Sequence record: OR896824.1
Direction: 5' to 3' (one strand)
DNA length: 64,000 nucleotides
DNA from: Escherichia phage SmurfNell
Both the position numbers and the translations under genes were made by a program. Of the stretch, positions 1 through 64,000 are shown in pieces (within the stretch, counting starts at the first letter, position 1; the number at the start of each line of letters is the position of its first letter). The notes under the pieces are model-generated. The model had not been told where the DNA came from. It made no database searches and was given only the letters and a program-made list of their open reading frames with translations.

Positions 1-2196
1 AACCAACATGACGATCTTCATCTCTTTTCCTAGACCCAGGGACAGGATTTCTTCATCAGCATCAATAGCACCTAACAGGAGACTGTCAGAAGATGCAGAC
101 TGAATGATTGCGTTAAATCCAGAACGGATTTCTTCACCCTGAACACCACGATCTTCAGAATGGATATTGTGCAGACGACGCTTACGACCAAAGTGACTGT
201 AGATGAATCCAAAGTTCTTGATCTGATCGTGGCACTTATCAATCCAACGCTTAAGCTGAGGGAATTGACCGAAGTAAGTTTCGATATAGTCCTTCGCATC
301 TGCAACGGTACATTCAACAAACGGTTCGCCTGTCTTAGCGGCCTGTTCCAGAAGAGCTTCATTAACAGAATGAGCAACTTTAGCTGGGCCAGAACCATAC
401 AAAATACCGAAGGTAATTGCCTTAGCAGCCTGACGCAGAGCTGGGAACAGCTTCTTAACATCACGTGGCTCACAGGTCAGTTTAAATACCATGTGTGCGA
501 TGTTAGAGTGGAAGTCAGGGTATTTATCCGGCTCATTCTTCATGTTGATAAATACTTGTTGCATGTTTCTGTCACCAGACAGTACAGCAGCGTAATAAAC
601 TTCCGCAGTTGTTAAGTCCCATGCGATTACACGGTATCCAGGAGGAGCTACTACACAACCCTTGATAATAGATTCATCACGTGGTAACTGTTGCAGGTTC
701 AGCTTACCAGAAGAACTCAGACGACCAGAAGTAGTCATATGTTCATGGAAACCAGTACGAATGCAACCATCTGCATCAATGCTCAGAAGAATCTTCTCAA
801 CATAAGTAGAGATCAGCTTAGTCAGCTTACGAATCTCTAGCAGAGTCTTAGCAATTGGATGCTGAGTAGCCAGTTCGTTCAGAGCTTCTGCGTTTGTAGA
901 ATCTGCACCTGTATCCGTCAGTTTACCAGTTGGAGTCAAACCAACATAATCAAACAGAAGAACACGGAGTTGCTTAACAGAGTTCGGGTTAAACGCTTCG
1001 TTCTGATCCTTCTCCAGCTGAACGACTTCTGGATAAGTATACAGCTTCTCACGAGCCTTGTTCAGGTTGTGAGTTAACTGATACTGAGCTTCTTTCAAGC
1101 GATCAACAGAAATTGGTACACCACGATCTTCAACACGTTGCAGGAATACGCAACCAGGCATCAGAACATCATAGTATAGACTGCGAAGTTTTTCATTCTT
1201 CTCAATTTTCGGTAAGAAGAAGTTATGCAGACGCAGAGTAGCATCGGTATCTTTTGCAGCATAAGGCCACATAATATCAAATGGAATCAGATCATAGCTG
1301 AAATCTTCTTTCTTGATTTTATGTGCTTTGCAATAATCATCCTTGAACTTATCCAGTTCAAAGTCGTAATCGCCCATGTCAGTATACTTCATAGCCAGAG
1401 ATTTCAAGCCGTGAGTACCACGACGTTCATCGAGAACATAGTGTTGTAACATGGTATCATGAAGTCTACGCTCTTTATGTGCTTTCTCGAAGGAAAGTCC
1501 TAGATGATAGGAGTAAAAGTGCATATCAAACTTCAAGTTATGAAAAACGATCTGATGATTCTTGCTATCCAGAATTTTCTGGAGATAATGTACAGCTACT
1601 TCGGTGATACTGTCAGAGTCAATATAGACACCCTGATACTCTTGGTGAGACATAGAAACACCAAGCAGATAACCATCACGAGCATACAGAGCCGAGGTTT
1701 CGGAGTCGAATGCGATAGGCCCGATAACCATGTTATACACCATCTTGATGTATTCTTCAGCTTCATCTGGATCAGTAATAGGACGATAGTCACCGGCTTT
1801 TGCAATCTTCTCGCGACCATTAATAATGTCGTGAATACTTTCTACAGTTGCTTCAAAGACCGGTTTCATTTCAGGCTTAAAGTGTAGCTGAGCTGGACTG
1901 ATACTTGCAATCCAGTTGGCGTAGCCACCATGCTCTACACGTTTACCAGTATAATCACCGATACCTTTCTTACCTGCGAAATACAGGAAAGGTTCAGCAC
2001 CAACTAGTACCACAAAATCGTAATCGTTCGGATCGAACGGGTTATCTGGAGTTCCGATTGTAATATGCTTTTTCAGCAAACGACCAGATAACTTCTCGTT
2101 ACACATATGGAATACATCAACTTCCTCACCATAAAGCTGGAAGTGTTTATCATAACGAGTGTTATTTAGAGCTTTATCAACTACTGCAATTTTCAA
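1..2196 (-). CDS. DNA polymerase, family A with 3'-5' exonuclease domain (N-terminal part; C-terminus lies beyond window start)
   Basis: Minus-strand reading frame open from 2196 to the window edge; N-terminus MKIAVVDKALNNTRYDK... matches the T5 DNA polymerase as I recall it; TTG start at 2196 with GGAGA RBS 7 nt upstream. Not in ORF track because it lacks an in-window stop. Confidence 0.85.
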   Translation of the reverse strand, partial: MKIAVVDKALNNTRYDKHFQLYGEEVDVFHMCNEKLSGRLLKKHITIGTPDNPFDPNDYDFVVLVGAEPFLYFAGKKGIGDYTGKRVEHGGYANWIASISPAQLHFKPEMKPVFEATVESIHDIINGREKIAKAGDYRPITDPDEAEEYIKMVYNMVIGPIAFDSETSALYARDGYLLGVSMSHQEYQGVYIDSDSITEVAVHYLQKILDSKNHQIVFHNLKFDMHFYSYHLGLSFEKAHKERRLHDTMLQHYVLDERRGTHGLKSLAMKYTDMGDYDFELDKFKDDYCKAHKIKKEDFSYDLIPFDIMWPYAAKDTDATLRLHNFFLPKIEKNEKLRSLYYDVLMPGCVFLQRVEDRGVPISVDRLKEAQYQLTHNLNKAREKLYTYPEVVQLEKDQNEAFNPNSVKQLRVLLFDYVGLTPTGKLTDTGADSTNAEALNELATQHPIAKTLLEIRKLTKLISTYVEKILLSIDADGCIRTGFHEHMTTSGRLSSSGKLNLQQLPRDESIIKGCVVAPPGYRVIAWDLTTAEVYYAAVLSGDRNMQQVFINMKNEPDKYPDFHSNIAHMVFKLTCEPRDVKKLFPALRQAAKAITFGILYGSGPAKVAHSVNEALLEQAAKTGEPFVECTVADAKDYIETYFGQFPQLKRWIDKCHDQIKNFGFIYSHFGRKRRLHNIHSEDRGVQGEEIRSGFNAIIQSASSDSLLLGAIDADEEILSLGLGKEMKIVMLV

Positions 2197-2258
2197 ATTT
2201 AGTCTCCTTTTGGTAAGTAAGTATAACTTCAGTGTTTCTTCTCTAACTTACCAATATA

Positions 2259-3149
2259 TTATACCAAATCTTTGAGCGATTCGGCAACTAAAATTTCAAT
2301 ACGTTGAGCCAACATATCGATCTCTTCTTTATTTAAATCACCCGGGTCTTTACCTTCTGGAAGAAGGAAGTTACCAATTACAGGTGTTAAACGTGTTTTT
2401 GTACGAATTAGCTTCGCCAATGCTTGCGCAGCTTTATTACCAGAAGCATCGTTATCTAGCAAGATAACTACTACTCTTACTCCAGCAATAATGTAAGGAC
2501 TGAACTTATCGGCAATGTTATCAGATGTAAACTGATGTGTACCAAAGCAGCAAGAAGCATAATCCACACCGTTATCTTCTAGATTTAACATATCAAAGAT
2601 ACCTTCAACTAGAACAAGAACTGGTGTATTATATCGTACAGGGAAAATCGGTGGTGAAACTTGTTTTGGTTTTACTAAGTATTTAGGAGGGGCAGAACTG
2701 TTTATAGAACGTCCCAGGAATAGGATATTGCGTCCAACAGCATCTGTTATTGGGAATACAATTCTGCCTTCCCAGTCTGCTTGATGTTGGAAAGCAAAAT
2801 ATTTCTTCAAGGTCTTAGAACTGATACCTCGGAAATCACCTTCGAAAAGGTAAGCAGATTCAGGAATTGCAAGATTCGTAGATCCATTCCTAATCTCTGA
2901 AATCTTTTTACGTACTTGTGACAATCTTGGGGACTGTCTGTACTGAGTCTCATTAAAATAATGGTAAATGCTCGGTATTCCTCTACCGAAGCCACAGCTC
3001 AAGCAATGCATAATACCTGATTCAGGATCAATACGCAAGCTTGGGTGTTTATCATCATGATCTGGATTGAGACAACAGATGAGGATGTCCCCACCTGTGT
3101 CTTTGTATTCAATGCCTTTCAGATCAAGTAGTTCTGTTATTCTACTCAT
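2259..3149 (-). CDS. DNA primase (DnaG-like, zinc-binding N-term plus TOPRIM)
   Basis: CxxH...CxxC zinc motif (CCLNPDHDDKHPSLRID...CLSCGFGRG) and TOPRIM-like VLVLVEGIFDM; sits between helicase and polymerase. Confidence 0.75.
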   Translation of the reverse strand: MSRITELLDLKGIEYKDTGGDILICCLNPDHDDKHPSLRIDPESGIMHCLSCGFGRGIPSIYHYFNETQYRQSPRLSQVRKKISEIRNGSTNLAIPESAYLFEGDFRGISSKTLKKYFAFQHQADWEGRIVFPITDAVGRNILFLGRSINSSAPPKYLVKPKQVSPPIFPVRYNTPVLVLVEGIFDMLNLEDNGVDYASCCFGTHQFTSDNIADKFSPYIIAGVRVVVILLDNDASGNKAAQALAKLIRTKTRLTPVIGNFLLPEGKDPGDLNKEEIDMLAQRIEILVAESLKDLV

Positions 3150-4618
3150 ATATCGCTGGCCTGTTCACCTGTTGAATTTTCAGCTTTGTCTTTCTTAGCA
3201 CGTTTAGGTTGAGCTGGTTTATCCTTTTCAATAGGAATAACGAACTCAGCTTCCATTTGCGCAATATCTTCCATTGCTAGGTTGGTAGTGTTATCCATTC
3301 GCAGAGTTTCCCAGTTCATCTTAGGCATAAACTTCACACTATCAGAGGAACGAGTCTTAACGAAGTCAAACATAATAGCACCTTGACCATTATCAGCTTT
3401 TGCAGCATTAAGATTAGCAGCCATATCTGCGGAATCAAGAATCCCTTTAGACATACGCGTTCTACCATCTTGGTCAATCTGGTAAGGAGCAACACCAGCC
3501 ACGTTATGTTTCTGGCAGATAGATTTGAAAGACGAACTAACAACCATCTGTTCTTTCCAGTCATACATGTCAATGGTCTTTGAATCTGGAAGTCTTGTTT
3601 GGTTAATATAGTCTAGAAGAGCTACAGTAACCTTATCACCATACTTAGCAACTAGTTTATTTAATTCTACGTCAACCGTCGTAATAGACAGTTCAGGATC
3701 GTAAACGATGATCATAGGAGTGTGAAGCTCATAGCCTTCAAGGAGTTTACTTTCCATATCATAGAAGTCACTCATTTTAGCCATAGTGTATTGCTTAACG
3801 AAGTTATCGAAAAGCTCTTCACCACCATTAAACATCCTAGCCCTAGTTCTAGCTAATCTCAACAGAGCAGCACCTTCAAGAGTGTTATTACGCATTGCTA
3901 ATGCAGATACTCCAGCTAACATAGCCAGATTACGTCTAAACACTTCGTGCTCTTTCATCTCAATTGAGAAATATGGAGCAATGTCTCCATTCAAATATTG
4001 CTGAACCTGTATGTTTGAACAGATAATGGATTTACCAGTACCACGCCAACCACCAAGCAGTAACGTTTCTGTGCGAGCTAAACCAATTTGAGCGTCGAAC
4101 TCATTACAAATACCAAGAGCGATCAAGTTCAGTTTGGTATCTTCTTCTCTCTGGAAAATACGCATTGTGTCTGCGTTGAATACCTTTCCAGTATTCGTTA
4201 CTTTCTCTTCTAATTTTAAGTGAAGGGAGGCAACTCGGTTGAGAATTTCTCCCTGATCCAGCATTGTTAAATCTTGAAGCACGTCTGTTTCTAGAAGTTT
4301 CAGGAATAGATCCTGTGTATATTCGGCTTCTAGGACTTCAAGCGCCTGTTCCATGCTCACTTCTGGAATTTGAGTGTTAGCTAAGACGACAAGAGCTTGA
4401 GAAAGGCGGGCGTTCCTATTGGCCTCAAGCATCAGTGCGTCAATGGACGGCATTGCGTTATATTTCTTATAATAATTCTGGACGGCTTGGTAAATTGAGG
4501 AGAAAGCGTCATTAAAATGATCTTTATGCAGTTTTGAGAATGTTTCCAATGCTTCTTGCTTCTGTTCAGAAGCAAGAAGCATCTTCAACACTACAGCTTG
4601 CACGTTAAACAAGGTCAT
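3146..4618 (-). CDS. Replicative DNA helicase (DnaB-like); start uncertain (ORF extends to 4669)
   Basis: Walker A GGWRGTGKS and DnaB-like architecture; ATG at 4618 has an AAGGAG RBS, whereas the ORF-track start at 4669 lies inside the upstream terminator hairpin. Confidence 0.75.
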   Translation of the reverse strand: MTLFNVQAVVLKMLLASEQKQEALETFSKLHKDHFNDAFSSIYQAVQNYYKKYNAMPSIDALMLEANRNARLSQALVVLANTQIPEVSMEQALEVLEAEYTQDLFLKLLETDVLQDLTMLDQGEILNRVASLHLKLEEKVTNTGKVFNADTMRIFQREEDTKLNLIALGICNEFDAQIGLARTETLLLGGWRGTGKSIICSNIQVQQYLNGDIAPYFSIEMKEHEVFRRNLAMLAGVSALAMRNNTLEGAALLRLARTRARMFNGGEELFDNFVKQYTMAKMSDFYDMESKLLEGYELHTPMIIVYDPELSITTVDVELNKLVAKYGDKVTVALLDYINQTRLPDSKTIDMYDWKEQMVVSSSFKSICQKHNVAGVAPYQIDQDGRTRMSKGILDSADMAANLNAAKADNGQGAIMFDFVKTRSSDSVKFMPKMNWETLRMDNTTNLAMEDIAQMEAEFVIPIEKDKPAQPKRAKKDKAENSTGEQASDI

Positions 4619-4650
4619 TCTCCTTTGCACGCTTTCGTGCCTTCTAAATG

Positions 4651-4682
4651 CAAAAAGGGGAAGGAGCATAGCCCCCTCCCCT
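4651..4682 (-). terminator. rho-independent terminator (minus strand)
   Basis: GC-rich hairpin GGGGAGG...CCTTCCCC followed by U-run on the minus-strand transcript, just after the stop of gene 4701-5468. Confidence 0.5.
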
Positions 4683-4700
4683 TAGGTTTAATTTACCAGA

Positions 4701-5468
4701 TTATTCAGCAGCCGCAGCTTTTGCATCCAGTTTAGCACGCTTAGCGGCACCATCATAGTCCTTAGCAACCAGACCACGACGAGACAGCATAGATTTAACA
4801 CCGCGCTCAGACTTACCAGTTTTCTCAGCGATCTCAGCAACAGTCATGTTAGCCAGATCCAGACCTTCTAACAGATCTTCACGAGTTTTAGCACTTGAAG
4901 TTTCCTGTACCGGCATAGCAGCGATACGACCTTCACGAAGCAGACTCAGAGCTTTACCACGGATCTGCTTAATATTGCGACCGAAGTGAGCAGCGATAGC
5001 TTCAATAGTAGCACCAGCAACAACCTGATTAACGAAATCAGTTTCTTCGTCAGGAGTGAAGGAACGAACAGCAGCAGCTTTTTCGGTTGGCTTAACAGAA
5101 GCAGTCATTTCCAGACTCAGGATCTTACCCTGTACCTGCTTAGCACCGAACTGACCACCAGCTACAGCAGCAGCGATTTCAGCGTAAGTATACTGACCAG
5201 CATGAGCGTTCAGGAAATCAACCAGTTCAGCTTCCTGCTCAGGAGTCCACGGGGATTTCTGTACTTCGTTAGCTTTCTGTACTTCGAAACCTTCTTTACG
5301 CAGCTTAGATCCAACAGAGCGAGCGGTAACGTCTTTACCAGTCTCGGTAGCCAGTTCAGCAGCGATAGCAGCTACTTGTTCTTGAGAGATTACAGCAACA
5401 CCCAGAGCAGTGGCTTTTGCTTTCAGAGACTCGGTTACACCTTCTACGTTCCAGTTCAGTTTAGACAT
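4701..5468 (-). CDS. Ala-rich putative DNA-binding protein with three HTH-like repeats
   Basis: 255-aa ORF with three repeated HTH-like modules (YAEIAAAVAGG, IEAIAAHFGRN, VAEIAEKTGKS); codon usage resembles highly expressed E. coli genes. Confidence 0.6.
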   Translation of the reverse strand: MSKLNWNVEGVTESLKAKATALGVAVISQEQVAAIAAELATETGKDVTARSVGSKLRKEGFEVQKANEVQKSPWTPEQEAELVDFLNAHAGQYTYAEIAAAVAGGQFGAKQVQGKILSLEMTASVKPTEKAAAVRSFTPDEETDFVNQVVAGATIEAIAAHFGRNIKQIRGKALSLLREGRIAAMPVQETSSAKTREDLLEGLDLANMTVAEIAEKTGKSERGVKSMLSRRGLVAKDYDGAAKRAKLDAKAAAAE

Positions 5469-6243
5469 TATTATTTTTCTCCAATAGTTCTTTAATCGAC
5501 AGGATTTCTATCCCATTCGTTTCGGCTTTCTTATAAGATGAGGAAGAACGTTTTGATTCATCCTCACAGATTAGGTATTTGACGTCTTTGGTAACGGACT
5601 TCTTAACCGTATATCCTAGACTTTCTAAATAGTTTGTTGCATCCGTTCGATTTGCAAAATCTTGCAAAGATCCGGTAATACAGACCGTGATTCCATTTGG
5701 CTGGGCAACTAAATCATCTGTAATGATGATATCCGCTTTAGCACCTCGAATACCCGTTGAGAATTTCCACGGTAATTCAATAACATCCTTGCCTTGTGGG
5801 GAATTTAGCCAGGTTTTGTAATTTTCTCCAGCCTTGCCGTCAGCCTTCACATCGTGGAAGCTAGTGCAATTTTGGGACAGTTTCTTTGCTGCAACCTCTC
5901 CAATAAGAGGAATTCCTAAAGAACCGAGAACTGAACCAAAGTCAATGTCTCCGCGAACCTTAGTATTTAACTCGCTAATCAATTTAGCGGCAACCTTGCT
6001 ACCCACAGCTCCGACCAAATCTTCTTCGGTCAGGTAAAACAGTTCTGAGATCTTAGTCAGCTCCAGCTTCTCAATAGTTTTCGGGCCAAAGCCCTTTAAC
6101 TTCATTTTTGTGCAGAAGTTCTCGATTAACTTACTTGATTGCGCTGGACAGTTGGACTTATTCCTACAGAATAATTGCCCGTTGACAAGATCTAGCTTAG
6201 AACCACAAGAGGGACATTGTGTTGGAATTTCGATTTTCATCAA
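5461..6243 (-). CDS. ligB: NAD-dependent DNA ligase, C-terminal subunit (Zn finger, HhH, BRCT)
   Basis: CPSCGSKLDLVNGQLFCRNKSNCPAQ zinc finger and BRCT-like C-terminus typical of the LigA C-terminal half; own promoter and RBS upstream. Confidence 0.75.
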   Translation of the reverse strand: MMKIEIPTQCPSCGSKLDLVNGQLFCRNKSNCPAQSSKLIENFCTKMKLKGFGPKTIEKLELTKISELFYLTEEDLVGAVGSKVAAKLISELNTKVRGDIDFGSVLGSLGIPLIGEVAAKKLSQNCTSFHDVKADGKAGENYKTWLNSPQGKDVIELPWKFSTGIRGAKADIIITDDLVAQPNGITVCITGSLQDFANRTDATNYLESLGYTVKKSVTKDVKYLICEDESKRSSSSYKKAETNGIEILSIKELLEKNNNV

Positions 6244-6270
6244 ATTTCTTCCTTATCAATTTATATAAAT

Positions 6271-6299
6271 ATTATAGCAAGTATTTAAGCATTTAGCAA
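6271..6299 (-). promoter_or_regulatory. T5-type sigma70 promoter upstream of ligB (minus strand)
   Basis: Reverse complement reads TTGCTA-17 nt-TATAAT; lies in the gap between ligA and ligB. Confidence 0.6.
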
Positions 6300-6442
6300 C
6301 TACAATTTTAACTAACTTTGCTTACCCTCGCCATAACTTTCTATCCCTCAACTGAATGATAATAGTATATACCTAAGCGGCGAAAATGTCAATAACCACT
6401 TTATAATTCCGACATGGTAAACGGGTAGCAAAGGGTTACGAA

Positions 6443-7414
6443 TTAGTCGTATACTCGCTCTACTATACAAGGGATTACACCACCAGCACGAATCACTCGA
6501 ATCTGGCAACCGATCTCTAAATCGAGAGCGTTAATATAATCAACGTTATTAAGAGTTGCTTTAACAATTGTGGCATCATCAATAATCACCGGCTCGAAAT
6601 AACCAACTGGAGTTACTTTACCAGAAGCCCCTACTTGCCATTCAACTTTAACAAGTGTGGTAATTTCGCCTTCTTCATCCTCTTTAATAGCAAATGCACC
6701 ACGAGGAAATTTATTAGTCCAACCTTCGCGATAGAATTTGTTGTTGTCATTAATACGAACAACTTTACCATCCGTCGGAATCCACTTAAAGAAGGAACGC
6801 ACGTTAACAACTGTTAAGAAGTTCTCATTCTCTAACCAAAGCATATCTTTTAAATAGGCTTCTGTAATACCGACTGTTTCCGCTGAACACTGGATACCAT
6901 ATGCAACGAAGATTAACCCACCTTCACCAATACGTTGCATGAAATCATCACTGTCTTTCAGGTTAATAGCACCAGAAGCGTAGTTACGCTTGTTCTCTAC
7001 TTCTTTAGTAATGAGAACTTCACCAGTGATTTGAGTTGGTACTTTTTGGGAAATAGTTTTGGGGATGTTCAGCATTTTAACATTATTCGTTACATCATTC
7101 CCTAGAATACCGTTACCACGAGTTAACGCTTGAACAAATTCACCATTAATGTATAATAGAGAAATCGCACAACCATCTAACTTATCAGTTTCAACCTGAC
7201 CTAATGGATTAAACGGAGCTTTATCACCACGATCGTAATAGACTTTCTGTAAAGAATACATACGATACAAATGAGGAATATCACCTTTCGGCCCGATTTC
7301 TTCCTCTAACGGGAATCTTTTAATCAGACGATCATATTCTTCATCGGAAATAAGACTCATTCCCTGGTAGTACGCTTCTTGACAACGTTTGATAAAGTCT
7401 TTTACATTATTCAT
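6443..7414 (-). CDS. ligA: NAD-dependent DNA ligase, N-terminal adenylation/OB subunit
   Basis: KxDG adenylation motif (ETDKLDGCAIS) and N-terminal Ia-like region (YYQGMSLISDEEYD); encoded separately from the C-terminal half. Confidence 0.75.
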   Translation of the reverse strand: MNNVKDFIKRCQEAYYQGMSLISDEEYDRLIKRFPLEEEIGPKGDIPHLYRMYSLQKVYYDRGDKAPFNPLGQVETDKLDGCAISLLYINGEFVQALTRGNGILGNDVTNNVKMLNIPKTISQKVPTQITGEVLITKEVENKRNYASGAINLKDSDDFMQRIGEGGLIFVAYGIQCSAETVGITEAYLKDMLWLENENFLTVVNVRSFFKWIPTDGKVVRINDNNKFYREGWTNKFPRGAFAIKEDEEGEITTLVKVEWQVGASGKVTPVGYFEPVIIDDATIVKATLNNVDYINALDLEIGCQIRVIRAGGVIPCIVERVYD

Positions 7415-7625
7415 CGTCTGCTATTTCCATTTTGAGTTCTTTATTATACTGAGCAGCCATACCAGCTAAATCAGCAGCTTCTTTCAACCACGCATCTTTG
7501 TACGCTTTCTGGTTTGGAGTGCCGATACTATCCTGGTAATTGATTCTTGCTATGGAGAGCAAATTAAGTTTTGCTTGAATCTTTGGAAGTGTTATTGTCA
7601 TTGCCATAATTGATCCTCTCATCAA
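7407..7625 (-). CDS. hypothetical protein (72 aa)
   Basis: ORF directly downstream of a minus-strand T5-type promoter at 7637-7665. Confidence 0.5.
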   Translation of the reverse strand: MMRGSIMAMTITLPKIQAKLNLLSIARINYQDSIGTPNQKAYKDAWLKEAADLAGMAAQYNKELKMEIADDE

Positions 7626-7636
7626 TTTATATAAAT

Positions 7637-7665
7637 ATTATATATGAAAACTGAGTCGAAAGCAA
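7637..7665 (-). promoter_or_regulatory. T5-type sigma70 promoter (minus strand)
   Basis: Reverse complement reads TTGCTT-17-TATAAT followed by the conserved ATTTATATAAATTGATG leader. Confidence 0.6.
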
Positions 7666-7692
7666 GTACATTTATAAAGAAAAAGCCAAGAA

Positions 7693-8001
7693 CTAGGCAT
7701 TCTTGGCTTTGAGTTCTTCAGCTCGTTTCTGTACTTCATGCAAGACCTCGGATTCACTGAGGATTTGCGTAAAAGCGTAGAATAGCTGTGATGTAGTTTC
7801 TAGGGTATAAGGAAAAGAGAAGCCGGATTTCGTTGGAAACCACTCTCCAGTAATATCTTGGAGCCAGTAACGAATTCCCATGTATAGATTCCCACGAAAT
7901 TCAGATACGGTTAGTCTTACTTGTTCCCCCTCCTTCTCCCAAAGCATGATGGACTGGTCGTCAACGTGTCCTTCATAGTTTTGATTTACCTGATCGCTCA
8001 T
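7693..8001 (-). CDS. hypothetical protein (102 aa)
   Basis: ORF in the minus-strand operon; a minus-strand terminator follows at 8021-8042. Confidence 0.5.
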   Translation of the reverse strand: MSDQVNQNYEGHVDDQSIMLWEKEGEQVRLTVSEFRGNLYMGIRYWLQDITGEWFPTKSGFSFPYTLETTSQLFYAFTQILSESEVLHEVQKRAEELKAKNA

Positions 8002-8020
8002 TTACATATCCCAAATACAC

Positions 8021-8042
8021 AAAAAGCCCCCTATAGGGGGCT
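8021..8042 (-). terminator. rho-independent terminator (minus strand)
   Basis: AGCCCCC-TATA-GGGGGCT hairpin followed by UUUUU on the minus-strand transcript. Confidence 0.65.
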
Positions 8043-8052
8043 AATTGGTTTC

Positions 8053-8349
8053 TTATCGGCCTACTGGAGAAGCACGATCTAACTCTGACTGGAGGCTCGT
8101 CACACGGCGAACTTTCGCAACAGGAATGAAACGGAAGCTATCGTTAGTACGAGAGAAAACGAGGATTTCATCTTCTTTCGGCTTACGGATGCGCTCACGT
8201 TTAATACGCTCAGCCAGGTATTTATCCTGAGCTGGATCAAATTCCATAGTACCCTGAAGGTATGTAGTTCCTTTCTGACGAAGTTTTTCGTAATGAAGAT
8301 AAAACTCACCAAATTTTTCGCATTGAGCAATAATTTCAGCTTTATTCAT
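8053..8349 (-). CDS. hypothetical protein (98 aa)
   Basis: ORF in the compact minus-strand early operon. Confidence 0.5.
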   Translation of the reverse strand: MNKAEIIAQCEKFGEFYLHYEKLRQKGTTYLQGTMEFDPAQDKYLAERIKRERIRKPKEDEILVFSRTNDSFRFIPVAKVRRVTSLQSELDRASPVGR

Positions 8350-8385
8350 AACTGTATTCCTTGTGTTGGTGGATTTATCTAAGAA

Positions 8386-8796
8386 TTACTTAGTGATAGC
8401 TCGGATAGCTTCTGCCAGATGAGCAGCTGCTTTACCGGTCAGCTTGTCGATGATTGCGTCGTCCAGGAAGTCCGGTGCTAAGCCAGCATCAGAGAATGCA
8501 GAGCGAAGATCGGAGTGAGCCTGAGCTTTGGAAGTACGAGAACCACCAGAAGCTTTTTCTCCAGTAGATGCGTTTGATTTAGAAGTAGAGCCAGCAGCTT
8601 TCTTGATATACAGACCTGCTTTGGTCAGCTTCATACGGAAACCGTTCGGAGTTACACCATTTTCCTGAGCAATTTCGCTAACAATTTCCATGCTAACGCC
8701 CGGACGCTCATCTTCTGGGAATTGCTCCATACGAGCAACGTAGTCGGAAGACATTTTTTCGAACAGTTCATCAGTCCACTGAGTTGGAGTAGTCAT
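8386..8796 (-). CDS. hypothetical Ala/Ser-rich protein (136 aa)
   Basis: ORF downstream of minus-strand promoter at 8855-8883; host-like codon usage. Confidence 0.55.
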   Translation of the reverse strand: MTTPTQWTDELFEKMSSDYVARMEQFPEDERPGVSMEIVSEIAQENGVTPNGFRMKLTKAGLYIKKAAGSTSKSNASTGEKASGGSRTSKAQAHSDLRSAFSDAGLAPDFLDDAIIDKLTGKAAAHLAEAIRAITK

Positions 8797-8854
8797 ATTT
8801 TTCGATTTCCTTAATTAAGAATTAAACAGAATAGTTCTTTCAAACTATGAGAAT

Positions 8855-8883
8855 ATTATATCAAGAATTACAGGATTAAGCAA
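8855..8883 (-). promoter_or_regulatory. T5-type sigma70 promoter (minus strand)
   Basis: Reverse complement reads TTGCTT-17-TATAAT. Confidence 0.6.
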
Positions 8884-8903
8884 CTGAAATTTTTCAGTAA
8901 CTG

Positions 8904-9158
8904 CTACACATCTAGTTCAACGATCTCCCAATCGTCGGCCAGAGCTTCGTCTAGAGTTAGCTCAGTGGTTTTCCACGATGCATCGTCTAGCGTGAGTTTA
9001 GTACGCCCATCTTTAGACCACCACCAAGTAAATTCTATAATGTCGTTATTATCAACATCTACTTTGATGATAGTGGTAGAATAAGTATTATTTTCCCAGC
9101 TATCTCGCTGGAGATATTTTACGTCTCCAGCTTTTAACAGACCAGTTAGTTTACTCAC
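8904..9158 (-). CDS. hypothetical protein (84 aa)
   Basis: ORF overlapping the upstream gene by 8 nt (translational coupling). Confidence 0.5.
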   Translation of the reverse strand: MSKLTGLLKAGDVKYLQRDSWENNTYSTTIIKVDVDNNDIIEFTWWWSKDGRTKLTLDDASWKTTELTLDEALADDWEIVELDV

Positions 9159-9855
9159 GGCGTTTTCCTTTCTCTTTATCGAGTTTCAAGGCAGCTTTAA
9201 CAGCTTCATTAACCAATGTGATAACTTCTTCACGGCTCCACTTAAAGCCCAGAGCCTTAACATCAACTCCCAGCTTTTCCAGATGTTTAACAGAAGCTAA
9301 TTCGTAGTGCATATAGTGAACGTTCTGTTGTTTACCTTCTGATAACAACCAAACACGATAGCAACCAACTGGGTTAGTCATTGCTTTCTTGATTTCACCA
9401 ATACACTGATAGCCAGGAACCCAAACAAGTTCACCAACTTCAAATTCCTCTGCCATTGCATCATCAGGAATCAATGGAGGATTCAATGGATCAACAATAT
9501 CATTTAAACGAAGCAGAGCACCGTAACGTTCCAGGACAGATTTAATCATCGCTACAGAACGATAATTACGATCAGCAATTTCTTCAAAAGAATCACCAGA
9601 AAGATACTGTTCAATTACGTTTGCAAGCTCAACACCTTCAATCAGTGTTCCACGCTTCTTCTTTTTCATTTCCGCAACTTGAACCTGACGATCTCTCCAT
9701 TCCTCGATCATTCGTTCCATAGTTGGGTTAGAAGAAACACCGAGCATTTCACATGCTACTTTCTTAGTACCACCATTCTCCAGATGTTCAATGACCTTTT
9801 TAAAGGTTTCATCAGGGATTTCATGGATAAGTTTCTTTCTACGAGAACCAGCCAT
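9151..9855 (-). CDS. putative HTH DNA-binding protein (234 aa)
   Basis: N-terminal HTH-like segment (GGTKKVACEMLGVSSNPTMERMIEEW); first gene downstream of the P_N25-like promoter. Confidence 0.55.
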   Translation of the reverse strand: MAGSRRKKLIHEIPDETFKKVIEHLENGGTKKVACEMLGVSSNPTMERMIEEWRDRQVQVAEMKKKKRGTLIEGVELANVIEQYLSGDSFEEIADRNYRSVAMIKSVLERYGALLRLNDIVDPLNPPLIPDDAMAEEFEVGELVWVPGYQCIGEIKKAMTNPVGCYRVWLLSEGKQQNVHYMHYELASVKHLEKLGVDVKALGFKWSREEVITLVNEAVKAALKLDKEKGKRRE

Positions 9856-9886
9856 ATTTAAACTCCTCTCTCAAATTTATGAATCT

Positions 9887-9915
9887 ATTATACAGAAAAT
9901 TTTTCCTGAAAGCAA
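9887..9915 (-). promoter_or_regulatory. T5 P_N25-like early promoter (minus strand)
   Basis: Reverse complement AAAATTTATTTGCTTTCAGGAAAATTTTTCTGTATAATAGATTCATAAATTTGAGAGAGGAG matches the classic T5 P_N25 sequence as I recall it. Confidence 0.8.
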
Positions 9916-9923
9916 ATAAATTT

Positions 9924-10382
9924 TTAAGCTGGATATAGCTCGGCTTTGAAAGCAGCTCTAACTTCTATTGCCTCTTCTAACGAATTGCATTGTTGGTACT
10001 TACGAGTATTTCCTTTTTGCATAAGTACACAGTATTTTTCACCGCGCATATAGATATTAGATTCTCCTAACTTATTGTCCTTTCTCACATCTATATTATG
10101 CATTTGATCAGATCTATTGGAATCTTCTAGATTCTCTATGAAATTACAATCCTTAATTCTGTTCTTGTGGTCTATCTCCTCAGGAATATATCCTTTATGA
10201 TACAGAAAGACTAACTGATGTTCTCCCCATTTCTTGCCTTTGAAACCAATCCTGATATACCCTTTGTGCTTCCCACCCGCAAACTGCCCTATTAACCTCT
10301 TTTGGTTAGTTTTCCTCCATTTGAGGTGGCCAGTTTCTGGATCATATTCAAAGGCTTCTCTAACCTCTTCTTGAGTTATCAT
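9924..10382 (-). CDS. HNH homing endonuclease
   Basis: N-terminal EYDPETGHLKWR motif shared with the other HNH ORFs in this window, plus YHKGYIPEEIDHKNRIKDCN HNH core. Confidence 0.7.
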   Translation of the reverse strand: MITQEEVREAFEYDPETGHLKWRKTNQKRLIGQFAGGKHKGYIRIGFKGKKWGEHQLVFLYHKGYIPEEIDHKNRIKDCNFIENLEDSNRSDQMHNIDVRKDNKLGESNIYMRGEKYCVLMQKGNTRKYQQCNSLEEAIEVRAAFKAELYPA

Positions 10383-10611
10383 CTTCTTTAATTAATTCTC
10401 CTAATTCCTTATAAACACGTTCTAACTCAAAAGGGATACGTAAGGATACTCGTACCTTACGTTGTTTTAATAGCCATATAGATACGTTCGGAATACCAGC
10501 CAATCTGGGAGGGACCACTCGGCATAGTTTCTCCGCAGTATCGTAAACAGAAGTTTTACGTTCTTTTACGTAAAACTTCCTTGTTTCCCACTTTTTATTC
10601 TTCGCTGTCAT
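10360..10611 (-). CDS. hypothetical basic protein (about 83 aa)
   Basis: Small ORF between the HNH gene and the 929-aa gene; start at 10611 chosen to minimise overlap, uncertain. Confidence 0.35.
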   Translation of the reverse strand: MTAKNKKWETRKFYVKERKTSVYDTAEKLCRVVPPRLAGIPNVSIWLLKQRKVRVSLRIPFELERVYKELGELIKEDDNSRRG

Positions 10612-13384
10612 TTCTAGCCCCCAATTCAGCAAGAGCTTCCTCATGCATCTGACGTTCTTCATCTGTCATAAACTTAACTGGAATCGGCATACATTCGATC
10701 TTACAGTAAGTTCTGTACCAGTCCACAATCTTTTCCGTATCCAGATCTTTACCGATACCCATCATGCCAAGATACATACGAGCATATTTTGGGTTAGCGC
10801 TCTGACCTGTCTTAAGGAAGAAATCCTTCTTCTTATTCTTAAGAGCTTCGATAAACGGTTTGATTGTTACGTTTGAACACTTTTTAATATCTTCCCAGAA
10901 CATGTCGTGCATCTTATGGAAGAATGCAGCTCTATCGTTTGGTTTATCCTTGATATACTGTTCAACGTGTTCCACTGTTACATCTTTAATAGAATCCAGA
11001 TGATAATAGCGAACCAGAAGCAATTTAGCTTCATAGGCATCTGCATGACGTGGTGCGCAATATTCAGGAGTTGAGTGCAAAATAGCTTTGATTCGCTCTT
11101 CTGTATACTCTTTGCCTGCACCTTCGATAGTTCCCCAGCTTTCACTGAAAATATCAATAGTTGCACCCTGATCAAGCAGATAATAACGCAAAGTACTAGT
11201 ATAGTTTCTGGACTCCAGTTCACGACGACGTGCATACAGCTGCTGAGCTAACTCAACCCAACCCTCATCAATATTATATTGCTCGGAACCCGCAGAAAAT
11301 CCACTCGTAGATTTATCAATAAAATAATAAATGTTCTGAGCACCACGGTCGCGCCTGATTGCTTGGAAACGCATGTTTGGCGCTTGGTTTGAGGTTCTAG
11401 TGATAACAAATACGTTATCAAAATAGTTAAAGTCAACGCCACTCGTTACAGATGGACTACATAACAAACAATCAATCTGTTGATCAATTAGCTCATTAGT
11501 AGTGTAATCCAGAATACGTCGGATATCTACATCAGACGTAGAGTTTGAGTGAATTTCTTTAACTAACGCACCAGTGTTACGACGTAACGCCATCCCCTTT
11601 TCATTCAGTTCATCTGGCCCACAGTCAGATACTAGGATTGATTTCTCCCCCATCTCTAGTGAAGTCTGGAGTGCGACCCAAATACTGGATTCATCAGGGA
11701 ACTCATATGCATGAGCTTTTGCCAGCATTTTACGGTGATGATTATAGAACGCGACCGGTTTATCAAAATCAATCAAAGAACCATAGGCTTCAATCGTTTC
11801 TGCACTGATATCACCATCAGATAAGATAACCGTTTTTGCAGTAATAAGAATATCGCGAAGAACCTGAATACATTCACGACGGTTTTTAACAACCGGGGCG
11901 AATAACAGATCATTCATTACTGCGTCACATTCATCAATAAAGATCGTATCAATCTGACCCACAAAGCTCTTGAACTTATGGATAGAGTGAATAGTTGAAG
12001 ACATACGATCAATAGCACCACGTTTGAAGTTCAGCATATCAACTGACTTATCATACTGACCAGCACCGAATTTCTTCGCGTTTGAAGATACAAGTGCCCT
12101 AGTATTCGTGATTGCAATAAAGTTTCCTGGAAGAACACCTGCATCTAGCCACTTAGTTACTGCTGTGGTTTTACCTGTACCAAGACTTGCCTTAACAAAT
12201 GTTAAATGTCCTTTTGGGGGTACAATGTTAATCTTCAAGTATGGAACTTCTGGCGGTGAATCTGTGTCCAGACGCTTTAGTGGTACACCTTTTAAGTTGG
12301 GTGGAATCTCACGTTTGGAGTTATTCACAAAGGCTTTTAGAGCCTGCTTACGACCGTTATTAAAGTAATCTTGAATATTACGACTATTATCTTTAGTTGC
12401 AATATATTCAGATAAAGCTGGTTTAATCTCACGTTCTAACCACGTAAAGTCAACACCATCTTCTAACGCTCTGTGATAAAGTTTTGGGATAATACGCAGG
12501 TACACCCCATCCTCAGCTTCTTCTAGTTCGCTGATGGTTTCTTCCACTTTATCAGATGCAGCCTTCTTGCCTTTAATTTGGTCAAGTAAGGAGTAGAATT
12601 CTTCTTTAAACTCACCTCTAGTTGTTTCAAAGTCAACTAGGTTATTGGGTAGATTCACTTTCGAACCCTTAACATACACAAGACGTGGTTTATTCTCCGC
12701 TTTAAACGGATCGACTATACCATCATCAAATAAGGGATCTGCGAAATAGTGAAGCTGAACAGAAGAATAATAAGCTAAGTCAGCAATATCAAAGCCATAC
12801 TTTTGCTTACTACTGTCATTGATGGATGTAAATAAGAATTTTAATTGCCCCTGCGTTACCTTGACATTAGATTCTAGCATTAAGTGCATTCGGATACCTG
12901 GTTTTAATCCAGCCGAAGACGATGCATGAGCAATAAACCCTGCATCAAGAGGAAACATATCCTCACTAATACTATTCAACATCTTAATAATATGACGTGC
13001 CATGCCAACAAGATTAAACTTGTCATAGCCACCAGTATCTACAATACCATCCACGTCCATAGCAATAATATGACTAGGATTGGATACGTTAAAGTTTCCC
13101 CTGGTACGACGCACATTATCTTTTGGAGCTAAACATTTACCACGAATAGCTACAATATGCGGGTCTTTGGTAAGACGACGCATGATAGGTAACATTTCAG
13201 CAAGGTTTTGCGGGTCAAGTTCTTCAAGTACATCAAATTTGAAGGGCATGGAAGCTGGTTTACCTTCTGGATGCTCTTTAGAGAATCGCTTTGCAAAGGT
13301 GTAATCTTCCACTTTGATCTCTTTCCAGATGCCAGTGGCTTTATCTCTGGAAAATCCTGCGTGACCTTGTAGGATTGAGAACAC
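10595..13384 (-). CDS. putative replication origin-binding / helicase-like protein (929 aa from GTG 13384)
   Basis: Walker A LGTGKTT and Walker B FIDECD in the central region; GTG start at 13384 has an AGGAG RBS 8 nt upstream, while the ORF-track ATG at 13507 adds an implausible Cys-rich N-terminus. Confidence 0.65.
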   Translation of the reverse strand: MFSILQGHAGFSRDKATGIWKEIKVEDYTFAKRFSKEHPEGKPASMPFKFDVLEELDPQNLAEMLPIMRRLTKDPHIVAIRGKCLAPKDNVRRTRGNFNVSNPSHIIAMDVDGIVDTGGYDKFNLVGMARHIIKMLNSISEDMFPLDAGFIAHASSSAGLKPGIRMHLMLESNVKVTQGQLKFLFTSINDSSKQKYGFDIADLAYYSSVQLHYFADPLFDDGIVDPFKAENKPRLVYVKGSKVNLPNNLVDFETTRGEFKEEFYSLLDQIKGKKAASDKVEETISELEEAEDGVYLRIIPKLYHRALEDGVDFTWLEREIKPALSEYIATKDNSRNIQDYFNNGRKQALKAFVNNSKREIPPNLKGVPLKRLDTDSPPEVPYLKINIVPPKGHLTFVKASLGTGKTTAVTKWLDAGVLPGNFIAITNTRALVSSNAKKFGAGQYDKSVDMLNFKRGAIDRMSSTIHSIHKFKSFVGQIDTIFIDECDAVMNDLLFAPVVKNRRECIQVLRDILITAKTVILSDGDISAETIEAYGSLIDFDKPVAFYNHHRKMLAKAHAYEFPDESSIWVALQTSLEMGEKSILVSDCGPDELNEKGMALRRNTGALVKEIHSNSTSDVDIRRILDYTTNELIDQQIDCLLCSPSVTSGVDFNYFDNVFVITRTSNQAPNMRFQAIRRDRGAQNIYYFIDKSTSGFSAGSEQYNIDEGWVELAQQLYARRRELESRNYTSTLRYYLLDQGATIDIFSESWGTIEGAGKEYTEERIKAILHSTPEYCAPRHADAYEAKLLLVRYYHLDSIKDVTVEHVEQYIKDKPNDRAAFFHKMHDMFWEDIKKCSNVTIKPFIEALKNKKKDFFLKTGQSANPKYARMYLGMMGIGKDLDTEKIVDWYRTYCKIECMPIPVKFMTDEERQMHEEALAELGARNDSEE

Positions 13385-13880
13385 AACAATACTCCTATGT
13401 TGGTTATTCGGATATCTTTCTTTAGGACTATTCAAAAGAATAGAACAACTATTACTACCATTTACACAAACATTAATCATCATCAAGCAGTATGAATAAG
13501 TTATCATACCTCAGTGCTGCGCTCTCTTAACTCTTATCCAGATCAGAACCTAGGTCATTGGCCGCTAAGCCGATTCTGATTGCCCTCACTATCCTATTGG
13601 TAGGTGGCTACTGGACGTGTCACCATTCGCTGCTCTTTTCGTTCGCACCCCCATATAAAGCTCTGCCTATATAACGAGCTAAATATGCACGGTTTGGATT
13701 TACCTTTCCGAATTCAGGGTACGCAGATCACTTAATTGATAATTAACTAATGCAGTATAAACACTAGTAATAGTTAAAACAACCCTTAATGGGGCAGCCT
13801 AACTGTTCCGTATTGCGGATTGTAAACAAGAAAAATTAGCAAAATCAATTTTTACTAATGTCTCTCAATTCAATATAAAT
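13385..13880 (-). other. long ORF-free leader / possible structured RNA upstream of the 929-aa helicase-like gene
   Basis: About 500 nt between minus-strand promoter 13881-13909 and the GTG start at 13384 with no ORF of 60 aa or more on either strand; locally GC-rich segment at 13540-13660. Confidence 0.3.
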
Positions 13881-13909
13881 ATTATATCAAGATTTTGAGC
13901 ATCCTGCAA
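13881..13909 (-). promoter_or_regulatory. T5-type sigma70 promoter with ~500-nt leader (minus strand)
   Basis: Reverse complement reads TTGCAG-17-TATAAT; nearest downstream start is the GTG at 13384. Confidence 0.5.
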
Positions 13910-14000
13910 GTAAAATTTTTCCGAAGGTGCTATCAGTGTCCTTGAGCACAGAGAAAACCGAGTCATTTTGACTCGGTAATCAGGATTGAGCTAATGAAAA

Positions 14001-14396
14001 TCAATCATCATTTAGGCCTGGGACATAGATTCCAATGCGATTTAATTGACCTTTAGCTTCTTCGAGAATATCTTCGGTGTACTCCCAAATATCATCTTCT
14101 ACTTGCAAAAGATAAGGGGATTCACCAGTTTCGGGGTCACGTGTAATGGCTAAGCCACGTGGATGGAATATAGAGAAGTTGAGGGCAACAATCAAGCCCA
14201 TGCTGGACAATTCATTCCAGTCAGCTTCCCAACCATCATCTTCATCTTCGTCCACAAAGACACCTACACTAGGGTCTGTTACAGAAGTAAACGGAAATGT
14301 TACACTAACCTTGTCAACCCCCAACCAACGTGCAAGGAGCCCTTCAGCACGCTCTACCAAACTAGGATCTATCTGACGCCAAAATACTTGTTCCAT
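14001..14396 (-). CDS. hypothetical protein, paralog A (131 aa)
   Basis: Shares conserved segments with the adjacent 142-aa ORF (W.EL..MGL..ALN...F.P....I.....TGE.P). Confidence 0.55.
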   Translation of the reverse strand: MEQVFWRQIDPSLVERAEGLLARWLGVDKVSVTFPFTSVTDPSVGVFVDEDEDDGWEADWNELSSMGLIVALNFSIFHPRGLAITRDPETGESPYLLQVEDDIWEYTEDILEEAKGQLNRIGIYVPGLNDD

Positions 14397-14405
14397 TCTG
14401 CCTCC

Positions 14406-14834
14406 TTAAGCAGTTAAACCTGGGATCATATACCCGAAACGACGAAGTTTCTGAATCCCCTCATTTACTTCTTCGGGCGAATATGACCAGCCCTCACGTT
14501 CATTTACCTGGAAAGCAGGAGCTTCACCAGTGCGATAGTTTACAATAAGACGGTGATTTGCAGGCATAAACAGCTTATGGTTCAAGGCAAAAACCAGACC
14601 CATTTCATCTAGTTCTTTCCAGTCTACAATTTCTTCTACTCTCTCACCTAAATCCACGCTAACTCCAATACATGGAGCTTCCTCTAGTGGGCCTTTAAAG
14701 GATAGGAAGATATCGTTATTCTCACACCAAATCTTAAGCAGATTGATGGTTTCATTATACATACCATTAGGGAGAGAACGCCAGAAGTTGAGGAGCATAG
14801 GGTTTACCTCTTTCATGAAAAGATTATCGAACAT
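14406..14834 (-). CDS. hypothetical protein, paralog B (142 aa)
   Basis: Tandem paralog of 14001-14396. Confidence 0.55.
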   Translation of the reverse strand: MFDNLFMKEVNPMLLNFWRSLPNGMYNETINLLKIWCENNDIFLSFKGPLEEAPCIGVSVDLGERVEEIVDWKELDEMGLVFALNHKLFMPANHRLIVNYRTGEAPAFQVNEREGWSYSPEEVNEGIQKLRRFGYMIPGLTA

Positions 14835-14836
14835 AT

Positions 14837-15376
14837 TTACACCTTAAGTTTCTGAAGAGCCTTACACATTTCAAGATCTGGACTAAACTCCAGCATATAG
14901 CTGATAGCATTTAAATCTTGAAGGTTTATTCCAGTCCTGCCATTTACAATAACAGTAGGGAATTGGTACATCATAGCACCAGCATCATCTAGGACACACC
15001 AATGCTTGAGCTTATATTTTTCGACGAAACGTAAAACAGAATTACCCCGAGATAAACCACCTCCAGTAAAATCTGTTGTACCAAGGAAACGATCGATCAA
15101 ACCGAGCCCGGTCATAATCTGAACGTTCTCCATCTCATTTCGTACAGAAAACCATGAAGATACCCCAACAATCATTATTGGGGATGGCTTAAGAAAGTTC
15201 TGAAAAGCCTGGAGTAATGGCTTGTAAACCCAATCACCACCAAAGAATAGCTTCTCACTATCTGGAGCATGATGGTGAGAGATGCTCGAATTGAGCACCC
15301 CATCAATATCCAGGAAAATCACAGGAGTATTACTTATTTCCACCAGTAGCATCCCACGTCCAGACTTTAACTTCAT
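14837..15376 (-). CDS. HAD-superfamily-like hydrolase (putative nucleotidase/phosphatase)
   Basis: HAD motif I FLDIDGVLN near the N-terminus and conserved downstream Asp (WCVLDD). Confidence 0.55.
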   Translation of the reverse strand: MKLKSGRGMLLVEISNTPVIFLDIDGVLNSSISHHHAPDSEKLFFGGDWVYKPLLQAFQNFLKPSPIMIVGVSSWFSVRNEMENVQIMTGLGLIDRFLGTTDFTGGGLSRGNSVLRFVEKYKLKHWCVLDDAGAMMYQFPTVIVNGRTGINLQDLNAISYMLEFSPDLEMCKALQKLKV

Positions 15377-15515
15377 CAGTAAAAGGAACTGGAACCTTCA
15401 ATTCACCTTTACCCCACATAACAGATAGGAACAGAGAATAAATGGTAATCATACCGATTAGGTTGACAAACCATACTAGACCTTTCCAGATACCCTTAAA
15501 AATCTTCTTCACCAT
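15330..15515 (-). CDS. small membrane protein (about 61 aa)
   Basis: Internal ATG of ORF 15330-15638 yields a hydrophobic peptide (LVWFVNLIGMITIYSLFLSVMW); fits the gap between Sir2 and the HAD gene. Confidence 0.35.
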   Translation of the reverse strand: MVKKIFKGIWKGLVWFVNLIGMITIYSLFLSVMWGKGELKVPVPFTDEVKVWTWDATGGNK

Positions 15516-15663
15516 ATTCTCCCTCCTTAATAAGGAACTCTTTCCATTCTGCTGTATCCTCATAGATAACGCAGAAATCATCACTCTTCCATGAGAAGTC
15601 ATCAGTAGCAAATTCGAAACGGTAGCACCAACTACCATCTGGCCATACTAAAAGATCACACAT
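15496..15663 (-). CDS. small acidic protein (about 55 aa)
   Basis: ATG at 15663 overlaps the Sir2 stop (ATGTGTGA arrangement). Confidence 0.35.
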   Translation of the reverse strand: MCDLLVWPDGSWCYRFEFATDDFSWKSDDFCVIYEDTAEWKEFLIKEGEYGEEDF

Positions 15664-16507
15664 GCTTTTCTGGGACATAAATATTTCCCTCCATAAAAGC
15701 TTCAACTTGATCAATAAAGTGTTTATTACCAAAAACTTCGGCAGCTCCAGCACGCCATACAGTAACACCACGTTTCTCATACTCAAGCTGTTCGTCATAA
15801 CGAACTTGTGGGTTAACAACCATCATCTTAGTTCCACGACATACAGCAGGAAATAATTCCCAGTTGAAGTTGATAACTTGGTTACTACAACCCACCACAA
15901 TAACCATGTCATTGCTAGTAAGAGTATCAAACAGGTTGATTTGACCCATGTACCACGGAGCTGTCTCACCAAAGAACACCACGTTTGGTTTTACCCATTC
16001 GTAATCTTCAGGGGCAATCGCAGTATACCCAACATCTTCGATGATTTGATTGCGACCCTGATGATAGATCACCTCTTTCAAGTACCCGTGAGCGTGAATG
16101 ATTTCATCACGAGGGATACCAGCACGTTCCAGAAGGTCATCAACGTTAGTAGTGAAGTTCTTCACGCTACCCGCATCATAACGCTGGAACCATTCTGCAA
16201 TTCGCAGATGGGCAATGTTAGGCTCAACAGTCTGTAGTTCCTGACGACGCATGTTGTAGAACTCATGAGTCTTGAGATACAGATCGTTACCATCTTCATC
16301 AATGCCAGGGAAACGAGCGCTGAAGTAGTTAGGATCATCTTCACCACAGAAGCGACGGAAGCCAGCTTCAAAGTTAGGCAAGCTACATACTTCCTCTAGA
16401 TCGTACTCATCCCACAAAGATTTTCCACTAGCAGTATCAGTACGGAAAGCACGAACACCACTATCTACACTCAAACCTGCACCACTAACAACAATTAGTC
16501 TACGCAT
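15656..16507 (-). CDS. Sir2-family (sirtuin-like) NAD-dependent protein
   Basis: Sirtuin signature GAGLSVDSGVRAFR near the N-terminus and TNVDDLLERAG...HG central motif. Confidence 0.7.
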   Translation of the reverse strand: MRRLIVVSGAGLSVDSGVRAFRTDTASGKSLWDEYDLEEVCSLPNFEAGFRRFCGEDDPNYFSARFPGIDEDGNDLYLKTHEFYNMRRQELQTVEPNIAHLRIAEWFQRYDAGSVKNFTTNVDDLLERAGIPRDEIIHAHGYLKEVIYHQGRNQIIEDVGYTAIAPEDYEWVKPNVVFFGETAPWYMGQINLFDTLTSNDMVIVVGCSNQVINFNWELFPAVCRGTKMMVVNPQVRYDEQLEYEKRGVTVWRAGAAEVFGNKHFIDQVEAFMEGNIYVPEKHV

Positions 16508-16701
16508 TATACGATTCCTTGCTTGAATCCTTCGATGATATTTTGGAGCAGAATTGCTTCTTCTGGGCGAACCTTCTCTTGCTTAATAAGCATATCCAAA
16601 CCAGCAATACAGGTAGCTACTCCAGCATTATACCCAGCATTCCACTGCTCCATAAGCATATTTTCTAAATTACTTTTTAGATTCTGATTCAAGAAGTCCA
16701 T
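16507..16701 (-). CDS. hypothetical protein (64 aa)
   Basis: ATG at 16701 preceded by a strong GGAGG RBS. Confidence 0.45.
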   Translation of the reverse strand: MDFLNQNLKSNLENMLMEQWNAGYNAGVATCIAGLDMLIKQEKVRPEEAILLQNIIEGFKQGIV

Positions 16702-16873
16702 AAAGTTTTTCCTCCAATTCCATAATACGATTTTCGTAAGAAGCACGCAGCTTCTCGATGGACAAAGCACGAACTGTAACTTCATCTGAATTGATCGCTA
16801 GCTGAGCTAGATCTTCTGTTTCCATACGTCCGTTGTAAATTAAGCGATATTTAAGATGTTTTACGTTTTTCAT
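16670..16873 (-). CDS. hypothetical protein (67 aa)
   Basis: ORF with AAGGA RBS. Confidence 0.45.
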   Translation of the reverse strand: MKNVKHLKYRLIYNGRMETEDLAQLAINSDEVTVRALSIEKLRASYENRIMELEEKLYGLLESESKK

Positions 16874-16882
16874 TCTTGTTCC

Positions 16883-17164
16883 TTAGTTCTGTACTGTAAA
16901 TTCATTCTTATCACAGTGAGCATAATAATATCCATACATACGATAAATTTTCACAGCCTTAGTAGACCCCTTCGATTCTTCATAATCAATCCAGAGCCAC
17001 TTGTCTTTACCTACATAATGTACCCGAAACTTCTTAACTTTCTTATCATTCCATGTTGCAACAACACGACGATAATCAAATCCGCCCAACCAATCTAGAG
17101 CCTTACGTTCTTCACTAGGCTCTCCAAGATAGGAAACATCTACTTTCGGAAGCAATTCGCTCAT
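16883..17164 (-). CDS. hypothetical protein (93 aa)
   Basis: First ORF downstream of minus-strand promoter 17193-17221; GAGAGGAG RBS. Confidence 0.55.
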   Translation of the reverse strand: MSELLPKVDVSYLGEPSEERKALDWLGGFDYRRVVATWNDKKVKKFRVHYVGKDKWLWIDYEESKGSTKAVKIYRMYGYYYAHCDKNEFTVQN

Positions 17165-17192
17165 AGCTTTCTCCTCTCAAATTTATAAATCA

Positions 17193-17221
17193 ATTATACA
17201 TAAGTTTTAGCTCGAAAGCAA
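17193..17221 (-). promoter_or_regulatory. T5-type sigma70 promoter (minus strand)
   Basis: Reverse complement reads TTGCTT-17-TATAAT followed by TGATTTATAAATTTGAGAGGAG leader. Confidence 0.6.
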
Positions 17222-17256
17222 ATAAAATAAAAGCCAGGTCGACTAGCAACCTGGCT
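17221..17256 (-). terminator. rho-independent terminator downstream of nrdD (minus strand)
   Basis: AGCCAGGT...ACCTGGCT hairpin followed by UUUAUUUUAUU on the minus-strand transcript. Confidence 0.6.
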
Positions 17257-17262
17257 GATTCA

Positions 17263-19137
17263 TTATTTAGCGCGAATGTCCTGATGTTTCACTCGACCCA
17301 TAACCTCATGTTGTTTACCTGGGTTAAATGGACGAGCACCTGGATTTCCGAGATATCCACAAACTCGACGAGTTACCTCAAGAGTCTCAGGATCATGGTT
17401 GCCACAAATTGGGCATTTGAAACCATCCTCAGAAGCTATAGTTTCACCCAAGAACCCACATTCCCCACAAGAGTCTACTGGAGTATTAATACCAAAGTAA
17501 TGAACTTTACTTGCGGCATAGTTAATAACCCATTCCAGTGCATCTGGGAATCGTTTCATATCCGGCAATTCCACATAGGAAATGCATCCACCAGAAGCAA
17601 TTGGAGTAAAGTTAGACTCATAATCGAACTTCACGTTTGGAGCAACCTTACGTTCTACATCAAGGTGATGGGAATTAGTGTAATATCCTTTAGCCAGAAT
17701 ATCTTCATGCTCTGGAAAATACTCACGGTCTAGGCGACAGAAGCGATCACATAGAGATTCAGATGGTGTAGCATATAGACTATACCCTAATTGAGTCTCT
17801 TCCTTCTTCTGATCAGCACGATCACGCATGTATTGTAGCACACGTTGAACGAACTTGACACAAGACTCAGACATTGTATCTACATCTTTACCAAACATGA
17901 ACTGCAACATTTCGTGGCAGCCTATATATCCTAGAGATACAGAAGCACGCTTGTAGAAATGATCAAACACATATTCATCTGGCCCCAGACGTAATCCAAA
18001 GGCTCCTGACATATAGAGGATGGGTGCAGCTTTAGCTTGGATGTATTTTAAGCGATCAACCCTCCACTCCAATGCTTTTAACGCGGTATCCACACGCAGC
18101 TCAAGTAGATCGAAGAATAGATCAATATTTCCTTCCGCTTCGATAGCGATTCGAGGAAGGTTTACGGAAACAACACCTAAGTTATTACGGCCAGAAGTTT
18201 CACCATCTTCCGCAGCAGCTAGGAATGATCGACAGCCCATAGAGACTTTGTAGTCTCCCGTAACTTCTACAACCTTATCATAACTGATGTAGTCAGGATA
18301 CATACGTTCAGCAGTACATTTCATAGCTAACTTCTTGATATCATAGTTAACATCACCAGGTTTCATATTTACGCCATCACGCAAAACAAATACCAGTTTA
18401 GGGAAGATAGCTGTACGTTTATTGATACCCAAACCATCCATACGCACTTCTAAGATTGCTTTCTGTACAAGACGTGCTTCCCAGGAAGTTCCTAGACCAA
18501 AACCAAAGGTAATAAATGGACTCTGACCATTAGAGTTGAACATCGTATTGATTTCATACTCTAGACCTTGACAGGCATCGTAAACTTCTTTCTCAGTCAT
18601 TTCCGTAGCCATTACAGATGCTTTGGCTTCATCCTTAGTCCAACGCTTTGCAAACGCATGATTCTTATCATAAGACTTACGAACATAAGGAGCCAGTACT
18701 TCATCTAATCGGTCTACAGAAGTACCACCATATTGATGGGAGCTAACCTGAGTAATAATCTGAGCTGTAATAGCAGCCGCAGTAGTAATGGAGTTTGGCG
18801 TACTGATTTCAGCATTACCAACCTTCATACCGTTTTTCAACATATCTTCCAAAGCAACCAGGCAACAGTTAGTCATACCTAACACAGCGTAATCAGCATC
18901 ATGGAAGTGAATATCACCAATCATGTGAGCATTTCGAATCTGGATTGGCATTTCTTCCAGAATCAGATATTTACTCAATTCCCCTGCAAGCATGTCCCTT
19001 TGTGTAGGGAAACGTTCTGAGGGCTTATTGGCATTATTAAACAGCAGCTCTTCATCTGCTGACCCTTCGATAATCTCTTTGCAGTTTCTAATTAACGCCT
19101 GCATTTCTTTATACTTTAGTTCTTCATTGCGATTCAT
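17263..19137 (-). CDS. nrdD: anaerobic ribonucleoside-triphosphate reductase (class III RNR)
   Basis: C-terminal glycyl-radical motif RVCGYLG preceded by a Cys4 zinc ribbon (CGECGF...CPICG); 624 aa. Confidence 0.9.
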   Translation of the reverse strand: MNRNEELKYKEMQALIRNCKEIIEGSADEELLFNNANKPSERFPTQRDMLAGELSKYLILEEMPIQIRNAHMIGDIHFHDADYAVLGMTNCCLVALEDMLKNGMKVGNAEISTPNSITTAAAITAQIITQVSSHQYGGTSVDRLDEVLAPYVRKSYDKNHAFAKRWTKDEAKASVMATEMTEKEVYDACQGLEYEINTMFNSNGQSPFITFGFGLGTSWEARLVQKAILEVRMDGLGINKRTAIFPKLVFVLRDGVNMKPGDVNYDIKKLAMKCTAERMYPDYISYDKVVEVTGDYKVSMGCRSFLAAAEDGETSGRNNLGVVSVNLPRIAIEAEGNIDLFFDLLELRVDTALKALEWRVDRLKYIQAKAAPILYMSGAFGLRLGPDEYVFDHFYKRASVSLGYIGCHEMLQFMFGKDVDTMSESCVKFVQRVLQYMRDRADQKKEETQLGYSLYATPSESLCDRFCRLDREYFPEHEDILAKGYYTNSHHLDVERKVAPNVKFDYESNFTPIASGGCISYVELPDMKRFPDALEWVINYAASKVHYFGINTPVDSCGECGFLGETIASEDGFKCPICGNHDPETLEVTRRVCGYLGNPGARPFNPGKQHEVMGRVKHQDIRAK

Positions 19138-19166
19138 TATACTCTCCTTCTCTAACTAAGACTACT

Positions 19167-19195
19167 ATTATAACTCATTCGAGGGCGGATGTCAA
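19167..19195 (-). promoter_or_regulatory. consensus sigma70 promoter upstream of nrdD (minus strand)
   Basis: Reverse complement reads TTGACA-17-TATAAT, a perfect consensus. Confidence 0.6.
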
Positions 19196-19264
19196 TATAA
19201 TTTTTCTCTTAGACATTGTATTTTGATCTGTGCTAAGAAAATTGATCAGAATGTCAAAATTTTA

Positions 19265-19291
19265 TTGACACCACCATAACTTTTGTATAAG
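19265..19291 (+). promoter_or_regulatory. sigma70-like promoter upstream of the HNH gene at 19331
   Basis: TTGACA-15-TGTATAAG (extended -10). Confidence 0.45.
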
Positions 19292-19330
19292 ATATACACA
19301 TAACTTAAAAATTTTGACAAGGAAATAAAA

Positions 19331-19822
19331 ATGAATACTGAAATAACACAAGACCTACTAAGAACCTACTTTGACTATAAAGATGGAGAATTGTTTTACA
19401 AACCAACCTATAAAACCCCTGCGGGAAGAATATCCAAAAAAGCAGGTAAATCTGCCAGACTAACTCCGTGTAACGGGTACTATCGTATAAATGTACCAAG
19501 AATAGGTGTACAGAAAGAACATAGGATGATTTTCCTATATCATGAAGGATACCTACCAGAAGTAGTAGATCATATTGATAGGGATAAAGAAAATAATAGG
19601 ATAGAGAACCTTAGGGCATCTAATCTTCAGGATAACGCTATTAATCGCTCCATAAGTAAGAGTAATACCTCTGGTATTGTGGGTGTACATTATGATGAAT
19701 CATATGGTAAGTGGGTTGTAACGTATAGGGGTAAGTACTTTGGAAGATTCGATACTAAAGAAGAAGCTGCCGAAGTTAATGCTAATGTTCGTGCCCTTGA
19801 TCAAACCCGTATAAATAGTTGA
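19331..19822 (+). CDS. HNH homing endonuclease
   Basis: YLPEVVDHIDRDKENNRIENLR HNH core and N-terminal FDYKDGELFYKP motif; free-standing between nrdD and phoH. Confidence 0.7.
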   Translation: MNTEITQDLLRTYFDYKDGELFYKPTYKTPAGRISKKAGKSARLTPCNGYYRINVPRIGVQKEHRMIFLYHEGYLPEVVDHIDRDKENNRIENLRASNLQDNAINRSISKSNTSGIVGVHYDESYGKWVVTYRGKYFGRFDTKEEAAEVNANVRALDQTRINS

Positions 19823-19905
19823 GTATCTAGTACCACACATCTCCCAATAAAAGCAAGCAAATTTTTTATTTAAAAGCAATATCATAGGCTTATTTAAAAT
19901 TGTAG

Positions 19906-19934
19906 TTGCTTTCTCCCGTATATATTGGTATAAT
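19906..19934 (+). promoter_or_regulatory. T5-type sigma70 promoter upstream of phoH
   Basis: TTGCTT-17-TATAAT. Confidence 0.55.
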
Positions 19935-20007
19935 ATATTTGTAAGTTGATAAACAAGATCTTTTTGTTGATCCTCTGTTAGCGAAGTACACTATAGGAGT
20001 GTTATTT

Positions 20008-20760
20008 ATGGGAAAAGCACGTCAAAAAAGAGAGAACCGCAATGGTTCAAGAAAGCGTGGCAACAAGTACGAGAGCAACGTAATTCAAGCAGATTTCTCT
20101 GGTGATTACGCCAATCCAGTTGCTAAACCCCTAGTTGGTAAAAACCGTGAGCAAAAATCATATATCAATATGATCAAGAACAACACAGTGACTGTGGGTA
20201 TTGGTGAACCAGGTACTGGTAAAACCTTTATTCCATCCGTTCTTGCAGCTCAGGAACTCGTAGACATTCACTCAGATATTGAGCAAGTGATCCTCGTGCG
20301 TCCGAACGAACCTCTAGGTAAATCTCTTGGTATGCTCCCAGGTGATCTGGCAGAAAAGCTAGAGCCTTGGTTAGAGCCAATAGCTGATGGCATGAAATGG
20401 GCAATCGGTGATCACGCCTACAAAGGATATGTCGAACGTCAGAAAATTAAATTCCTGGCTATCGAACATGCCCGTGGCCGAACTTTCAACAACTCCTATG
20501 TAATTGTCGATGAAGCTCAGAATATCTCCGTTGAAGCAATGATCTGTCTCCTGACTCGTGTAGGACAAGATTGTCGTTTAATTATCTGTGGGGATATAGC
20601 GCAGAAAGACATCAAGGGTGATTCAGGTCTAGCACTTCTTATGGAAGTCTATGAGAAGTATGAAAACTCTCCTTTCTCTATGATCGAACTGATCGACAAC
20701 GTTCGCTCACCAGAGTCTAAAGCATTCTACGATATCTTTAAGGATATGGGGAAGGTGTAA
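20008..20760 (+). CDS. phoH: PhoH-like ATPase
   Basis: Walker A GEPGTGKTF and Walker B YVIVDEAQN; ATG 20008 with TAGGAG RBS. Confidence 0.85.
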   Translation: MGKARQKRENRNGSRKRGNKYESNVIQADFSGDYANPVAKPLVGKNREQKSYINMIKNNTVTVGIGEPGTGKTFIPSVLAAQELVDIHSDIEQVILVRPNEPLGKSLGMLPGDLAEKLEPWLEPIADGMKWAIGDHAYKGYVERQKIKFLAIEHARGRTFNNSYVIVDEAQNISVEAMICLLTRVGQDCRLIICGDIAQKDIKGDSGLALLMEVYEKYENSPFSMIELIDNVRSPESKAFYDIFKDMGKV

Positions 20761-20761
20761 T

Positions 20762-21004
20762 ATGGGAAACGTCGTACATCTGCACCGCAAAACTAAGATC
20801 CACCGTACTTCACTGAGTGCTGCTAATATGATTACACGTAAGGAAGGGGAAGAAAGTCCTAAGACTACCCTAGCGTGGAAAATTGTAGCCTCTAATCCAA
20901 ATCGGCCTTTTAATTATAATGAACTTTCAACATCAGTAGATATTCTTCTGAGGGCGAATGCGAAAGCAAAAGTAATTAATCAAGCCGAAAAACTAGACTG
21001 GTAA
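20762..21004 (+). CDS. hypothetical protein (80 aa)
   Basis: ORF immediately following phoH. Confidence 0.45.
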   Translation: MGNVVHLHRKTKIHRTSLSAANMITRKEGEESPKTTLAWKIVASNPNRPFNYNELSTSVDILLRANAKAKVINQAEKLDW

Positions 21005-21057
21005 TATAGAAGGCCTGGGTATGAAAATATCCGGGCTCTTTTTATCTGTAAAATTGT

Positions 21058-21086
21058 ACTTGCAAAATGACCCAAAACAAAGTAGA
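21058..21086 (+). promoter_or_regulatory. sigma70-like promoter upstream of nrdA
   Basis: TTGCAA-17-TAGAAT, about 40 nt upstream of the nrdA RBS. Confidence 0.45.
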
Positions 21087-21126
21087 ATATTTCCTAAATC
21101 CTGATAACTACAAAAAGGAAAGCCAA

Positions 21127-23457
21127 ATGAGCCATCGCATAGAAAAAGTAATTAAACGTGACGGTACTGTAGAAGACTTTGCTCCTGAAAAACTCAATGG
21201 TTGGGCAGTGTATGGCTGCAAAACAGTTGATGTAAGCTGGTCATCCATCACTATGGCTGCTCAAAAAACTCTACCTAAAGGTGTTGTAGACTCCGACACC
21301 CTAATGGATGCGTTAATTAAAGCCGCTGAAGGTCTTATCAAAGATAACCCAGCATATGACGTGCCGGCTAAGGAATTACGTCTTGCGCAGATGCGTAAAC
21401 GTCTATATGATTCCTTCGAGCCTCCTTCTCTGCGTTTCTTCCACGATCATATGGTTAGTGTTGGAGCTTGGGAAGACATGAGTGCATGGATTACTGATGA
21501 ACAATTTGAAGCTCTGAATCAAGTTATCGACCATGATCGTGATCGTTTATTCACCAGTGGTGGACTGAAACAGTTCTTCGACAAGTATTCCCGTCGTAAT
21601 ATTGCAACTGGTGAAATTTATGAAACTCCGCAGTTTGCCTACATGGGTATGGCAATGGCGATGCTATCTCAACCTAACTGGACAATTCTAGATGCAATCG
21701 ACCTCTACAATGCAATGTCGCTCCACAAAATCAACGTTCCTACGCCGCCACTGGTTGGCCTGCGCTCTAGTGACCGTGGATTTGCTAGTTGCTGCCTCGT
21801 GGATTCCACTGACACGCTGGATTCAATCGACACAGCCGAGCACATCGTCTTCAAAATGGTCGCAGCCAGAGCGGGAATCGGGTATCATCTTGAAAGCCGA
21901 TCAATTGCTGATCCGGTGCGAAATGGGGCATTCCCGCATTCCGGAAAACTGCCATATTATAGACACATTGACCGATCAGTAAAAGCTAACACTCAGCAAA
22001 CCCGTGGTGGTTCTGCTACTGTGTCTTACCCATACTTCGATCCTGAAATCATTCAGTTGATGCAGGTTAAACAGCAACGTGCTACAGACGAGAATAAAAT
22101 CGATAAGATGGATTACTCTCTGAGCTTTAACAACCTTCTGTTAAAACGTTACCTGAAAAACGAAGATATTACGCTAATGTCCTACTTCTACGCACCAGAA
22201 GTTCATAAAGCGTTTTATGGTGAAGATGAGGCTAAGTTTGAAGAAATCTACGTGGCAGCGGAGAAACGTGTGGCATCTCTTACAAAGATCGACCACGAAG
22301 GAAAAACAATTCCAGCAGCTCCTAGAATCTCTGCAAAAGAAATCCTAGATACTTGGTTACGTATCCGTATGGAAACAGGGCGTATGTATGCTCATCACAT
22401 TGGTGAATCTAACCGTCATGGTAACTTCCTTGACCCGATTCGTATGACCAACCTTTGTGTTGAAATTACTCAGCCAACCCGTCCATTCCATCACATTACG
22501 GAACTGTATAAGACCCAAGATCAGTTAGACGATATGCGTCCAGAAGATATTGGTGAAGTATCTTTGTGTAACTTAGGTGGTGTTGTACTAGGTCGCATGG
22601 AATCTCTAGCTGAATGGGAGAAAACTTGCTACATCCTTCTGAAATTCGTTGATACAATCATCGAGATTCAGGACTACCCATTCCCAACCATGGAATACAC
22701 GGCTAAGAAACGTCGTAACGTTGGTATTGGTCTGATGAACGCGGCAGGTGCAATGGCAGCAGAAGGTTTGGCTTACGAAGGTGTTGAAGCCCGTAACTGG
22801 ATTCACCGTGAAGCTGAAAAGCTGTCCTACTTCCTGCACAAAGCCTCTGTACGTCTGGCTAAAGAACAAGGTGCATGTGACTGGTTTAATCGTACTAAAC
22901 CATCCAAAGGAACTCTGGTAATCGACACGTACAAGAAAACTGTTGATGAACTGGTAACTGTAGGTCTAGAAATGGATTGGGAATCTCTGCGTGCAGATAT
23001 TCTGAAATATGGTATGCGCAACTCTGTTCTGACTGCTCAGATGCCGGGAGAAAGTTCCTCTGTACTGCTAGGTGTTACTAACTCTATCGAGCCGCCTCGT
23101 AAGATTGTATCTATCAAGGGTAGTGCAGTGAATAAAGTAATTGCAATTGCTCCAGGTGCAACCGATTGGGATACATTAATGAGTTATAAACTGGCTTATG
23201 ATGTAGATCGTATCGAGTGGATCAAATGGGTAGCAACCATGCAGAAATTCTTCAGTCAGTCTATCAGTACGAATATGTACTATGACTACACCAAGTTTGA
23301 GAATGAAATCATTCCTGGTCCAGTAGTAGTTCGTGATTTCATGACTGCTGTTAAGTACGGCTGGAAAACTTGGTACTACGCTAACTTCAACACTGAAAAT
23401 GGTGGTGGAGCTGGTGAAGAAGCAGCAGGTTGTGCATCAGGTGGTTGTACTATTTAA
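21127..23457 (+). CDS. nrdA: ribonucleoside-diphosphate reductase alpha subunit (class Ia)
   Basis: ATP-cone N-terminus (IEKVIKRDGTVEDF) and long RNR catalytic body; start 21127 has AAAGGAAAG RBS, while the ORF-track ATG at 21067 falls inside the promoter. Confidence 0.85.
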   Translation: MSHRIEKVIKRDGTVEDFAPEKLNGWAVYGCKTVDVSWSSITMAAQKTLPKGVVDSDTLMDALIKAAEGLIKDNPAYDVPAKELRLAQMRKRLYDSFEPPSLRFFHDHMVSVGAWEDMSAWITDEQFEALNQVIDHDRDRLFTSGGLKQFFDKYSRRNIATGEIYETPQFAYMGMAMAMLSQPNWTILDAIDLYNAMSLHKINVPTPPLVGLRSSDRGFASCCLVDSTDTLDSIDTAEHIVFKMVAARAGIGYHLESRSIADPVRNGAFPHSGKLPYYRHIDRSVKANTQQTRGGSATVSYPYFDPEIIQLMQVKQQRATDENKIDKMDYSLSFNNLLLKRYLKNEDITLMSYFYAPEVHKAFYGEDEAKFEEIYVAAEKRVASLTKIDHEGKTIPAAPRISAKEILDTWLRIRMETGRMYAHHIGESNRHGNFLDPIRMTNLCVEITQPTRPFHHITELYKTQDQLDDMRPEDIGEVSLCNLGGVVLGRMESLAEWEKTCYILLKFVDTIIEIQDYPFPTMEYTAKKRRNVGIGLMNAAGAMAAEGLAYEGVEARNWIHREAEKLSYFLHKASVRLAKEQGACDWFNRTKPSKGTLVIDTYKKTVDELVTVGLEMDWESLRADILKYGMRNSVLTAQMPGESSSVLLGVTNSIEPPRKIVSIKGSAVNKVIAIAPGATDWDTLMSYKLAYDVDRIEWIKWVATMQKFFSQSISTNMYYDYTKFENEIIPGPVVVRDFMTAVKYGWKTWYYANFNTENGGGAGEEAAGCASGGCTI

Positions 23458-23465
23458 TAAAAACA

Positions 23466-23492
23466 AGGAGATCTTCGGGTCTCCTTTTTCTT
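23466..23492 (+). terminator. rho-independent terminator downstream of nrdA
   Basis: GGAGATC-TTCG-GGTCTCC hairpin followed by TTTTTCTTT. Confidence 0.7.
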
Positions 23493-23502
23493 TGAAATTT
23501 TA

Positions 23503-23531
23503 CTTGCTAATCGCTACCAGATTTGCTATAA
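23503..23531 (+). promoter_or_regulatory. T5-type sigma70 promoter abutting the nrdA/nrdB intergenic HNH gene
   Basis: TTGCTA-17-TGCTATAAT; the HNH ATG lies 8 nt after the -10. Confidence 0.55.
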
Positions 23532-23538
23532 TATCTAT

Positions 23539-24036
23539 ATGAAATTAACACAGAGTAGATTAAAAGAGCTAATCTCCTATGACCCTGAAACTGGCGAATT
23601 TACCTGGCTCCCAAGAAAAACTTTAGCAAAGCATTTATGGAACGCTAAAGCAGGAACCTATGATAAATTAGGGTATCTTCGTATAAAAGTTGAAGGAGTT
23701 CAATATTTAGCTCATCGCCTAGCCTTCTTGTATATGACTGGAGAAATACCAGAAGGAAAAATTGACCATAAAGATACTAATCCGTCTAATTGCGCCTGGG
23801 ATAATCTCCGTGAAGCCACGAGTTCTCAAAATTCTATGAACTCGTGTGCAAGATCGGATAACCAGCTTGGAATGAAAAATATTCGTGTAAAAGGCACTTC
23901 ATTTCAGGTTAGGATAGGCAAAGACGGCAAATCTTATACAAAAACTTTTAAAACCCTAGAAGAAGCTATAGAATGGAGAGACACCAAACTACTAGAACTT
24001 CATGGGGACTTTGCAAACAACGGAGAAGCTAAATGA
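23539..24036 (+). CDS. HNH homing endonuclease (inserted between nrdA and nrdB)
   Basis: N-terminal ELISYDPETGEFTWL motif and EGKIDHKDTNPSNCAWDNLR HNH core. Confidence 0.7.
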   Translation: MKLTQSRLKELISYDPETGEFTWLPRKTLAKHLWNAKAGTYDKLGYLRIKVEGVQYLAHRLAFLYMTGEIPEGKIDHKDTNPSNCAWDNLREATSSQNSMNSCARSDNQLGMKNIRVKGTSFQVRIGKDGKSYTKTFKTLEEAIEWRDTKLLELHGDFANNGEAK

Positions 24037-25178
24037 CTACTTTACTTAACTTAGAATGGGAACATACTAACGCTGATCTTTTCCTCGGTGATTCTTTGGG
24101 TATCGCAGATTATGTGCGTGTGGCACACCCCGAACTAGAGCGATTAGCTCTGTTGCAGCGTTCCCAGTTCTGGACTGAAACTGAAATTAGTCTTGAAGCT
24201 GATAAAAAGCAGTGGGGTAATCTCCCGCGTGATATTCAGGAAATTACTCTCCTGAACTTAGCATGGCAAACCCAAACAGATTCTTTCATTAGTCGTGCTC
24301 CTGAAGCAGCTATTATGCCACTTGTAAGCCGTCCTGAACTGGAAGGTATGCTCAAGCAGTGGAGCTACTTCGAAGATCTGCACAGCCGTGCGTATAGTAA
24401 TATTATTCGTAACGTTCTGACTGATCCAGCAGAATTTATTGATTCTGTAACTAAAAACCAAGAAGCATTTGCACGTATCGCAGATTCTGTTGAACTGTTT
24501 GATGAATTGTATCTGTTAGGTCAGTATTTCCTTGCAGTACGTGATCATCGTGGTGATAATACTTATCCAGAAACTGAGTTCCCTGAAGTTAAACGTGAAA
24601 CTCAGGCTAAGCTGTTAGATGCTTACTTTGCAATCTACGGTCTGGAAGCAATGCAGTTCTACGCATCCTTTGCATGTACCTTTGCTCTAGCAGAGAACGA
24701 TATTCTGCAAGGTATTGCCAAGAACCTGCAACTAATTGCTAAAGATGAAGCTCTGCACACTCAAATGTCTAAAGCTATCATCCAGATTATGTTTCAGCAA
24801 TTTGATAAAGATCTGGTAGATGAAGCATTAGCTAAAGCACCAGCACAACTCCTAAAAACTCTGAAAACTGAGATTGAATGGGGTCACTTTATCTTTAAAG
24901 GCCGTAGTCTGATTGGTTTGAACGCAGAACTGCTTGAAGAATATCTTTACTTTGTAGGACGTAACGCATTTATGCACATTGGTGTAGAATGGCCAAGCCA
25001 CTTACCTGTAATTACTAAGAACCCTATTCCGTGGATTATGAACTGGTTGGATACTACATCTTTACAACCTGCTCCGCAAGAGATTCAGATTGGTGCAGCA
25101 TATCGTGTAGGTCAGGTAACTGAAACCTCTGCTGATACTCTGAAAGATCTTGGCAACGAATTTGAGGGTATGTTCTAA
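24033..25178 (+). CDS. nrdB: ribonucleoside-diphosphate reductase beta subunit
   Basis: Di-iron ligand motifs (YFEDLHSRAYS; EALHTQ) typical of R2 proteins. Confidence 0.8.
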   Translation: MTTLLNLEWEHTNADLFLGDSLGIADYVRVAHPELERLALLQRSQFWTETEISLEADKKQWGNLPRDIQEITLLNLAWQTQTDSFISRAPEAAIMPLVSRPELEGMLKQWSYFEDLHSRAYSNIIRNVLTDPAEFIDSVTKNQEAFARIADSVELFDELYLLGQYFLAVRDHRGDNTYPETEFPEVKRETQAKLLDAYFAIYGLEAMQFYASFACTFALAENDILQGIAKNLQLIAKDEALHTQMSKAIIQIMFQQFDKDLVDEALAKAPAQLLKTLKTEIEWGHFIFKGRSLIGLNAELLEEYLYFVGRNAFMHIGVEWPSHLPVITKNPIPWIMNWLDTTSLQPAPQEIQIGAAYRVGQVTETSADTLKDLGNEFEGMF

Positions 25179-25708
25179 TGATAGCAGCAATCTATGCAAC
25201 TGGGCCGAATGGGGAGTTCGGCCTCAATGGTAAACTCCCTTGGGGTTCTTTCAAAGAAGAACTAGATATCTTCTATGCTACTTTGGATTCTCTAGCACCT
25301 GACAATATTATTGTAGGAGCAGGAACTTGGTTAGCATTCCCTGAGACTCTGCAAAAAAGAATACTAGGAGATTCTGACCTATTTATTTATGCAAATAGAC
25401 CACTACCTAACTCTGTAGGATCAGCCACACGCATAAGTAACATTGGATACAGTCTACCTGATTTCCTCAAGGAAGAAGTAACTGTAGTATTAGGGGGAGC
25501 AACTCTGCTTCTTGAAATGTATGTCAAAAATCATCTAGATATGGCGTATATCTCTACTATTACTTCAGCTACACCATTATCTGCTGATGTACATCTGCAT
25601 CATCACATTACTTTAACTAATTCAATGGCAACTAGAATGGACTATGTGGCAGGACAGAATGCAGATAAAACGCTTTCATTCTTACAAGAATTGGTGATAT
25701 TTAAATGA
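25178..25708 (+). CDS. dihydrofolate reductase
   Basis: N-terminal [22 protein letters not shown] is DHFR-like; located between nrdB and thyA. Confidence 0.75.
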
Positions 25709-26559
25709 AGCAATATATTGAAACTGGAAAACGTATTCTTGAAGAGGGTGTATGGGTAACGAATCCTAGAACAGGGGTTCGTTGCCTAACCATTATTGAT
25801 GCAGACTTTACCTTTAACGTAGGAGCAGGAGAACTGCCGCTAGTAACTACTCGTAAAGCATTTGCTAAACAAGCAATAATGGAAATGATCGGATATCTCC
25901 GTGGGTACGACTCAGCAGCACAATTCCGCGCTATTGGTGTTAATACATGGAATGCTAATGCAAATGAAAATATTGCCTGGCTAGGTAATCCATTCCGTAA
26001 AGGCGAGGATGATATGGGACGAGTCTATGGTGTTCAAGGACGTCATTGGACTAATTCTGATGGTATGGTATTTGATCAGTTAGCCAAAGTCTATCATAAT
26101 TTGAAAAGAGGGATTGACGATCGTGGAGAAATTTTAACTTTTTGGAACCCTGGGGAATTTCGTAGAGGATGCCTACGTCCGTGTATGCATACCCATCAAT
26201 TCTCTATTTTAGGTGATACACTATACCTAAACTCTTTCCAGAGGTCTAATGATTTCTTGCTGGGCCAAGTATTTAATATGGTGCAATGCTATGCACTTCT
26301 AGCTATTATGGCACAGATTACAGGTCTTAAGCCAGGTATTGCTCGTCAAAAGATTATTAATCTTCATATCTATGAAGATCAGTATAATGTTCTGATGGAG
26401 CACAAGCAATTCGATCGTGAACCTTTTGCACCTCCTACTTTAGAAATCAATCCAAATATTAGAACTTTGGATGATGTATTAACGTGGGTAAGTAAGGATG
26501 ATTTTACTGTTCGTGGCTATGAACACCATCCTGCTATTGCATACCCATTCACAGTCTAA
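25705..26559 (+). CDS. thyA: thymidylate synthase
   Basis: ThyA-like N-terminus ([15 protein letters not shown]), PLVTTRK motif and catalytic-Cys region ([10 protein letters not shown]); overlaps DHFR stop (ATGA). Confidence 0.8.
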
Positions 26560-26565
26560 TTCAAA

Positions 26566-26590
26566 TAGCCCTTCGGGGCTATTATATTTA
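26566..26590 (+). terminator. putative terminator downstream of thyA
   Basis: TAGCCC-TTCG-GGGCTA hairpin followed by an interrupted T-run (TTATATTTA). Confidence 0.45.
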
Positions 26591-26598
26591 AATTTCAT

Positions 26599-26627
26599 TT
26601 GCTTACTGAGTGAAATTCAAATATAAT
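26599..26627 (+). promoter_or_regulatory. T5-type sigma70 promoter
   Basis: TTGCTT-17-TATAAT. Confidence 0.55.
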
Positions 26628-26657
26628 ATACTTCTAATTTGACAGAAGGATTTAATA

Positions 26658-27236
26658 ATGACAGCCATAGTAGCATTTAAATATAAAGATAAAGTATACT
26701 TAGCTGGTGATCGTATGGGTTCTAATGGCTATACGAAACTGCTGGTTAAAAATCCGAAAGTATTCAAAATCTCTGATGATTTGTACTTCGGATACACTAG
26801 TTCCTTCTACATGGGACAATTACTAGAGCATAGCTTTACTGTACCACCACGTTTAGCAGATATTTCCGATGATAAATATTTATATACGGAAATAGTACCT
26901 AAATTACGTGATATGTTTAACCAGAAAGACTTTGGCGAAAAGAAAAATGAAAAATATGCTGAACCTAATCTGGGACAATTTATTATGCTCTACAAAGGAA
27001 GAATCTTTATTTTCCAATCTAATGCTTCTATTCTAGAAGTTGAATATGCCGGTGTAGGCTGTGGAGGAGAAGATGTACTTTCCAGTATTCGTACAGGTTT
27101 AGCTATTGCGGATTGTCGAGCCACAGATTTAGATGTAGATGATATATTTGAAATCATTGATCTGGCTTTTACGCATTGTGCAGATTATATGTGTGGTGTA
27201 TCTTCCCAACATGATGTTTTAGTAATTGGAGAATAA
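26658..27236 (+). CDS. HslV/proteasome-beta-like Ntn-hydrolase protein
   Basis: N-terminus MTAIVAFKYKDKVYLAGDRMGSNG aligns by eye with HslV ([23 protein letters not shown]), including Thr1 after Met removal. Confidence 0.5.
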   Translation: MTAIVAFKYKDKVYLAGDRMGSNGYTKLLVKNPKVFKISDDLYFGYTSSFYMGQLLEHSFTVPPRLADISDDKYLYTEIVPKLRDMFNQKDFGEKKNEKYAEPNLGQFIMLYKGRIFIFQSNASILEVEYAGVGCGGEDVLSSIRTGLAIADCRATDLDVDDIFEIIDLAFTHCADYMCGVSSQHDVLVIGE

Positions 27237-27238
27237 AT

Positions 27239-27508
27239 ATGTCTATTCTTTTATCTGCTTTAGAAGCAAAACAAAATACTATTGCTAGTATTAAAAAGGA
27301 AGTAATTGACTTAGAGTCACTTATTGCCGTAGAGATTGACAAAGCCATCAAAGATAAAGAATTTAATTGCCACATCCAGGGACTGACTGAATACTCAGAA
27401 AACGCTAGAAATAGCGTTATGCAAAAACTTAGCAAACTAGGTTATGTTGTGGAAGCTAAGTATGAACAGCGTGAAGGTTTTTGGCTTGAAATTGATTGGA
27501 GCAAATAA
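27239..27508 (+). CDS. hypothetical protein (89 aa)
   Basis: ORF tightly packed between the HslV-like gene and rnh. Confidence 0.45.
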   Translation: MSILLSALEAKQNTIASIKKEVIDLESLIAVEIDKAIKDKEFNCHIQGLTEYSENARNSVMQKLSKLGYVVEAKYEQREGFWLEIDWSK

Positions 27509-27984
27509 TGTCGGTTTTCCACATATATACAGATGGTGCATGTAAAGGCAATCCTGGTTTAGGTGCGTGGGGATTCGTTGTCTATAATGATAATGATGAT
27601 CGTATTGGCTCTAAATCTGGCTTCAGCCCTAAAACTACTAATAACGAAATGGAACTTACTGCAATTGTAGAAGTTCTTCGTTGGTCTACTAAGAAAGATA
27701 ATCGTCCAGTAATTATCTACACTGATTCTGCTTACTGCAAAAATGGTATGGAAAGCTGGATGTGGTCTTGGCAGAAGAAAGGCTGGAAGAAGGGAGATGG
27801 TGAAACTCCTCTTAATCTAGAACTCTGGCAAGAAGCATTTAAACTAACTCAACAGTATATTAACTTCCATGATACCAATCCAACCTTTGTTAAGGTTAAA
27901 GGTCACTCAGGTATTCGTGGTAATGAAGAAGTTGATGCTCTATGCAATACTGTAATTACTGAGCAAGAACTTGCTGAGATGTAA
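27496..27984 (+). CDS. rnhA: ribonuclease H (RNase HI family)
   Basis: IYTDGACKGNPGLGAWG, TNNEMELTAIVEVL and IIYTDSAY motifs of RNase HI. Confidence 0.85.
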   Translation: MEQIMSVFHIYTDGACKGNPGLGAWGFVVYNDNDDRIGSKSGFSPKTTNNEMELTAIVEVLRWSTKKDNRPVIIYTDSAYCKNGMESWMWSWQKKGWKKGDGETPLNLELWQEAFKLTQQYINFHDTNPTFVKVKGHSGIRGNEEVDALCNTVITEQELAEM

Positions 27985-28004
27985 TAAATAATTTAAAAAT
28001 TCAC

Positions 28005-28033
28005 TTACTTAAAGCCCTCGAATTTAGTATAAT
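28005..28033 (+). promoter_or_regulatory. T5-type sigma70 promoter
   Basis: TTACTT-17-TATAAT with upstream A-tract. Confidence 0.5.
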
Positions 28034-28060
28034 ATTCGTATTGAAAGTGAGGAGGGCTTT

Positions 28061-28339
28061 ATGCGAATTTACAACTCAAATTCATTAGGATTTAAACCTT
28101 TGAGAAAACGCGCACAATCTCCGCGTCAGATCAGAAAGGCAAATATTGGTGAGCCAGAAACTAGGCTTCCACCACCTCCGGAGCAGCGTCTAGTTTATCT
28201 AGATGAAGAATTAGCCGAAAGGGAACGCAAAGCTCAAGAAGAAATTGAGCGTAAGAAACTGTGTACTGCTCCTGCATATAACAAGGGTGGTTATCAGTAC
28301 GTTTCCAGTGAGGAACAAGCTAAGATGATCGGCAGATAA
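28061..28339 (+). CDS. hypothetical protein (92 aa)
   Basis: First ORF after promoter 28005-28033. Confidence 0.5.
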   Translation: MRIYNSNSLGFKPLRKRAQSPRQIRKANIGEPETRLPPPPEQRLVYLDEELAERERKAQEEIERKKLCTAPAYNKGGYQYVSSEEQAKMIGR

Positions 28340-28355
28340 TTTTTAAAAAATTCAT

Positions 28356-28384
28356 TTGCTAAACGCTTCAAAATTTCGTATAAT
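28356..28384 (+). promoter_or_regulatory. T5-type sigma70 promoter
   Basis: AAAAATTCATTTGCTA-17-CGTATAATAT plus conserved CATAAATTGAT leader. Confidence 0.65.
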
Positions 28385-28422
28385 ATATCTCATAAATTGA
28401 TCAACAAAAAGGAAAACAAATA

Positions 28423-28938
28423 ATGGCTAAGCAGAAAAACGCAAAAACTCAGGCAGCTCCGGCAGTTAAAACTTTCGCTCAGACCGAAGCCAATCGTAAG
28501 GCTCGTCTGGAACGTCATCTGCGTAAGCATCCTACTGATGCTCAGGCTCAGACTGCCCTGAAGTCTGCGGCTCCGGTTCGCCAGAAGCCGAAGGCCAAGA
28601 ACTCTACTCGCGCAACTGCTAAGCAGGTTGTGTTCATCAAGGGTGAAGGTCATAAGTCTGTACCGGTAACTCTGAGCTTTAACGGCGGTGCTGAGATGTT
28701 CGCCCGCAACGGTATGGCTCTGAAAGACTACGAAAAAGCAGTCAATCAGAAGCGTAAGCCAATGGCTGACGTAATGCGTGAATCCCGTGGACAGTTTGGC
28801 TCCGTTAAACCGAATATTTTCGGTGTAGAGTATAGCCGTGACAACGTTCGCGCTCTGTGCTACGGTATCGGTATTAAGTTTACTGGTGCTTCTGATCGTA
28901 AATCCGCTAAACCTACTCGTAAGCGTAAAGCGAAGTAA
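28423..28938 (+). CDS. hypothetical highly basic protein (171 aa)
   Basis: Downstream of promoter 28356-28384; Lys/Arg-rich with markedly host-like optimal codons (CGT, CTG, GCT). Confidence 0.6.
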   Translation: MAKQKNAKTQAAPAVKTFAQTEANRKARLERHLRKHPTDAQAQTALKSAAPVRQKPKAKNSTRATAKQVVFIKGEGHKSVPVTLSFNGGAEMFARNGMALKDYEKAVNQKRKPMADVMRESRGQFGSVKPNIFGVEYSRDNVRALCYGIGIKFTGASDRKSAKPTRKRKAK

Positions 28939-28999
28939 TGATTGATGGGGCGAAAGCCCCATATACTAACTCTTTCTCTGACTAATTAAGGATATTTTT

Positions 29000-29215
29000 A
29001 TGTTCTCTAAGAAACCACGTTCCGTTACTGAAATCGTTGCTTCCTTTACCACTATTACTGATGAACTTCAAGCTCGTATTGAAGCTGACCAGAAAACTGC
29101 TGCTGATATTCAGAAACAGCAGGAAGAACTCGCTCTGAAACTGGCTGAAACCAATAAGAGTGAAAAATCTGCTCAAACTATTAAGGAAAATATCCTTAAA
29201 CTGCTGGGCAAGTAA
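29000..29215 (+). CDS. hypothetical coiled-coil protein (71 aa)
   Basis: ORF with RBS, followed by a terminator hairpin at 29224-29247. Confidence 0.5.
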   Translation: MFSKKPRSVTEIVASFTTITDELQARIEADQKTAADIQKQQEELALKLAETNKSEKSAQTIKENILKLLGK

Positions 29216-29223
29216 TTTAAATC

Positions 29224-29247
29224 AGGGGGCGAAAGCCCCTCTTATTT
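29224..29247 (+). terminator. putative terminator
   Basis: AGGGGGC-GAAA-GCCCCT hairpin followed by CTTATTT; a similar GGGGC-GAAA-GCCCC hairpin at 28947-28960 lacks a T-run. Confidence 0.45.
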
Positions 29248-29256
29248 GGAGAAACT

Positions 29257-29469
29257 ATGCGTAACTTCGTTGCAAAGAATGATTTTAACCGTGCTAGCAC
29301 TCACAAGTCTGCTAGAGACTACACTCGTCTTTCTAAACATGAGCTTCTAGAAGAAATCATGGAAGAAAACTGGGATGTTAGTGAAAATGGAACAGACCTG
29401 TTTGAAGAAGAGGAACTTCCTCTGAAAGACCCCAAACAGTGGGAGTCTATTAAAGAGACAGCTCTTTAA
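29257..29469 (+). CDS. hypothetical acidic protein (70 aa)
   Basis: ORF with GGAGA RBS. Confidence 0.5.
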   Translation: MRNFVAKNDFNRASTHKSARDYTRLSKHELLEEIMEENWDVSENGTDLFEEEELPLKDPKQWESIKETAL

Positions 29470-29499
29470 TAGTTTTCTACAACAATAAAGGACATAATT

Positions 29500-30201
29500 A
29501 TGAAATTCAAGCCCTTTGGTATGCTGGACATTGAATCTCTAGGTACTCCAGGAAATTGCGGTACTACTCATATTGCAATGCCTTCTTTCGCTTTTGTAGC
29601 GATGCACGGAATTGATAAAGATCCTGATCTGGTATTCGTTACTCTAGACGTTCAAGATCAGCTTAATGCGGGTGCTAAGGTAACTGCCTCTACTATTGCA
29701 TTCTGGATGGATCAAGCTAAAAACAGTCCATCTGCGCTCCATATTATGGAGGCTCTAAATGGTCGTAATCCTAAGCTGATTGCCTTCCGTGATGGTAAGC
29801 ATCACTGCACTAATGACGTAGGCTCTAATTATGCTGCCTTCTCTATGGCTCAGAACATTATGGAATTGTCTCTAGGAGATAATGCTCTGTATTACGGCAA
29901 TGGCCCAGAGTTTGATATGACAATCTACTCTGCAAATACGTTCCATGCCGGAACCCATGAAGAAATAGTTCCGTGGAAATTCTGGAACTTAGGTAACGTT
30001 CGATCTTTCCGTAATCAGTGGATGCAAGCTGGTTATAGCTATAAAGATCTAGAAGCCGAAGGTGCTAGCTGGGCAAAAGCTAAAATGGAAAAGATGGACA
30101 CCATTCGTTATGGAATCTATCCTGTGAAGCATGATCCAGCATTCGATGCTTTAGTTGAAAGTTATTGTGTAGCCGTCATGATCGAAAAAATCAAAATTTG
30201 A
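29500..30201 (+). CDS. putative DEDD-type 3'-5' exonuclease
   Basis: Exo I-like MLDIESLGT, Exo II-like GPEFDM and Exo III-like HDPAFDALVESY motifs. Confidence 0.5.
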   Translation: MKFKPFGMLDIESLGTPGNCGTTHIAMPSFAFVAMHGIDKDPDLVFVTLDVQDQLNAGAKVTASTIAFWMDQAKNSPSALHIMEALNGRNPKLIAFRDGKHHCTNDVGSNYAAFSMAQNIMELSLGDNALYYGNGPEFDMTIYSANTFHAGTHEEIVPWKFWNLGNVRSFRNQWMQAGYSYKDLEAEGASWAKAKMEKMDTIRYGIYPVKHDPAFDALVESYCVAVMIEKIKI

Positions 30202-30202
30202 T

Positions 30203-30231
30203 TTGCTTTCAGCTCCAAAATTCTGTATAAT
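30203..30231 (+). promoter_or_regulatory. T5-type sigma70 promoter
   Basis: TTGCTT-17-TGTATAATAT plus ATTCATAAATTTGAGAGAA leader. Confidence 0.65.
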
Positions 30232-30271
30232 ATATTCATAAATTTGAGAGAACAACAAAAGGAAAATAATT

Positions 30272-30454
30272 ATGCCAGTATCTAAAAACGTCCGTAAAAA
30301 TGGTAAAGTAGCAAAACGTAACCTGGGTCTGCGTCGTATGGCTGAGCGTCAGTCCGGCATCCAGAAAATCTTTAATGTACTGAATCGCGCCAACCCGAAT
30401 ATTGATAACAGTTCTGATACTGTTCTGCGCACTCTGCTGGCAATCGGTCTGTAA
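30272..30454 (+). CDS. hypothetical basic protein (60 aa)
   Basis: ORF after promoter 30203-30231; host-like codon usage. Confidence 0.5.
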   Translation: MPVSKNVRKNGKVAKRNLGLRRMAERQSGIQKIFNVLNRANPNIDNSSDTVLRTLLAIGL

Positions 30455-30508
30455 TAGGCCGTTTTTAAAACAAATTCAAATCTCAAACTTCATATAAGGA
30501 AGCAAATA

Positions 30509-31147
30509 ATGACTACTCGTATCTCTAAAACTCGTGCTCTGGCAACTATCAAGTCTCTGGAAGCTAAAATCCGTAAAGCTACTGAACAACAGCTTTTGAT
30601 CGCTGTTGGTGAAGGTAAGGACAAGAACCAAGTTGTCGTTGGCGCTGCAATCGAAGTAGATGCTCTGTCTACTCGTATTAAGACTGATTTCCAGTCTCTG
30701 CTGGATATGATGTCCCAGCGTGATCAGCTGAAAGCTGCGCTGATCAAGAGCAATGCTGAAACTGTTGTAGAGATCGGTTCTCGCTCTATGACTGTTGCGG
30801 AAGCAATCGAAGCTAAGCGTTCTATGGAACTCAAAGCTCAGTTGCTGGCTAACATGCGTAAGCAGTTCCATGCTGCTACTGTTAAGTTTAACACTCAGAA
30901 GGCTCAGTTTGACGCCAAGTATGAGCGTCTGCAGGATACCATGGCTACCCGCGACAAGAAGACTTCCGAGGATGAAGTTAAGATGCAGCTTAACCTGCTG
31001 GAACTCAAGAACACTCCGTTCCTGATCGATCCGCTGGAGCTAGAAAAGCTGATCAAGCAACACGACGAAGAATACCAGGACTTTGCAACTAACGTTGACT
31101 TTGTTCTGTCTGAGTCCAACGCCTCTACTTTCATCGAAGTAGAGTAA
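30509..31147 (+). CDS. hypothetical coiled-coil protein (212 aa)
   Basis: Long ORF with host-like optimal codon usage and AAGGAAG RBS. Confidence 0.6.
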   Translation: MTTRISKTRALATIKSLEAKIRKATEQQLLIAVGEGKDKNQVVVGAAIEVDALSTRIKTDFQSLLDMMSQRDQLKAALIKSNAETVVEIGSRSMTVAEAIEAKRSMELKAQLLANMRKQFHAATVKFNTQKAQFDAKYERLQDTMATRDKKTSEDEVKMQLNLLELKNTPFLIDPLELEKLIKQHDEEYQDFATNVDFVLSESNASTFIEVE

Positions 31148-31527
31148 TAATTTAAAAGACTAGTAAATCGGTAGACGAAAGCCCAAGCATCTTACCTCGC
31201 AGCAGCGGTTGAAATACGAGGTTAAATAAGACCGCTGACCATACTATAAAGTATAATCTATTGGAGATTATGTTTATTACACCAGCCTCTTAAGCTGAAC
31301 TGTAAAAACGGTCGTTGGTAGTACCAACACAACTTCAAAGATCAACGCTCAAGTATGAAAGCTGAAAAGTTAAAAGAACTCAAACTTCTAACCTTCTAAA
31401 GCTAAAAGATGCAAAGTATTCGTTGATGATTCAAACCCTAGATCAAAGGTACATGGCTCATAAGATATGGCCTGTGGCGCCTCTAGGCTGTTTATCGGTT
31501 CACTAGTCTCTCAATTTAAAAATGTAT

Positions 31528-31556
31528 TTGCTAATTAGTTTAGTTTTCTATATAAT
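31528..31556 (+). promoter_or_regulatory. T5-type sigma70 promoter
   Basis: TTGCTA-17-TATAATAT plus TTTTTAAATTGATGAGACGAGG leader. Confidence 0.65.
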
Positions 31557-31586
31557 ATATTTTTAAATTGATGAGACGAGGCTATT

Positions 31587-31904
31587 ATGATTTTTCATAT
31601 TCTGATTGATGATGTTCGTGACCTGCATGGGATGGATATTATCATTCGAACCCCCGAAGCCGCTATTGAGTTTCTGAATACAACCGATACCACCGGACAT
31701 TTCGTTTATATGGATAATGATCTGGCTGTAGATGGTATGGAAGGTTATCAAATTCTTCGTTTACTCCTAGAATTTGGACAGAGACCCAAGAAAGTGGTAC
31801 TAGTAACCTCGAACCCTGTAGCTAAGCAGAACATGCGTAATGATTTGCTTGACGAAGGGTATCAAGAAAGCCCTAATCGTATTGAGTACGATTGGCCGGA
31901 GTAA
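31587..31904 (+). CDS. hypothetical protein with receiver-domain-like features (105 aa)
   Basis: Downstream of promoter 31528-31556; ILIDDVRD ... YMDNDLAVDGMEG ... VVLVTS pattern resembles a CheY-like receiver fold. Confidence 0.4.
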   Translation: MIFHILIDDVRDLHGMDIIIRTPEAAIEFLNTTDTTGHFVYMDNDLAVDGMEGYQILRLLLEFGQRPKKVVLVTSNPVAKQNMRNDLLDEGYQESPNRIEYDWPE

Positions 31905-31909
31905 ATAAA

Positions 31910-32359
31910 ATGAAGGCAGCTTTGCTTCTAATAGCTGCCCTAACCTATAGCTTCAATAGTCATGCTACCTACGACTCAAAGCAGATTGATTGCATTGCAA
32001 AAAATATCTACTTCGAAGCACGAGGTGATGGCACAAAGGGAATGATTGCAGTTGCACAGGTTACTAAAAACCGTGTAAACTCCGGTAAATTCCCTGATTC
32101 TTACTGTAAAGTAGTATATCAGTCTAACCAATTCAGCTGGACAGCTAAAAAACCTAGGGTTGATAAAACAGATGAGACTTGGCAAGTTGCTAAGAACTTA
32201 GCTAGAGTGATATACTACGTTGATTTACCACAAGATCCAACACAGGGGGCGTTATACTTCCATAGCGGTAAAGATAAACCGTACTGGACAAAGAAGTTTA
32301 AGAAAACAACGAAGATTCAAGGCCATACGTTCTACAAGCCTGTGGTTAAGAAAACTTAA
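31910..32359 (+). CDS. secreted cell-wall hydrolase (SleB-like)
   Basis: Signal peptide MKAALLLIAALTYSFNSHA followed by IDCIAKNIYFEARGDG...AVAQVTKNRV, typical of SleB-type hydrolases; ATG 31910 has GGAG RBS. Confidence 0.65.
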   Translation: MKAALLLIAALTYSFNSHATYDSKQIDCIAKNIYFEARGDGTKGMIAVAQVTKNRVNSGKFPDSYCKVVYQSNQFSWTAKKPRVDKTDETWQVAKNLARVIYYVDLPQDPTQGALYFHSGKDKPYWTKKFKKTTKIQGHTFYKPVVKKT

Positions 32360-32367
32360 AAATTCGA

Positions 32368-32396
32368 TTGCTTAAAGACTTAAATTTCTGTATAAT
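32368..32396 (+). promoter_or_regulatory. T5-type sigma70 promoter
   Basis: TTGCTT-17-TGTATAATAC plus TTTCATAAATTAATGAGAGGAAG leader. Confidence 0.65.
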
Positions 32397-32427
32397 ACTT
32401 TCATAAATTAATGAGAGGAAGCGAAAT

Positions 32428-32598
32428 ATGAAATCAGTTGTAATTATTGGTGTTAATACCCGTGGTATCCGTACTACGAAAACAGTTAAAACTACTAACG
32501 TTGCTGAAATTACTACAAACCCTAAGAAGTTTGATTTCGCCAAAGTCTCGGCAGTTATGACAGAACAATCTTTTAACCAAGCACTGGGAATTAAATAA
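32428..32598 (+). CDS. hypothetical small protein (56 aa)
   Basis: Below ORF-track cutoff; GAGAGGAAG RBS directly downstream of promoter 32368-32396. Confidence 0.45.
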   Translation: MKSVVIIGVNTRGIRTTKTVKTTNVAEITTNPKKFDFAKVSAVMTEQSFNQALGIK

Positions 32599-33041
32599 TG
32601 GAAGAAAATATTCTAAATGTTTTGCGTAGGGCTTTGCAGGAATCTAAGATTGATGGCTCTGATAAAGAGGTAGCTAAAAGCTACCAGACCATAATCGAAG
32701 ATCTTCAGCGTGTTGATAAAGACTTCATTACTTCTGAACAGTTTGTGTCTTATCTCAAAGCTCAGCTGAAAAGCATTAATCAGACGAAAGCTAAACTTCA
32801 TGGTCAAGACCTTGATAATTATAGCTTGCAGTCTGCTCAGTATGAATATATACTGAACAAATGGCTACAACAGTATCTGCCGCCTCAGCTTTCTGATTCT
32901 GAGATTCGCAAATACTTTGCAGAATTAGTTAAGTTGAACCCTGGGATTACGAAGAGTATGCTGATGAAAGCGATTAAGGAAGAATTCCCTGGTCGTTATG
33001 ACGGTGGCATCGCTGCTCAGGTTGCTGGCGAATTTAACTAA
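32598..33041 (+). CDS. hypothetical protein (147 aa)
   Basis: ORF overlapping the preceding stop (ATAATGG). Confidence 0.55.
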   Translation: MEENILNVLRRALQESKIDGSDKEVAKSYQTIIEDLQRVDKDFITSEQFVSYLKAQLKSINQTKAKLHGQDLDNYSLQSAQYEYILNKWLQQYLPPQLSDSEIRKYFAELVKLNPGITKSMLMKAIKEEFPGRYDGGIAAQVAGEFN

Positions 33042-33049
33042 AAATTGAT

Positions 33050-33078
33050 TTGCTAAACGCTTCAAAATTCTGTATAAT
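33050..33078 (+). promoter_or_regulatory. T5-type sigma70 promoter driving the ORF-free 33.1-33.9 kb region and tRNA-Arg
   Basis: TTGCTA-17-TGTATAATAG plus ATTCATAAATTAGAGAACAG leader; no ORF for about 950 nt downstream. Confidence 0.65.
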
Positions 33079-33084
33079 AGATTC

Positions 33085-33937
33085 ATAAATTAGAGAACAG
33101 CGAGCCGATTACGCTGAGTGAGTTTAGTGATTCCTACTAGGATAGCTACTCCACTGAATAGAGTCGGTGAGTTGGAGACTAGTAAGTACTCTGAGAGAGG
33201 CTACGAGCTAACGCTTATTGCTATTGATAGGGAACTGAAAATCTGCGGAAAACTCGGGAGCTGTCCCGAAATCTCGTAAACTCTTCTCTAGTTTATGTTA
33301 GTGGGGTGTCGAACTGACTTATGTGATAACACTGCCGTCCTAGTATAAACGGTAATATCAAACCGTAACTGGTGGAAGATGCAGGTTCGAATCCTGCGGT
33401 CGGAAAGAATCAGATAACTCGGGCTTATACCGGATAAGCATTCGCTGCTGTAGTACATACTATGACGGTTCAGGAGGTACGCCTCCTGATCAGTATTAGG
33501 TTAGAATCGAAACAGCTAAACCACGAGGAAACCTGACGGCCTCAACCAAACTCGGAACTCGGGATCACTGCCTAGTGTGTACCCCGTTTAACCTGAGACT
33601 AGGCATCCAGCTTCGCATCGAAAATCGGAGGTGCGATTCTAACAGACCGCGTGAATATGAGAGTGGGAAACGCTGACATGAGAGATGTCACTAATGGTGC
33701 CCAATAGTACAGGTAATTCGCGATAATTCCTGTTGAGCGGCAGCAGTAGGCTGGGAGTCATGACCTAAGCCTAACCGAGTTCTTCACATACGGAGAACAT
33801 AACCACAAAGTCACCCTGACTTAAACTGGAAGATATTGTCTGACGGAAGGGCTGCAGAGCTTAATCTGAGGGGGCTGACCCTACCTACCGTCGGGTATCT
33901 TTAAGAGCTTTTATAAGAGTTCTTAAAAATACCTAAA
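33085..33937 (+). other. ORF-free transcribed region (putative ncRNA / tRNA precursor leader) containing a degenerate tRNA-like element
   Basis: About 850 nt downstream of promoter 33050-33078 with no ORF of 60 aa or more on either strand; ends at tRNA-Arg(TCT); contains several hairpins (e.g. CAGGAGG-TACG-CCTCCTG at 33487-33504). Confidence 0.35.
33346..33417 (+). other. degenerate tRNA-like element (canonical T-arm, 8-nt putative anticodon loop, imperfect acceptor stem)
   Basis: GCAGG-TTCGAAT-CCTGC T-arm and ACGGT/ACCGT hairpin with 8-nt loop; acceptor pairing has a U-U mismatch and no CCA. Confidence 0.25.
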
Positions 33938-34012
33938 CGGGGTGTAGTCTAAGGGATAGGCAGGAGTCTTCTAAATTCCTTTATGCAGGTTCGAATCCTG
34001 TCACCTCGGCCA
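33938..34012 (+). tRNA. tRNA-Arg (anticodon TCT)
   Basis: Hand-folded cloverleaf: acceptor CGGGGTG/CACCTCG, anticodon loop CTTCTAA, T-loop TTCGAAT, encoded CCA. Confidence 0.7.
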
Positions 34013-34038
34013 ATTTTATTAACTGCTAGGAAAATAAA

Positions 34039-34239
34039 GTGAAAACACGATATATAGTAAAAGTAGTAGGTGAACATTCACAAGTAAATACCACCGATGT
34101 TACAGCGCTAGCATTTGAAGTAGTCTCCGGTATAGTCATATTTCATAACGGAGATATCAAAGCTCCTGAATTTGCTGTGGATGCTAGCCTGTTTATTTCT
34201 GCAACTAAAGTAACTGTAGTAGCTAACCCTTCTAAATAA
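34039..34239 (+). CDS. hypothetical protein (66 aa, GTG start)
   Basis: ORF immediately after tRNA-Arg with AGGAAA RBS. Confidence 0.4.
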   Translation: MKTRYIVKVVGEHSQVNTTDVTALAFEVVSGIVIFHNGDIKAPEFAVDASLFISATKVTVVANPSK

Positions 34240-34250
34240 TAAGGAAATAT

Positions 34251-35195
34251 ATGTTTACTAAAAACACTAAAGAACTGACTTCCGATCAAAAAGTAATTCG
34301 TACTATTAAACGTTGGGGCGTTGGTGCTGTAGTTGGTCTTGGCGCTCTTATTCTGGCTCTCAATTCCTATACAGTTGTTCAGGACGGTACGGTTAAAACT
34401 CAGACTTTCCTGGGTAAAGTTAGTCCTAATCCTGTATTGCCGGGGTTCCATATTGTCAACCCATTCGCCTCTTTTGATACTTTTAGTACGAAAGATATTT
34501 CTATGAAACTGGATAAACTTCAGGTTCCTAGCCAGGATAAGTTTAAGTCCACTGTTGACATTACCGTTATGTTGCAGTTTGATGGTGCTAAAGCTCCTAT
34601 GAACCGTGTTAACGCAGGTACTCAGGATCAAGCTCTGAACAAGTACGTTGAAGAGAAGATGCTATCTACGATTCGTGAGTTTGGTAAGTCTGTACCAAAA
34701 GCACAAGATCTGTTCGACGCTAAGATTCAGGCTCAACTGCAAACTGCTATTCAGCAAGAAGTAGAAGAGTACGCGCGTCCTTATGGTTACACGGTTAAGC
34801 AAGTATTCCTTCAGGATATTACTCTGCCACCTGTAATCATGGAACAGGTACAAAACACAAAAGTTCGTGAAGAACAAGTTAACGCCGCTAAAGCTGAATT
34901 GGCTCGTGTTGAACAAGAAGCACAGCAGAAAGTTAAGCAAGCTGAAGCTGATCGTTCTGCTCGTGAAAACATGGCAGTAGCTAACGAACGTGACGCAGAT
35001 GCTAAACTGTACGCAGCTAAGAAAGAAGCTGAAGCTAACGCCGCGCTGCAACGTACCATTACTCCTGAAATGATTCGTTGGAAGCAGCTGGAAGTTGAAA
35101 TGCTTCGTGCTGAAAAATACCAAGGTGGTGTACCGCAGACTATTGTTGGTACTGGCTACGATGGTCAAATGATCATGGATATGCGTAACAAGTAA
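34251..35195 (+). CDS. SPFH/band-7 (prohibitin/HflKC-like) membrane protein
   Basis: N-terminal transmembrane helix (WGVGAVVGLGALILAL) followed by an SPFH-like domain and a long coiled coil; terminator at 35219-35260. Confidence 0.65.
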   Translation: MFTKNTKELTSDQKVIRTIKRWGVGAVVGLGALILALNSYTVVQDGTVKTQTFLGKVSPNPVLPGFHIVNPFASFDTFSTKDISMKLDKLQVPSQDKFKSTVDITVMLQFDGAKAPMNRVNAGTQDQALNKYVEEKMLSTIREFGKSVPKAQDLFDAKIQAQLQTAIQQEVEEYARPYGYTVKQVFLQDITLPPVIMEQVQNTKVREEQVNAAKAELARVEQEAQQKVKQAEADRSARENMAVANERDADAKLYAAKKEAEANAALQRTITPEMIRWKQLEVEMLRAEKYQGGVPQTIVGTGYDGQMIMDMRNK

Positions 35196-35218
35196 TAGTT
35201 ACACGTAATCTTCGAACC

Positions 35219-35260
35219 AAGCCCGCGTTTCCTCCGAGAGCGCGGGCTTTTCTGTATTTA
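35219..35260 (+). terminator. rho-independent terminator downstream of the SPFH gene
   Basis: AAGCCCGCG...CGCGGGCTT stem followed by TTCTGTATTT. Confidence 0.6.
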
Positions 35261-35407
35261 AGGCAAAAGAAAAGCCCATAAGTTATTCAACTAAGGTCTT
35301 TAGTATTTAATTCTTTAATTCTTTAGAATCATATACTATTATTGTAGCAACAACGTGCTACCACTAAATGCCTTGAGATTTTTCCACTAAAAAGTTTAAA
35401 AATTCGA

Positions 35408-35436
35408 TTGCTTGAACGCTAAATTCTCTGTATAAT
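35408..35436 (+). promoter_or_regulatory. T5-type sigma70 promoter upstream of nadR-pnuC
   Basis: TTGCTT-17-TGTATAATAT plus ATTTATAAATTTGAGAGAGGAATCAAAT leader. Confidence 0.7.
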
Positions 35437-35466
35437 ATATTTATAAATTTGAGAGAGGAATCAAAT

Positions 35467-36522
35467 ATGATTAAGACTGGTCTAGTAATTGGTAAGTTCG
35501 CGCCATTAACGCGTGGTCATATTAACCTAATAAACACAGCAGCAACTATGTGTGAACGAGTTATTGTTGTAGTTAGTCATGATAATCGTTGGCTGGATAA
35601 GCAGAACACACGTGATCAGGAAGTATTACAGTTAAAGAATCGACTTCGTTGGTTAGAACAAACTTACGCGGATATTGAGCACATTTCGGTAGAGTACATT
35701 ATTGAAGATGATATTCCTGAATATCCGAATGGTTGGCCGGAATATGCTAGAATCCTTAATGAAAATTACGGACATTTGCCTGAGATCACCGTTTTCTCTA
35801 GCGAACTAGACTATGATGCAGAATATAAGAAATATCTGCCGAAGTTTGGTCATTATATTGTAGATTCTGATCGGACTCGTGTTCCAATCTCAGCTACAAT
35901 GATTCGTAATGATCTTATGAAGTATTGGGAGTTTCTTCCTAGCGTAGTTCGTAAAGATTACGTGCGTAAGGTTGTAATCATTGGGACTGAAAGCTCGGGA
36001 AAGACTACTTTAACAAAATACCTTGCGAAGCTATACAACACTTCGTGGGTAGAAGAATATGGCCGAACGTATTGTGAAGTTGATCTAGTTGGTAACGAAA
36101 ATCTACTTATCAGTGAAGATTACAGTAAAATTGCGTTCAGACACAAAGAGCTAGAGTTTGAGGCAGAACGTACTGCAAATAAGATCATGTTTGTAGACAC
36201 AAATGCTTTTATTACTGAGTTCTACCACAGACTTTATGAACATCGTAAGAATCCTGTGGTTACAGCAATTGCAAAAGAAGAACATTACGATTTAGTAATT
36301 GTTCTAGCGCCTACTGTTAAGTGGGTAGATGATGGTTTACGTATTAACTCCGATCGTTCAATTACTTCTGAACTGTTCGAGCAGATGAAGAAAGAATTTC
36401 CAAATCAGTTCCCTGAAGGGCGTACTGTTTACATCGACTCCCCGGACTACAAAGTTCGTATGGACGAAGCAGTAAACGCAGTAGACTGGCTGATTCATCA
36501 CTTTAACGTTGGAGAGTTTTAA
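35467..36522 (+). CDS. nadR: NadR-like bifunctional NMN adenylyltransferase / ribosylnicotinamide kinase
   Basis: Cytidylyltransferase (H/T)xGH motif region (GKFAPLTRGHINLI) followed by a P-loop kinase domain (VVIIGTESSGKTTL); start 35467 after GAGAGAGGAA RBS. Confidence 0.75.
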   Translation: MIKTGLVIGKFAPLTRGHINLINTAATMCERVIVVVSHDNRWLDKQNTRDQEVLQLKNRLRWLEQTYADIEHISVEYIIEDDIPEYPNGWPEYARILNENYGHLPEITVFSSELDYDAEYKKYLPKFGHYIVDSDRTRVPISATMIRNDLMKYWEFLPSVVRKDYVRKVVIIGTESSGKTTLTKYLAKLYNTSWVEEYGRTYCEVDLVGNENLLISEDYSKIAFRHKELEFEAERTANKIMFVDTNAFITEFYHRLYEHRKNPVVTAIAKEEHYDLVIVLAPTVKWVDDGLRINSDRSITSELFEQMKKEFPNQFPEGRTVYIDSPDYKVRMDEAVNAVDWLIHHFNVGEF

Positions 36523-36523
36523 T

Positions 36524-37201
36524 ATGACTAACTATCTTGTAAATGACTTTAAAAACTGGAAACCTTTGGAATATCTGTGGCTGTTTATAGCAGTCGCCTT
36601 TATTAGTTTAGCAAACTATAATGGTACAGCTCTAGATTGGGCTACTGCAATAACCAATGTGGTTTGTGTTATTCTGGTTGCAAAAGGACGTGTTTCCAAC
36701 TATATTTGGGGCTTAGTGGGTGTTCTTACATATGGTATTACAGCTTTAAACGCAGATCTTTATGGTAACGCTGCACTAAACCTGCTATACTACGTTCCTA
36801 TGCAGTTTTATGGAATGTACTTATGGCATAAAAATAAGCCAAGTAATCTGCCAGATGTTCCAACTAAGTTTCTGACTAAAGCCCAAGCTCTGCTGACTCT
36901 AGGGATTCTAGCAGTAGCCACGTTAGGGTATGGTAGTTTCTTAGCTACTACAGCTGATCCATTCCCAATGCTCGATGCATTTACTGCGGTTGGTAGTGTG
37001 ATCGCTATGTGGCTTATGGTTAAGCAGTATGCCGAGCAGTGGCTGATCTGGATTGCTATTAACATTGGTACTGTGTACATTTGGCTTGTAACTGCTCAAT
37101 CTACAGGTGCATCTTATGCAATCCTAGCAATGTGGCTAGTATTCTTAGGTAACTCTATTATGGGAGCCTATAAAGGATACTTTGTACGCGTTAACAAATA
37201 A
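36524..37201 (+). CDS. pnuC: PnuC-like nicotinamide riboside transporter
   Basis: About 225-aa polytopic membrane protein with Trp/Tyr-rich motifs (NYIWGLVGVLTYG, LYYVPMQFYGMYLW) typical of PnuC; overlaps nadR stop. Confidence 0.7.
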   Translation: MTNYLVNDFKNWKPLEYLWLFIAVAFISLANYNGTALDWATAITNVVCVILVAKGRVSNYIWGLVGVLTYGITALNADLYGNAALNLLYYVPMQFYGMYLWHKNKPSNLPDVPTKFLTKAQALLTLGILAVATLGYGSFLATTADPFPMLDAFTAVGSVIAMWLMVKQYAEQWLIWIAINIGTVYIWLVTAQSTGASYAILAMWLVFLGNSIMGAYKGYFVRVNK

Positions 37202-37207
37202 AGTAGT

Positions 37208-37236
37208 TATAGCCCTCGCTTAGAGGGCTATTATAC
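37208..37236 (+). terminator. putative terminator downstream of pnuC
   Basis: TAGCCCTC-GCTTA-GAGGGCTA hairpin followed by a weak T-run. Confidence 0.4.
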
Positions 37237-37248
37237 AGAAATTTTCAC

Positions 37249-37277
37249 TTGCTTAATATAGAAAATTTCTGTATAAT
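37249..37277 (+). promoter_or_regulatory. T5-type sigma70 promoter
   Basis: TTGCTT-17-TGTATAATAT plus ATTTATAAATTCGAGAGAGGAATCAAAC leader. Confidence 0.7.
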
Positions 37278-37307
37278 ATATTTATAAATTCGAGAGAGGA
37301 ATCAAAC

Positions 37308-37604
37308 ATGAAACGCATTGTACTTGCATTGACTCTAGTATCTACTTCTGTATTTGCTGCTCCGCAACAGGAACTTTGTCAAGTTCAGGTTTGTAATAAG
37401 CTAGAACGATTTACTCTAAACATTTGGTCCCATATTAAAGATAATATGGGTGAACAGTGTTTTGATATTGTTCTGCCAAAAGAACAGGCTATTCCTGGTG
37501 CTGTTCTTAGCTCAGAATCACGTTGGTGGCAGGGTTCTTCTATCAATCCAACTAAGAAGTCAGTGACACGTATCAAACAAGTATATCAGTGCAAGGTTCA
37601 GTAA
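37308..37604 (+). CDS. secreted hypothetical protein (98 aa)
   Basis: Signal peptide MKRIVLALTLVSTSVFAAP; downstream of promoter 37249-37277. Confidence 0.55.
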   Translation: MKRIVLALTLVSTSVFAAPQQELCQVQVCNKLERFTLNIWSHIKDNMGEQCFDIVLPKEQAIPGAVLSSESRWWQGSSINPTKKSVTRIKQVYQCKVQ

Positions 37605-37612
37605 AATTTCAC

Positions 37613-37641
37613 TTGCTTAATGTCGAAATTTTCTGTATAAT
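37613..37641 (+). promoter_or_regulatory. T5-type sigma70 promoter driving the first tRNA block
   Basis: TTGCTT-17-TGTATAATAT; tRNA-Ser starts 15 nt after the -10. Confidence 0.65.
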
Positions 37642-37655
37642 ATATTCATAAATTC

Positions 37656-37749
37656 GGAAGATTAACCCTAATGGTAAGGGAGCTGTTTGCTAAACAGCCA
37701 GTAGCTGTGGAGACACGGTGTGCCAGTTCGAATCTGGCATCTTCCTCCA
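37656..37749 (+). tRNA. tRNA-Ser (anticodon GCT), type II
   Basis: Acceptor GGAAGAT/ATCTTCC, anticodon stem-loop GCTGT-TTGCTAA-ACAGC, long variable arm, T-arm GCCAG-TTCGAAT-CTGGC, CCA. Confidence 0.7.
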
Positions 37750-37754
37750 GATTT

Positions 37755-37832
37755 GGTTCTCAAGCTCATTTGGTATGAGCCGTCGCCTCATAAGCGAAAG
37801 GTAGGTAGGTTCGAATCCTCCGGGAGCCACCA
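37755..37832 (+). tRNA. tRNA with CAT anticodon (Met or Ile2)
   Basis: Acceptor GGTTCTC/GGGAGCC with G-U pairs, D-stem GCTC/GAGC, anticodon loop CTCATAA, CCA; one mismatch in T-stem. Confidence 0.55.
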
Positions 37833-37849
37833 ATTAATTAGGAGACTAT

Positions 37850-38035
37850 ATGTCACGCTTTCGAGAAATTGCTCAAGAGCTAGAAGAATGTGCCTGCCCA
37901 AAATGCTTCGGAGCAGGTGAATGGAACGATGCTGAACCTGGTGATACATGGTATAATACATACGTTTGTACACATTGTAATAGTTCTGGTATTAATCCTG
38001 AATGCGGTATTTCTCTAGATATTGAGCGAGGCTAA
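37850..38035 (+). CDS. small Cys-rich zinc-ribbon protein (61 aa)
   Basis: CxxC...CxxC (CACPKCFGAG...CTHCNSSG); GGAG RBS. Confidence 0.5.
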   Translation: MSRFREIAQELEECACPKCFGAGEWNDAEPGDTWYNTYVCTHCNSSGINPECGISLDIERG

Positions 38036-38369
38036 GATGGATATCTACACTACACCAGCAGTAAACCTGATTGGCTCTTGCCTTGTGCATTTCCGCTTCT
38101 TCCAAACGGATGATAGCAAAGAGGAGTATACCTATCCTCTGATGGATTTTCAGATTGAGGACTTCTTCCGTGAAGTGCGTAATATCTCTGAGAACTTCTA
38201 TTATGGCATGGATAAGGAAGACTTTGACATTAAGTTCCCTATAATCTCTCGTTATTTCCTAGAGCAGTCCGATGCTCGGTTTGAGAAGATTGAACACATG
38301 GAAGTAGCCTGGGCTATCCAGTTCGAAATTACTGGCTTTGCTCGATACATTCAAGGTTACGAACTATGA
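38022..38369 (+). CDS. hypothetical protein (115 aa)
   Basis: ORF overlapping the upstream gene. Confidence 0.5.
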   Translation: MSEAKMDIYTTPAVNLIGSCLVHFRFFQTDDSKEEYTYPLMDFQIEDFFREVRNISENFYYGMDKEDFDIKFPIISRYFLEQSDARFEKIEHMEVAWAIQFEITGFARYIQGYEL

Positions 38370-38461
38370 AATTAAAAGATTATTATATTGGTTGGTTTGT
38401 AGGACTAATAGTAGGATTTTCACTGGGCTACAACTTGTATCAACTGATAAACTGATTACAT

Positions 38462-38538
38462 GGGGGTGTAATCGAATTGGCATAGGTACTGGACTTAAAA
38501 TTCAGGTTTTGTGGGTTCGAATCCCACCACCCCTACCA
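38462..38538 (+). tRNA. tRNA with TAA anticodon (Leu-type) but short variable loop
   Basis: Acceptor GGGGGTG/CACCCCT, anticodon stem-loop CTGGA-CTTAAAA-TTCAG, T-arm GTGGG-TTCGAAT-CCCAC, A73, CCA; D-arm pairing weak. Confidence 0.5.
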
Positions 38539-38554
38539 AATTAAGGAAATAAAA

Positions 38555-38677
38555 ATGAAAGCTATTAAGAAAGCACTACGTAAATTTATGTACTGTCGTT
38601 TTCATAGCATCAAGTCTTCGACTAATGGTACGACTTATGATCGCTATGATCCTAAGTTTGGCTTACATTCTAAATAA
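38555..38677 (+). CDS. hypothetical small protein (40 aa)
   Basis: Short ORF with AAGGAAAT RBS right after tRNA 38462-38538. Confidence 0.3.
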   Translation: MKAIKKALRKFMYCRFHSIKSSTNGTTYDRYDPKFGLHSK

Positions 38678-38690
38678 CTGGAGAAAACAA

Positions 38691-38897
38691 ATGGCTAATC
38701 CTGAAATTACAGCACAACGCTTTATGCTGAAAGGAATTATTGCTGAAGCAGGCATGACAGAAGAAGTTGCAGATTTTCAAAAGCAATTCCTCAATATTCT
38801 CACTCAAGCCAAAGAGCTAGGAGAGAAAGAACATGACGCAGCTGTTATGGCAATCACGTTGGTTGGGCTTGATCTGGCAGAAGAATCAGGAGTTTAA
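38691..38897 (+). CDS. hypothetical protein (68 aa)
   Basis: ATG 38691 with GGAG RBS; the ORF-track start 38625 gives an unlikely hydrophobic extension. Confidence 0.45.
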   Translation: MANPEITAQRFMLKGIIAEAGMTEEVADFQKQFLNILTQAKELGEKEHDAAVMAITLVGLDLAEESGV

Positions 38898-38926
38898 CTC
38901 CTCCAAGCAGAAATTTTAAAAATGTA

Positions 38927-38956
38927 CTTGCTTTTTACTTAAGATTTCTGCTATAA
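38927..38956 (+). promoter_or_regulatory. T5-type sigma70 promoter
   Basis: TTGCTT-18-TGCTATAATAG plus TTATATAAATTGATGAAGGAG leader. Confidence 0.6.
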
Positions 38957-38987
38957 TAGTTATATAAATTGATGAAGGAGTTAACGA

Positions 38988-39263
38988 ATGTCAAAACGTG
39001 TTACTGCAACTGGTGTTGAAAGTGCTGTTTGTAAATCCTGGGGTGGCTGGGAAGGTGAGATTGAATGGCTTTATTTCTACGACGTAGAACTTCTGCCGGA
39101 AGTCAAAGCTAAATGTGTGGAAGCCGGTATGGCTCCTGATGCAAAGGCTGATATCGAAATCACCATGCCTAAGCTAGAAGGTCGTGTAATTACGCTCAAT
39201 GATGATTATGAAGAAGTGTTCGAGCTTCCCTTCAAACTGAGTGTCACTCCTAGCTTCGAGTAA
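38988..39263 (+). CDS. hypothetical protein (91 aa)
   Basis: Downstream of promoter 38927-38956; GAAGGAG RBS. Confidence 0.55.
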   Translation: MSKRVTATGVESAVCKSWGGWEGEIEWLYFYDVELLPEVKAKCVEAGMAPDAKADIEITMPKLEGRVITLNDDYEEVFELPFKLSVTPSFE

Positions 39264-39299
39264 CTGATATAGCACTGAGCAAGTTCTTTAAAATTTGAC

Positions 39300-39328
39300 T
39301 TGCTCAGTCCTTCAAATCTTGATATAAT
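39300..39328 (+). promoter_or_regulatory. T5-type sigma70 promoter upstream of the tRNA-Tyr block
   Basis: TTGACTTGCTC ... GATATAATAG; -35 either TTGACT or TTGCTC at 17-nt spacing. Confidence 0.55.
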
Positions 39329-39391
39329 AGTTATCTAATTTGGAAACATATTTAAAAGTGTTTAAACTAGTATTTGAATATTTCTAAATAT

Positions 39392-39482
39392 GTTGGATTA
39401 GTATCGTAGAGGTAGCGAAGCAGACTGTAAATCTGCCGACTCGGAAGGGTCTCGGGTGGTTCGACTCCATCATCCAACACCA
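39392..39482 (+). tRNA. tRNA-Tyr (anticodon GTA), type II
   Basis: Anticodon arm GCAGACTGTAAATCTGC identical to E. coli tRNA-Tyr as recalled; perfect acceptor GTTGGAT/ATCCAAC; long variable arm; CCA. Confidence 0.8.
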
Positions 39483-39489
39483 AATTTAA

Positions 39490-39566
39490 GTCCTGTTAGA
39501 CAAACTGGTAAAGTCACTACCCTTTCAAGGTAGGATTTGCGGGTTCGATCCCCGCACAGGACGCCA
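39490..39566 (+). tRNA. tRNA-Glu (anticodon TTC)
   Basis: Acceptor GTCCTGT/ACAGGAC, anticodon stem-loop CTACC-CTTTCAA-GGTAG, T-arm GCGGG-TTCGATC-CCCGC, CCA. Confidence 0.75.
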
Positions 39567-39573
39567 ATTTCTG

Positions 39574-39651
39574 CATTCCTAGAGTGTTACTGGACAGCAT
39601 GTCGGTCTCCAAAACCGTACGGTCTAGGTTCGAGTCCTAGTAGGTTTGCCA
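39574..39651 (+). tRNA. candidate tRNA-Trp (anticodon CCA); acceptor stem imperfect
   Basis: T-arm CTAGG-TTCGAGT-CCTAG and anticodon hairpin CGGT-CTCCAAA-ACCG are clear, but 5'/3' acceptor pairing has two U-U mismatches. Confidence 0.3.
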
Positions 39652-39657
39652 ATATTT

Positions 39658-39732
39658 GCGACTTTAGCTGAGATGGATTAGCGTCTCCCTGAAAAGGAGA
39701 AGAGGTACGATCGTTACGTACAGGTTGCACCA
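39658..39732 (+). tRNA. tRNA-Phe (anticodon GAA)
   Basis: Acceptor GCGACTT/AGGTTGC, anticodon stem-loop TCTCC-CTGAAAA-GGAGA, CCA; unusual T-loop ATCGTTA. Confidence 0.65.
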
Positions 39733-39749
39733 ATTTGAAGGAGATGCTG

Positions 39750-40022
39750 ATGCATCCTGAAAACTTCTTTATTTACTGTGCGGATAAGTCATTAAAACGC
39801 AGAATTAACAAAGTCTACCATTATCGTGCTAGTCAACAGCCTTATGTTTATGCTTTTGATGGAGAAACCATTCCACTAAAGCAGTTGGCATGTGATTACA
39901 TGGTCTTGAAGAACTTTGATGAGACAAAGATCTCAAGCGTTCATAATCGACAGAATCCATTAACGTGGAAGTATAAGAAGAAAAAGAAAGGCATCAAATT
40001 TCTGAAAAATGTAGTTGCTTAA
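39750..40022 (+). CDS. hypothetical protein (about 90 aa)
   Basis: ORF after tRNA-Phe; AAGGAG RBS. Confidence 0.45.
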   Translation: MHPENFFIYCADKSLKRRINKVYHYRASQQPYVYAFDGETIPLKQLACDYMVLKNFDETKISSVHNRQNPLTWKYKKKKKGIKFLKNVVA

Positions 40023-40043
40023 ATCCTTAAAGTTCTGTATAAT
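40015..40043 (+). promoter_or_regulatory. T5-type sigma70 promoter
   Basis: TTGCTT-17-TGTATAATTA plus TTACATAAATTGAACTGGAG leader. Confidence 0.6.
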
Positions 40044-40072
40044 TATTACATAAATTGAACTGGAGAAGCAAC

Positions 40073-40297
40073 ATGACAGAACAAGAATTAAAAGAACGTA
40101 AGCTGGTAATGCTTCGCTTACTAAACATTTTCTCTGGTATGGATGGTGGTATTGACTTCGTTCAACTACGCACTTTTGTAGAAGAAGCTGAAGGCGAATC
40201 TATTACTAAAATCCTTAAACATATGGGTTTATTACTAGACGCTGCTAATGTAGCTACTGAATATAAATTAGAAGATCTACCGGAGCGTGTTTCATGA
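40073..40297 (+). CDS. hypothetical protein (74 aa)
   Basis: Downstream of promoter 40015-40043; CTGGAGAAG RBS. Confidence 0.5.
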   Translation: MTEQELKERKLVMLRLLNIFSGMDGGIDFVQLRTFVEEAEGESITKILKHMGLLLDAANVATEYKLEDLPERVS

Positions 40298-40485
40298 AAA
40301 TGTTAGTTAAATTTAAGTGTTGTGGTTCTGAACATATTTTCACTCGTTATAGAGAGTTTAAGATGTGTGAGTGTGGTAAGTCAGGCTATGATGCTGGAGA
40401 TGGCTATTATGCTAGATCTATAGGACATTCTAAAGATCTAGAGTTTACTAATCTCGAAAAGCAAGATAAATCGACCGTTGGCTGA
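40294..40485 (+). CDS. small Cys-rich protein (63 aa)
   Basis: CCGSEH...CECGKSG zinc-ribbon-like; overlaps previous stop; 3' end overlaps tRNA-Cys by 14 nt. Confidence 0.45.
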   Translation: MKMLVKFKCCGSEHIFTRYREFKMCECGKSGYDAGDGYYARSIGHSKDLEFTNLEKQDKSTVG

Positions 40486-40547
40486 ATGGCTTAGGCGGAG
40501 GCCTGCAAAACCTCCTTATGTGAGTTCGAATCTCATGCGGTCGTCCA
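40472..40547 (+). tRNA. tRNA-Cys (anticodon GCA)
   Basis: Acceptor CGACCGT/GCGGTCG, anticodon loop CTGCAAA, U73 discriminator as in bacterial tRNA-Cys, CCA. Confidence 0.65.
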
Positions 40548-40554
40548 AATTTTA

Positions 40555-40637
40555 GGGTCGTTAGCCAAGCGGTTTGGCGGTGGACTGTTAATCCATGTCG
40601 AAAGACAACGTAGGTTCGAATCCTACACGGCCCGCCA
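40555..40637 (+). tRNA. tRNA with GTT anticodon (Asn-type) carrying a 13-nt variable arm
   Basis: Acceptor GGGTCGT/ACGGCCC, D-arm GCCA-AGCGGTT-TGGC, anticodon stem-loop GTGGA-CTGTTAA-TCCAT, variable arm GTCGAAAGACAAC, T-arm GTAGG-TTCGAAT-CCTAC, CCA. Confidence 0.6.
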
Positions 40638-40739
40638 TATTCTGTGTAGAGTTAAGTAAACCGGTAGCCAACCAGCTATCATTACTGATATTGAATTCAG
40701 TCACAGATACCATTTTCATTAATAACTGAGGAAATAGAT

Positions 40740-40925
40740 ATGACAACTCGTGCAATTGCTCGACTAGAAGCTGATCGTGATAGTCTGATTAATAATATTA
40801 AGGTTTGGGATCAAGAAATTGAAAACCAAAAACTGACATTAATTCAAGATATGCAGCAACAGAATGCCCGTCGTGAAGCTCTAAAAGAGGTTGAGGAAGC
40901 TATCGAAAAACTCAAAACTGAGTAA
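40740..40925 (+). CDS. hypothetical coiled-coil protein (61 aa)
   Basis: ORF with GAGGAAA RBS between tRNA genes. Confidence 0.45.
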   Translation: MTTRAIARLEADRDSLINNIKVWDQEIENQKLTLIQDMQQQNARREALKEVEEAIEKLKTE

Positions 40926-40933
40926 ATAAATTA

Positions 40934-41010
40934 TGCGATCGGGGCTGGCTTGGTAATGGTACTCCCCTGTCACGGGAGAAAATGTGGGTTCGAATCCCAT
41001 CGGTCGCGCC
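40934..41010 (+). tRNA. tRNA-Asp (anticodon GTC)
   Basis: Acceptor GCGATCG/CGGTCGC, anticodon stem-loop CTCCC-CTGTCAC-GGGAG, T-loop TTCGAAT, G73, CCA. Confidence 0.7.
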
Positions 41011-41087
41011 AATTTTTGCAGGACGCTGGTATAGATAACCACCGCGTGGGAAGTGTCTATATTTAGAGCACTGCAAAACATAATAAT

Positions 41088-41163
41088 ACATCCATAGCTC
41101 AATGGTTAGAGCTACCGCCTCTTAAGCGGAGGGTTCTAGGTTCAAGTCCTAGTGGGTGTACCA
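41088..41163 (+). tRNA. tRNA-Lys (anticodon CTT)
   Basis: Acceptor ACATCCA/TGGGTGT, D-arm GCTC-AATGGTTA-GAGC, anticodon loop CTCTTAA, T-arm CTAGG-TTCAAGT-CCTAG, CCA. Confidence 0.65.
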
Positions 41164-41169
41164 AACATC

Positions 41170-41370
41170 AGAGTAGCGTGATGTACTGCAAAGACCCAAA
41201 GTCCGGGGTGGACTTCTTGATTCAAAGGAGCAGGCATTAATTATCATTCTAGCGTGGTGGAGAGGGGACACCAGCTTGCCGAGGGTAGAAGCTCGTTCGA
41301 TTCGAGTGAAAGAATGGTTCTCGTAAATCCGCACAAGTGATAGCAGGTTCAAGTCCTGCCTAGATTGACT
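41170..41370 (+). other. unresolved tRNA-like / structured RNA region between tRNA-Lys(CTT) and tRNA-Gly(GCC)
   Basis: Contains two T-arm-like hairpins (CTCG-TTCGATT-CGAG; GCAGG-TTCAAGT-CCTGC) and a TGGTG...CACCA hairpin, but no cloverleaf could be folded by hand. Confidence 0.3.
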
Positions 41371-41376
41371 TATTAT

Positions 41377-41450
41377 GCGTTCGTAGTTAAAAGGTATAAT
41401 TTTTGGTTGCCAACCAGAAGTTGAGGGTTCGATTCCCTCCGACCGCACCA
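41377..41450 (+). tRNA. tRNA-Gly (anticodon GCC)
   Basis: Acceptor GCGTTCG/CGACCGC (one U-C mismatch), anticodon stem-loop TTTGG-TTGCCAA-CCAGA, T-arm GAGGG-TTCGATT-CCCTC, CCA. Confidence 0.65.
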
Positions 41451-41698
41451 AATTTAGGTTTCTGCTTCCTAGAGAACTGACGCCTAGATAAACAAGGCGA
41501 TGAGTTTCCGGCCGGTTCTAGTCGCTGAAAATCCTCCCGACCAGGTAGGTGTAAGTAAACGAAAGTTTACTTATTAAGTAAGTCCGACACATCGGCGGGT
41601 GTGTTCTAGTACTTAAAGAAGGTCTCGCAAACTTTCTCGCTAGCATGAGTTGATAGCTCGGTGACTTACCTAATAAGTAAATTTATTAAAAAATGTAG

Positions 41699-41727
41699 TT
41701 GCTATTTAGCTTAATTCTCTGTATAAT
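41699..41727 (+). promoter_or_regulatory. T5-type sigma70 promoter upstream of the tRNA-Pro block
   Basis: TTGCTA-17-TGTATAATAT. Confidence 0.65.
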
Positions 41728-41759
41728 ATATTTTATAAAGTGAGTTAACAAAGAATATT

Positions 41760-41837
41760 CTCCGTGTAGCTCAGTTTGGCCAGAGCGTTTCGTTTGGGGC
41801 GATAGGGTCGGGGGTTCAAATCCTCCCACGGAGACCA
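41760..41837 (+). tRNA. tRNA-Pro (anticodon TGG)
   Basis: Acceptor CTCCGTG/CACGGAG, D-arm GCTC...GAGC, anticodon loop TTTGGGG, T-loop TTCAAAT, CCA; begins about 33 nt downstream of promoter -10. Confidence 0.6.
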
Positions 41838-41843
41838 AACAAT

Positions 41844-41921
41844 TGCGGGTTAGATCTCTGGTAGAGATCGCTAGTCTCATAAGCTAGAAAGAGGTAGGTT
41901 CGATTCCTGCACCCGCTTCCA
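41844..41921 (+). tRNA. tRNA with CAT anticodon (Met or Ile2), U1-U72 mismatch
   Basis: Palindromic D-stem GATC/GATC, anticodon stem-loop CTAGT-CTCATAA-GCTAG, T-loop TTCGATT, CCA; terminal acceptor pair unpaired. Confidence 0.55.
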
Positions 41922-41942
41922 ATTTAATAGAAGGATTTCTAA

Positions 41943-42107
41943 ATGAAATTGTTTCGTTTAAAAGTAAGTGATATACGTTCTAGTAAAGATCGTAAGAAGT
42001 ATCCACTAGCTCACTACGGTAAAGATGAAAACGAAGTGATGGCGGAATTTGGTATTAATCATCCTTACTTGAAAATATACTCTATCAAAGAAGTATACAT
42101 GTATTAA
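41943..42107 (+). CDS. hypothetical small protein (54 aa)
   Basis: Short ORF between two tRNAs, below track cutoff. Confidence 0.3.
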   Translation: MKLFRLKVSDIRSSKDRKKYPLAHYGKDENEVMAEFGINHPYLKIYSIKEVYMY

Positions 42108-42109
42108 AT

Positions 42110-42188
42110 AGATCGCTAGCTCAATTGGTTTAGCAGCACCCGGCTTTTAACCGGAAGGTTCTGGGTTCGAGTCCCAGGCGGTCTACCA
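42110..42188 (+). tRNA. tRNA-Lys (anticodon TTT)
   Basis: Acceptor AGATCGC/GCGGTCT, anticodon hairpin CCGG-CTTTTAA-CCGG, T-arm CTGGG-TTCGAGT-CCCAG, CCA. Confidence 0.65.
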
Positions 42189-42205
42189 ATTTAAAGGAAT
42201 TTGTT

Positions 42206-42523
42206 ATGAATATTAACAAAGTTCTAGAAACAATATCAGAAATGTCTGGTAGAGCTGGAAAACGCTTTACTGAACTATGTATTAAAAATCAAAAAATACC
42301 AGAACATCAATGTCATTATTGTCGAGACTGTGAACAATACCATGAAATGTGTGTGGTTGAAGATTGGATCTGGGATCAGATAAGAAAAGAACAATCCAAA
42401 GATATTGTTCTATGTTTTACTTGTATGGAACGACGTTTAGGACGTAAAATTACTCTTAAAGATCTTAAACATGTTCCCTGTAACGCTCCTTACTTCATTG
42501 GTTTTAGAATGGAGAGATTTTGA
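42206..42523 (+). CDS. Cys-rich putative zinc-binding protein (105 aa)
   Basis: CHYCRDCEQYHEMC...CFTCMERR; AAGGAA RBS. Confidence 0.5.
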   Translation: MNINKVLETISEMSGRAGKRFTELCIKNQKIPEHQCHYCRDCEQYHEMCVVEDWIWDQIRKEQSKDIVLCFTCMERRLGRKITLKDLKHVPCNAPYFIGFRMERF

Positions 42524-42666
42524 TGATAATCTGGTTTTACTTAATGAAACAAAAAGTCAAGCAGTACAACGTATTTTCTGCTGATTTTACTATTGGAATG
42601 TTCTTAGCAGGATTATGTGAGTTTCTGTTTGAAGCATTCTTAATCGGAAGTCTTTTGCTCGGTTAG
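42523..42666 (+). CDS. small hydrophobic protein (47 aa)
   Basis: ATGA overlap with upstream gene; predicted single TM; 3' end overlaps tRNA-Val. Confidence 0.3.
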   Translation: MIIWFYLMKQKVKQYNVFSADFTIGMFLAGLCEFLFEAFLIGSLLLG

Positions 42667-42730
42667 TTTAATGGGAGAACCCCGTCTTTACACGGCGGTT
42701 GCGATAGTTCGATTCTATCACCGAGTACCA
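42657..42730 (+). tRNA. tRNA-Val (anticodon TAC)
   Basis: Acceptor GCTCGGT/ACCGAGT, D-stem GTTT/GAAC, anticodon stem-loop CCGTC-TTTACAC-GGCGG, T-arm GATAG-TTCGATT-CTATC, CCA. Confidence 0.7.
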
Positions 42731-42749
42731 ATTAACTCAAAATAAGGAA

Positions 42750-43109
42750 TTGCAAATGCAATTATCAAGCAAGGTTCAAGGCTACTTCGGTCATGTAACA
42801 ATGGAGTTCGCTATCTCTAAAGGTTGGGACTTCGAACAAGATTTAGCTGAGTTCTACAAAGATATTGATCTGAACGTACCGTACATGGGACTCTCTACTG
42901 GTCAGGAAATCACAGAAGCCGATGTATTCAAGGCAAGTCAAGGTGAGATAACACCTAGTTTTGCCGAGTTCTGGTTAGGAATTACTCTGAAAGATGATGC
43001 ACCGGATGGTGGTGTGGTTATGCAGAGTATGCACTCTGGAAGCTCTGATTACCTTTTCGTTAGCGACGTTAAGGAAATACAAGAAATCTGCAAAAATGTA
43101 CTTGCTTGA
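42750..43109 (+). CDS. hypothetical protein (119 aa)
   Basis: ORF with AAGGAA RBS after tRNA-Val. Confidence 0.55.
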   Translation: MQMQLSSKVQGYFGHVTMEFAISKGWDFEQDLAEFYKDIDLNVPYMGLSTGQEITEADVFKASQGEITPSFAEFWLGITLKDDAPDGGVVMQSMHSGSSDYLFVSDVKEIQEICKNVLA

Positions 43110-43131
43110 TACTTAATTTCTTGTTATAATA
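43103..43131 (+). promoter_or_regulatory. T5-type sigma70 promoter upstream of an ORF-free region and the tRNA-Ala pair
   Basis: TTGCTT-17-TGTTATAATAT plus TTATATAAATTGATGAGGAG leader. Confidence 0.65.
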
Positions 43132-43392
43132 TTTATATAAATTGATGAGGAGAAATCCTCATCAAAGTTCACTAAGGTATTAGCTCGACCTAGGACTGGC
43201 TGCCAAAAAGCACGGTTGCAATTAGACCCCTAATGGCGGGGGATACTTTGCAAGAAGTTCTAGATTAGTCCACTAGATTCAGCGGCAACTGAATAGTGTA
43301 TCGGGTTTGTGAAGAGCGGTTATCCTCTACTGGCTAATGTCTGAGGGTAATACGCACGCCGAGCTAATAGCCTTAGTAAACTTAAAGATTTT

Positions 43393-43466
43393 GGGGATAT
43401 AGTTTAATGGTAGAACATCTGCTTTGCACGCAGAAGACGAGGGTTCAACTCCCCCTTTCTCCACCA
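43393..43466 (+). tRNA. tRNA-Ala (anticodon TGC)
   Basis: Anticodon arm TCTGC-TTTGCAC-GCAGA as in E. coli tRNA-Ala; G3-U70 identity pair; CCA. Confidence 0.7.
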
Positions 43467-43472
43467 AAATTT

Positions 43473-43548
43473 GGGGTCATAGGTTATTTGGTTAAACTTA
43501 CTGCCTTGCAAGCAGTGGAACTCAGTTCAATTCTGAGTGACTCCACCA
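43473..43548 (+). tRNA. tRNA-Ala (anticodon TGC), second copy
   Basis: Acceptor GGGGTCA/TGACTCC with G3-U70, D-stem GGTT/AACT, anticodon stem-loop ACTGC-CTTGCAA-GCAGT, T-arm CTCAG-TTCAATT-CTGAG, CCA. Confidence 0.65.
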
Positions 43549-43561
43549 AATTAGAGGAAGC

Positions 43562-44023
43562 ATGGCTAGAACAGATATATTGGAAAGAAAGGATGAAATT
43601 CTTCTCTGGATAGAAGAAAATCAACCCAAAGCTGAAATTGCTAGAAGATTACGCTGCAAAGTTGATACACTGAATACTTATCTGAAAAAGATGGGAATAC
43701 AATATTCAGGTAACTCTGCTAGAAAAGGTTTTATACGTTCTGAGATACAGGATGGGTATATTCCGGCAGTGAATTACTTTTACAAAAATAGCCCAATATC
43801 TTCTAGTCAGCTTAGAATAAAGATACTACGTGATGGCTTAAAACCTCACAAATGTGAAAATTGTAATTTATCTGAATGGATGGGAGTTCCAATCCCCTTA
43901 GAGTTAGAGCATAAAGATGGTGATCATTATAATAATGAGTGGGATAATTTAGCTTTATTATGTCCCAACTGTCATACACTAACAGATACACATTCAGGTA
44001 AGAATAAAGGAACATACGCGTGA
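43562..44023 (+). CDS. HNH homing endonuclease (inside tRNA cluster)
   Basis: HNH core LELEHKDGDHYNNEWDNLALLCPNCH; flanked by tRNA genes on both sides. Confidence 0.7.
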   Translation: MARTDILERKDEILLWIEENQPKAEIARRLRCKVDTLNTYLKKMGIQYSGNSARKGFIRSEIQDGYIPAVNYFYKNSPISSSQLRIKILRDGLKPHKCENCNLSEWMGVPIPLELEHKDGDHYNNEWDNLALLCPNCHTLTDTHSGKNKGTYA

Positions 44024-44094
44024 TTGATGGAATTGGCATACATACCGTCCTTAGAAGTCGGGTTTTGAGGGTTCGAATCCCTTGTCACGCACCA
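44018..44094 (+). tRNA. tRNA with TAG anticodon (Leu-type) but short variable loop
   Basis: Acceptor GCGTGAT/GTCACGC, anticodon stem-loop CCGTC-CTTAGAA-GTCGG (one U-U), T-arm GAGGG-TTCGAAT-CCCTT, CCA; overlaps the HNH stop codon. Confidence 0.45.
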
Positions 44095-44111
44095 ATTTTG
44101 TAGTAAACAAC

Positions 44112-44203
44112 GGAAGAGCAAATCGATAGGTGACGAAAACCGCTTGGAAAGTGGCTGACTTGTGAAAGCAGGCTTGAGAGTTCGAATCTCTCTTCTTCCG
44201 CCA
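44112..44203 (+). tRNA. tRNA-Ser (anticodon GGA), type II
   Basis: Acceptor GGAAGAG/TTCTTCC, anticodon hairpin CCGC-TTGGAAA-GTGG, long variable arm, T-arm GAGAG-TTCGAAT-CTCTC, G73, CCA. Confidence 0.6.
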
Positions 44204-44209
44204 AACAAT

Positions 44210-44299
44210 AGAAGATAGGACGTAGTGGTACGTAACCGGTCTTGAAAACCGGCCCGCTGTAGTGATACGGTGATGGTTCGACTCCATTATCTTCTGCCA
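44210..44299 (+). tRNA. tRNA-Ser (anticodon TGA), type II
   Basis: Perfect acceptor AGAAGAT/ATCTTCT, anticodon stem-loop CCGGT-CTTGAAA-ACCGG, long variable arm, G73, CCA. Confidence 0.75.
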
Positions 44300-44450
44300 A
44301 ATCTTGAAGTATGCCGGAATCGGTAGACGGGGCTTCCTAAAGGGCGTAAGAGGAACATCCACTCCTCATAAGATACCCGAAAACGAGGCTGAGATAAATG
44401 GTCTATCTCGTGAAGGTTCAAGTCCTTCTGCTTCTTGATATTCAATGGCT
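44300..44450 (+). other. unresolved tRNA-like element (canonical T-arm GAAGG-TTCAAGT-CCTTC, no assignable acceptor stem)
   Basis: Perfect T-arm plus upstream 6-bp hairpin GAGATA-AATGGTC-TATCTC; about 130 nt between flanking tRNAs with no ORF. Confidence 0.3.
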
Positions 44451-44519
44451 CAAAGAGTAACGGTGCACCTTTCTAGAGAATTTTCTGGGCGAGAATCCAG
44501 AAGTAATCAACTAGTTGTT

Positions 44520-44626
44520 AGTGTGATGAGTTTCGGAGAGCCGCCACAATTGAAGTCTTTAGAATGGGTATCGCCCTTTAGCCCCTCCGAAAGGGATAAC
44601 TAGAGATTTCAATTGTGGCTATATCA
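44520..44626 (+). repeat. long-range inverted repeat (GCCACAATTGAA ... TTCAATTGTGGC) enclosing a hairpin and overlapping the 5' end of tRNA-His
   Basis: 12-bp perfect inverted repeat with arms around 44548-44559 and 44609-44620; internal hairpin CCCTTT...AAAGGG. Confidence 0.45.
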
Positions 44627-44691
44627 TAATTGGTTAATGATCCTGATTGTGAATCAGGCCTATGTGGATTCGAATTCCACTAGCCACCCCA
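44615..44691 (+). tRNA. tRNA-His (anticodon GTG)
   Basis: Acceptor GTGGCTA/TAGCCAC, D-stem TCAT/ATGA, anticodon stem-loop CCTGA-TTGTGAA-TCAGG, T-arm GTGGA-TTCGAAT-TCCAC, C73, CCA. Confidence 0.75.
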
Positions 44692-44697
44692 AATATT

Positions 44698-44772
44698 GCG
44701 TCCTTATTTCAATGGAAAGAATGTAAAGCTACGAACTTTACGATCGGGGTTCGATTCCCTGAGGATGCACCA
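44698..44772 (+). tRNA. tRNA-Arg (anticodon ACG)
   Basis: Acceptor GCGTCCT/AGGATGC, anticodon stem-loop TAAAG-CTACGAA-CTTTA, T-arm CGGGG-TTCGATT-CCCTG, CCA. Confidence 0.7.
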
Positions 44773-44796
44773 ATTAACTTATATAGGAAATAAAAT

Positions 44797-44997
44797 ATGG
44801 CTGATTTCTGCAAAGAATGCTCTATCGATATGTGGGGCAAAGATACTGGTGATCTTTCTGGTCTGATTACAGAAGCCGAAGTTAAAGAAGGCTATGGTGC
44901 TGTTGTAATCTGTGAAGGTTGTGGTATTATTCGTGTTGATCATAATGGTAAACGTCTAGAAGAACCAGATCCAATTGCCACGGTTCCTGTAGAATAA
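44797..44997 (+). CDS. small Cys-rich zinc-ribbon protein (66 aa)
   Basis: CKEC...CEGCG motifs; AGGAAA RBS. Confidence 0.5.
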   Translation: MADFCKECSIDMWGKDTGDLSGLITEAEVKEGYGAVVICEGCGIIRVDHNGKRLEEPDPIATVPVE

Positions 44998-45004
44998 AAA
45001 TTAT

Positions 45005-45080
45005 TGGGATGTAGATCAATTGGCAGATCGTCGGCCTCTGACTCCGAAGGTTCCACGTTCGATCCGTGGCATCCCAGCCA
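45005..45080 (+). tRNA. tRNA-Gln (anticodon CTG)
   Basis: U1-A72 and G73 as in E. coli tRNA-Gln; D-arm GATC-AATTGGCA-GATC; anticodon loop CTCTGAC; T-arm CCACG-TTCGATC-CGTGG; CCA. Confidence 0.7.
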
Positions 45081-45086
45081 AATACT

Positions 45087-45162
45087 TGGAGAGTAGTGTA
45101 ACGGTTAGCACAACGGCCTTTGACTCCGTTAATGGTAGGTTCGATTCCTCCTTCTCCAGCCA
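45087..45162 (+). tRNA. tRNA-Gln (anticodon TTG)
   Basis: U1-A72, G73; anticodon loop CTTTGAC; CCA; one mismatch in T-stem. Confidence 0.65.
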
Positions 45163-45168
45163 ATTTAT

Positions 45169-45243
45169 GCGTGATTAGTTCAGTGGCTAGAATAACTGGC
45201 TTCCAACCAGTAGACACGAGTTCGACTCTCGTATCCCGCACCA
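45169..45243 (+). tRNA. tRNA-Gly (anticodon TCC)
   Basis: Acceptor GCGTGAT/ATCCCGC (U4-C69 mismatch), D-arm GTTC-AGTGGCTA-GAAT, anticodon stem-loop ACTGG-CTTCCAA-CCAGT, T-arm ACGAG-TTCGACT-CTCGT, CCA. Confidence 0.65.
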
Positions 45244-45259
45244 AATATAAGAAAACGTT

Positions 45260-45481
45260 ATGGACGTTTTTGAGTTTCGTAATAAAAACCCTAGTAGACG
45301 AGTTTTAATTATTGGTGAAACATATCGAGCTTATGAGCAAGAAGATGGTTCGGTTTTATTAAATGATGAAAAGCAAGGCTATAGTTTTCATCCAGAAGAA
45401 ACATATGAGGAATTTCGTACTAAGTTTCTTTTACCAGACTGGCTAGCAATAGCTGAGCAAAGAGAACCCGAAGATGGCTGA
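45260..45481 (+). CDS. hypothetical acidic protein (73 aa)
   Basis: ORF after tRNA-Gly. Confidence 0.45.
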   Translation: MDVFEFRNKNPSRRVLIIGETYRAYEQEDGSVLLNDEKQGYSFHPEETYEEFRTKFLLPDWLAIAEQREPEDG

Positions 45482-45510
45482 TAATCTAAAGCTAAAGGTA
45501 GATAAACAAA

Positions 45511-45639
45511 TGAAGTGCGTTGAGGTTGAGTTGGGTGAAGAACGTTTAAAACTCTCCTTCGAATTCTTACAACAGTTGGCTATGACAGTAATGTCTGATA
45601 AGTCTCCTGTATTTGAAAAAGAAATTCCGTTGAAATAAC
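45511..45639 (+). CDS. hypothetical small protein (42 aa)
   Basis: Short ORF ending just before tRNA-Thr. Confidence 0.3.
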
Positions 45640-45647
45640 GGGTTTAT

Positions 45648-45722
45648 TGCTCCTAAAGCATTGCTGGCGATGCAGTTGCCTTGTAAGCATCTGAACCGGG
45701 TTCGATTCCTGGTGGGAGCACC
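45648..45722 (+). tRNA. tRNA-Thr (anticodon TGT)
   Basis: Acceptor GCTCCTA/TGGGAGC, D-arm GCAT-TGCTGGCG-ATGC, anticodon loop CTTGTAA, T-arm CCGGG-TTCGATT-CCTGG, CCA. Confidence 0.7.
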
Positions 45723-45737
45723 AAATTTAAAAATTCA

Positions 45738-45766
45738 TTTGCCTTCTCTCTTATTTCTTGTTATAA
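45738..45766 (+). promoter_or_regulatory. T5-type sigma70 promoter
   Basis: TTGCCT-17-TGTTATAATAT plus TTATATAAATTAATGAGAGGG leader. Confidence 0.6.
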
Positions 45767-45797
45767 TATTTATATAAATTAATGAGAGGGAAACCAA

Positions 45798-46091
45798 ATG
45801 AAACGTTATCTTTCTGTCGTGTTCCAAACTGGTGGTCAACGCTACACTTATGAATTTCCTGAGTCCTGGAAAATTAAAGAAGGTGATCAAGTTGTTGTAT
45901 TAACACCTCGTGAAGGCTTCAAAGTAGTAACGGTTAAACAAGTATTTCCAAAAGATCACGAACCATCTAAGTCTATTCAGTACAAGATGATTCATGGTCT
46001 AGTTCGTAAAGTACCACGAACTGAGGTAGAAGTAGATAAGACTGGTGAAGCTAAATACCAGTATACTTCTTACTTAGATGAAATGATGTAA
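45798..46091 (+). CDS. hypothetical protein (97 aa)
   Basis: Downstream of promoter 45738-45766; GAGAGGGAAA RBS. Confidence 0.55.
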   Translation: MKRYLSVVFQTGGQRYTYEFPESWKIKEGDQVVVLTPREGFKVVTVKQVFPKDHEPSKSIQYKMIHGLVRKVPRTEVEVDKTGEAKYQYTSYLDEMM

Positions 46092-46092
46092 T

Positions 46093-46168
46093 GCTCTGAT
46101 AGTTCAACAGGTTAGAACAGGCGACCGATAATCGTCAAATCTTGGTTCGATCCCAAGTCGGAGTACCA
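46093..46168 (+). tRNA. tRNA-Ile (anticodon GAT)
   Basis: Acceptor GCTCTGA/TCGGAGT, D-arm GTTC-AACAGGTTA-GAAC, anticodon stem-loop GGCGA-CCGATAA-TCGTC (C at position 33), T-arm CTTGG-TTCGATC-CCAAG, CCA. Confidence 0.6.
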
Positions 46169-46174
46169 AATTAT

Positions 46175-46247
46175 AGTTAGTTGGCAGAGCGGTTATGCAC
46201 CTCCTTCATACGGAGCGACTACAGTGGTTCAAATCCACTACTAACTA
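46175..46247 (+). tRNA. tRNA with CAT anticodon (Met-type), CCA not encoded
   Basis: Perfect acceptor AGTTAGT/ACTAACT, anticodon hairpin CTCC-TTCATAC-GGAG, T-arm AGTGG-TTCAAAT-CCACT; 3' end followed by CTA rather than CCA. Confidence 0.55.
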
Positions 46248-46619
46248 CTAAACAGAGGATCAGGTAATTGTACCAGATCCTGCTGAGAAGAGAGTCCACA
46301 TTCTATAAATGGCCGGGCGTGACAGCAGGAAGTAGACTGCAACTCCATGCTATCCAGGAGTATAAATGTAGAAGCTAAGACTTTAGATAGCCATTGTCTT
46401 AGCGTGAGCAATCACGTAGTTGCAACAGACCTGGAAGATCGCAACGTTAAAATCAAAGTTCCAGTGCTTATTTATCTAATCGAGACCATCAATCTCACCG
46501 GAATGCTAGCACCCCAACAGTAGCTAGTGATTAGATAATAAGCAAGCCTGCCTTCCAGTTTTTATCTTGCTTCTGGGTTAACAAAAAGCTGAGCCAAATT
46601 CTAACATCAGGGAGATCTA

Positions 46620-46988
46620 ATGAAAGCATATCAAAGTCTTAAGTCTGGCGTAATTAACATTGTTCATAACAATCAGATCATTCAACTATACTCTAAAGAT
46701 GGTGAACTTAAACAGAAAGTTCTAGTTGAAGATCTAGAAGGTATCACACCTCACTTTGACCCTGAGGCCTTTCGCATTGTAGATGTGGAAGTGGTTCCCC
46801 AAGTCGAGGGTGGTCAGCACCTAAATGTCAATGTGTTAAGCCGTGATCAGCTTTTGGATGCGCAGAAACATCCTGAAAAATATCCTCAGTTGACCATCCG
46901 TGTCTCTGGCTATGCTGTTCGATTTAACGCATTGACGCGTGAACAACAGAACGACGTTATTAGTCGTACATTTACTCAGGCGATATAA
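46620..46988 (+). CDS. grcA: autonomous glycyl radical cofactor (GrcA/YfiD-like)
   Basis: C-terminal [57 protein letters not shown] is near-identical to E. coli GrcA as I recall it, including the RVSGYAV glycyl-radical motif. Confidence 0.85.
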
Positions 46989-47069
46989 TGGGGTTTGGAT
47001 ACGATTTCTCCCAGCTACGCAAGGTAGTCGAGCAAACTCCATTTATCTCCCAAGTTTTAGGAGAAATGT

Positions 47070-47363
47070 GTGGATCGAGCATTAAGACGCCATCACTGGC
47101 AACGTGTGAAAAACAACCGAAAGAAGTATTGGACAGTATTCCCTCATGAAGAAAGTCCTAAGCGGTTAGGCATTATTACTACCACGCCTTGCATCTGTTC
47201 TTGTTGGATGTGTGGGAATCCTCGCAAATACTATAAGAATAGTAAAGCAGGTATGAAAATCTCGGAGATTAAAAAGATGGATGCAATGATCTTAGGTATC
47301 GGATACGGCGAAGGTATTTCAAATGATGAATTTGATGGCTTCGTAGGTTTCGGTGAAGGTTAA
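47070..47363 (+). CDS. hypothetical Cys-containing protein (97 aa)
   Basis: ORF (probable GTG start) followed by a terminator at 47372-47410. Confidence 0.45.
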   Translation: MDRALRRHHWQRVKNNRKKYWTVFPHEESPKRLGIITTTPCICSCWMCGNPRKYYKNSKAGMKISEIKKMDAMILGIGYGEGISNDEFDGFVGFGEG

Positions 47364-47371
47364 TTAATAAT

Positions 47372-47410
47372 AAACCCCGGCTATTGAATAAGTAGTCTGG
47401 GGTTTTCTTG
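47372..47410 (+). terminator. rho-independent terminator
   Basis: AAACCCCGG...CTGGGGTTT stem followed by TCTTG. Confidence 0.55.
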
Positions 47411-47427
47411 TATATAGGATTTTCGAA

Positions 47428-47613
47428 ATGAAAATTTTTAAAGTGAACTATAGCGGCCTGTGGTTAGGTGGTACAGCTATTGTTGTTGCGGAAACTGCAG
47501 AAGAAGCAATCGAACTGGCTAGAAATCATAGAAGTTCTATAGAATTCGAGAATGTGACAGTAGAAGAACTCCCTAGCAGTGGGGTAGTATACAACGACAA
47601 CGGAGATTACTAA
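47428..47613 (+). CDS. hypothetical protein (61 aa)
   Basis: ORF after terminator. Confidence 0.4.
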   Translation: MKIFKVNYSGLWLGGTAIVVAETAEEAIELARNHRSSIEFENVTVEELPSSGVVYNDNGDY

Positions 47614-47671
47614 TGTTATATTTTGAAGTTCGTCCACATTAAGTTAATTTAAAAGACTTAATGGAGGTAAT

Positions 47672-48067
47672 ATGAGCCGTACATATCGTAAACAATCTGG
47701 TGATCGTCACTGGCGTGATGCACATCGTTCTACTTATAATTTTCATAGCACTAATATCCGTATTCCGTATATCTACACGGATAGGGATGGTAAGCAGTGG
47801 AAATATTATCAAGTTCGATCCAATGAAGCATGGGCTAAAACTTGGGATGAAATTGAGAAGGAGATTCAGGAAAATATCATTCGTAACGAGAAGAAAGATG
47901 GGCACTGGTGGGATTCTATTAGTAGAAGTGTTAAGTGGCATTCTAACAAAATGGTTCGTCAGGGAAACCGTCGTGAACTTCACCGTGTGATGAAAGATCC
48001 AGAAAATTACGACTATAATCGTGATCATGACCTGCGTAAGCGTGGGTTATGGTGGGTTTACGACTAA
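47672..48067 (+). CDS. hypothetical basic protein (131 aa)
   Basis: ORF with GGAGG RBS. Confidence 0.55.
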   Translation: MSRTYRKQSGDRHWRDAHRSTYNFHSTNIRIPYIYTDRDGKQWKYYQVRSNEAWAKTWDEIEKEIQENIIRNEKKDGHWWDSISRSVKWHSNKMVRQGNRRELHRVMKDPENYDYNRDHDLRKRGLWWVYD

Positions 48068-48084
48068 TTTCATAAATAATTCAT

Positions 48085-48113
48085 TTGCTAAAACCCTCTC
48101 CTTTTGATATAAT
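48085..48113 (+). promoter_or_regulatory. T5-type sigma70 promoter
   Basis: TTGCTA-17-GATATAATAT plus TTATATAAATTGATGAGAGGG leader. Confidence 0.65.
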
Positions 48114-48143
48114 ATTTATATAAATTGATGAGAGGGCTTTGAA

Positions 48144-48416
48144 ATGAAAGAAGCAGAAATTAATGAAATGGCTAGAATATTCATCGTTTCCTATATGCAA
48201 GGCAGTTGCAATAGTTTATTCGAGTCTGCTATAGTATTTCAGGAAATGTTAGCCGAGAAAGGCGTACATATGGAAGATACTGAAATTGAAGATCTTCTAA
48301 TGGAAACTTGTAGTAGTGCTGAAGTCTTCCAGTGTGGTAACTGTAATTGGTGGTGTCCAGAGCATGATCGTTCTGAAGAAGGTTCCTACTGTTCCGATTG
48401 TGAAGGAGAAGAATAA
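48144..48416 (+). CDS. Cys-rich putative zinc-binding protein (90 aa)
   Basis: Downstream of promoter 48085-48113; CGNCNWWC...CSDC. Confidence 0.55.
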   Translation: MKEAEINEMARIFIVSYMQGSCNSLFESAIVFQEMLAEKGVHMEDTEIEDLLMETCSSAEVFQCGNCNWWCPEHDRSEEGSYCSDCEGEE

Positions 48417-48715
48417 TGAATAAGTTTATTATTGCTCTAGTAATTTCAGCAGTTAGTTTCGGTTCTCTGGCATCTACCAAAGTTTCTATGAAAAATGGTA
48501 ATGTTAAAGTTCAGCAGAATGGCATTACCACCGAATATGGTAAAGTACGTGATGTAAAAGAACGTAATGGCAAAGTAGAAATATATACTAATAAAAACTT
48601 CTCTACTCCGGCTGTTACTGTTAGTAAACGTGGTGAAATCACTACTCAACGTACTAATAGTTCTGATTCTTTTACTTGCCGTTATGACTGCGGCTTTGAA
48701 GGTGAAGATGAGTAA
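48416..48715 (+). CDS. secreted hypothetical protein (99 aa)
   Basis: Signal peptide MNKFIIALVISAVSFGSLAS. Confidence 0.55.
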   Translation: MNKFIIALVISAVSFGSLASTKVSMKNGNVKVQQNGITTEYGKVRDVKERNGKVEIYTNKNFSTPAVTVSKRGEITTQRTNSSDSFTCRYDCGFEGEDE

Positions 48716-49127
48716 TTTAGACCCTAGAATTAAACATGCAGTTGAAGAAATCCAAGATCAAATCGATGAGGATTTCACTGTTTGGTCAAGATTTGGTAAT
48801 GGTGAAGGTTGTCAGCTTTATAGCATGAAAATGGGTATCTCGATTGAACTTAGTATCAATCCCGAGGGTAACGTAGAAGCCCAACCCATGTTCAGTGTTC
48901 CAGGCTTCTCTGGATTTGTTATGGGCATGAAACTATGTCTACCAAATAAACATCTTTACCGTGTTATCTGTCAGCTAGAAACAATTAAACATTTCTTGCC
49001 AGAAGATAACATTAATGACTACTATCATGAAGTTGTAGCAGCTTACATGATGAAAGAACGCAAACGTCGGAGAGCAGAACGTGAAAGAGCTAAATCTCAA
49101 CAGTCTAGTACAGATTCCAGCAACTGA
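48708..49127 (+). CDS. hypothetical protein (about 139 aa)
   Basis: ATG 48708 overlapping previous stop; the ORF-track start 48630 would overlap the upstream gene extensively. Confidence 0.45.
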   Translation: MSNLDPRIKHAVEEIQDQIDEDFTVWSRFGNGEGCQLYSMKMGISIELSINPEGNVEAQPMFSVPGFSGFVMGMKLCLPNKHLYRVICQLETIKHFLPEDNINDYYHEVVAAYMMKERKRRRAERERAKSQQSSTDSSN

Positions 49128-49377
49128 TGCTGTACTAGACTTCCTCAAGCAGGAACATATTAAGTTCTGGACTAACTATGCAGAACAGTACGAAGAAACT
49201 TCTAGTGCAATAACATTCGCGGATAAACGAATAGCTGAGTATACAGATCCTAGAGTTAAAAATGGTATGATTACCTTACCACTTTGGGATGTAATGGAAA
49301 AGTTTGGTAAAGATTTGTGCCCAGGTTGTATACCATTGTTTGTTACTATTCTAATTGACGAAAAGGATCTTAAATGA
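49081..49377 (+). CDS. hypothetical protein (98 aa, start uncertain)
   Basis: ORF with GTG start overlapping the previous gene by 47 nt. Confidence 0.35.
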   Translation: MKELNLNSLVQIPATDAVLDFLKQEHIKFWTNYAEQYEETSSAITFADKRIAEYTDPRVKNGMITLPLWDVMEKFGKDLCPGCIPLFVTILIDEKDLK

Positions 49378-49658
49378 TTATCTCTCCATTTGCTTTGTGG
49401 TTTGTTATTGGTGCAGTTGTCGCGATTTACAGTCTGATTGATGATCTGTATATCTCTAAAAATAAAGATGTTATTCTTTATGTTATAAACAAATATCGTC
49501 CGCCAGAATTAGCAGAATTTGACGATGAAAAGATGTTCAAATTCATTATGTCAGGTATGCTTATTATGGACACCTTGTTCGGGCCAGTAGCTACTTACTT
49601 CTTCTTCCGTAAAACTCGTAAGATGAAAAAGTTTCGCGCTGAAATGCAGAGCAAGTAA
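49374..49658 (+). CDS. small membrane protein (94 aa)
   Basis: Two predicted TM segments; ATGA overlap with the upstream gene. Confidence 0.5.
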   Translation: MIISPFALWFVIGAVVAIYSLIDDLYISKNKDVILYVINKYRPPELAEFDDEKMFKFIMSGMLIMDTLFGPVATYFFFRKTRKMKKFRAEMQSK

Positions 49659-49774
49659 AGAACTCGCGTAGGACCGAGTTGCGTCACCTGCAACTGTTAC
49701 GGATAAGGGAGTCGTGCCCCTTAGTGCGGTAAGTGGTGAGTTGGTCGCTGACCTCAACTTTAACTGGAGATATC

Positions 49775-50125
49775 ATGAGCTTTATTTTATTCATTGTAGC
49801 AGCATGGTTTATTATTGGTTTAGGCTATGCTATTGCAGTTATTCGTCATCTGGATGAATATTCTGCTGAATGGTTTATTAAGTACCTACGTTTAGACGAT
49901 CAAGAACACGAGTTCGACAGTGCTGAGGAAAGACAGGCTGTCCAGTCAATGACTCCCAAAGAATGCTTGCTATACATGCGTGTTATTGGCTTCTTTGGTT
50001 TACTGGTTCTAGGGCCGATCGGTTCCACCATCGCCCCATACAAAGAAACAGTTGCCGACATTAAATTATGGAGAACTGCCGGGTCGCTACGTCGTGCTAG
50101 AGAATTGAGTACCAAAGAAGATTGA
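49775..50125 (+). CDS. membrane protein (about 116 aa)
   Basis: ATG 49775 with GGAG RBS; two hydrophobic segments. Confidence 0.5.
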   Translation: MSFILFIVAAWFIIGLGYAIAVIRHLDEYSAEWFIKYLRLDDQEHEFDSAEERQAVQSMTPKECLLYMRVIGFFGLLVLGPIGSTIAPYKETVADIKLWRTAGSLRRARELSTKED

Positions 50126-50161
50126 CATCAAGTCAACTTACTAGCAAAATAATAATGACAA

Positions 50162-50197
50162 AGCCCAGCCTGCACTTTTGCGACTGGGCTATTTTTG
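50162..50197 (+). terminator. rho-independent terminator
   Basis: AGCCCAG...CTGGGCT stem followed by ATTTTTG. Confidence 0.55.
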
Positions 50198-50211
50198 TAA
50201 TAAAATTTTAG

Positions 50212-50240
50212 TTGCATAGATGCCCAAACTTTTGTATAAT
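50212..50240 (+). promoter_or_regulatory. T5-type sigma70 promoter
   Basis: TTGCAT-17-TGTATAATAT. Confidence 0.6.
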
Positions 50241-50271
50241 ATGTTTATAGATTGAGGCAAGAGGATTAAAT

Positions 50272-50970
50272 ATGAGAATCATTTCTAAATTCGCCGATGT
50301 GTATGACTTGCAGAACAGTTTATTCGACCCCGATCGTGTGTGGGAGCGTAAAACTGAAGAGTTACTGGTAAAAGTAACTGATGATGCAGAAAAGAACATT
50401 GTGCATAATCGCCAAGTATTTCGTGATGGTTCACTATCTTTCCGTGGCGACTTCGAATACTTTGTAAACCCACTGTTTGTTGCAGGTGAAGTTTACTGGT
50501 TACATGAGCTATACTGCTGGCATCCAGCATTTAGTTTCAAAACGTTCAACCTCGACGCTATGTTCGATAAAATGGAAGAGATGGGATTACATGCTCGCTC
50601 TTACCTACTGGATAAGAGTCGTGTGGATGTTCGTGAAACAATGCGTGATTTGCTTGTTGAAGCAAAACCTAAAGCAGAACGTATCTTGTCCGAGCTGCGT
50701 GTACCGATTGCATATGTGAAAGGTATTAAGAAGAACGATAACGACGATGTTCGTAACTTCGTGATTCAGACTAACATTCGTTTCCATCAGTCCGGTATTC
50801 CGTGGCAGGAAATTGAAAGTAACTTATACCGTTTACACCAAGTTCTCGAACAGTATATCTTCGGTGTACTAGGAACTGGTGAGCCTGATATGATTAAAGT
50901 ATCAGATAAAGACAGGTTAGCAGCACATGGATTTGATACAAAAACTTCTTTCAGGAATATGGCAAGGTAA
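50272..50970 (+). CDS. hypothetical protein (232 aa)
   Basis: Downstream of promoter 50212-50240; AAGAGGA RBS. Confidence 0.6.
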   Translation: MRIISKFADVYDLQNSLFDPDRVWERKTEELLVKVTDDAEKNIVHNRQVFRDGSLSFRGDFEYFVNPLFVAGEVYWLHELYCWHPAFSFKTFNLDAMFDKMEEMGLHARSYLLDKSRVDVRETMRDLLVEAKPKAERILSELRVPIAYVKGIKKNDNDDVRNFVIQTNIRFHQSGIPWQEIESNLYRLHQVLEQYIFGVLGTGEPDMIKVSDKDRLAAHGFDTKTSFRNMAR

Positions 50971-51376
50971 GTGGTATATCCTGGGAGCAGGTATAGCGAT
51001 AGGCATCGGATTCGGTGCTTATCACTTAGTAAATAAGGTAGAAACTCTAGCAGGTGATCTTGCAGTAGCTACTAAAAAGATCTCTTCTCTAGAGACTTCT
51101 CTTAATAATGTGAAAGCTGAGAGCGAACTTCGTGAGACTCGTATGAATCAGTATTTCACAATGAATAATGTTTCCCAAGCAGATCTAGACAAGAAAATTA
51201 GTCAGCTTGATAAAGCGCTTAGTCGTCAAGACATTATAGCTGCAAAGCCTGGATTGGTTACATTAATTGCTAAAAAGCAGAGTAAGGAGTTCGAGGAAAG
51301 ATTAGCATGTTTAACTGGAAACTTGGAGTACTGCTCGCAGCCGCAATCACAATCACAGGCTGTGCAGAAGAAATAA
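50927..51376 (+). CDS. putative i-spanin-like membrane protein (N-terminal TM plus coiled coil)
   Basis: N-terminal TM (WYILGAGIAIGIGFGAY) followed by coiled coil; overlaps the downstream lipoprotein gene in another frame. Confidence 0.45.
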   Translation: MDLIQKLLSGIWQGKWYILGAGIAIGIGFGAYHLVNKVETLAGDLAVATKKISSLETSLNNVKAESELRETRMNQYFTMNNVSQADLDKKISQLDKALSRQDIIAAKPGLVTLIAKKQSKEFEERLACLTGNLEYCSQPQSQSQAVQKK

Positions 51377-51660
51377 AACCAGAGCCTTCACATGAGTTAA
51401 AGCAAGCTCATGTTGACTGGCCCAAAGGACTTCAGCCGTGTAGCTTTGATTTCAAATTCGAAAAGAAATTAGCTACAAATGGTGAAGATGGCGTAGTAGT
51501 TGTTGTACCATACAAAGATTGGAATGCAAAAGCAAAATGCGAGGAAGCAGTTTACTCTTACATTTCACGGCTGACTAGTATGGTTTGCTTCTACCGCCAA
51601 GATTTACAAGAAAAACGTTGCTTAGTTTACTATCCACCCATTACAAATAGGAAAGATTAA
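51307..51660 (+). CDS. putative o-spanin-like lipoprotein
   Basis: Lipobox signal peptide (LLAAAITITGC); embedded/overlapping arrangement with the upstream membrane protein. Confidence 0.45.
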   Translation: MFNWKLGVLLAAAITITGCAEEIKPEPSHELKQAHVDWPKGLQPCSFDFKFEKKLATNGEDGVVVVVPYKDWNAKAKCEEAVYSYISRLTSMVCFYRQDLQEKRCLVYYPPITNRKD

Positions 51661-52409
51661 TGTCAGTATTAGTCGGTTTACATGGTGAGGCTGGTGCAGG
51701 GAAAGATACCGTTGCAAAATTAATGATTGACTGGTGCAATGACACGTATCCAACGTGTTTATCCCGTCGTTACAGTTTTGCTAAACCCGTTTACGAACTT
51801 GCATCCGTAATCCTCGGGGTAACTCCAGAGTTTCTGGGAGAGCGCAGGGGAAAAGAGATTAGTCAATGGTTTACAGTGACTCAATCTCAATTGGAGCGAG
51901 CTAGAGACGTATGGTTTAAGTACGGTATTGATAAGTTTGAGGACTTCTCGTACATTTGGCCGATTTTTGAAGGAAAATACCTTGATCCTCAGCAATTGAT
52001 TGGACAAGAAGATGATGCACTCTATAGTGTGTTTATCTCCCCAAGAAAGATGCTACAGCTTGTAGGTACTGAGTTAGGAAGGCAGCTGGTGCATGAACGC
52101 ATTTGGCTCATAATTCTGGAGCAATCCATCGCTAAAGACGACCCAGACGTCGCAATAGTTACAGATGTGAGATTCCCTAATGAAGGAGAGTTAATCCGAG
52201 AAACCAATCATCTAGATATGGATTCTTTGTTGATAAATGTAGTACCAGCAGAGCAGGAATACACTATTAAGACAGATCATCCGTCTGAAAAAGGTATCCC
52301 AGCTAAATACATAATCCATGAACTGGTGAATCCGTTCATCGGTATGGATAACCTTAAACTAGAAGTGTATAACTTCTGTGACTTAGAGCTAGAACCACTA
52401 GTTGGATAA
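51660..52409 (+). CDS. dnk: deoxynucleoside monophosphate kinase
   Basis: N-terminal P-loop GLHGEAGAGKDTVAK typical of phage dNMP kinases. Confidence 0.65.
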   Translation: MSVLVGLHGEAGAGKDTVAKLMIDWCNDTYPTCLSRRYSFAKPVYELASVILGVTPEFLGERRGKEISQWFTVTQSQLERARDVWFKYGIDKFEDFSYIWPIFEGKYLDPQQLIGQEDDALYSVFISPRKMLQLVGTELGRQLVHERIWLIILEQSIAKDDPDVAIVTDVRFPNEGELIRETNHLDMDSLLINVVPAEQEYTIKTDHPSEKGIPAKYIIHELVNPFIGMDNLKLEVYNFCDLELEPLVG

Positions 52410-52421
52410 TTAAGGATCACT

Positions 52422-53021
52422 ATGACTAATAAGAAAGAAGAAAAGACTAACCTGTTCCACTCCGTTCACCAATCTAACGAGTATACTTTTTTCTTTGACG
52501 AGGAACTCGGGCCAGCAGATGAGTATCGTGACTTATCTATGATCCTGGTGCAGGCTAATGAAGGAGATGTCATTAATCTGATGATTAATGGGCCTGGTGG
52601 TTATGTTGATACTGCTGCACAGCTATCTAACCTGATCGCTAACTGTCGTGGAACGGTTATTGGACACCTGCTCGGTCCTAGTGCTTCTGCTTACTGCACA
52701 ATCTTCCTGTCTTGCCACGGTTGGGTTGTTCATCCACACTCTACGCTTATGGGACATACGTTCTCTGGCGGATTCTGTGAGAAGGGTCAAGAAATCAAGA
52801 AAGCCTATGAATCTTACAATCAGTTTGTAGAAGATATGATGCTCGATATCTACTTCCCGTTCTTCTCCATCGAAGAAATTGAGGATATGGTAAAAGAGAA
52901 CAAGAATATCTATCTCAACAGCAAGGAAATCAATAAGCGTATTGAGAAATTGGCAGCATACCGCGAGGAGCAATTCAGCAAAGCTCAATGTCCTCACCCT
53001 GAGGAACATGGAGAAGTGTAA
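52422..53021 (+). CDS. ClpP-like serine peptidase
   Basis: INGPGG, GPSASA (Ser) and VVHPHSTLMGH (His) segments resemble the ClpP catalytic motifs. Confidence 0.5.
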   Translation: MTNKKEEKTNLFHSVHQSNEYTFFFDEELGPADEYRDLSMILVQANEGDVINLMINGPGGYVDTAAQLSNLIANCRGTVIGHLLGPSASAYCTIFLSCHGWVVHPHSTLMGHTFSGGFCEKGQEIKKAYESYNQFVEDMMLDIYFPFFSIEEIEDMVKENKNIYLNSKEINKRIEKLAAYREEQFSKAQCPHPEEHGEV

Positions 53022-53031
53022 GTAGTTTTAA

Positions 53032-53063
53032 GCCAGAGTTTAACGACTCTGGCTTTTCTTTTG
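53032..53063 (+). terminator. rho-independent terminator downstream of the ClpP-like gene
   Basis: AGCCAGAG-TTTAACGA-CTCTGGCT hairpin followed by TTTCTTTT. Confidence 0.7.
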
Positions 53064-53177
53064 CCTAAAATTCTTCTTGACAACGACAAAATTTTGTGCT
53101 CCAGAAGTGATCTTTAAAAACACGTTGTAATTTTCCTCTAGAATTAGTATAATGGTAATGGTTAGAGGAGGTTACAA

Positions 53178-53834
53178 GTGGAAAAGTTTCTACAACTATT
53201 AACGGTACTGCTCCAAGAAGCGAAAGATCCAGCATCGCTTCTTAAACGTCTGCTAACTATCTTAGTTGCTGTCATTATTTTCTTATTTGTTAGTAATACT
53301 AGCGAGGTGATGTCGTTCTTAAAGACTTTCTCCACGTCTGCGGTTTTACAGGATGTTCAAACCCAAAGGATAGATAACTTTCCTAATATAGCGAGAGAAA
53401 AGAGCATGGTTCTTTTCTCCCAGACGGGTGCGGATGCTGTTTTTGTAGTCAAGTATAAACCCGATGCTATCAATGATTATTCCAACATTATTGCATGGGA
53501 AAGCAATGCGCAATTAGATAGGGCTGACTTGGCCGATAAAGCAGTAAATAAGACGTCTGAGATGTATAGACGTCACCTAGAAGGTTTTAACTACGCTTCG
53601 GATTTAACTGTAAAGATTAATAAATACATGGGGGCAAATATCCCTTCGTTTAAAAACGTAACATTTAATTATATTTACACGTGTCCGTACTTCAACCTAA
53701 ACAACATCTATGCTGGATATATTGGTGTTGCTTGGAAGGATAAACCCGTAGATAATGCCGACTCGGAACAATTTAACGAGTACTTAACAAAGCTCTGTTC
53801 ACCACAGCAGAGATCATTAGGTAGATCAATATGA
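53178..53834 (+). CDS. holin (T5-type, 218 aa)
   Basis: Single TM (LLTILVAVIIFLFV); immediately upstream of and overlapping the endolysin gene; length matches the T5 holin as I recall it. Confidence 0.6.
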   Translation: MEKFLQLLTVLLQEAKDPASLLKRLLTILVAVIIFLFVSNTSEVMSFLKTFSTSAVLQDVQTQRIDNFPNIAREKSMVLFSQTGADAVFVVKYKPDAINDYSNIIAWESNAQLDRADLADKAVNKTSEMYRRHLEGFNYASDLTVKINKYMGANIPSFKNVTFNYIYTCPYFNLNNIYAGYIGVAWKDKPVDNADSEQFNEYLTKLCSPQQRSLGRSI

Positions 53835-54244
53835 GTTTTAAATTTGGTAAAAATAGTGAAAAACAATTAGCTACTGTTAAGCCTGAGCTACAAAAAGTAG
53901 CTCGTAGGGCTTTAGAACTATCTCCGTATGACTTCACAATCGTACAAGGTATTCGTACAGTAGCACAAAGTGCCCAAAACATTGCTAACGGTACTTCATT
54001 CTTGAAAGACCCTAGCAAGAGTAAGCATGTGACTGGAAATGCCCTCGATTTCGCACCATATATTAATGGTAAGATTGACTGGAAAGATCTAGAAGCATTT
54101 TGGGCAGTTAAGAAGGCTTTTGAACAAGCTGGAAAAGAACTTGGTATCAAACTTCGTTTTGGTGCTGACTGGAATGCCTCAGGGGATTATCATGACGAAA
54201 TCGATCGTGGTACCTATGACGGCGGTCATGTAGAATTGGTTTAA
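53831..54244 (+). CDS. endolysin (L-alanyl-D-glutamate peptidase, T5-type)
   Basis: 137 aa; H...D...H zinc-peptidase arrangement (SKHVTGNALDF...DGGHVEL); terminator at 54256-54278. Confidence 0.75.
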   Translation: MSFKFGKNSEKQLATVKPELQKVARRALELSPYDFTIVQGIRTVAQSAQNIANGTSFLKDPSKSKHVTGNALDFAPYINGKIDWKDLEAFWAVKKAFEQAGKELGIKLRFGADWNASGDYHDEIDRGTYDGGHVELV

Positions 54245-54255
54245 ATAGTAAGTTA

Positions 54256-54278
54256 AGGCGGGCTTGTCCCGCCTTTTA
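54256..54278 (+). terminator. rho-independent terminator downstream of endolysin
   Basis: AGGCGGG-CTTGT-CCCGCCT hairpin followed by TTTT. Confidence 0.7.
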
Positions 54279-54319
54279 AAGCAAAGGGGGCTTTAAAAAC
54301 TTAATGATAGGAGAAAGCC

Positions 54320-54736
54320 ATGTTTGCAGAACTATTCACCATGATATTACTAGGAGTATGGAAAATAAGCCTAGTAGTTTTCATCTTAATGATAATTCTC
54401 ACTGTTGTCGCACTAGTTACCCAAAATGATACATTAAAGAAAGTCGTTCATGGGCTAGAGTATATAATTATGGGCACATTCGGCGTTTGCAAATGCAACT
54501 GCCAGAGGAATACGAAATATTGTTGGCTTTGGATGGAGTTAGAGAACTGCATCACAGTAGCCCTGGCTGTCTCATTCGGTATGATTCTTATGGCCCTTAC
54601 TCTAGCATTGATACCACTAATGTTAGCTGGGGGAGTCACGGCTTATTTCACCCTTTTCTCCCCTATACTTATGTATTCAATATATCCAATAACTATGTAC
54701 TTAGTTAGGAAGAGATTCCCACATCAAGCACACTAA
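54320..54736 (+). CDS. polytopic membrane protein (138 aa)
   Basis: Three to four hydrophobic helices. Confidence 0.5.
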   Translation: MFAELFTMILLGVWKISLVVFILMIILTVVALVTQNDTLKKVVHGLEYIIMGTFGVCKCNCQRNTKYCWLWMELENCITVALAVSFGMILMALTLALIPLMLAGGVTAYFTLFSPILMYSIYPITMYLVRKRFPHQAH

Positions 54737-54749
54737 TATAAAAAAGTAG

Positions 54750-54778
54750 TTGACTTTCCACTGAAATTTTTATATAAT
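54750..54778 (+). promoter_or_regulatory. T5-type sigma70 promoter
   Basis: TTGACT-17-TATATAATAT plus TTGTATAAATTGAATCAGAGGAG leader. Confidence 0.65.
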
Positions 54779-54811
54779 ATTTGTATAAATTGAATCAGAG
54801 GAGTTTCACAA

Positions 54812-55222
54812 ATGTCAGATCGTTACTATACTCAGATGGCTAACCATTACAATATGGCTCCGTATGAATTGAACATCGCATTACGTGACCTCGATTCACC
54901 AGAGCGTGCAAAACTTGAGAAAAAGGCGGGAATTCGTATGTCTAGCAAGGGCAAGAAACTTACTCGTATTGACTTAAATACCATGCTAATGGAAGAGCTT
55001 GGCGTGAATATTGAAGGTCAGAAGTTGCCTCTCAATGTTCTTGAAACGATGCTGGATAAAGTCAAAAAGAAAACCTATAAGAAAGTACAAGTACCGGAAG
55101 GCAGGCTAAAAGCCCCTTATCAGGCTGCTGTATCTGAGTGCTTAGGTGCTACCTTAGATCTTAGCACTGCAACTGTTAAAGTGATGAAGGCATTTTTGGA
55201 GGCCATTAATAAACATGAGTAA
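54812..55222 (+). CDS. hypothetical protein (136 aa)
   Basis: Downstream of promoter 54750-54778; CAGAGGAG RBS. Confidence 0.55.
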   Translation: MSDRYYTQMANHYNMAPYELNIALRDLDSPERAKLEKKAGIRMSSKGKKLTRIDLNTMLMEELGVNIEGQKLPLNVLETMLDKVKKKTYKKVQVPEGRLKAPYQAAVSECLGATLDLSTATVKVMKAFLEAINKHE

Positions 55223-55505
55223 ATTAGTATATCTACTGAAGGGATCTACCTGCAATCCTTGTAAACTTTTCGAGCCTGTATTCGATAAAGTAGTACAGGA
55301 CTACAGTCTAGAAGTTCATAAAGAGACTGATAACACAGAACTTATGCAGAAATTTGGCGTTCGTCAGGTTCCTGTAGTAGTTCTAGCAGATCGTCTCCCT
55401 AATGGTCGTGTGGAAGCCAACCACATTCTGATTGGTCGTCAACTTCGTAAAGAAACTATGCATGACGCAATAAAAAACTTCCTGGAAGATAATCCAGAAG
55501 ATTAA
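55215..55505 (+). CDS. thioredoxin/glutaredoxin-like protein
   Basis: CxxC active-site motif (STCNPCK) near the N-terminus in a 96-aa protein; terminator at 55515-55542. Confidence 0.55.
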   Translation: MSKLVYLLKGSTCNPCKLFEPVFDKVVQDYSLEVHKETDNTELMQKFGVRQVPVVVLADRLPNGRVEANHILIGRQLRKETMHDAIKNFLEDNPED

Positions 55506-55514
55506 TAAATCTAA

Positions 55515-55542
55515 CCCAGATCTTAGCTGATCTGGGTTTTTT
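55515..55542 (+). terminator. rho-independent terminator
   Basis: CCCAGATC-TTAGCT-GATCTGGG hairpin followed by TTTTTT. Confidence 0.75.
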
Positions 55543-55547
55543 ATTAC

Positions 55548-55576
55548 TTGCTTTCTGCTAAAAATTTTGATATAAT
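55548..55576 (+). promoter_or_regulatory. T5-type sigma70 promoter
   Basis: TTGCTT-17-GATATAATAT plus ATGTATAAATTGATGAGAGGAG leader. Confidence 0.65.
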
Positions 55577-55607
55577 ATATGTATAAATTGATGAGAGGAG
55601 TATCACA

Positions 55608-55988
55608 TTGAATTACGCATATCTTATAATACATAACAACGTGGTCTGTGGTACTCGTGCTGTAGAGATGGGAATCACAGAAGAAAAGTATAACTCTTTG
55701 TCTAAATCGGAGCAAGAATACTATGTTGAACAGGCTGCTTGGGAATATGCTGAGGCTTATCCCGAAGAACGTGAAGGCCGTGTTACTATTGTTGTTACTT
55801 TGGGGCTGGTGGGCTGTGATACCGAAGTTGATACAGATCTAGAAACACTTGAAGAATGGGAAGAATTGGATATTGCAGAACAAAATGCTATCATCCGTCA
55901 ATCTTTCTGGGAAGCAGTAGACTGTCACGTTGTCTTTGAGCCAAATGATACAGAAGCTGAAAAACACACTAATTGGATGACTCGATAA
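55608..55988 (+). CDS. hypothetical acidic protein (126 aa, TTG start)
   Basis: Downstream of promoter 55548-55576. Confidence 0.5.
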   Translation: MNYAYLIIHNNVVCGTRAVEMGITEEKYNSLSKSEQEYYVEQAAWEYAEAYPEEREGRVTIVVTLGLVGCDTEVDTDLETLEEWEELDIAEQNAIIRQSFWEAVDCHVVFEPNDTEAEKHTNWMTR

Positions 55989-56851
55989 TGAAAAAAGAAT
56001 TTAACCTGCACGAAATGTTAGTAGTACCAGACGATGTTAACCTGTTCTTCGTAGGAGATATTCACGGCTGTAATGATATGCTGGAAGATGCTCTTAAACT
56101 AGCAGGATATAAAGAAAAGCGTGACTATGTTGTCTGTGTTGGCGACTTAATTGACCGTGGCCCGCAGAACTTACAGGTTCTAGCCAAATTCTTATATAAC
56201 CCACGCTTCCGCAGCGTTCGTGGCAACCATGATCAGTTTATGATTGCTGGTGACTACGCCAACTGGATGTATAATGGTGGAATGTGGGCAATGAATGATC
56301 TGGATACCGATACAATTAAAGGTATCGCAGAAGATATGGCAGTTAAAATGCCAGTATTCATGACTGTACTCCATCGTGGCAAGAAATACGGTGTTGTTCA
56401 TGGTGGAATACCATTCCAATATAAAGATGCGGGATTCGATGTACATACACCTAATTGGGACGATATTATTGATCATATCGCTGCAAGTGAAAATGATCAT
56501 AATGATCATCCTAGTTATTACATTGAGCCATATCTATGGGATCGTGATGTAATTCAGGAAATTGGTTTTCATCTGTCTAAGCAAGGTGCAGAGCACCCCT
56601 ATTTCCAGCGTTATGCAGGATTTAAAGATGAACTGACTGTGGAAGTGCCAGAAGTTGAAAGTGTAGATTTCGTATTCCATGGTCACACTGGTGTTCCTTA
56701 CCCAATTCTGTACAAGAACCGTGTTTATCTCGATACTGGCGGTGTTTTCAACGGGCAGTTGACGGTTGCGCAAGTTAATGATGAAGCCGGTAAAATCATG
56801 ACATTTACCACAGATAAAAATGATAGCTGTGGTGTACAGAGGATTCTATAA
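55973..56851 (+). CDS. Ser/Thr protein phosphatase (PPP-family metallophosphoesterase)
   Basis: GDIHGC, GDLIDRG and RGNHD metallophosphatase motifs. Confidence 0.8.
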   Translation: MDDSIMKKEFNLHEMLVVPDDVNLFFVGDIHGCNDMLEDALKLAGYKEKRDYVVCVGDLIDRGPQNLQVLAKFLYNPRFRSVRGNHDQFMIAGDYANWMYNGGMWAMNDLDTDTIKGIAEDMAVKMPVFMTVLHRGKKYGVVHGGIPFQYKDAGFDVHTPNWDDIIDHIAASENDHNDHPSYYIEPYLWDRDVIQEIGFHLSKQGAEHPYFQRYAGFKDELTVEVPEVESVDFVFHGHTGVPYPILYKNRVYLDTGGVFNGQLTVAQVNDEAGKIMTFTTDKNDSCGVQRIL

Positions 56852-57219
56852 TGGAACGTGAAGAACGTTATGTAGTTATAAAGCTATCTGATATTGAGAA
56901 AGCCATAGAATTAGGGCATATCACTCAAAGTAACTTTACTACTTTGGAGCATATCTTGTCCAAACTATGGTATAGTCGAGCACAACGTGGTAAAGAGGAT
57001 CTTAAAACAGTCGTAGTAGAGCATGATTGGCCAGAGTACGAAGAAGTCTGGAAGATGCTAGAGAATCGTGTTGAATTTGAACAAGCACGACAGGAAGAGG
57101 TTGACAAAGGCTACCAAGAAGCGAAAGAGCACCATGAGGTTTATGATGAAATATTCAAACTTCGTGGTATTAGTAGTTATTGTCAGGGTTGGAATAAATA
57201 TGCGGAGGAAGTTCTGTAA
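56851..57219 (+). CDS. hypothetical protein (122 aa)
   Basis: ORF overlapping the previous stop (ATAATGG). Confidence 0.5.
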   Translation: MEREERYVVIKLSDIEKAIELGHITQSNFTTLEHILSKLWYSRAQRGKEDLKTVVVEHDWPEYEEVWKMLENRVEFEQARQEEVDKGYQEAKEHHEVYDEIFKLRGISSYCQGWNKYAEEVL

Positions 57220-57425
57220 TGAAGAGATTACTACTATTATCAGTACTAATACTAGCTGGATGTGATTCCTACGACGATAATATGAGATTTACTGCAGAAG
57301 ATACAAAACACTTATGTGATGTAGCTGGAGGTGAGCTAGATTATTCCAGTATTCAAATTGGACTCACAAAAGGTATATTCTACGATAGTTATACTATTAC
57401 ATCCACATGTGTAAGGAATAAATAA
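57219..57425 (+). CDS. small lipoprotein (68 aa)
   Basis: Lipobox signal peptide MKRLLLLSVLILAGC. Confidence 0.5.
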   Translation: MKRLLLLSVLILAGCDSYDDNMRFTAEDTKHLCDVAGGELDYSSIQIGLTKGIFYDSYTITSTCVRNK

Positions 57426-58009
57426 TGAAAGTTAAATTCTGGAGTGAACTCCACTTAGACCACCCAGGGATTCTTCGTTTTCGCCCCTGGTTTAAGAACA
57501 TGAAAGAGCACGATGAGTATATCCTAGATACTTTGTCCAAGCACATTGGCAAGCGTACAAAACTTGTGCTGCTAGGAGATAGTGCCGTGGGGCGAGAAGG
57601 GTTGGCCAAGTTGAAGTCGGTTATCCACAACGTGCCTAACCAACTAATTATGGGAAACCACGATGCTGAGCGTCAGGGTCTGCATATTAAAGATCTTGTA
57701 GACGTTTATGATGATATTCAGGCTCTAGGTAAGCAAACAGGTGGTGGCAAGAAGTTTTGGCTGTCACATTGTCCATTGCACGAAGCAGAACTTCGTGGTA
57801 GGCTAAACATTCACGGACATGTGCACACCAATTCTGTACGTGACCAACGCTATATCAACGTCTCCTTTGAAATGAGTAAGACACCTATTTCCTTGGAAGA
57901 TATCGTATCTGGCAAGTTTCAGACGTGGAACAAGATTGTTGATCCAGTAACTGGTGTTGTATCTGAAATTGATGCTGGCGATTTGGCGATGGGAGTATAC
58001 GATGTTTGA
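57425..58009 (+). CDS. calcineurin-like metallophosphoesterase
   Basis: LLGDS, GNHD and GHVH motifs. Confidence 0.65.
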   Translation: MKVKFWSELHLDHPGILRFRPWFKNMKEHDEYILDTLSKHIGKRTKLVLLGDSAVGREGLAKLKSVIHNVPNQLIMGNHDAERQGLHIKDLVDVYDDIQALGKQTGGGKKFWLSHCPLHEAELRGRLNIHGHVHTNSVRDQRYINVSFEMSKTPISLEDIVSGKFQTWNKIVDPVTGVVSEIDAGDLAMGVYDV

Positions 58010-58111
58010 TTTTGATGGAATGACTCGTGATATAGTTGTAGCAGCAGCAATAATTGTTGTTGTTTCTTTCTTACTTGGCGTAGGAATAGGTATTTTATTA
58101 TAAAAATTCAG

Positions 58112-58140
58112 TTGCTAAAATACCTTAATTTCTGTATAAT
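58112..58140 (+). promoter_or_regulatory. T5-type sigma70 promoter
   Basis: TTGCTA-17-TGTATAATTA plus CTTTATAAATTGATGAGAAGG leader. Confidence 0.65.
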
Positions 58141-58170
58141 TACTTTATAAATTGATGAGAAGGAATCAAA

Positions 58171-58602
58171 ATGCAAAAGATTGATAAAGCACTTTTAATC
58201 GCAACAGCAGATAAGTTTGAGCAAGTTAAAGCTACTTTTAAGGCAGTCTTTCAGTCCTATGTTCAAGACAAATCTAACCCTATTTCTGAGCGTTTGATGA
58301 TGTGGGAATGTTTTGCTTGCAATGCTCTGCTAATTTCCGATTATAATGGAGAAGTATCTGAGGAATTGCATGAGATCTTTATTAATGAGGATACTCCACG
58401 CTATCAGTTAGTGAACTTCCAAGATCTAGCTGAGCAAGTTATTCCTGATGATCTTTGGGACAAGTATTACGGTGATCCTGAAGAAGATGGTATGGAACCT
58501 GAGAAGTGCATCGAACTGATCTGTAAGGATCACATTGAAATTGCTGAGAAATTTGAGCTAGTATTTGCTTCTGAGTTCTCAGGTTTCGTTAACGATTGGT
58601 AA
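58171..58602 (+). CDS. hypothetical acidic protein (143 aa)
   Basis: Downstream of promoter 58112-58140; GAAGGAA RBS. Confidence 0.55.
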   Translation: MQKIDKALLIATADKFEQVKATFKAVFQSYVQDKSNPISERLMMWECFACNALLISDYNGEVSEELHEIFINEDTPRYQLVNFQDLAEQVIPDDLWDKYYGDPEEDGMEPEKCIELICKDHIEIAEKFELVFASEFSGFVNDW

Positions 58603-58619
58603 GTAAATAAAAAATTCAG

Positions 58620-58648
58620 TTGCTTCTAGCTTTAAAATTCTGTATAAT
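58620..58648 (+). promoter_or_regulatory. T5-type sigma70 promoter
   Basis: TTGCTT-17-TGTATAATAA plus GTTCATAAATTAATGAGAGAGG leader. Confidence 0.65.
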
Positions 58649-58680
58649 AAGTTCATAAATTAATGAGAGAGGAAATTCTA

Positions 58681-58932
58681 ATGGAAAACATGACTAAAAC
58701 TGAAATGGCTAACGTTCTGGCAATTCTCCTCGATATGCAGGGTTTTGAAGGTCAGCTCATGAAGATGTCTATTCCGGCAATGAAAAAGATGTATGATTCT
58801 CTGAACAAGAATGCTATGGCATTCAACCTTGCGAAACAAGAAGCACGTTTTGCGAAAGAGCATCAGGCAACTGCCGAACGTCGTGCAGCATCTTTTGAGC
58901 GTGAAGTTAAGCAACTGAAAGGTAAGAAATAA
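58681..58932 (+). CDS. hypothetical protein (83 aa)
   Basis: Downstream of promoter 58620-58648; ATG 58681 after GAGAGAGG RBS. Confidence 0.5.
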   Translation: MENMTKTEMANVLAILLDMQGFEGQLMKMSIPAMKKMYDSLNKNAMAFNLAKQEARFAKEHQATAERRAASFEREVKQLKGKK

Positions 58933-59330
58933 TGACTAACGGAAAATTCTTACTTGTACTAGGGCTGAATGCCCTAGTCTCCCTAGCTATCACACTCGGT
59001 GTTAGTGACTTTATGCTTAATCAGCATGAGAAGAAAGAAGCTCTTGAACAAGTATACATTAGCCCGGAAGTCAAAGAACAAGCAAAACGTAATAAAATGC
59101 TCGCAGAAGCAAACCTTGTGCTTAATCAAGCAGAGTTTGATATAGCTCTCTCAAAATATTCCGGTGCTAAAGTAAAAGATGCACACGTTATGAAAGACTT
59201 GGAAGAAATAAAGCATCAAATTGAAGAGGCCAAAAGATTTTGTAAATCAATTGACCAATCTTTAGAAAAAATCACGTTTTATAGAACTATAAGCCCATAT
59301 ATTGAATGTGGCAACGGAGTATTTAAATGA
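58932..59330 (+). CDS. membrane-anchored protein (132 aa)
   Basis: N-terminal TM; overlaps previous stop. Confidence 0.5.
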   Translation: MTNGKFLLVLGLNALVSLAITLGVSDFMLNQHEKKEALEQVYISPEVKEQAKRNKMLAEANLVLNQAEFDIALSKYSGAKVKDAHVMKDLEEIKHQIEEAKRFCKSIDQSLEKITFYRTISPYIECGNGVFK

Positions 59331-59608
59331 TTACAGAAATTTTAATTGGATTGCTGGTTCTCACGACTTTAGCAGCAATTGGTGGAATCATTGGCATTCT
59401 TAATGCTAATAAAAATATGGAGAGGATGCGCCTCACCAATGATGGGCTAGTTAAACGCCTTGTCGAACAGGAAGAAGATATCGAATTAGCCCAAAGACGT
59501 TCAGATCTCCTTAAAGAAAAGCTAATGAATATTGAAACTCTTGTTGGTAACACTAAACTTCCTATTAAAGTCCTGCGCGCTCAGGTAATCACGGAGATTA
59601 AGAAATGA
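59327..59608 (+). CDS. membrane-anchored coiled-coil protein (93 aa)
   Basis: N-terminal TM; ATGA overlap. Confidence 0.5.
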   Translation: MITEILIGLLVLTTLAAIGGIIGILNANKNMERMRLTNDGLVKRLVEQEEDIELAQRRSDLLKEKLMNIETLVGNTKLPIKVLRAQVITEIKK

Positions 59609-59850
59609 TGTTAATTATCTTAGCTTTTTATCTGGTTATTGTTGGTGTTCTGGTTACTAAGTATCATACCTGGACCCCGAAGAACGTTGGTAAAGTAGCA
59701 CTGTTTGTTCTGCCAGTTCCTATCATCATCGTTGCAATGCTGTTCACGATGTTGGCTGGTAAAGTGACAAAAACTGACGTTAAACGCATTGTAGACGAAC
59801 TACAGCAATCTTCTGACATGATCGAGGATATTCTGAAAGATGAAGCTTAA
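59605..59850 (+). CDS. small membrane protein (81 aa)
   Basis: Two TM helices; ATGA overlap. Confidence 0.5.
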   Translation: MMLIILAFYLVIVGVLVTKYHTWTPKNVGKVALFVLPVPIIIVAMLFTMLAGKVTKTDVKRIVDELQQSSDMIEDILKDEA

Positions 59851-60172
59851 TTTTAGTGAATTAACCCTGCTGGACGAGTTTCTAGGTTTTGTTACTGAAC
59901 GTGGGTTTATTAATGTAGATCCTCAGACACTAGAAGTCTTGCAATCCATCCAGAATAAAACTAAAACAGATCTGGAAGACTTATGGCGACCACTTTCTGA
60001 GCTAACTCCTCTTAATATGAAAGTGATTGTTAAAAATATTGAAACTGGTGAAGAACGTGAGATGGTTCGTAAAGAACTGGCTAATAGTTATTCTCCAGAG
60101 TCCCTAGTGATGCATCATGACGATGAACCAGAAACACTTTGGACAGCCCATTATATGTGGCGTCTGCCTTGA
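59840..60172 (+). CDS. hypothetical protein (110 aa)
   Basis: Overlapping ORF in a tightly packed operon. Confidence 0.5.
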   Translation: MKLNFSELTLLDEFLGFVTERGFINVDPQTLEVLQSIQNKTKTDLEDLWRPLSELTPLNMKVIVKNIETGEEREMVRKELANSYSPESLVMHHDDEPETLWTAHYMWRLP

Positions 60173-60272
60173 TTGATTTAACAACTGTTACGGCAATCCT
60201 AATCTTCGGTTTAGTGGTTGCCGTTTTCATAATCGTTGAGCAGGCCAAAGTAATACGGAGACTTAAAAATAG

Positions 60273-60473
60273 ATGATTAATTTTTATAACCCTAACTTGC
60301 AGAAAGCAACGTGGGATTACTTTATAATTCTACCAGCTTTTATGTTAAGTTGTGCAATCATTAACATTATGTATCAAGAAGCTGGTTGGACAGTCCAAGA
60401 TTTCCACATTTCACAAGTTCTTCCTTTCATGTATGAAGGCGTTATCGCAGCAATAAATGGAGTTCGTAAATGA
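60273..60473 (+). CDS. small membrane protein (66 aa)
   Basis: Hydrophobic ORF. Confidence 0.4.
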   Translation: MINFYNPNLQKATWDYFIILPAFMLSCAIINIMYQEAGWTVQDFHISQVLPFMYEGVIAAINGVRK

Positions 60474-60937
60474 CAGCACTGCAAAGATTACAGAATTACT
60501 GGTTTGATGGCCAATTTAATGATTTATTCATCCAGTTGTTTGTCGAAACGAACGGACGTTTTAATTACCGCTTCTTTAATACTTTCCATGAAACGAAGTT
60601 CTCGCATACAGAGATTAACGCAGCGATTCAAGATCTCACTGGTTCTAAGGTAATTCCTTATCGTGATGTAGATTTTGCACCTGACTGTTTTGGTTTTGAA
60701 CTGTTTAAGAAAGCATATAAGTTCGGTAAGTTCGAAGATGCACGACATTGGGTTCATGACTTCTGGTATAATACCGATATCGTCCCTAGCCGTGTACTGA
60801 TCCTCAACTGGATTGCTAAACAACATCCGCCGAAGGCACAATCGGCATTCCTTCCAACTGATACAGGAAATCTTTACCATGACACAAAAGAAAAATCCAG
60901 TGCTAGAGCAGATGAAGCAGTTGGAGAAGCAGATTGA
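60470..60937 (+). CDS. hypothetical protein (155 aa)
   Basis: ATGA overlap with upstream ORF. Confidence 0.5.
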   Translation: MTALQRLQNYWFDGQFNDLFIQLFVETNGRFNYRFFNTFHETKFSHTEINAAIQDLTGSKVIPYRDVDFAPDCFGFELFKKAYKFGKFEDARHWVHDFWYNTDIVPSRVLILNWIAKQHPPKAQSAFLPTDTGNLYHDTKEKSSARADEAVGEAD

Positions 60938-61262
60938 GGAAGGAAGCGTTGATGGACAGTCAATTGTCAATCATGCTTTTGATCTTACAGTAGGATGTGC
61001 TAATCCGCTGGTGGCAGGTGAAACAGCAGATATTCTTGGGCTTTTAATGGCAGTTGGCCAGTTAATCGAGATTACCCAAGAAGAGCTAGACAATGATGAA
61101 GAAGTAACTGTTCATGATGTTCTTGGTGCTCTAGATCTGATTGTTAATGCTTATGCCTATAAACGCCGCCACTCAATTGATGAATATCTAGTTTCTCGTG
61201 AGATTACCGAATCTCTTCTGGAAACTGCTGATATGGCCTTAAACGGCAAGCAACTTCACTAA
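60879..61262 (+). CDS. hypothetical acidic protein (about 127 aa)
   Basis: Internal ATG of ORF 60813-61262 chosen to reduce overlap; weak terminator hairpin follows at 61271-61298. Confidence 0.4.
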   Translation: MTQKKNPVLEQMKQLEKQIEEGSVDGQSIVNHAFDLTVGCANPLVAGETADILGLLMAVGQLIEITQEELDNDEEVTVHDVLGALDLIVNAYAYKRRHSIDEYLVSREITESLLETADMALNGKQLH

Positions 61263-61282
61263 TCCTAGAGGCCAGGACTTAA

Positions 61283-61825
61283 TTGTTCTGGCCTTTCGTG
61301 TATACTATGAGAGATAAAATAAACGAATTACTTTATGAGGAAGCATTACAGTTTCCCATAAATAGATTCACTAAATCAGATGGATCTATTAATAGAATTA
61401 AACTCAAACAACTTCATCCAGACTTCCAGCAAGATGCACTTAATCTAATCTTTATCAGGAGAGCTGTAGAAGCACATGGTAAGTTCTTTGGATATGAAAG
61501 AGTTAAGTATAGAACTATGCAACAGCAGGTTGAGATCTATTGCCCAGATCACGATGGTTACTTCTTACAAACTGCACGGTCTCACTTAGAAGGACATGGT
61601 TGCCGATTATGTGCTCATAAAGTTGTAACACGCTTAACAGAATATGGAGTGTATACCGTACCAGCACCTTTCCACAAATTTGTAGTTGACGGTGAGCACA
61701 TAATTTGGTATAATAAAGATCAAAAGTTAAAACAGGAGTTAAAGAAAGATGGAGTACGTAGTCTGGTCAAACCCCTTAGCTCTACTCTCCCACAAACTGT
61801 TCAAGACGACGTGGGGAAGGAATGA
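61283..61825 (+). CDS. hypothetical protein (180 aa)
   Basis: ORF containing a His/Cys cluster (CPDHDGY...HLEGHGCRLCAH). Confidence 0.5.
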   Translation: MFWPFVYTMRDKINELLYEEALQFPINRFTKSDGSINRIKLKQLHPDFQQDALNLIFIRRAVEAHGKFFGYERVKYRTMQQQVEIYCPDHDGYFLQTARSHLEGHGCRLCAHKVVTRLTEYGVYTVPAPFHKFVVDGEHIIWYNKDQKLKQELKKDGVRSLVKPLSSTLPQTVQDDVGKE

Positions 61826-62036
61826 GATAATTGTTAACGAGAGTCCTCTTAATCATCAACATCCTTTAGTTCCAGCTCTCTACAAGATTATTATAAATGG
61901 TACAGGATACCTAGTAGATGATTTCGGTAAAGAGTTTGTACAAAAAGCCATAGACAACAATAACATTTCTATGGGCGAATTAATTAATAGAGCATCTAAC
62001 TTTGATAAGAGTTGGATGTTAATTTGGAGTAACTAA
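61749..62036 (+). CDS. hypothetical protein (95 aa, start uncertain)
   Basis: Overlaps previous ORF by 77 nt; no alternative in-frame start found. Confidence 0.3.
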   Translation: MEYVVWSNPLALLSHKLFKTTWGRNEIIVNESPLNHQHPLVPALYKIIINGTGYLVDDFGKEFVQKAIDNNNISMGELINRASNFDKSWMLIWSN

Positions 62037-62269
62037 TGGAATATGTATTAATTATCTTAGCAATTGCATTAGTATTTGCTATTAACACTGCTGTGCATAA
62101 GACTCGTGAAGCCAATCAGGTTATTGACGATAACGTGAAGTTGCGTAGCAAAGTTACTAATCTCAAACAACAGCGTGAAGCTCTGAAGTTATTCGTGGCT
62201 CAAGGTAGCCTAGAGCATGCACCGGAAGACTTCATTGTTTATCTTAAACGTTACATGGGAATCAAATAA
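62036..62269 (+). CDS. membrane-anchored protein (77 aa)
   Basis: N-terminal TM; overlaps upstream stop. Confidence 0.45.
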   Translation: MEYVLIILAIALVFAINTAVHKTREANQVIDDNVKLRSKVTNLKQQREALKLFVAQGSLEHAPEDFIVYLKRYMGIK

Positions 62270-62454
62270 TGGAAACATTACTTCTTATATTACTGGGCGG
62301 TTCACTCTTAACCATTCTAGGCTTGATAATTGTATGTAGTCGCCTCAATGTTAAGAATCTAGAATTAGATAGTGAGAATCAGATTCTTAACCGAGAAATT
62401 AAACAACATAATATCGCAGCTCGTAAGCTGTTAGATAAACTGGAGAATAGATAA
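62269..62454 (+). CDS. small membrane protein (61 aa)
   Basis: N-terminal TM; overlapping stop/start. Confidence 0.45.
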   Translation: METLLLILLGGSLLTILGLIIVCSRLNVKNLELDSENQILNREIKQHNIAARKLLDKLENR

Positions 62455-63065
62455 TGTTTACACAACAAACCATTAAAGTAGTTGCAGATCATGAACTCGA
62501 CACATGGGATTACAGCTTTAAAGATCTGACTGCTACAGTACAGTTTAAATCTATGCAACTGTCGTTTTTGCACATTGATCTTCAGGCTTGCAAAGAGTTT
62601 CAGGCTAAGCTCATGAATGCTCGTAAGATCTTTGGCACGGCTCGCATCCCGGCTGATAATCTGATTAATGCACTAATCGATGCTGGATACAAACTCGTGA
62701 AGACTGAGGTGAACCGCCCGAGTACTCCAGTAACTATTCGAGATCCGTGGCAGTCAGGGCCAATCGCAATGCTGAATAATTCTGATAAAAGATTAATGTC
62801 GGATTTGCACAATGTTCCGTGTGGTGGCGTGGTAAGTAATACGCAATCATATAAGTTTGGGGAAGCATCTAGTGTAGACGAGTGGAATAAAGCTGGAGTT
62901 GCAATGATGAGTTTCGCAAAGGATCGCGGAGCACAGGAAGACTCCGGAGTTTCTAGGAATTCGTACACAATTCGTTTAAGCAATCCTAGCAAAGAAGGTG
63001 AGCTTGAAGAAATGTTAACGAAAGTATTCGAAGCTATTGATGCAGATAAGGCTAGAGGTCGTTAA
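62454..63065 (+). CDS. hypothetical protein (203 aa)
   Basis: ATAATG overlap with upstream ORF. Confidence 0.55.
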   Translation: MFTQQTIKVVADHELDTWDYSFKDLTATVQFKSMQLSFLHIDLQACKEFQAKLMNARKIFGTARIPADNLINALIDAGYKLVKTEVNRPSTPVTIRDPWQSGPIAMLNNSDKRLMSDLHNVPCGGVVSNTQSYKFGEASSVDEWNKAGVAMMSFAKDRGAQEDSGVSRNSYTIRLSNPSKEGELEEMLTKVFEAIDADKARGR

Positions 63066-63796
63066 TGAAAGATTTGGCAGTAAAATTTAAGAATATTCTA
63101 GCCCTCGCTAAGGGGGCTGATCATCGCTGTTTCTCTGATCTAACCGCTGGGGAGAAACATGCAGTAATGTTTGTTTGTGAGATGTTCCCTGCTAGATGGG
63201 AAGGTGGTAAGATTAAGTATGATAACAAAGCTGCAAAAGCTGACCTTGCTTACTCTTACGTTGATATGAATAAACTTCTCAAGTCTTTAGACCCAACTGC
63301 TAAAGGCCACATGGGAAACTATATTCACGTTATTATTGATGAACCTCTCCCAGCTTATAGAGAAACATCCGCTAGAGAAGCATTAGAAGCATATCCAGAA
63401 CAATTATACATTCCACCTAAGAAATGTAAGTTCGATCATCTTCCAACATTAGCATTTGAAACTAGCATCACATTTGAAGATATTTATAGAACGATTGGAG
63501 CTGTAGTAGCACGGATTGCAGTGGCACATTATCGTGATATAGAACTTACTACAGCGGAAGATTATATTCTATATGCTATTCATGATGAAAAGGATTCTTT
63601 CAAACGTTTAATGGATGCCCTAGGATTAGGTAGTCTCACTGCGCTTGTGCTTAACCAGGCTCCTAGAACCAAGCGTTATGCAAAAGGATCTATTACTCTC
63701 GAAGAAACAGGATCTACATCTTCATTCCTTGCTACATATATTTATCTAGCATCTAAAGGAATCTATCTAAAGGCTAGAAAGAATGTCACTATATAA
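63065..63796 (+). CDS. hypothetical protein (243 aa)
   Basis: Overlapping stop/start with upstream ORF. Confidence 0.55.
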   Translation: MKDLAVKFKNILALAKGADHRCFSDLTAGEKHAVMFVCEMFPARWEGGKIKYDNKAAKADLAYSYVDMNKLLKSLDPTAKGHMGNYIHVIIDEPLPAYRETSAREALEAYPEQLYIPPKKCKFDHLPTLAFETSITFEDIYRTIGAVVARIAVAHYRDIELTTAEDYILYAIHDEKDSFKRLMDALGLGSLTALVLNQAPRTKRYAKGSITLEETGSTSSFLATYIYLASKGIYLKARKNVTI

Positions 63797-63860
63797 AGTA
63801 TATATTCTTGCAAATAGGGATCTGACGAAGATCCCTAAGAGAACAAAGATCGGTATTAGT

Positions 63861-64000
63861 ATGAATCCACATAATAGGATTCAAACACTAAACTTAGATA
63901 AGATAGTTTATCGAGGTTTTGACGATCTATATGTGTATGGAATCTATGAAACCCACAATCCTAGAGATCTAGAAGCCGCTGCACATATCTACTTTAAGAA
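63861..64000 (+). CDS. hypothetical protein (N-terminal fragment, continues past window end)
   Basis: ATG 63861 opens a frame that stays open to the window edge. Confidence 0.3.
   Translation, partial: MNPHNRIQTLNLDKIVYRGFDDLYVYGIYETHNPRDLEAAAHIYFK

What the first reader, a model, noticed from the sequence alone, without database searches (positions are those of the whole stretch)
14001..16507. Accessory cluster on the minus strand: Sir2-like protein, two overlapping micro-ORFs, HAD-like hydrolase and a tandem paralog pair
Between the replication block and nrdD lies a compact set of non-replication genes: a sirtuin-like protein with the GAG..G..AFR signature, two very small overlapping ORFs, a HAD-motif hydrolase (FLDIDGVLN) and two paralogous proteins of unknown function. 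A phage-borne Sir2 alongside an NAD salvage operon elsewhere suggests deliberate manipulation of host NAD or ADP-ribose metabolism, possibly as an offensive or anti-defense system.
Basis: partly seen in the sequence, partly recalled or inferred. Interest (0 to 1): 0.65.

Follow-up and report, generated by a model that had tools for sequence, protein, structure and literature searches.

The report
Phage sirtuin and phosphatase gene cluster
A T5-like phage carries a real early operon with a zinc-less sirtuin, a tiny partner protein, a HAD phosphatase and two DUF7415 proteins; the operon was already annotated and already predicted to be an NAD-using RNA-repair module, and nobody has tested its function.

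Summary
The window is an Epseptimavirus (T5-like). In this region it is 99.8% identical to Escherichia phage SuperGirl (Bas29).

The genes form one nine-gene early operon (17164 to 14001, minus strand). A T5-type promoter precedes it and terminators bound it on both sides.

- **Sirtuin:** it matches Pfam SIR2 and folds like E. coli CobB. It keeps the catalytic His and the class-III Y-x-x-R motif. It lacks the zinc cysteines and the canonical Gln of QNID, falls below every deacylase equivalog cut-off, and matches no defence-type SIR2 model.
- **HAD protein:** it is a HAD_SAK_2 phosphatase with all four catalytic motifs.
- **Prior work:** this sirtuin plus HAD neighbourhood in T5-like phages was described by Iyer et al. 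(2022). They predicted NAD-dependent RNA-end repair, analogous to Tpt1/KptA.
- **Context found here:** relatives of the same genes sit beside RNA ligases, kinases and cREC, or beside NadV/Prs NAD-salvage genes.
- **Dispensable:** phage DT57C has deleted the sirtuin and HAD genes, and Sugarlandvirus lacks HAD.
- **NAD salvage operon:** it is NARP3 (35449-37201), a proven counter-defence system. It occurs in only a subset of phages that carry the cluster.

Verdict: real and already known, with function untested. RNA-end healing is the best reading, at about 0.4.

The parts
17232..17256 (-). Intrinsic-terminator-like hairpin just after the nrdD stop; upstream boundary of the operon
   Evidence: 10-bp stem with 6 GC pairs, followed by TTTATTTTAT; sequence read
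17193..17221 (-). T5 early-type sigma-70 promoter: TTGCTT, 17-nt spacer, TATAAT, then ATAAATTTGAGAGGAG and ATG
   Evidence: Read directly. The same element sits at the same place in Tequintavirus DT571/2. S114 annotates a putative promoter here. It was not picked up by the consensus scan because the -35 hexamer matches only 3 of 6. Its resemblance to the classical T5 PN25 promoter is from memory.
16883..17164 (-). Small gene, 93 aa, unknown function (bas29_0056 homolog)
   Evidence: phrog_7953 E=1e-64; no Pfam hit
16670..16873 (-). Small gene, 67 aa, T5.101 homolog, unknown function
   Evidence: phrog_5236 E=2e-46; 86% identical to the DT571/2 homolog
16507..16701 (-). Small gene, 64 aa, unknown function; its stop codon shares base 16507 with the sir2 start codon
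   Evidence: phrog_5827 E=6e-33; annotated in SuperGirl
15656..16507 (-). Phage-clade sirtuin, 283 aa. It keeps GAG, FR, Y84-x-x-R87, N121, D123 and H140. It has no Zn-binding cysteines and has T in place of the Q of QNID.
   Evidence: Pfam SIR2; phrog_2162 E=2e-107; alignment to CobB; clade alignment; AF2 pLDDT 87.9; Foldseek top hits are CobB 6rxq and 1s5p, target-normalised TM-score 0.83; below NCBIfam cut-offs; no PADLOC hit
15496..15678 (-). Micro-ORF 1, 60 aa, motif W-P-D-G-S-W-C-Y-R, T5.104 family; overlaps the sir2 end by 23 nt; follows sir2 in most T5-like lineages examined
   Evidence: phrog_5116. Found directly after sir2 in Epseptimavirus, Tequintavirus, Sugarlandvirus and the divergent contig L010. 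Not detected in 4 of 27 Markadamsvirinae loci or in L047.
15330..15515 (-). Micro-ORF 2, 61 aa; basic N-terminus followed by about 22 hydrophobic residues, so probably a single-pass membrane protein; restricted to the Epseptimavirus type
   Evidence: phrog_11166 E=3e-44; 221 records, absent from Tequintavirus; hydrophobic stretch read from the sequence
14837..15343 (-). HAD-superfamily phosphatase of the HAD_SAK_2 family, 168 aa from the GTG start; alternative ATG starts at 15352 and 15376
   Evidence: Pfam PF18143. Motifs conserved across 15 homologs: I D12-x-D14, II S62/S63, III R99, IV D119/D120. No homolog in the PDB by sequence.
14406..14834 (-). DUF7415 paralog A, 142 aa, T5.106 family
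   Evidence: PF24187 E=2e-36; 70% identical to the T5-type ortholog, 31% to its neighbour
14001..14396 (-). DUF7415 paralog B, 131 aa, T5.107 family
13957..13977 (-). Terminator-like hairpin 24 nt after the last stop codon; downstream boundary of the operon
   Evidence: 9-bp stem followed by a T-rich tail; sequence read
35449..37201 (+). The 'NAD salvage operon elsewhere': NadR-like NMNAT plus ribosylnicotinamide kinase, and a PnuC transporter; this is NARP3
   Evidence: Pfam CTP_transf_like plus AAA_28, and NMN_transporter; NARP3 characterised in Bas30 (PMC13464706)

Best explanation
The cluster is an accessory early operon of T5-like phages. Its core is a phage-specific sirtuin paired with a HAD_SAK_2 phosphatase. 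The most likely role is NAD-consuming healing of damaged RNA ends, above all tRNAs cut by host anticodon or other metal-independent nucleases.

Proposed mechanism (inferred, not shown):
1. Host nucleases leave 2',3'-cyclic phosphate ends, which open to 2'- or 3'-phosphates.
2. The HAD enzyme removes a terminal phosphate, as the HAD-type phosphatase domain of T4 Pnkp does.
3. The sirtuin uses NAD+ to remove a 2'-phosphate by ADP-ribosyl transfer, as Tpt1/KptA does. The phosphate oxygen attacks C1'' of NAD and nicotinamide leaves. The ribose 2''-OH, activated by His140, then resolves the adduct. This is the same sequence of steps a sirtuin performs on an acyl oxygen.
4. The healed ends are rejoined or extended by host enzymes. 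No RNA ligase was found in this window, and none is annotated in the related SuperGirl genome.

The 60-aa WCYR protein usually follows the sirtuin gene and is probably its partner or regulator. The DUF7415 pair is an accessory factor of unknown fold and unknown activity, linked to the phosphatase and, in other phages, to RNA ligase 1.

Shown: gene identities, catalytic motifs, operon structure, gene linkages and dispensability. Inferred: substrates and every biochemical step.
For: 1. Published prediction for exactly this neighbourhood. Iyer et al. 2022 describe a sirtuin plus Swiss-army-knife HAD in Escherichia phage SP15. SP15 is a T5-like phage that carries the same DUF7415 protein (P0150).
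2. In rV5 the 47%-identical sirtuin lies in an RNA-repair gene set next to a tRNA cluster: calcineurin-like phosphoesterase, AAA_33 P-loop kinase, Rnl1 RNA ligase, cREC, then the sirtuin.
3. Sir2-HAD linkage survives rearrangement. HAD lies upstream of Sir2 in the divergent T5-like contig L010. The two are adjacent in L047. They are linked in 27 of 27 Markadamsvirinae loci from IMG/VR.
4. HAD and DUF7415 lie on either side of T4-type RNA ligase 1 in Aeromonas T4-like phages. DUF7415 starts at the Rnl1 stop codon.
5. Contig L055 has one gene string: Rnl2-type RNA ligase, NMNAT-Nudix, NadV, a nucleoside deoxyribosyltransferase-like gene, then HAD_SAK_2. This ties the phosphatase to both RNA ligation and NAD supply.
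6. The sirtuin keeps its NAD-binding and catalytic residues and an anion-binding Y84-x-x-R87 pocket. It has lost the Zn module, has T for the canonical Q, and scores far below all deacylase equivalog cut-offs.
7. The Tpt1 two-step chemistry is as stated in PMC11417386.
8. The phage carries a large tRNA gene set.
9. sir2 shows allele replacement between genera: 52% identity, against 70-88% for the flanking genes. This is typical of conflict genes.
10. Sir2 and HAD were lost together in DT57C.
Against: - No RNA ligase, cREC or rV5-type kinase homolog is in the window, and none is annotated in the related SuperGirl genome. The pathway would depend on host enzymes.
- The nearest relatives by sequence and fold are true protein deacylases: CobB, Sir2-Af1 and SIRT5. 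The FGE loop and the class-III Y-x-x-R motif are retained, which fits deacylation of succinyl or malonyl lysine equally well.
- HAD also sits with Prs and NadV in Serratia phage ChuuTotoro, a genome with no sirtuin at all. The HAD may therefore act on a nucleotide or sugar phosphate rather than on RNA.
- The closest non-T5 sirtuins (Phapecoctavirus, 60% identity) have uninformative neighbours.
- No sirtuin has ever been shown to act on an RNA phosphate. No experimental paper turned up in the literature searches.
Confidence: 0.4

Rival explanations
1. The sirtuin is a CobB-like NAD-dependent lysine deacylase (deacetylase or desuccinylase). It resets acylation of host or phage proteins, for example acetyl-CoA synthetase or replication and nucleotide-metabolism enzymes, to favour phage replication. 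The HAD and DUF7415 genes are functionally unrelated neighbours.
For: The top sequence and structure matches are E. coli CobB (E=5e-16; Foldseek E=1e-15, target-normalised TM-score 0.83), followed by Sir2-Af1 and SIRT5. The catalytic His, N121, D123, the FFGE loop and the class-III Y-x-x-R motif are invariant in the clade. Skliros et al. 2016 proposed deacetylase function for the Vibrio phage homologs.
Against: The protein scores 37-92 bits against NCBIfam deacylase cut-offs of 221-395. All four Zn cysteines are absent, and the canonical Gln of TQNID is Thr in all 26 clade members. Linkage to phosphatases, RNA ligases, kinases and cREC is conserved across unrelated phage families. The host already has CobB.
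Confidence: 0.25
2. Sirtuin and HAD act on small molecules of the NAD/ADP-ribose network rather than on RNA. For example, they might process ADP-ribose phosphates, NMN or NADP, or recycle products of host NADases into the salvage pathway, or destroy NAD-derived immune signals.
For: HAD_SAK_2 lies in an operon with PRPP synthetase and NadV in ChuuTotoro and in a JGI contig, and with NadV and NMNAT-Nudix in L055. ChuuTotoro has no sirtuin. This phage also encodes NARP3. CobB-type sirtuins were first noted for phosphoribosyl transfer (quoted).
Against: No Macro, Nudix, NADAR or SLOG partner is present in the operon. NARP3 is present in only a subset of phages that carry the cluster. L055 and the Aeromonas phages also link HAD to RNA ligases. 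The rV5 context of the sirtuin is RNA repair.
Confidence: 0.17
3. The sirtuin is an offensive mono-ADP-ribosyltransferase or NADase that modifies host macromolecules or drains host NAD.
For: Some sirtuins ADP-ribosylate proteins (the SirTM class, cited). The gene is expressed from a strong early-type promoter.
Against: There is no match to any defence-type SIR2 NADase model and no Macro-domain antidote gene. NAD depletion would starve the phage's own NAD-dependent DNA ligase and oppose NARP3. The gene is dispensable in DT57C.
Confidence: 0.08

Closest known systems
Phage 'RNA-repair' sirtuin clade and its three gene neighbourhoods (Iyer, Burroughs, Anantharaman, Aravind 2022, Viruses 14:1977, PMC9503650); type 3 is the Escherichia phage SP15 type
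   Same: It is the same clade and the same neighbourhood: a sirtuin plus a Swiss-army-knife HAD phosphatase in a T5-like phage. The rV5-type neighbourhood was re-verified here.
   Different: The paper's text, as read here, does not mention several features found here. These are the conserved 60-aa WCYR partner, the DUF7415 pair and its coupling to Rnl1, the HAD-Prs-NadV operons, and the DT57C deletion. The prediction is computational and remains untested.
E. coli CobB and class III sirtuins (SIRT5)
   Same: Same fold (target-normalised TM-score 0.83), GAG/FR NAD loop, catalytic His, N and D of QNID, FGE loop and Y-x-x-R anion pocket.
   Different: No Zn-binding cysteines. Gln replaced by Thr in QNID. 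A 30-residue insertion (residues 47-76) is present in some members. Scores are far below the equivalog cut-offs. The clade is phage-restricted.
Tpt1/KptA RNA 2'-phosphotransferase
   Same: The proposed reaction is the same: NAD-dependent removal of an RNA 2'-phosphate through an ADP-ribosylated intermediate (mechanism in PMC11417386). The genomic company is the same: ligase, kinase and cyclic phosphodiesterase analogs in rV5.
   Different: The fold is unrelated (ART superfamily versus Rossmann sirtuin). This is an analogy only, and no activity has been shown.
T4 Pnkp plus Rnl1 tRNA repair system
   Same: A HAD-type phosphatase with a DxDG motif, plus an Rnl1 ligase. The Aeromonas T4-like phages place HAD_SAK_2 and DUF7415 around Rnl1.
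   Different: The T5-like operon has no kinase and no ligase. The phosphatase is a stand-alone protein of a different HAD family.
Defence-type SIR2 NADases (ThsA, DSR1/2, Sir2-HerA, SIR2-APAZ)
   Same: Sirtuin superfamily and NAD as substrate.
   Different: No PADLOC match. It matches PF02146. It is phage-encoded and has no sensor or partner domains.
NARP3 (PnuC plus NadR-like; Yan et al. 2026, PMC13464706)
   Same: Present in this window at 35449-37201. It is NAD-centred counter-defence in the same phage group.
   Different: It is a separate operon on the other strand about 19 kb away. It is found in only about 200 T5-like records. The paper does not mention the phage sirtuin.

Membership tests
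Sirtuin superfamily (Pfam SIR2 PF02146) | Profile match above the gathering score | tested here: met
   78.4 bits against a cut-off of 24, E=8e-22
Sirtuin superfamily | NAD-binding GAGxS...G..FR loop and catalytic His in the HG motif | tested here: met
   G9 A10 G11 S13, F21 R22, and H140 G141 are invariant in 26 clade members and aligned to the CobB motifs
Sirtuin superfamily | Sirtuin fold: Rossmann domain plus small domain | tested here: met
   AF2 pLDDT 87.9. The top 50 Foldseek hits against the PDB are all sirtuins; best is CobB at E=9e-16.
Canonical protein deacylase sirtuins (CobB equivalogs, class III) | Cys4 zinc-binding module (CxxC...CxxC) | tested here: not met
   The CobB cysteine positions are Tyr or deleted. 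No conserved Cys lies in 141-172 in any of 26 sequences.
Canonical protein deacylase sirtuins | TQNID motif with invariant Gln (invariance is from my own knowledge of sirtuin motifs) | tested here: not met
   The clade has T-T-N-V-D. T120, N121, V122 and D123 are invariant, aligned to CobB TQNID.
Canonical protein deacylase sirtuins | NCBIfam equivalog score cut-off | tested here: not met
   Best score is 92 bits against a cut-off of 243. CobB equivalog: 75.7 against 320.
Class III sirtuins (CobB/SIRT5) | Y-x-x-R pocket for anionic acyl groups | tested here: met
   Y84 and R87 are invariant and aligned to CobB FYNARR
Canonical protein deacylase sirtuins | NAD-dependent deacylase activity | not testable with these tools
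   Needs an enzyme assay
Defence-type SIR2 NADases (ThsA, DSR, Sir2-HerA, pAgo-associated) | Match to defence-system SIR2 models, with an associated sensor or partner | tested here: not met
   No PADLOC hit for any of the nine operon proteins. There are no HerA, TIR, SLOG or pAgo neighbours.
HAD superfamily phosphatases (HAD_SAK_2 PF18143) | Profile match above the gathering score | tested here: met
   65.5 bits against a cut-off of 27.5
HAD superfamily phosphatases | Four catalytic motifs: DxD nucleophile, S/T, K/R, acidic DD | tested here: met
   D12-I-D14, S62/S63, R99 and D119/D120 are conserved in 15 homologs
Phage RNA-repair sirtuin system (Iyer et al. 2022) | Sirtuin of the phage clade in a conserved neighbourhood with RNA-end-processing enzymes and no Macro partner | tested here: met
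   The sirtuin is 47-63% identical to the rV5, Phapecoctavirus and Sugarlandvirus members. HAD_SAK_2 lies in the same operon. There is no Macro domain.
Phage RNA-repair sirtuin system | RNA ligase and polynucleotide kinase in the same phage | tested here: not met
   No homolog of rV5 Rnl1, kinase, cREC or phosphoesterase in the 64-kb window. None is annotated in SuperGirl except a small P-loop protein labelled 'putative polynucleotide kinase'. That protein is absent from this window and is not similar to the rV5 kinase.
Phage RNA-repair sirtuin system | RNA 2'-phosphotransferase or end-healing activity | not testable with these tools
   Needs biochemistry. No experimental report was found.
DUF7415 (PF24187) | Profile match above the gathering score | tested here: met
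   124.6 and 98.2 bits against a cut-off of 27
NARP3 (PnuC plus NadR-like) | Adjacent NMNAT-RNK bifunctional enzyme without an HTH domain, plus a PnuC transporter | tested here: met
   CTP_transf_like plus AAA_28 in a 357-aa protein, followed by NMN_transporter. Its counter-defence activity was shown only for Bas30.

The most novel reading that the evidence does not exclude
The operon is a ligase-less, NAD-consuming tRNA or RNA end-healing counter-defence module. In it, a zinc-less sirtuin acts with an obligate 60-aa WCYR partner and performs Tpt1-like removal of 2'-phosphates. That would be the first sirtuin to act on a nucleic-acid phosphate. The HAD enzyme clears the other terminal phosphate or the ADP-ribose phosphate by-product. 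The DUF7415 proteins, which have an orphan fold and are translationally coupled to Rnl1 in Aeromonas phages, would be a new class of RNA-repair accessory factor.
Probability: 0.3. Interest if true: 0.7.

Novelty: already known. Interest (0 to 1): 0.35.

Why it matters
Phage sirtuins occur in about a thousand sequenced phages, yet none has a demonstrated substrate.

If the RNA-repair reading is right, a sirtuin would be a functional analog of Tpt1. T5-like phages would then have a way to survive host tRNA-cleaving defences alongside NARP3.

The natural pair DT57C (sir2 and HAD deleted) and DT571/2 (intact), together with the BASEL phages, makes the question directly testable.

In practice, the result also corrects a widespread annotation error, in which the HAD gene is labelled 'Sir2'.

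Tried and rejected
- **Defence-type SIR2, or any defence protein.** PADLOC gave no hit for any of the nine proteins.
- **Structured RNA in or around the cluster.** Rfam found nothing at E up to 1.
- **Internal duplication within each DUF7415 protein.** The Pfam model matches two stretches per protein, but hhalign of the N-terminal half against the C-terminal half gave only 6.6% probability. This is left unresolved.
- **A solved-structure relative of the HAD.** Sequence search returned only His-tag artefacts.
- **An RNA ligase, cREC or kinase in the window.** tblastn with the rV5 proteins found none.
- **SuperGirl's 'putative polynucleotide kinase' as the missing kinase.** It is absent from this window and not similar to the rV5 kinase.
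- **Phapecoctavirus neighbours of the 60%-identical sirtuin.** No informative Pfam or PHROG annotation.
- **Domain fusions of DUF7415.** Only one informative fusion was found, to thymidylate kinase in P0231.
- **Window identical to SuperGirl.** Rejected. The window is 82-99% identical in blocks, with indels.
- **Literature on DUF7415 or HAD_SAK.** None found.


Full report
**Identity of the window**

The 3.8 kb around the finding is 99.8% identical to Escherichia phage SuperGirl (Bas29, MZ501105; Demerecviridae, Epseptimavirus). It matches 555 phage records at the DNA level. Over the whole window the match to SuperGirl comes in blocks of 82-99% identity with indels, so this is a close relative and not the same phage.

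**Observation**

- The 283-aa protein at 15656-16507 matches Pfam SIR2 (78 bits, cut-off 24).
- The 168-aa protein at 14837-15343 matches HAD_SAK_2 (65.5 bits, cut-off 27.5).
- The two proteins at 14406-14834 and 14001-14396 both match DUF7415. They are 31% identical to each other.
- The two micro-ORFs (15496-15678 and 15330-15515) match PHROG families at E=4e-29 and 3e-44. They recur in 483 and 221 phage records, so they are genuine genes.

The unit is larger than reported. Three more small genes lie upstream (16883-17164, 16670-16873, 16507-16701).

The nine genes are tightly packed or overlapping. They are bounded by a terminator-like hairpin after nrdD (17256-17232) and another 24 nt after the last stop codon (13977-13957).

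They are preceded by TTGCTT, a 17-nt spacer, TATAAT and then ATAAATTTGAGAGGAG. The same element is present at the same place in the T5-type phage DT571/2. From memory, it resembles the classical strong T5 early promoters such as PN25.

**The sirtuin**

By sequence, the closest solved structures are E. coli CobB (E=5e-16) and then the archaeal Sir2-Af proteins; SIRT5 matches more weakly. The AlphaFold model (pLDDT 87.9) matches CobB best, with a target-normalised TM-score of 0.83, then Sir2-Af1 and SIRT5.

In an alignment of 26 clade members the following residues are invariant:
- G9-A10-G11-x-S13, F21-R22;
- Y84-x-x-R87, which is the class-III anion pocket, aligned to CobB FYNARR;
- N121 and D123;
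- the catalytic H140-G141;
- F178-F179-x-E181, G206-x-S208 and N232.

Three canonical features are missing:
- The four zinc cysteines are absent. The CobB positions are Tyr or deleted.
- The Gln of TQNID is Thr throughout the clade.
- Every NCBIfam deacylase model is hit far below its curated cut-off, at best 92 bits against 243.

No defence-type SIR2 model matches.

The clade is found in 980 phage records:
- Epseptimavirus, 96-100% identity;
- Sugarlandvirus, about 63%;
- Phapecoctavirus, about 60%;
- Tequintavirus including T5, only about 52%;
- rV5, about 47%;
- Vibrio schizoT4 and jumbo phages, about 30%.

Loss of the zinc site in Vibrio phage homologs was already noted by Skliros et al. 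2016. They proposed deacetylation of acetyl-CoA synthetase.

**The HAD protein**

Motifs I (FLDIDGVLN; D12, D14), II (S62/S63), III (R99 in GGGxxRG) and IV (D119/D120) are conserved across 15 homologs. An active phosphatase is therefore expected. There is no solved relative by sequence.

**DUF7415**

The tandem pair is old. Each paralog is about 70% identical to its ortholog in Tequintavirus but only about 30% to its neighbour, and Sugarlandvirus has both.

An exhaustive HMMER search of 1.84 billion representatives found 138 hits at E up to 0.001. About twenty cover most of the two-module profile. Most of the others match only the C-terminal module, mainly in proteins of 60-200 aa, and a few are very long repetitive proteins that are probably spurious. 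One protein is fused to a thymidylate kinase.

**Prior knowledge**

Iyer, Burroughs, Anantharaman and Aravind (2022) defined a distinct phage sirtuin clade that they predict acts in NAD-dependent RNA repair, analogous to KptA/Tpt1. They listed three neighbourhoods. The third is 'Escherichia phage SP15: sirtuin plus Swiss-army-knife HAD phosphatase'.

SP15 is a T5-like phage that carries the same DUF7415 protein. The core of this finding is therefore already published as a computational prediction. I found no experimental study.

**Context evidence gathered here**

1. rV5. The gene order is calcineurin-like phosphoesterase, AAA_33 kinase, Rnl1 ligase, cREC, sirtuin, then a gene annotated as nucleotide pyrophosphohydrolase. 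This string lies beside the tRNA cluster. Together these supply the healing, sealing and 2'-phosphate-removal steps of a fungal-type tRNA ligation pathway.
2. Sir2-HAD linkage.
   - It holds in 27 of 27 Markadamsvirinae loci from IMG/VR and in L047.
   - It survives inversion of gene order in the divergent T5-like contig L010, which reads NrdD, HAD, an 81-aa gene, Sir2, a 61-aa gene.
3. The WCYR micro-protein. It follows the sirtuin gene in Epseptimavirus, Tequintavirus (as T5.104), Sugarlandvirus and L010. It was not detected in four of the 27 Markadamsvirinae loci or in L047.
4. Aeromonas T4-like phages (avDM12-TAAL, AsFcp_1 and four IMG/VR genomes).
   - The order in the annotated record is td, HAD_SAK_2, one gene, denA, Rnl1, DUF7415.
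   - In the five of these genomes where DUF7415 was detected, it starts at the Rnl1 stop codon.
5. Contig L055. It reads Rnl2-type RNA ligase, NMNAT-Nudix, NadV, a nucleoside deoxyribosyltransferase-like gene, HAD_SAK_2.
6. HAD with NAD salvage.
   - In Serratia phage ChuuTotoro and in a JGI contig, HAD lies in an operon with PRPP synthetase and NadV.
   - In ChuuTotoro this operon sits upstream of the tRNA cluster.
   - ChuuTotoro has no sirtuin anywhere in its genome.

The HAD thus has three recurrent partners: the sirtuin, RNA ligases and NAD salvage genes.

**Dispensability and evolution**

DT57C carries a 90-aa chimeric remnant, made of Sir2 residues about 195-235 fused to the HAD C-terminus. 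It was created by two deletions relative to DT571/2. DT57C therefore lacks the sirtuin, T5.104 and HAD, but keeps the DUF7415 pair.

Sugarlandvirus has the sirtuin, the micro-ORF and the DUF7415 pair but no HAD.

Between Tequintavirus and Epseptimavirus the sirtuin is 52% identical. The flanking HAD is 88% identical, the DUF7415 genes 70-71% and T5.101 86%. This indicates allelic replacement of sir2 within a conserved frame.

**The NAD salvage operon**

The window encodes a NadR-like NMNAT plus kinase (35449-36522) and PnuC (36509-37201). This is NARP3, shown in Bas30 to restore NAD and overcome Sir2-HerA and DSR1. That paper does not mention the phage sirtuin.

Close NadR-like homologs occur in about 200 T5-like records, against 498 records for HAD. 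The two modules are therefore not obligatorily coupled.

**Interpretation**

The best-supported reading, at about 0.4, is the published one: an NAD-consuming RNA-end-healing module that counters host RNA or tRNA nucleases. The chemistry is plausible because the sirtuin and Tpt1 mechanisms run in parallel. In both, an oxygen nucleophile attacks C1'' of NAD, and then the ribose 2''-OH resolves the adduct (the Tpt1 steps are given).

The weaknesses are these:
- No phage ligase or kinase was found in the window, and none is annotated in SuperGirl.
- The protein retains deacylase-like features.
- The HAD is also associated with NAD salvage.

Rivals:
- CobB-like deacylase, 0.25.
- Small-molecule NAD/ADP-ribose processing, 0.17.
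- Offensive ADP-ribosyltransferase or NADase, 0.08.

**Verdict**

The feature is already annotated and its context is published, so novelty is low. The open question of what substrate phage sirtuins act on remains, and it can be tested experimentally.

Noticed in passing
window 14837-15343; RefSeq records listed: Many RefSeq and pharokka-type annotations list 'Sir2 (NAD-dependent deacetylase)' twice in this cluster. The second label sits on the HAD gene. PHROG 18062, labelled Sir2, matches only the HAD C-terminus (residues 77-168). The likely origin is chimeric 'defective Sir2' ORFs such as the one in DT57C, which fuse a Sir2 fragment to the HAD C-terminus. This is an annotation artefact.
   Followed up: yes
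L016 (DT57C NC_027356) 2968-3240, compared with L004 (DT571/2) 5001-6491: There is a natural double deletion in DT57C. It removes most of sir2, T5.104 and most of the HAD gene, leaving a 90-aa chimeric ORF. The DUF7415 pair is intact. DT57C and DT571/2 are a ready-made near-isogenic pair for phenotype tests.
   Followed up: yes
window 17193-17221 (-) and L004 4433-4465: The operon promoter (TTGCTT, 17-nt spacer, TATAAT, then ATAAATTTGAGAGGAG) is conserved between Epseptimavirus and Tequintavirus. From memory, it closely resembles the classical strong T5 early promoters such as PN25.
   Followed up: partly
window 15496-15678 (-): The 60-aa protein with the motif W-x-[DN]-G-x-W-C-Y-R follows the sirtuin gene in most T5-like lineages examined, whatever the position of HAD. 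It also occurs in 29 Erwinia phages and in Pseudomonas phage phCDa. It may be a sirtuin partner or regulator. It was not detected in four Markadamsvirinae loci (L035, L036, L040, L045) or in L047.
   Followed up: partly
L007 6924-7157, L015 7296-7529, L049, L050, L052 (Aeromonas T4-like phages): A single-module DUF7415 gene of 77 aa starts at the stop codon of T4-type RNA ligase 1. A HAD_SAK_2 gene lies about 2 kb upstream, after td. L051 shows HAD and Rnl1 but no DUF7415 hit. The arrangement suggests DUF7415 is an RNA-ligase-associated factor.
   Followed up: partly
L011/L017 (Serratia phage ChuuTotoro ON287369) 35888-39104; L012; L055 3049-8489: HAD_SAK_2 also lies in NAD-salvage operons. 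In ChuuTotoro the order is HAD, PRPP synthetase, NadV, next to a 22-tRNA cluster, in a genome with no sirtuin. In a 62-kb viral contig the order is Rnl2-type RNA ligase, NMNAT-Nudix, NadV, a nucleoside 2-deoxyribosyltransferase-like gene, then HAD.
   Followed up: partly
window 15656-16507 compared with L004 5001-5825: sir2 is only 52% identical between Epseptimavirus and Tequintavirus, while the flanking genes are 70-88% identical. The Epseptimavirus allele is closer to the Sugarlandvirus (63%) and Phapecoctavirus (60%) alleles. This looks like allelic replacement by horizontal exchange.
   Followed up: partly
window 35449-37201 (+): NARP3 operon: a NadR-like NMNAT plus ribosylnicotinamide kinase, and a PnuC transporter. 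It was experimentally characterised in the sister phage Bas30 in 2026.
   Followed up: yes
window about 5461-7414 (-): The NAD-dependent DNA ligase is annotated in SuperGirl as two separate subunit genes (B and A). This is another NAD-consuming enzyme of the phage. Coordinates were transferred from SuperGirl using the offset.
   Followed up: no
window 61262-61307: About 0.7 kb present in SuperGirl is missing here. It holds the 140-aa P-loop protein annotated 'putative polynucleotide kinase' (bas29_0173) and the next small gene. The window is a mosaic relative of SuperGirl, 82-99% identical in blocks.
   Followed up: partly
window 13508-14000 (-): There is a 490-nt gene-free stretch between the operon terminator and the helicase/primase gene. 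It contains two promoter-like elements (TTGCAG, 17-nt spacer, TATAAT near 13910-13882; TTGATT, 18-nt spacer, TACAAT at 13848-13819) and a leader that folds somewhat better than shuffled sequence (z=-2.4). There is no Rfam match.
   Followed up: partly
window 10595-13507 (-): The mechanical ORF of the helicase/primase gene extends 41 codons upstream of the start annotated in SuperGirl (13384). The extra N-terminal stretch is probably not translated.
   Followed up: no

Follow-up and report, generated by a model that had tools for sequence, protein, structure and literature searches.

An accessory gene of a T5-like phage, located at positions 26658..27236 on the + strand, encodes a 192-residue protein that is predicted to belong to the proteasome-beta/HslV superfamily of Ntn hydrolases. 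On balance we favor the view that this protein is a stand-alone N-terminal-Thr peptidase that has no propeptide, falls in a compact group I clade of proteasome homologues, probably AAH, and acts on a restricted set of substrates. This reading is built on profile and model matches, on the conservation of the catalytic residues in 156 relatives, on the organization of the locus in related phages, and on a search for partner proteins throughout the window, by which we mean the whole stretch of 64,000 nt that was analyzed.

Genomic position and existing annotation

The source phage is T5-like, of the genus Epseptimavirus (Demerecviridae) and of the EPS7 type. Over thyA-rnh, it shares 99.3% identity with Salmonella phages OSY-STA and 3-29 and ∼99% with Escherichia phage EPS7. 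The peptidase coding sequence (26658..27236, + strand) opens with an ATG start codon, encodes 192 residues with the N-terminal sequence MTAIVAFKYKDKVYLAGDRMGSNG, and follows a ribosome-binding site read from the sequence, AGAAGGA (26644..26650, + strand), which ends 7 nt before the ATG. The thymidylate synthase gene thyA (PF00303, E value of 3.9e-68) lies upstream, and an 89-aa open reading frame (ORF; 27239-27508) followed by the RNase H gene lies downstream, which is exactly the position between thyA and rnh given in the preliminary description.

Copies with 100% protein identity are present in many public phage records from independent isolates, and the labels of these identical proteins vary: some records have “hypothetical protein,” the RefSeq records of EPS7, OSY-STA, and others have “peptidase HslV family,” and the copy of phage S114 is a “proteasome subunit-like protein.” A copy with 99.5% identity in phage INF11 is labeled “threonine-type endopeptidase.” Given that public records annotate the gene and that a bioinformatic description of the clade appeared in 2021, the gene is already known, and its recognition at the level of the family is correct. 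When we searched the literature for experiments on HslV-like or proteasome-like proteins of phages, we obtained only mentions in genome announcements and the 2021 bioinformatic survey; a jumbo-phage paper merely remarks on “HslV without HslU,” and no experimental study of a phage member was found in this literature.

Fold and catalytic residues

Residues 2-189 match the Pfam Proteasome model PF00227 with an E value of 1.2e-9 (38.5 bits compared to a gathering score of 22.4), a model also matched by 15 of 18 relatives, and the protein matches PHROG 1040, “peptidase HslV family,” with an E value of 1.9e-21. The AlphaFold2 model, obtained with a 123-sequence alignment, has a mean pLDDT of 97.3 and a pTM of 0.91. 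It presents a beta-sandwich core and helices at residues 50-59, 71-89 (H2), 137-153, and 160-177, and the fifth helix (H5) is absent. Taken together, the Pfam and PHROG matches and the AlphaFold2 model establish, as far as prediction allows, an Ntn-hydrolase fold of the proteasome-beta type, with the alpha-beta-beta-alpha layering, an S1-S11 core, and helices H1-H4 at its flanks, in agreement with the fold supposed in the preliminary description.

Residue conservation was counted in an alignment of 156 of the best hits from our HMMER search. Thr2 (codon 26661..26663, + strand), the predicted N-terminal nucleophile after loss of Met1, is a threonine in all 156 sequences and aligns with Thr1 of both HslV and PrcB in profile alignments. 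Asp18 (codon 26709..26711, + strand), the equivalent of Asp17 of the catalytic triad, is an aspartate in 155/156 sequences and a glutamate in 1/156, and Lys34 (codon 26757..26759, + strand), the equivalent of triad Lys33, is a lysine in 156/156. Once Met1 is counted, the positions of Thr2, Asp18, and Lys34 are thus exactly those of Thr1, Asp17, and Lys33 in the mature chains of proteasome beta subunits and HslV.

The junction of S4 and H1 is formed by a signature block, G45-Y-T-S-S-F-Y-M-G-Q-L-L-E-H (26790..26831, + strand), which includes the equivalent of the oxyanion Gly45 and shows strong conservation at G45 (155/156), S49 (149/156), G53 (141/156), and Q54 (143/156). In the hhalign alignment, G45 is placed on the oxyanion-hole Gly45 of HslV. 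An offset mapping in which Ser48 stood for an oxyanion Gly47 was replaced by this profile alignment, with the near-invariant Gly45 on HslV Gly45. The Thr nucleophile after Met1 and the Lys/Asp/Gly spacing, both noticed in the preliminary description, hold in all or nearly all of the aligned relatives and are in register with HslV, and neither of the two conditions under which that description would fail, an unpredicted Ntn fold or an unconserved Thr2, was borne out. A Met-Thr start was found in 160 of the 167 retrieved relatives; a propeptide is therefore absent, and removal of Met1 alone would bare the nucleophile.

Residues G134-C135-G136 (27057..27065, + strand) are the counterpart of the GSG motif that holds Ser129 in 20S beta subunits and Ser124 in HslV, and they align to “IGSGG” of HslV. 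The two glycines are present in 156/156 (G134) and 155/156 (G136) sequences, while at position 135, a cysteine in the phage peptidase, 76 of the 156 relatives have Cys, 68 have Ser, and 7 have Ala. The Ser129 equivalent, absent here, is an auxiliary residue and is not defining for the superfamily. At the start of helix H1, the family block GYT(S/T)SF(R/Y)MGQLL replaces the GxAGxxAD of HslV and 20S beta subunits. The cysteine at the Ser129 equivalent and the GYTSSF at the N terminus of H1 indicate that the active-site environment is noncanonical.

The profile match, the predicted fold, the Thr nucleophile, and the equivalents of Asp17, Lys33, and the oxyanion Gly all place the protein in the proteasome superfamily (PF00227, MEROPS T1, Ntn hydrolases). 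Since BPH, the closest structural homologue, is inert on standard substrates in vitro, “peptidase” is used here for an activity that is predicted from the conserved residues.

Relation to HslV and to host HslU

The HslV models TIGR03692 and NF003964 (NCBIfam) gave no match for the phage peptidase at an E value of ≤1, and only 3 of 18 close relatives matched them, weakly, the best with an E value of 4.8e-6. BLASTP against E. coli K-12 HslV returned a nonsignificant E value of 0.34, so the gene is not a recent capture from the host. As judged by these searches, the peptidase is not an HslV orthologue in the sense of membership. The preliminary description had called the product HslV or proteasome-beta-like; its superfamily part stands with the PF00227 match, whereas the HslV label falls with the equivalog models.

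Using a deep profile of the peptidase family, we found that the nearest solved sequences are HslV proteins, with E values of 7e-12 to 1e-9, followed by BPH at 3e-8 and actinobacterial PrcB at ∼4e-7, and hhalign aligned the family to E. coli HslV with a probability of 97%. This ranking and the hhalign match to HslV place the family as a sister of HslV and BPH within the “group I” proteasome homologues.

In E. coli, hslU adjoins hslV. The HslV residues Phe54, Phe57, and Gln114 have been reported to hold the C-terminal tail of HslU (PMC6429459), and Arg86, Arg89, and Lys90 are its basic pore residues (PMC5777263). In the hhalign alignment, in which loops are weakly aligned at such a distance, the first three residues fall on F50, G53, and E127 of the phage peptidase and the last three on D91, E94, and K95. 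Two of these six contact and pore residues are therefore retained, and Phe57 meets a nearly invariant glycine, in a loop alignment that is unreliable. HslV is absent for Actinobacteria from the listing in Table 1 of Fuchs et al. (PMC8665760); the peptidase family is abundant in Actinobacteria. On the whole, a BPH-like stand-alone enzyme is more likely than a client of HslU.

Search for a partner unfoldase or a conserved neighbor

No AAA+ unfoldase is encoded in the 64,000-nt window. A tblastn search of the window with E. coli HslU returned a sole weak match, a Walker-A stretch in a NadR-like gene, and the four P-loop ORFs in the window encode a NadR-like NMN adenylyltransferase/kinase, PhoH, an origin-binding-type helicase, and a DnaB-like helicase. 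For the closest RefSeq relative, the annotation of 50 kb contains no unfoldase, and in three phage contexts with precomputed Pfam annotation the genes were for nucleotide metabolism, for methylases, or of unknown function, again with no unfoldase among them. We also looked for a conserved neighbor by all-against-all clustering of the ORFs that flank the gene in 80 genomic and 83 viral loci, in which only synteny at the level of the lineage recurred. Large clusters of flanking ORFs from high-GC genomes were discarded as shadow ORFs that overlap the peptidase gene itself. The partnership with HslU implied in the preliminary description thus found no support, with no HslU-like ORF in the window and none conserved near the relatives.

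The NadR-like ORF (35416-36519, + strand) is bifunctional, with a cytidylyltransferase-like domain and an AAA_28 kinase domain. It corresponds to the NMN adenylyltransferase gene of the relative, where this gene adjoins one for a PnuC-like transporter, and the NadR-like and PnuC-like genes form a phage NAD+ salvage module.

ClpP-like ORF and other loci in the window

An ORF of 199 aa at 52422..53021 (+ strand) belongs to the ClpP family. It matches PF00574 above the cutoff (E value of 1.3e-6) and phrog_1827, “ATP-dependent protease,” and phmmer aligns it to Coxiella ClpP with an E value of 1.8e-5. Of the Ser, His, and Asp positions of ClpP, the first two are kept and the third is occupied by Asn. 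The gene lies between the dNMP kinase gene and the holin/endolysin genes, 25 kb from the peptidase gene, and no ClpX-like partner was found in the 64,000-nt window. A role as the T5 prohead protease was ruled out on the basis of the Clp-family match and the location outside the head module. The Clp assignment in the preliminary description is accordingly sound; the joint control of host proteolysis that it drew from the two genes is unsupported, as nothing connects them.

The start of nrdB is overlapped by an HNH_3 endonuclease ORF of 165 aa (23539-24036, + strand; PF13392, E value of 1.2e-16). At this site there is only a gap of ∼108 bp in OSY-STA, which suggests that the ORF is probably a homing-endonuclease insertion specific to the lineage of the source isolate.

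Accessory slot and transcriptional context

In phage T5, thyA is followed by an annotated promoter and rnhA, and the peptidase gene is absent. SLAM_phiST45, an Epseptimavirus with flanks 98.7% identical to those of the source phage, has an unrelated 84-aa ORF in the peptidase slot and retains the 89-aa ORF and rnh. The full region is present in ∼123 of 408 T5-like records, and in a T5-like phage with a 50%-identical copy of the peptidase the gene likewise lies between thyA and rnh. By genome comparison, then, the peptidase gene is accessory.

Just past the thyA stop codon lies a terminator-like hairpin (26564..26583, + strand), AATAGCCC-TTCG-GGGCTATT, with an 8-bp stem and a UUCG loop, that is conserved in T5 and SLAM_phiST45. 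It is followed by a candidate sigma-70-type early promoter (26599..26627, + strand) composed of TTGCTT, a spacer of 17 nt, and TATAAT, the -10 element being perfect. The TTGCTT-17-TATAAT arrangement is conserved in T5, SLAM_phiST45, and the source phage in the alignment of the thyA-distal region and aligns with the “putative promoter” that the T5 record places ahead of rnhA. A scan of the region with consensus promoter and terminator models gave nothing significant; both elements were recognized by reading and by alignment to T5. This can be explained by the -35 hexamer, which matches at only 3 of 6 positions, and by the short T-run of the hairpin.

The three phages diverge directly after the -10 element, and the shared promoter is followed by rnhA in T5, by the 84-aa ORF in SLAM_phiST45, and by the peptidase gene in the source phage, which marks the site just downstream of an early promoter as a slot where cassettes are exchanged. 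The source phage also lacks a cassette of ∼357 bp at 26559/26560, just after the thyA stop codon. This cassette carries a 309-nt DUF3307 “membrane protein” gene that separates thyA from the peptidase gene in OSY-STA, EPS7, and most close relatives, and the indel is clean, ending at the shared sequence TCTAATTCAAATAGCCC.

The 89-aa ORF (27239..27508, + strand; phrog_13270, of unknown function) starts 2 nt past the peptidase stop codon and overlaps the start of rnh, an arrangement that suggests translational coupling, and it is probably cotranscribed with the peptidase gene. As it is kept in SLAM_phiST45, which has no peptidase gene, it is not an obligate partner of the peptidase. The RNase H gene rnh (27496..27984, + strand; PF00075, E value of 1.1e-30) would be the last gene of the unit that begins at the promoter. 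Nucleotide-metabolism genes of T5 are expressed early. From this timing and the T5 annotation we infer that the promoter would give rise to an early transcript with the peptidase gene as its first cistron, followed by the 89-aa ORF and then rnh.

Family size and host range

An exhaustive HMMER search returned 2,402 representative clusters at an E value of ≤1e-3 and 546 at ≤1e-10, and the 156 aligned relatives share identities down to ∼30%. Using the signature block as a search pattern, we retrieved 444 genomic relatives, from a scan of one genome per species, and 457 viral ones. The best 80 of the 444 genomic relatives come mostly from Streptomyces, Azospirillum, Mesorhizobium, Devosia, and Ensifer, followed by Myxococcota, Paraburkholderia, and a few Firmicutes. 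Among viruses, relatives were found in 196 phage records and 457 viral contigs.

Relatives with 32-36% identity are also carried by rhizobial megaplasmids in PLSDB. These plasmids are conjugative, measure ∼0.46-0.95 Mb, and come from Sinorhizobium, Rhizobium, Mesorhizobium, and Paraburkholderia strains, most of which were isolated from legumes; every one of the plasmid-borne relatives is annotated as a hypothetical protein. Some members of the family have C-terminal extensions of 100-200 aa, and extended members in BFVD include A0A2D1GNJ8 (388 aa) and A0A2I7R1C1 (288 aa). A Pfam search for a fused domain in the 100-200-aa extensions gave no match, and these proteins may be “RPC”-type homologues with C-terminal extensions or a new fusion. 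The PADLOC defense-system models gave no match to the peptidase and five relatives.

Proposed mechanism and alternative explanations

Under the stand-alone reading that we favor, early transcription of the gene would start at the conserved promoter that T5 uses for rnhA, and Met1 of the product would be removed by the host methionine aminopeptidase, thus exposing Thr as the nucleophile. By analogy with HslV and BPH, the subunits would form a double ring that encloses the active sites, and a limited range of peptides or proteins would be cleaved without a dedicated phage unfoldase. In 20S beta subunits, the S4/H1 junction region lines the S1 pocket, and the strong conservation of the S4/H1 block from Streptomyces to T5-like phages suggests that specificity is narrow. 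Because the gene is dispensable and is swapped between near-identical phages, a host-modulating or niche-specific accessory role is more likely than a core role in replication or assembly.

The peptidase could instead be an HslV analogue that docks on the host HslU hexamer, replacing or mixing with host HslV and so redirecting ATP-dependent proteolysis. HslV proteins are its nearest solved sequences by both the deep profile (E values of 7e-12 to 1e-9) and hhalign (97%), the Met-Thr start without a propeptide is that of E. coli HslV, the window has no unfoldase of its own whereas E. coli has hslU beside hslV, and F50, a conserved aromatic, aligns with Phe54 of the HslU pocket (PMC6429459). We consider docking on HslU unlikely. 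We are equally doubtful that the Thr1 chemistry serves something other than bulk proteolysis, as in a connectase-like transpeptidase or ligase or in an amidase that acts on a small molecule or a single site. Connectase, which has the same triad, is a specific ligase within the superfamily (PMC8665760), and BPH is inert on generic substrates (PMC5777263). The most conserved block of the family, GYT(S/T)SF(R/Y)MGQLL at S4/H1, likewise points to a narrow and conserved specificity.

It is also conceivable that catalysis is irrelevant, the protein being a decoy that poisons HslV rings or titrates HslU, or the gene a drifting passenger. The gene is dispensable for T5-like phages and lies in an indel-prone slot where the neighboring small membrane-protein gene is also variably present. 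However, the catalytic residues show little or no variation in 156 sequences with identities down to ∼30%, which indicates selection on catalysis, the 100% identical protein recurs in many independent isolates, and both position and reading frame are kept in the T5-like phage with the 50%-identical copy. Such a mimic or passenger is therefore very improbable.

A more far-reaching reading, which we hold to be rather improbable, is that the protein is an unfoldase-independent early protease that cleaves one or a few specific host proteins, or else that it captures host HslU to retarget ATP-dependent proteolysis. Candidate targets for specific cleavage would be a stress-response, defense, or cell-envelope regulator. 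If either is true, the proteasome family would gain its first viral member of defined function, and a T5-like phage with E. coli K-12 would offer a tractable system for the substrates of AAH/BPH-type “orphans.” The orphan proteasome homologues (BPH, AAH, CPH, and PPH) are widespread, and BPH, the sole one studied biochemically, is inert in vitro; to our knowledge, none of them has a known substrate. Because it is carried by a lytic phage that grows on E. coli K-12 and Salmonella and is genetically tractable, the gene offers a convenient way into the role of these enzymes, with natural comparators that do not carry the gene in T5 and in Epseptimavirus isolates that have another ORF in the slot.

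Comparison with known proteasome homologues

The phage peptidase scores far below the 20S beta equivalogs TIGR03690 and TIGR03634 (14.7 bits compared to a cutoff of 191.9 for the bacterial model and 12.6 compared to 224 for the archaeal one). Unlike 20S beta subunits (bacterial PrcB and archaeal PsmB), it has neither a propeptide nor H5, and it appears to have no alpha-subunit partner in the window. It resembles HslV in its fold, in its Met-Thr start, and in having the Thr1/Asp17/Lys33/Gly45 set and the G-x-G-G motif, but it is only ∼20% identical, without pairwise significance, and fails the equivalog models. The start of H1 is unlike that of HslV, the pocket and pore residues may differ as well, as far as the weak loop alignment shows, the pore loop is longer, and no HslU is adjacent or coencoded in the 64,000-nt window.

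Compact homologues without insertions or H5 comprise HslV, BPH, AAH, CPH, and PPH (Fuchs, Alva and Lupas 2021; PMC8665760). The proteasome homologue of beta-proteobacteria, BPH (PDB 5OVS and 5OVU), is more weakly matched than HslV by the family profile, is inert on standard substrates in vitro (PMC5777263), and differs in host range from the peptidase clade. Its loop is strongly acidic whereas that of the phage peptidase is a mix of Lys and Glu, and BPH is a heptameric double ring. PPH and the peptidase are both phage-borne group I proteasome homologues; PPH has ∼140 aa and is missing H2 (PMC8665760), and identity with it was ruled out for a protein of 192 aa with H2 at residues 71-89.

The clade can most probably be identified with AAH as defined by Fuchs, Alva and Lupas (2021), an assignment that draws on size, helix content, and host distribution as compared with the published description. 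Like AAH, the peptidase has a compact group I architecture with no propeptide, helices H1-H4, and neither H5 nor insertions, and the hosts are likewise Streptomyces and other Actinobacteria, alpha-proteobacteria, some Firmicutes, and many phages. Within the clade, the T5-like subclade has Cys at the Ser129 equivalent, and its H2-S7 loop is 3 residues longer than that of most members.
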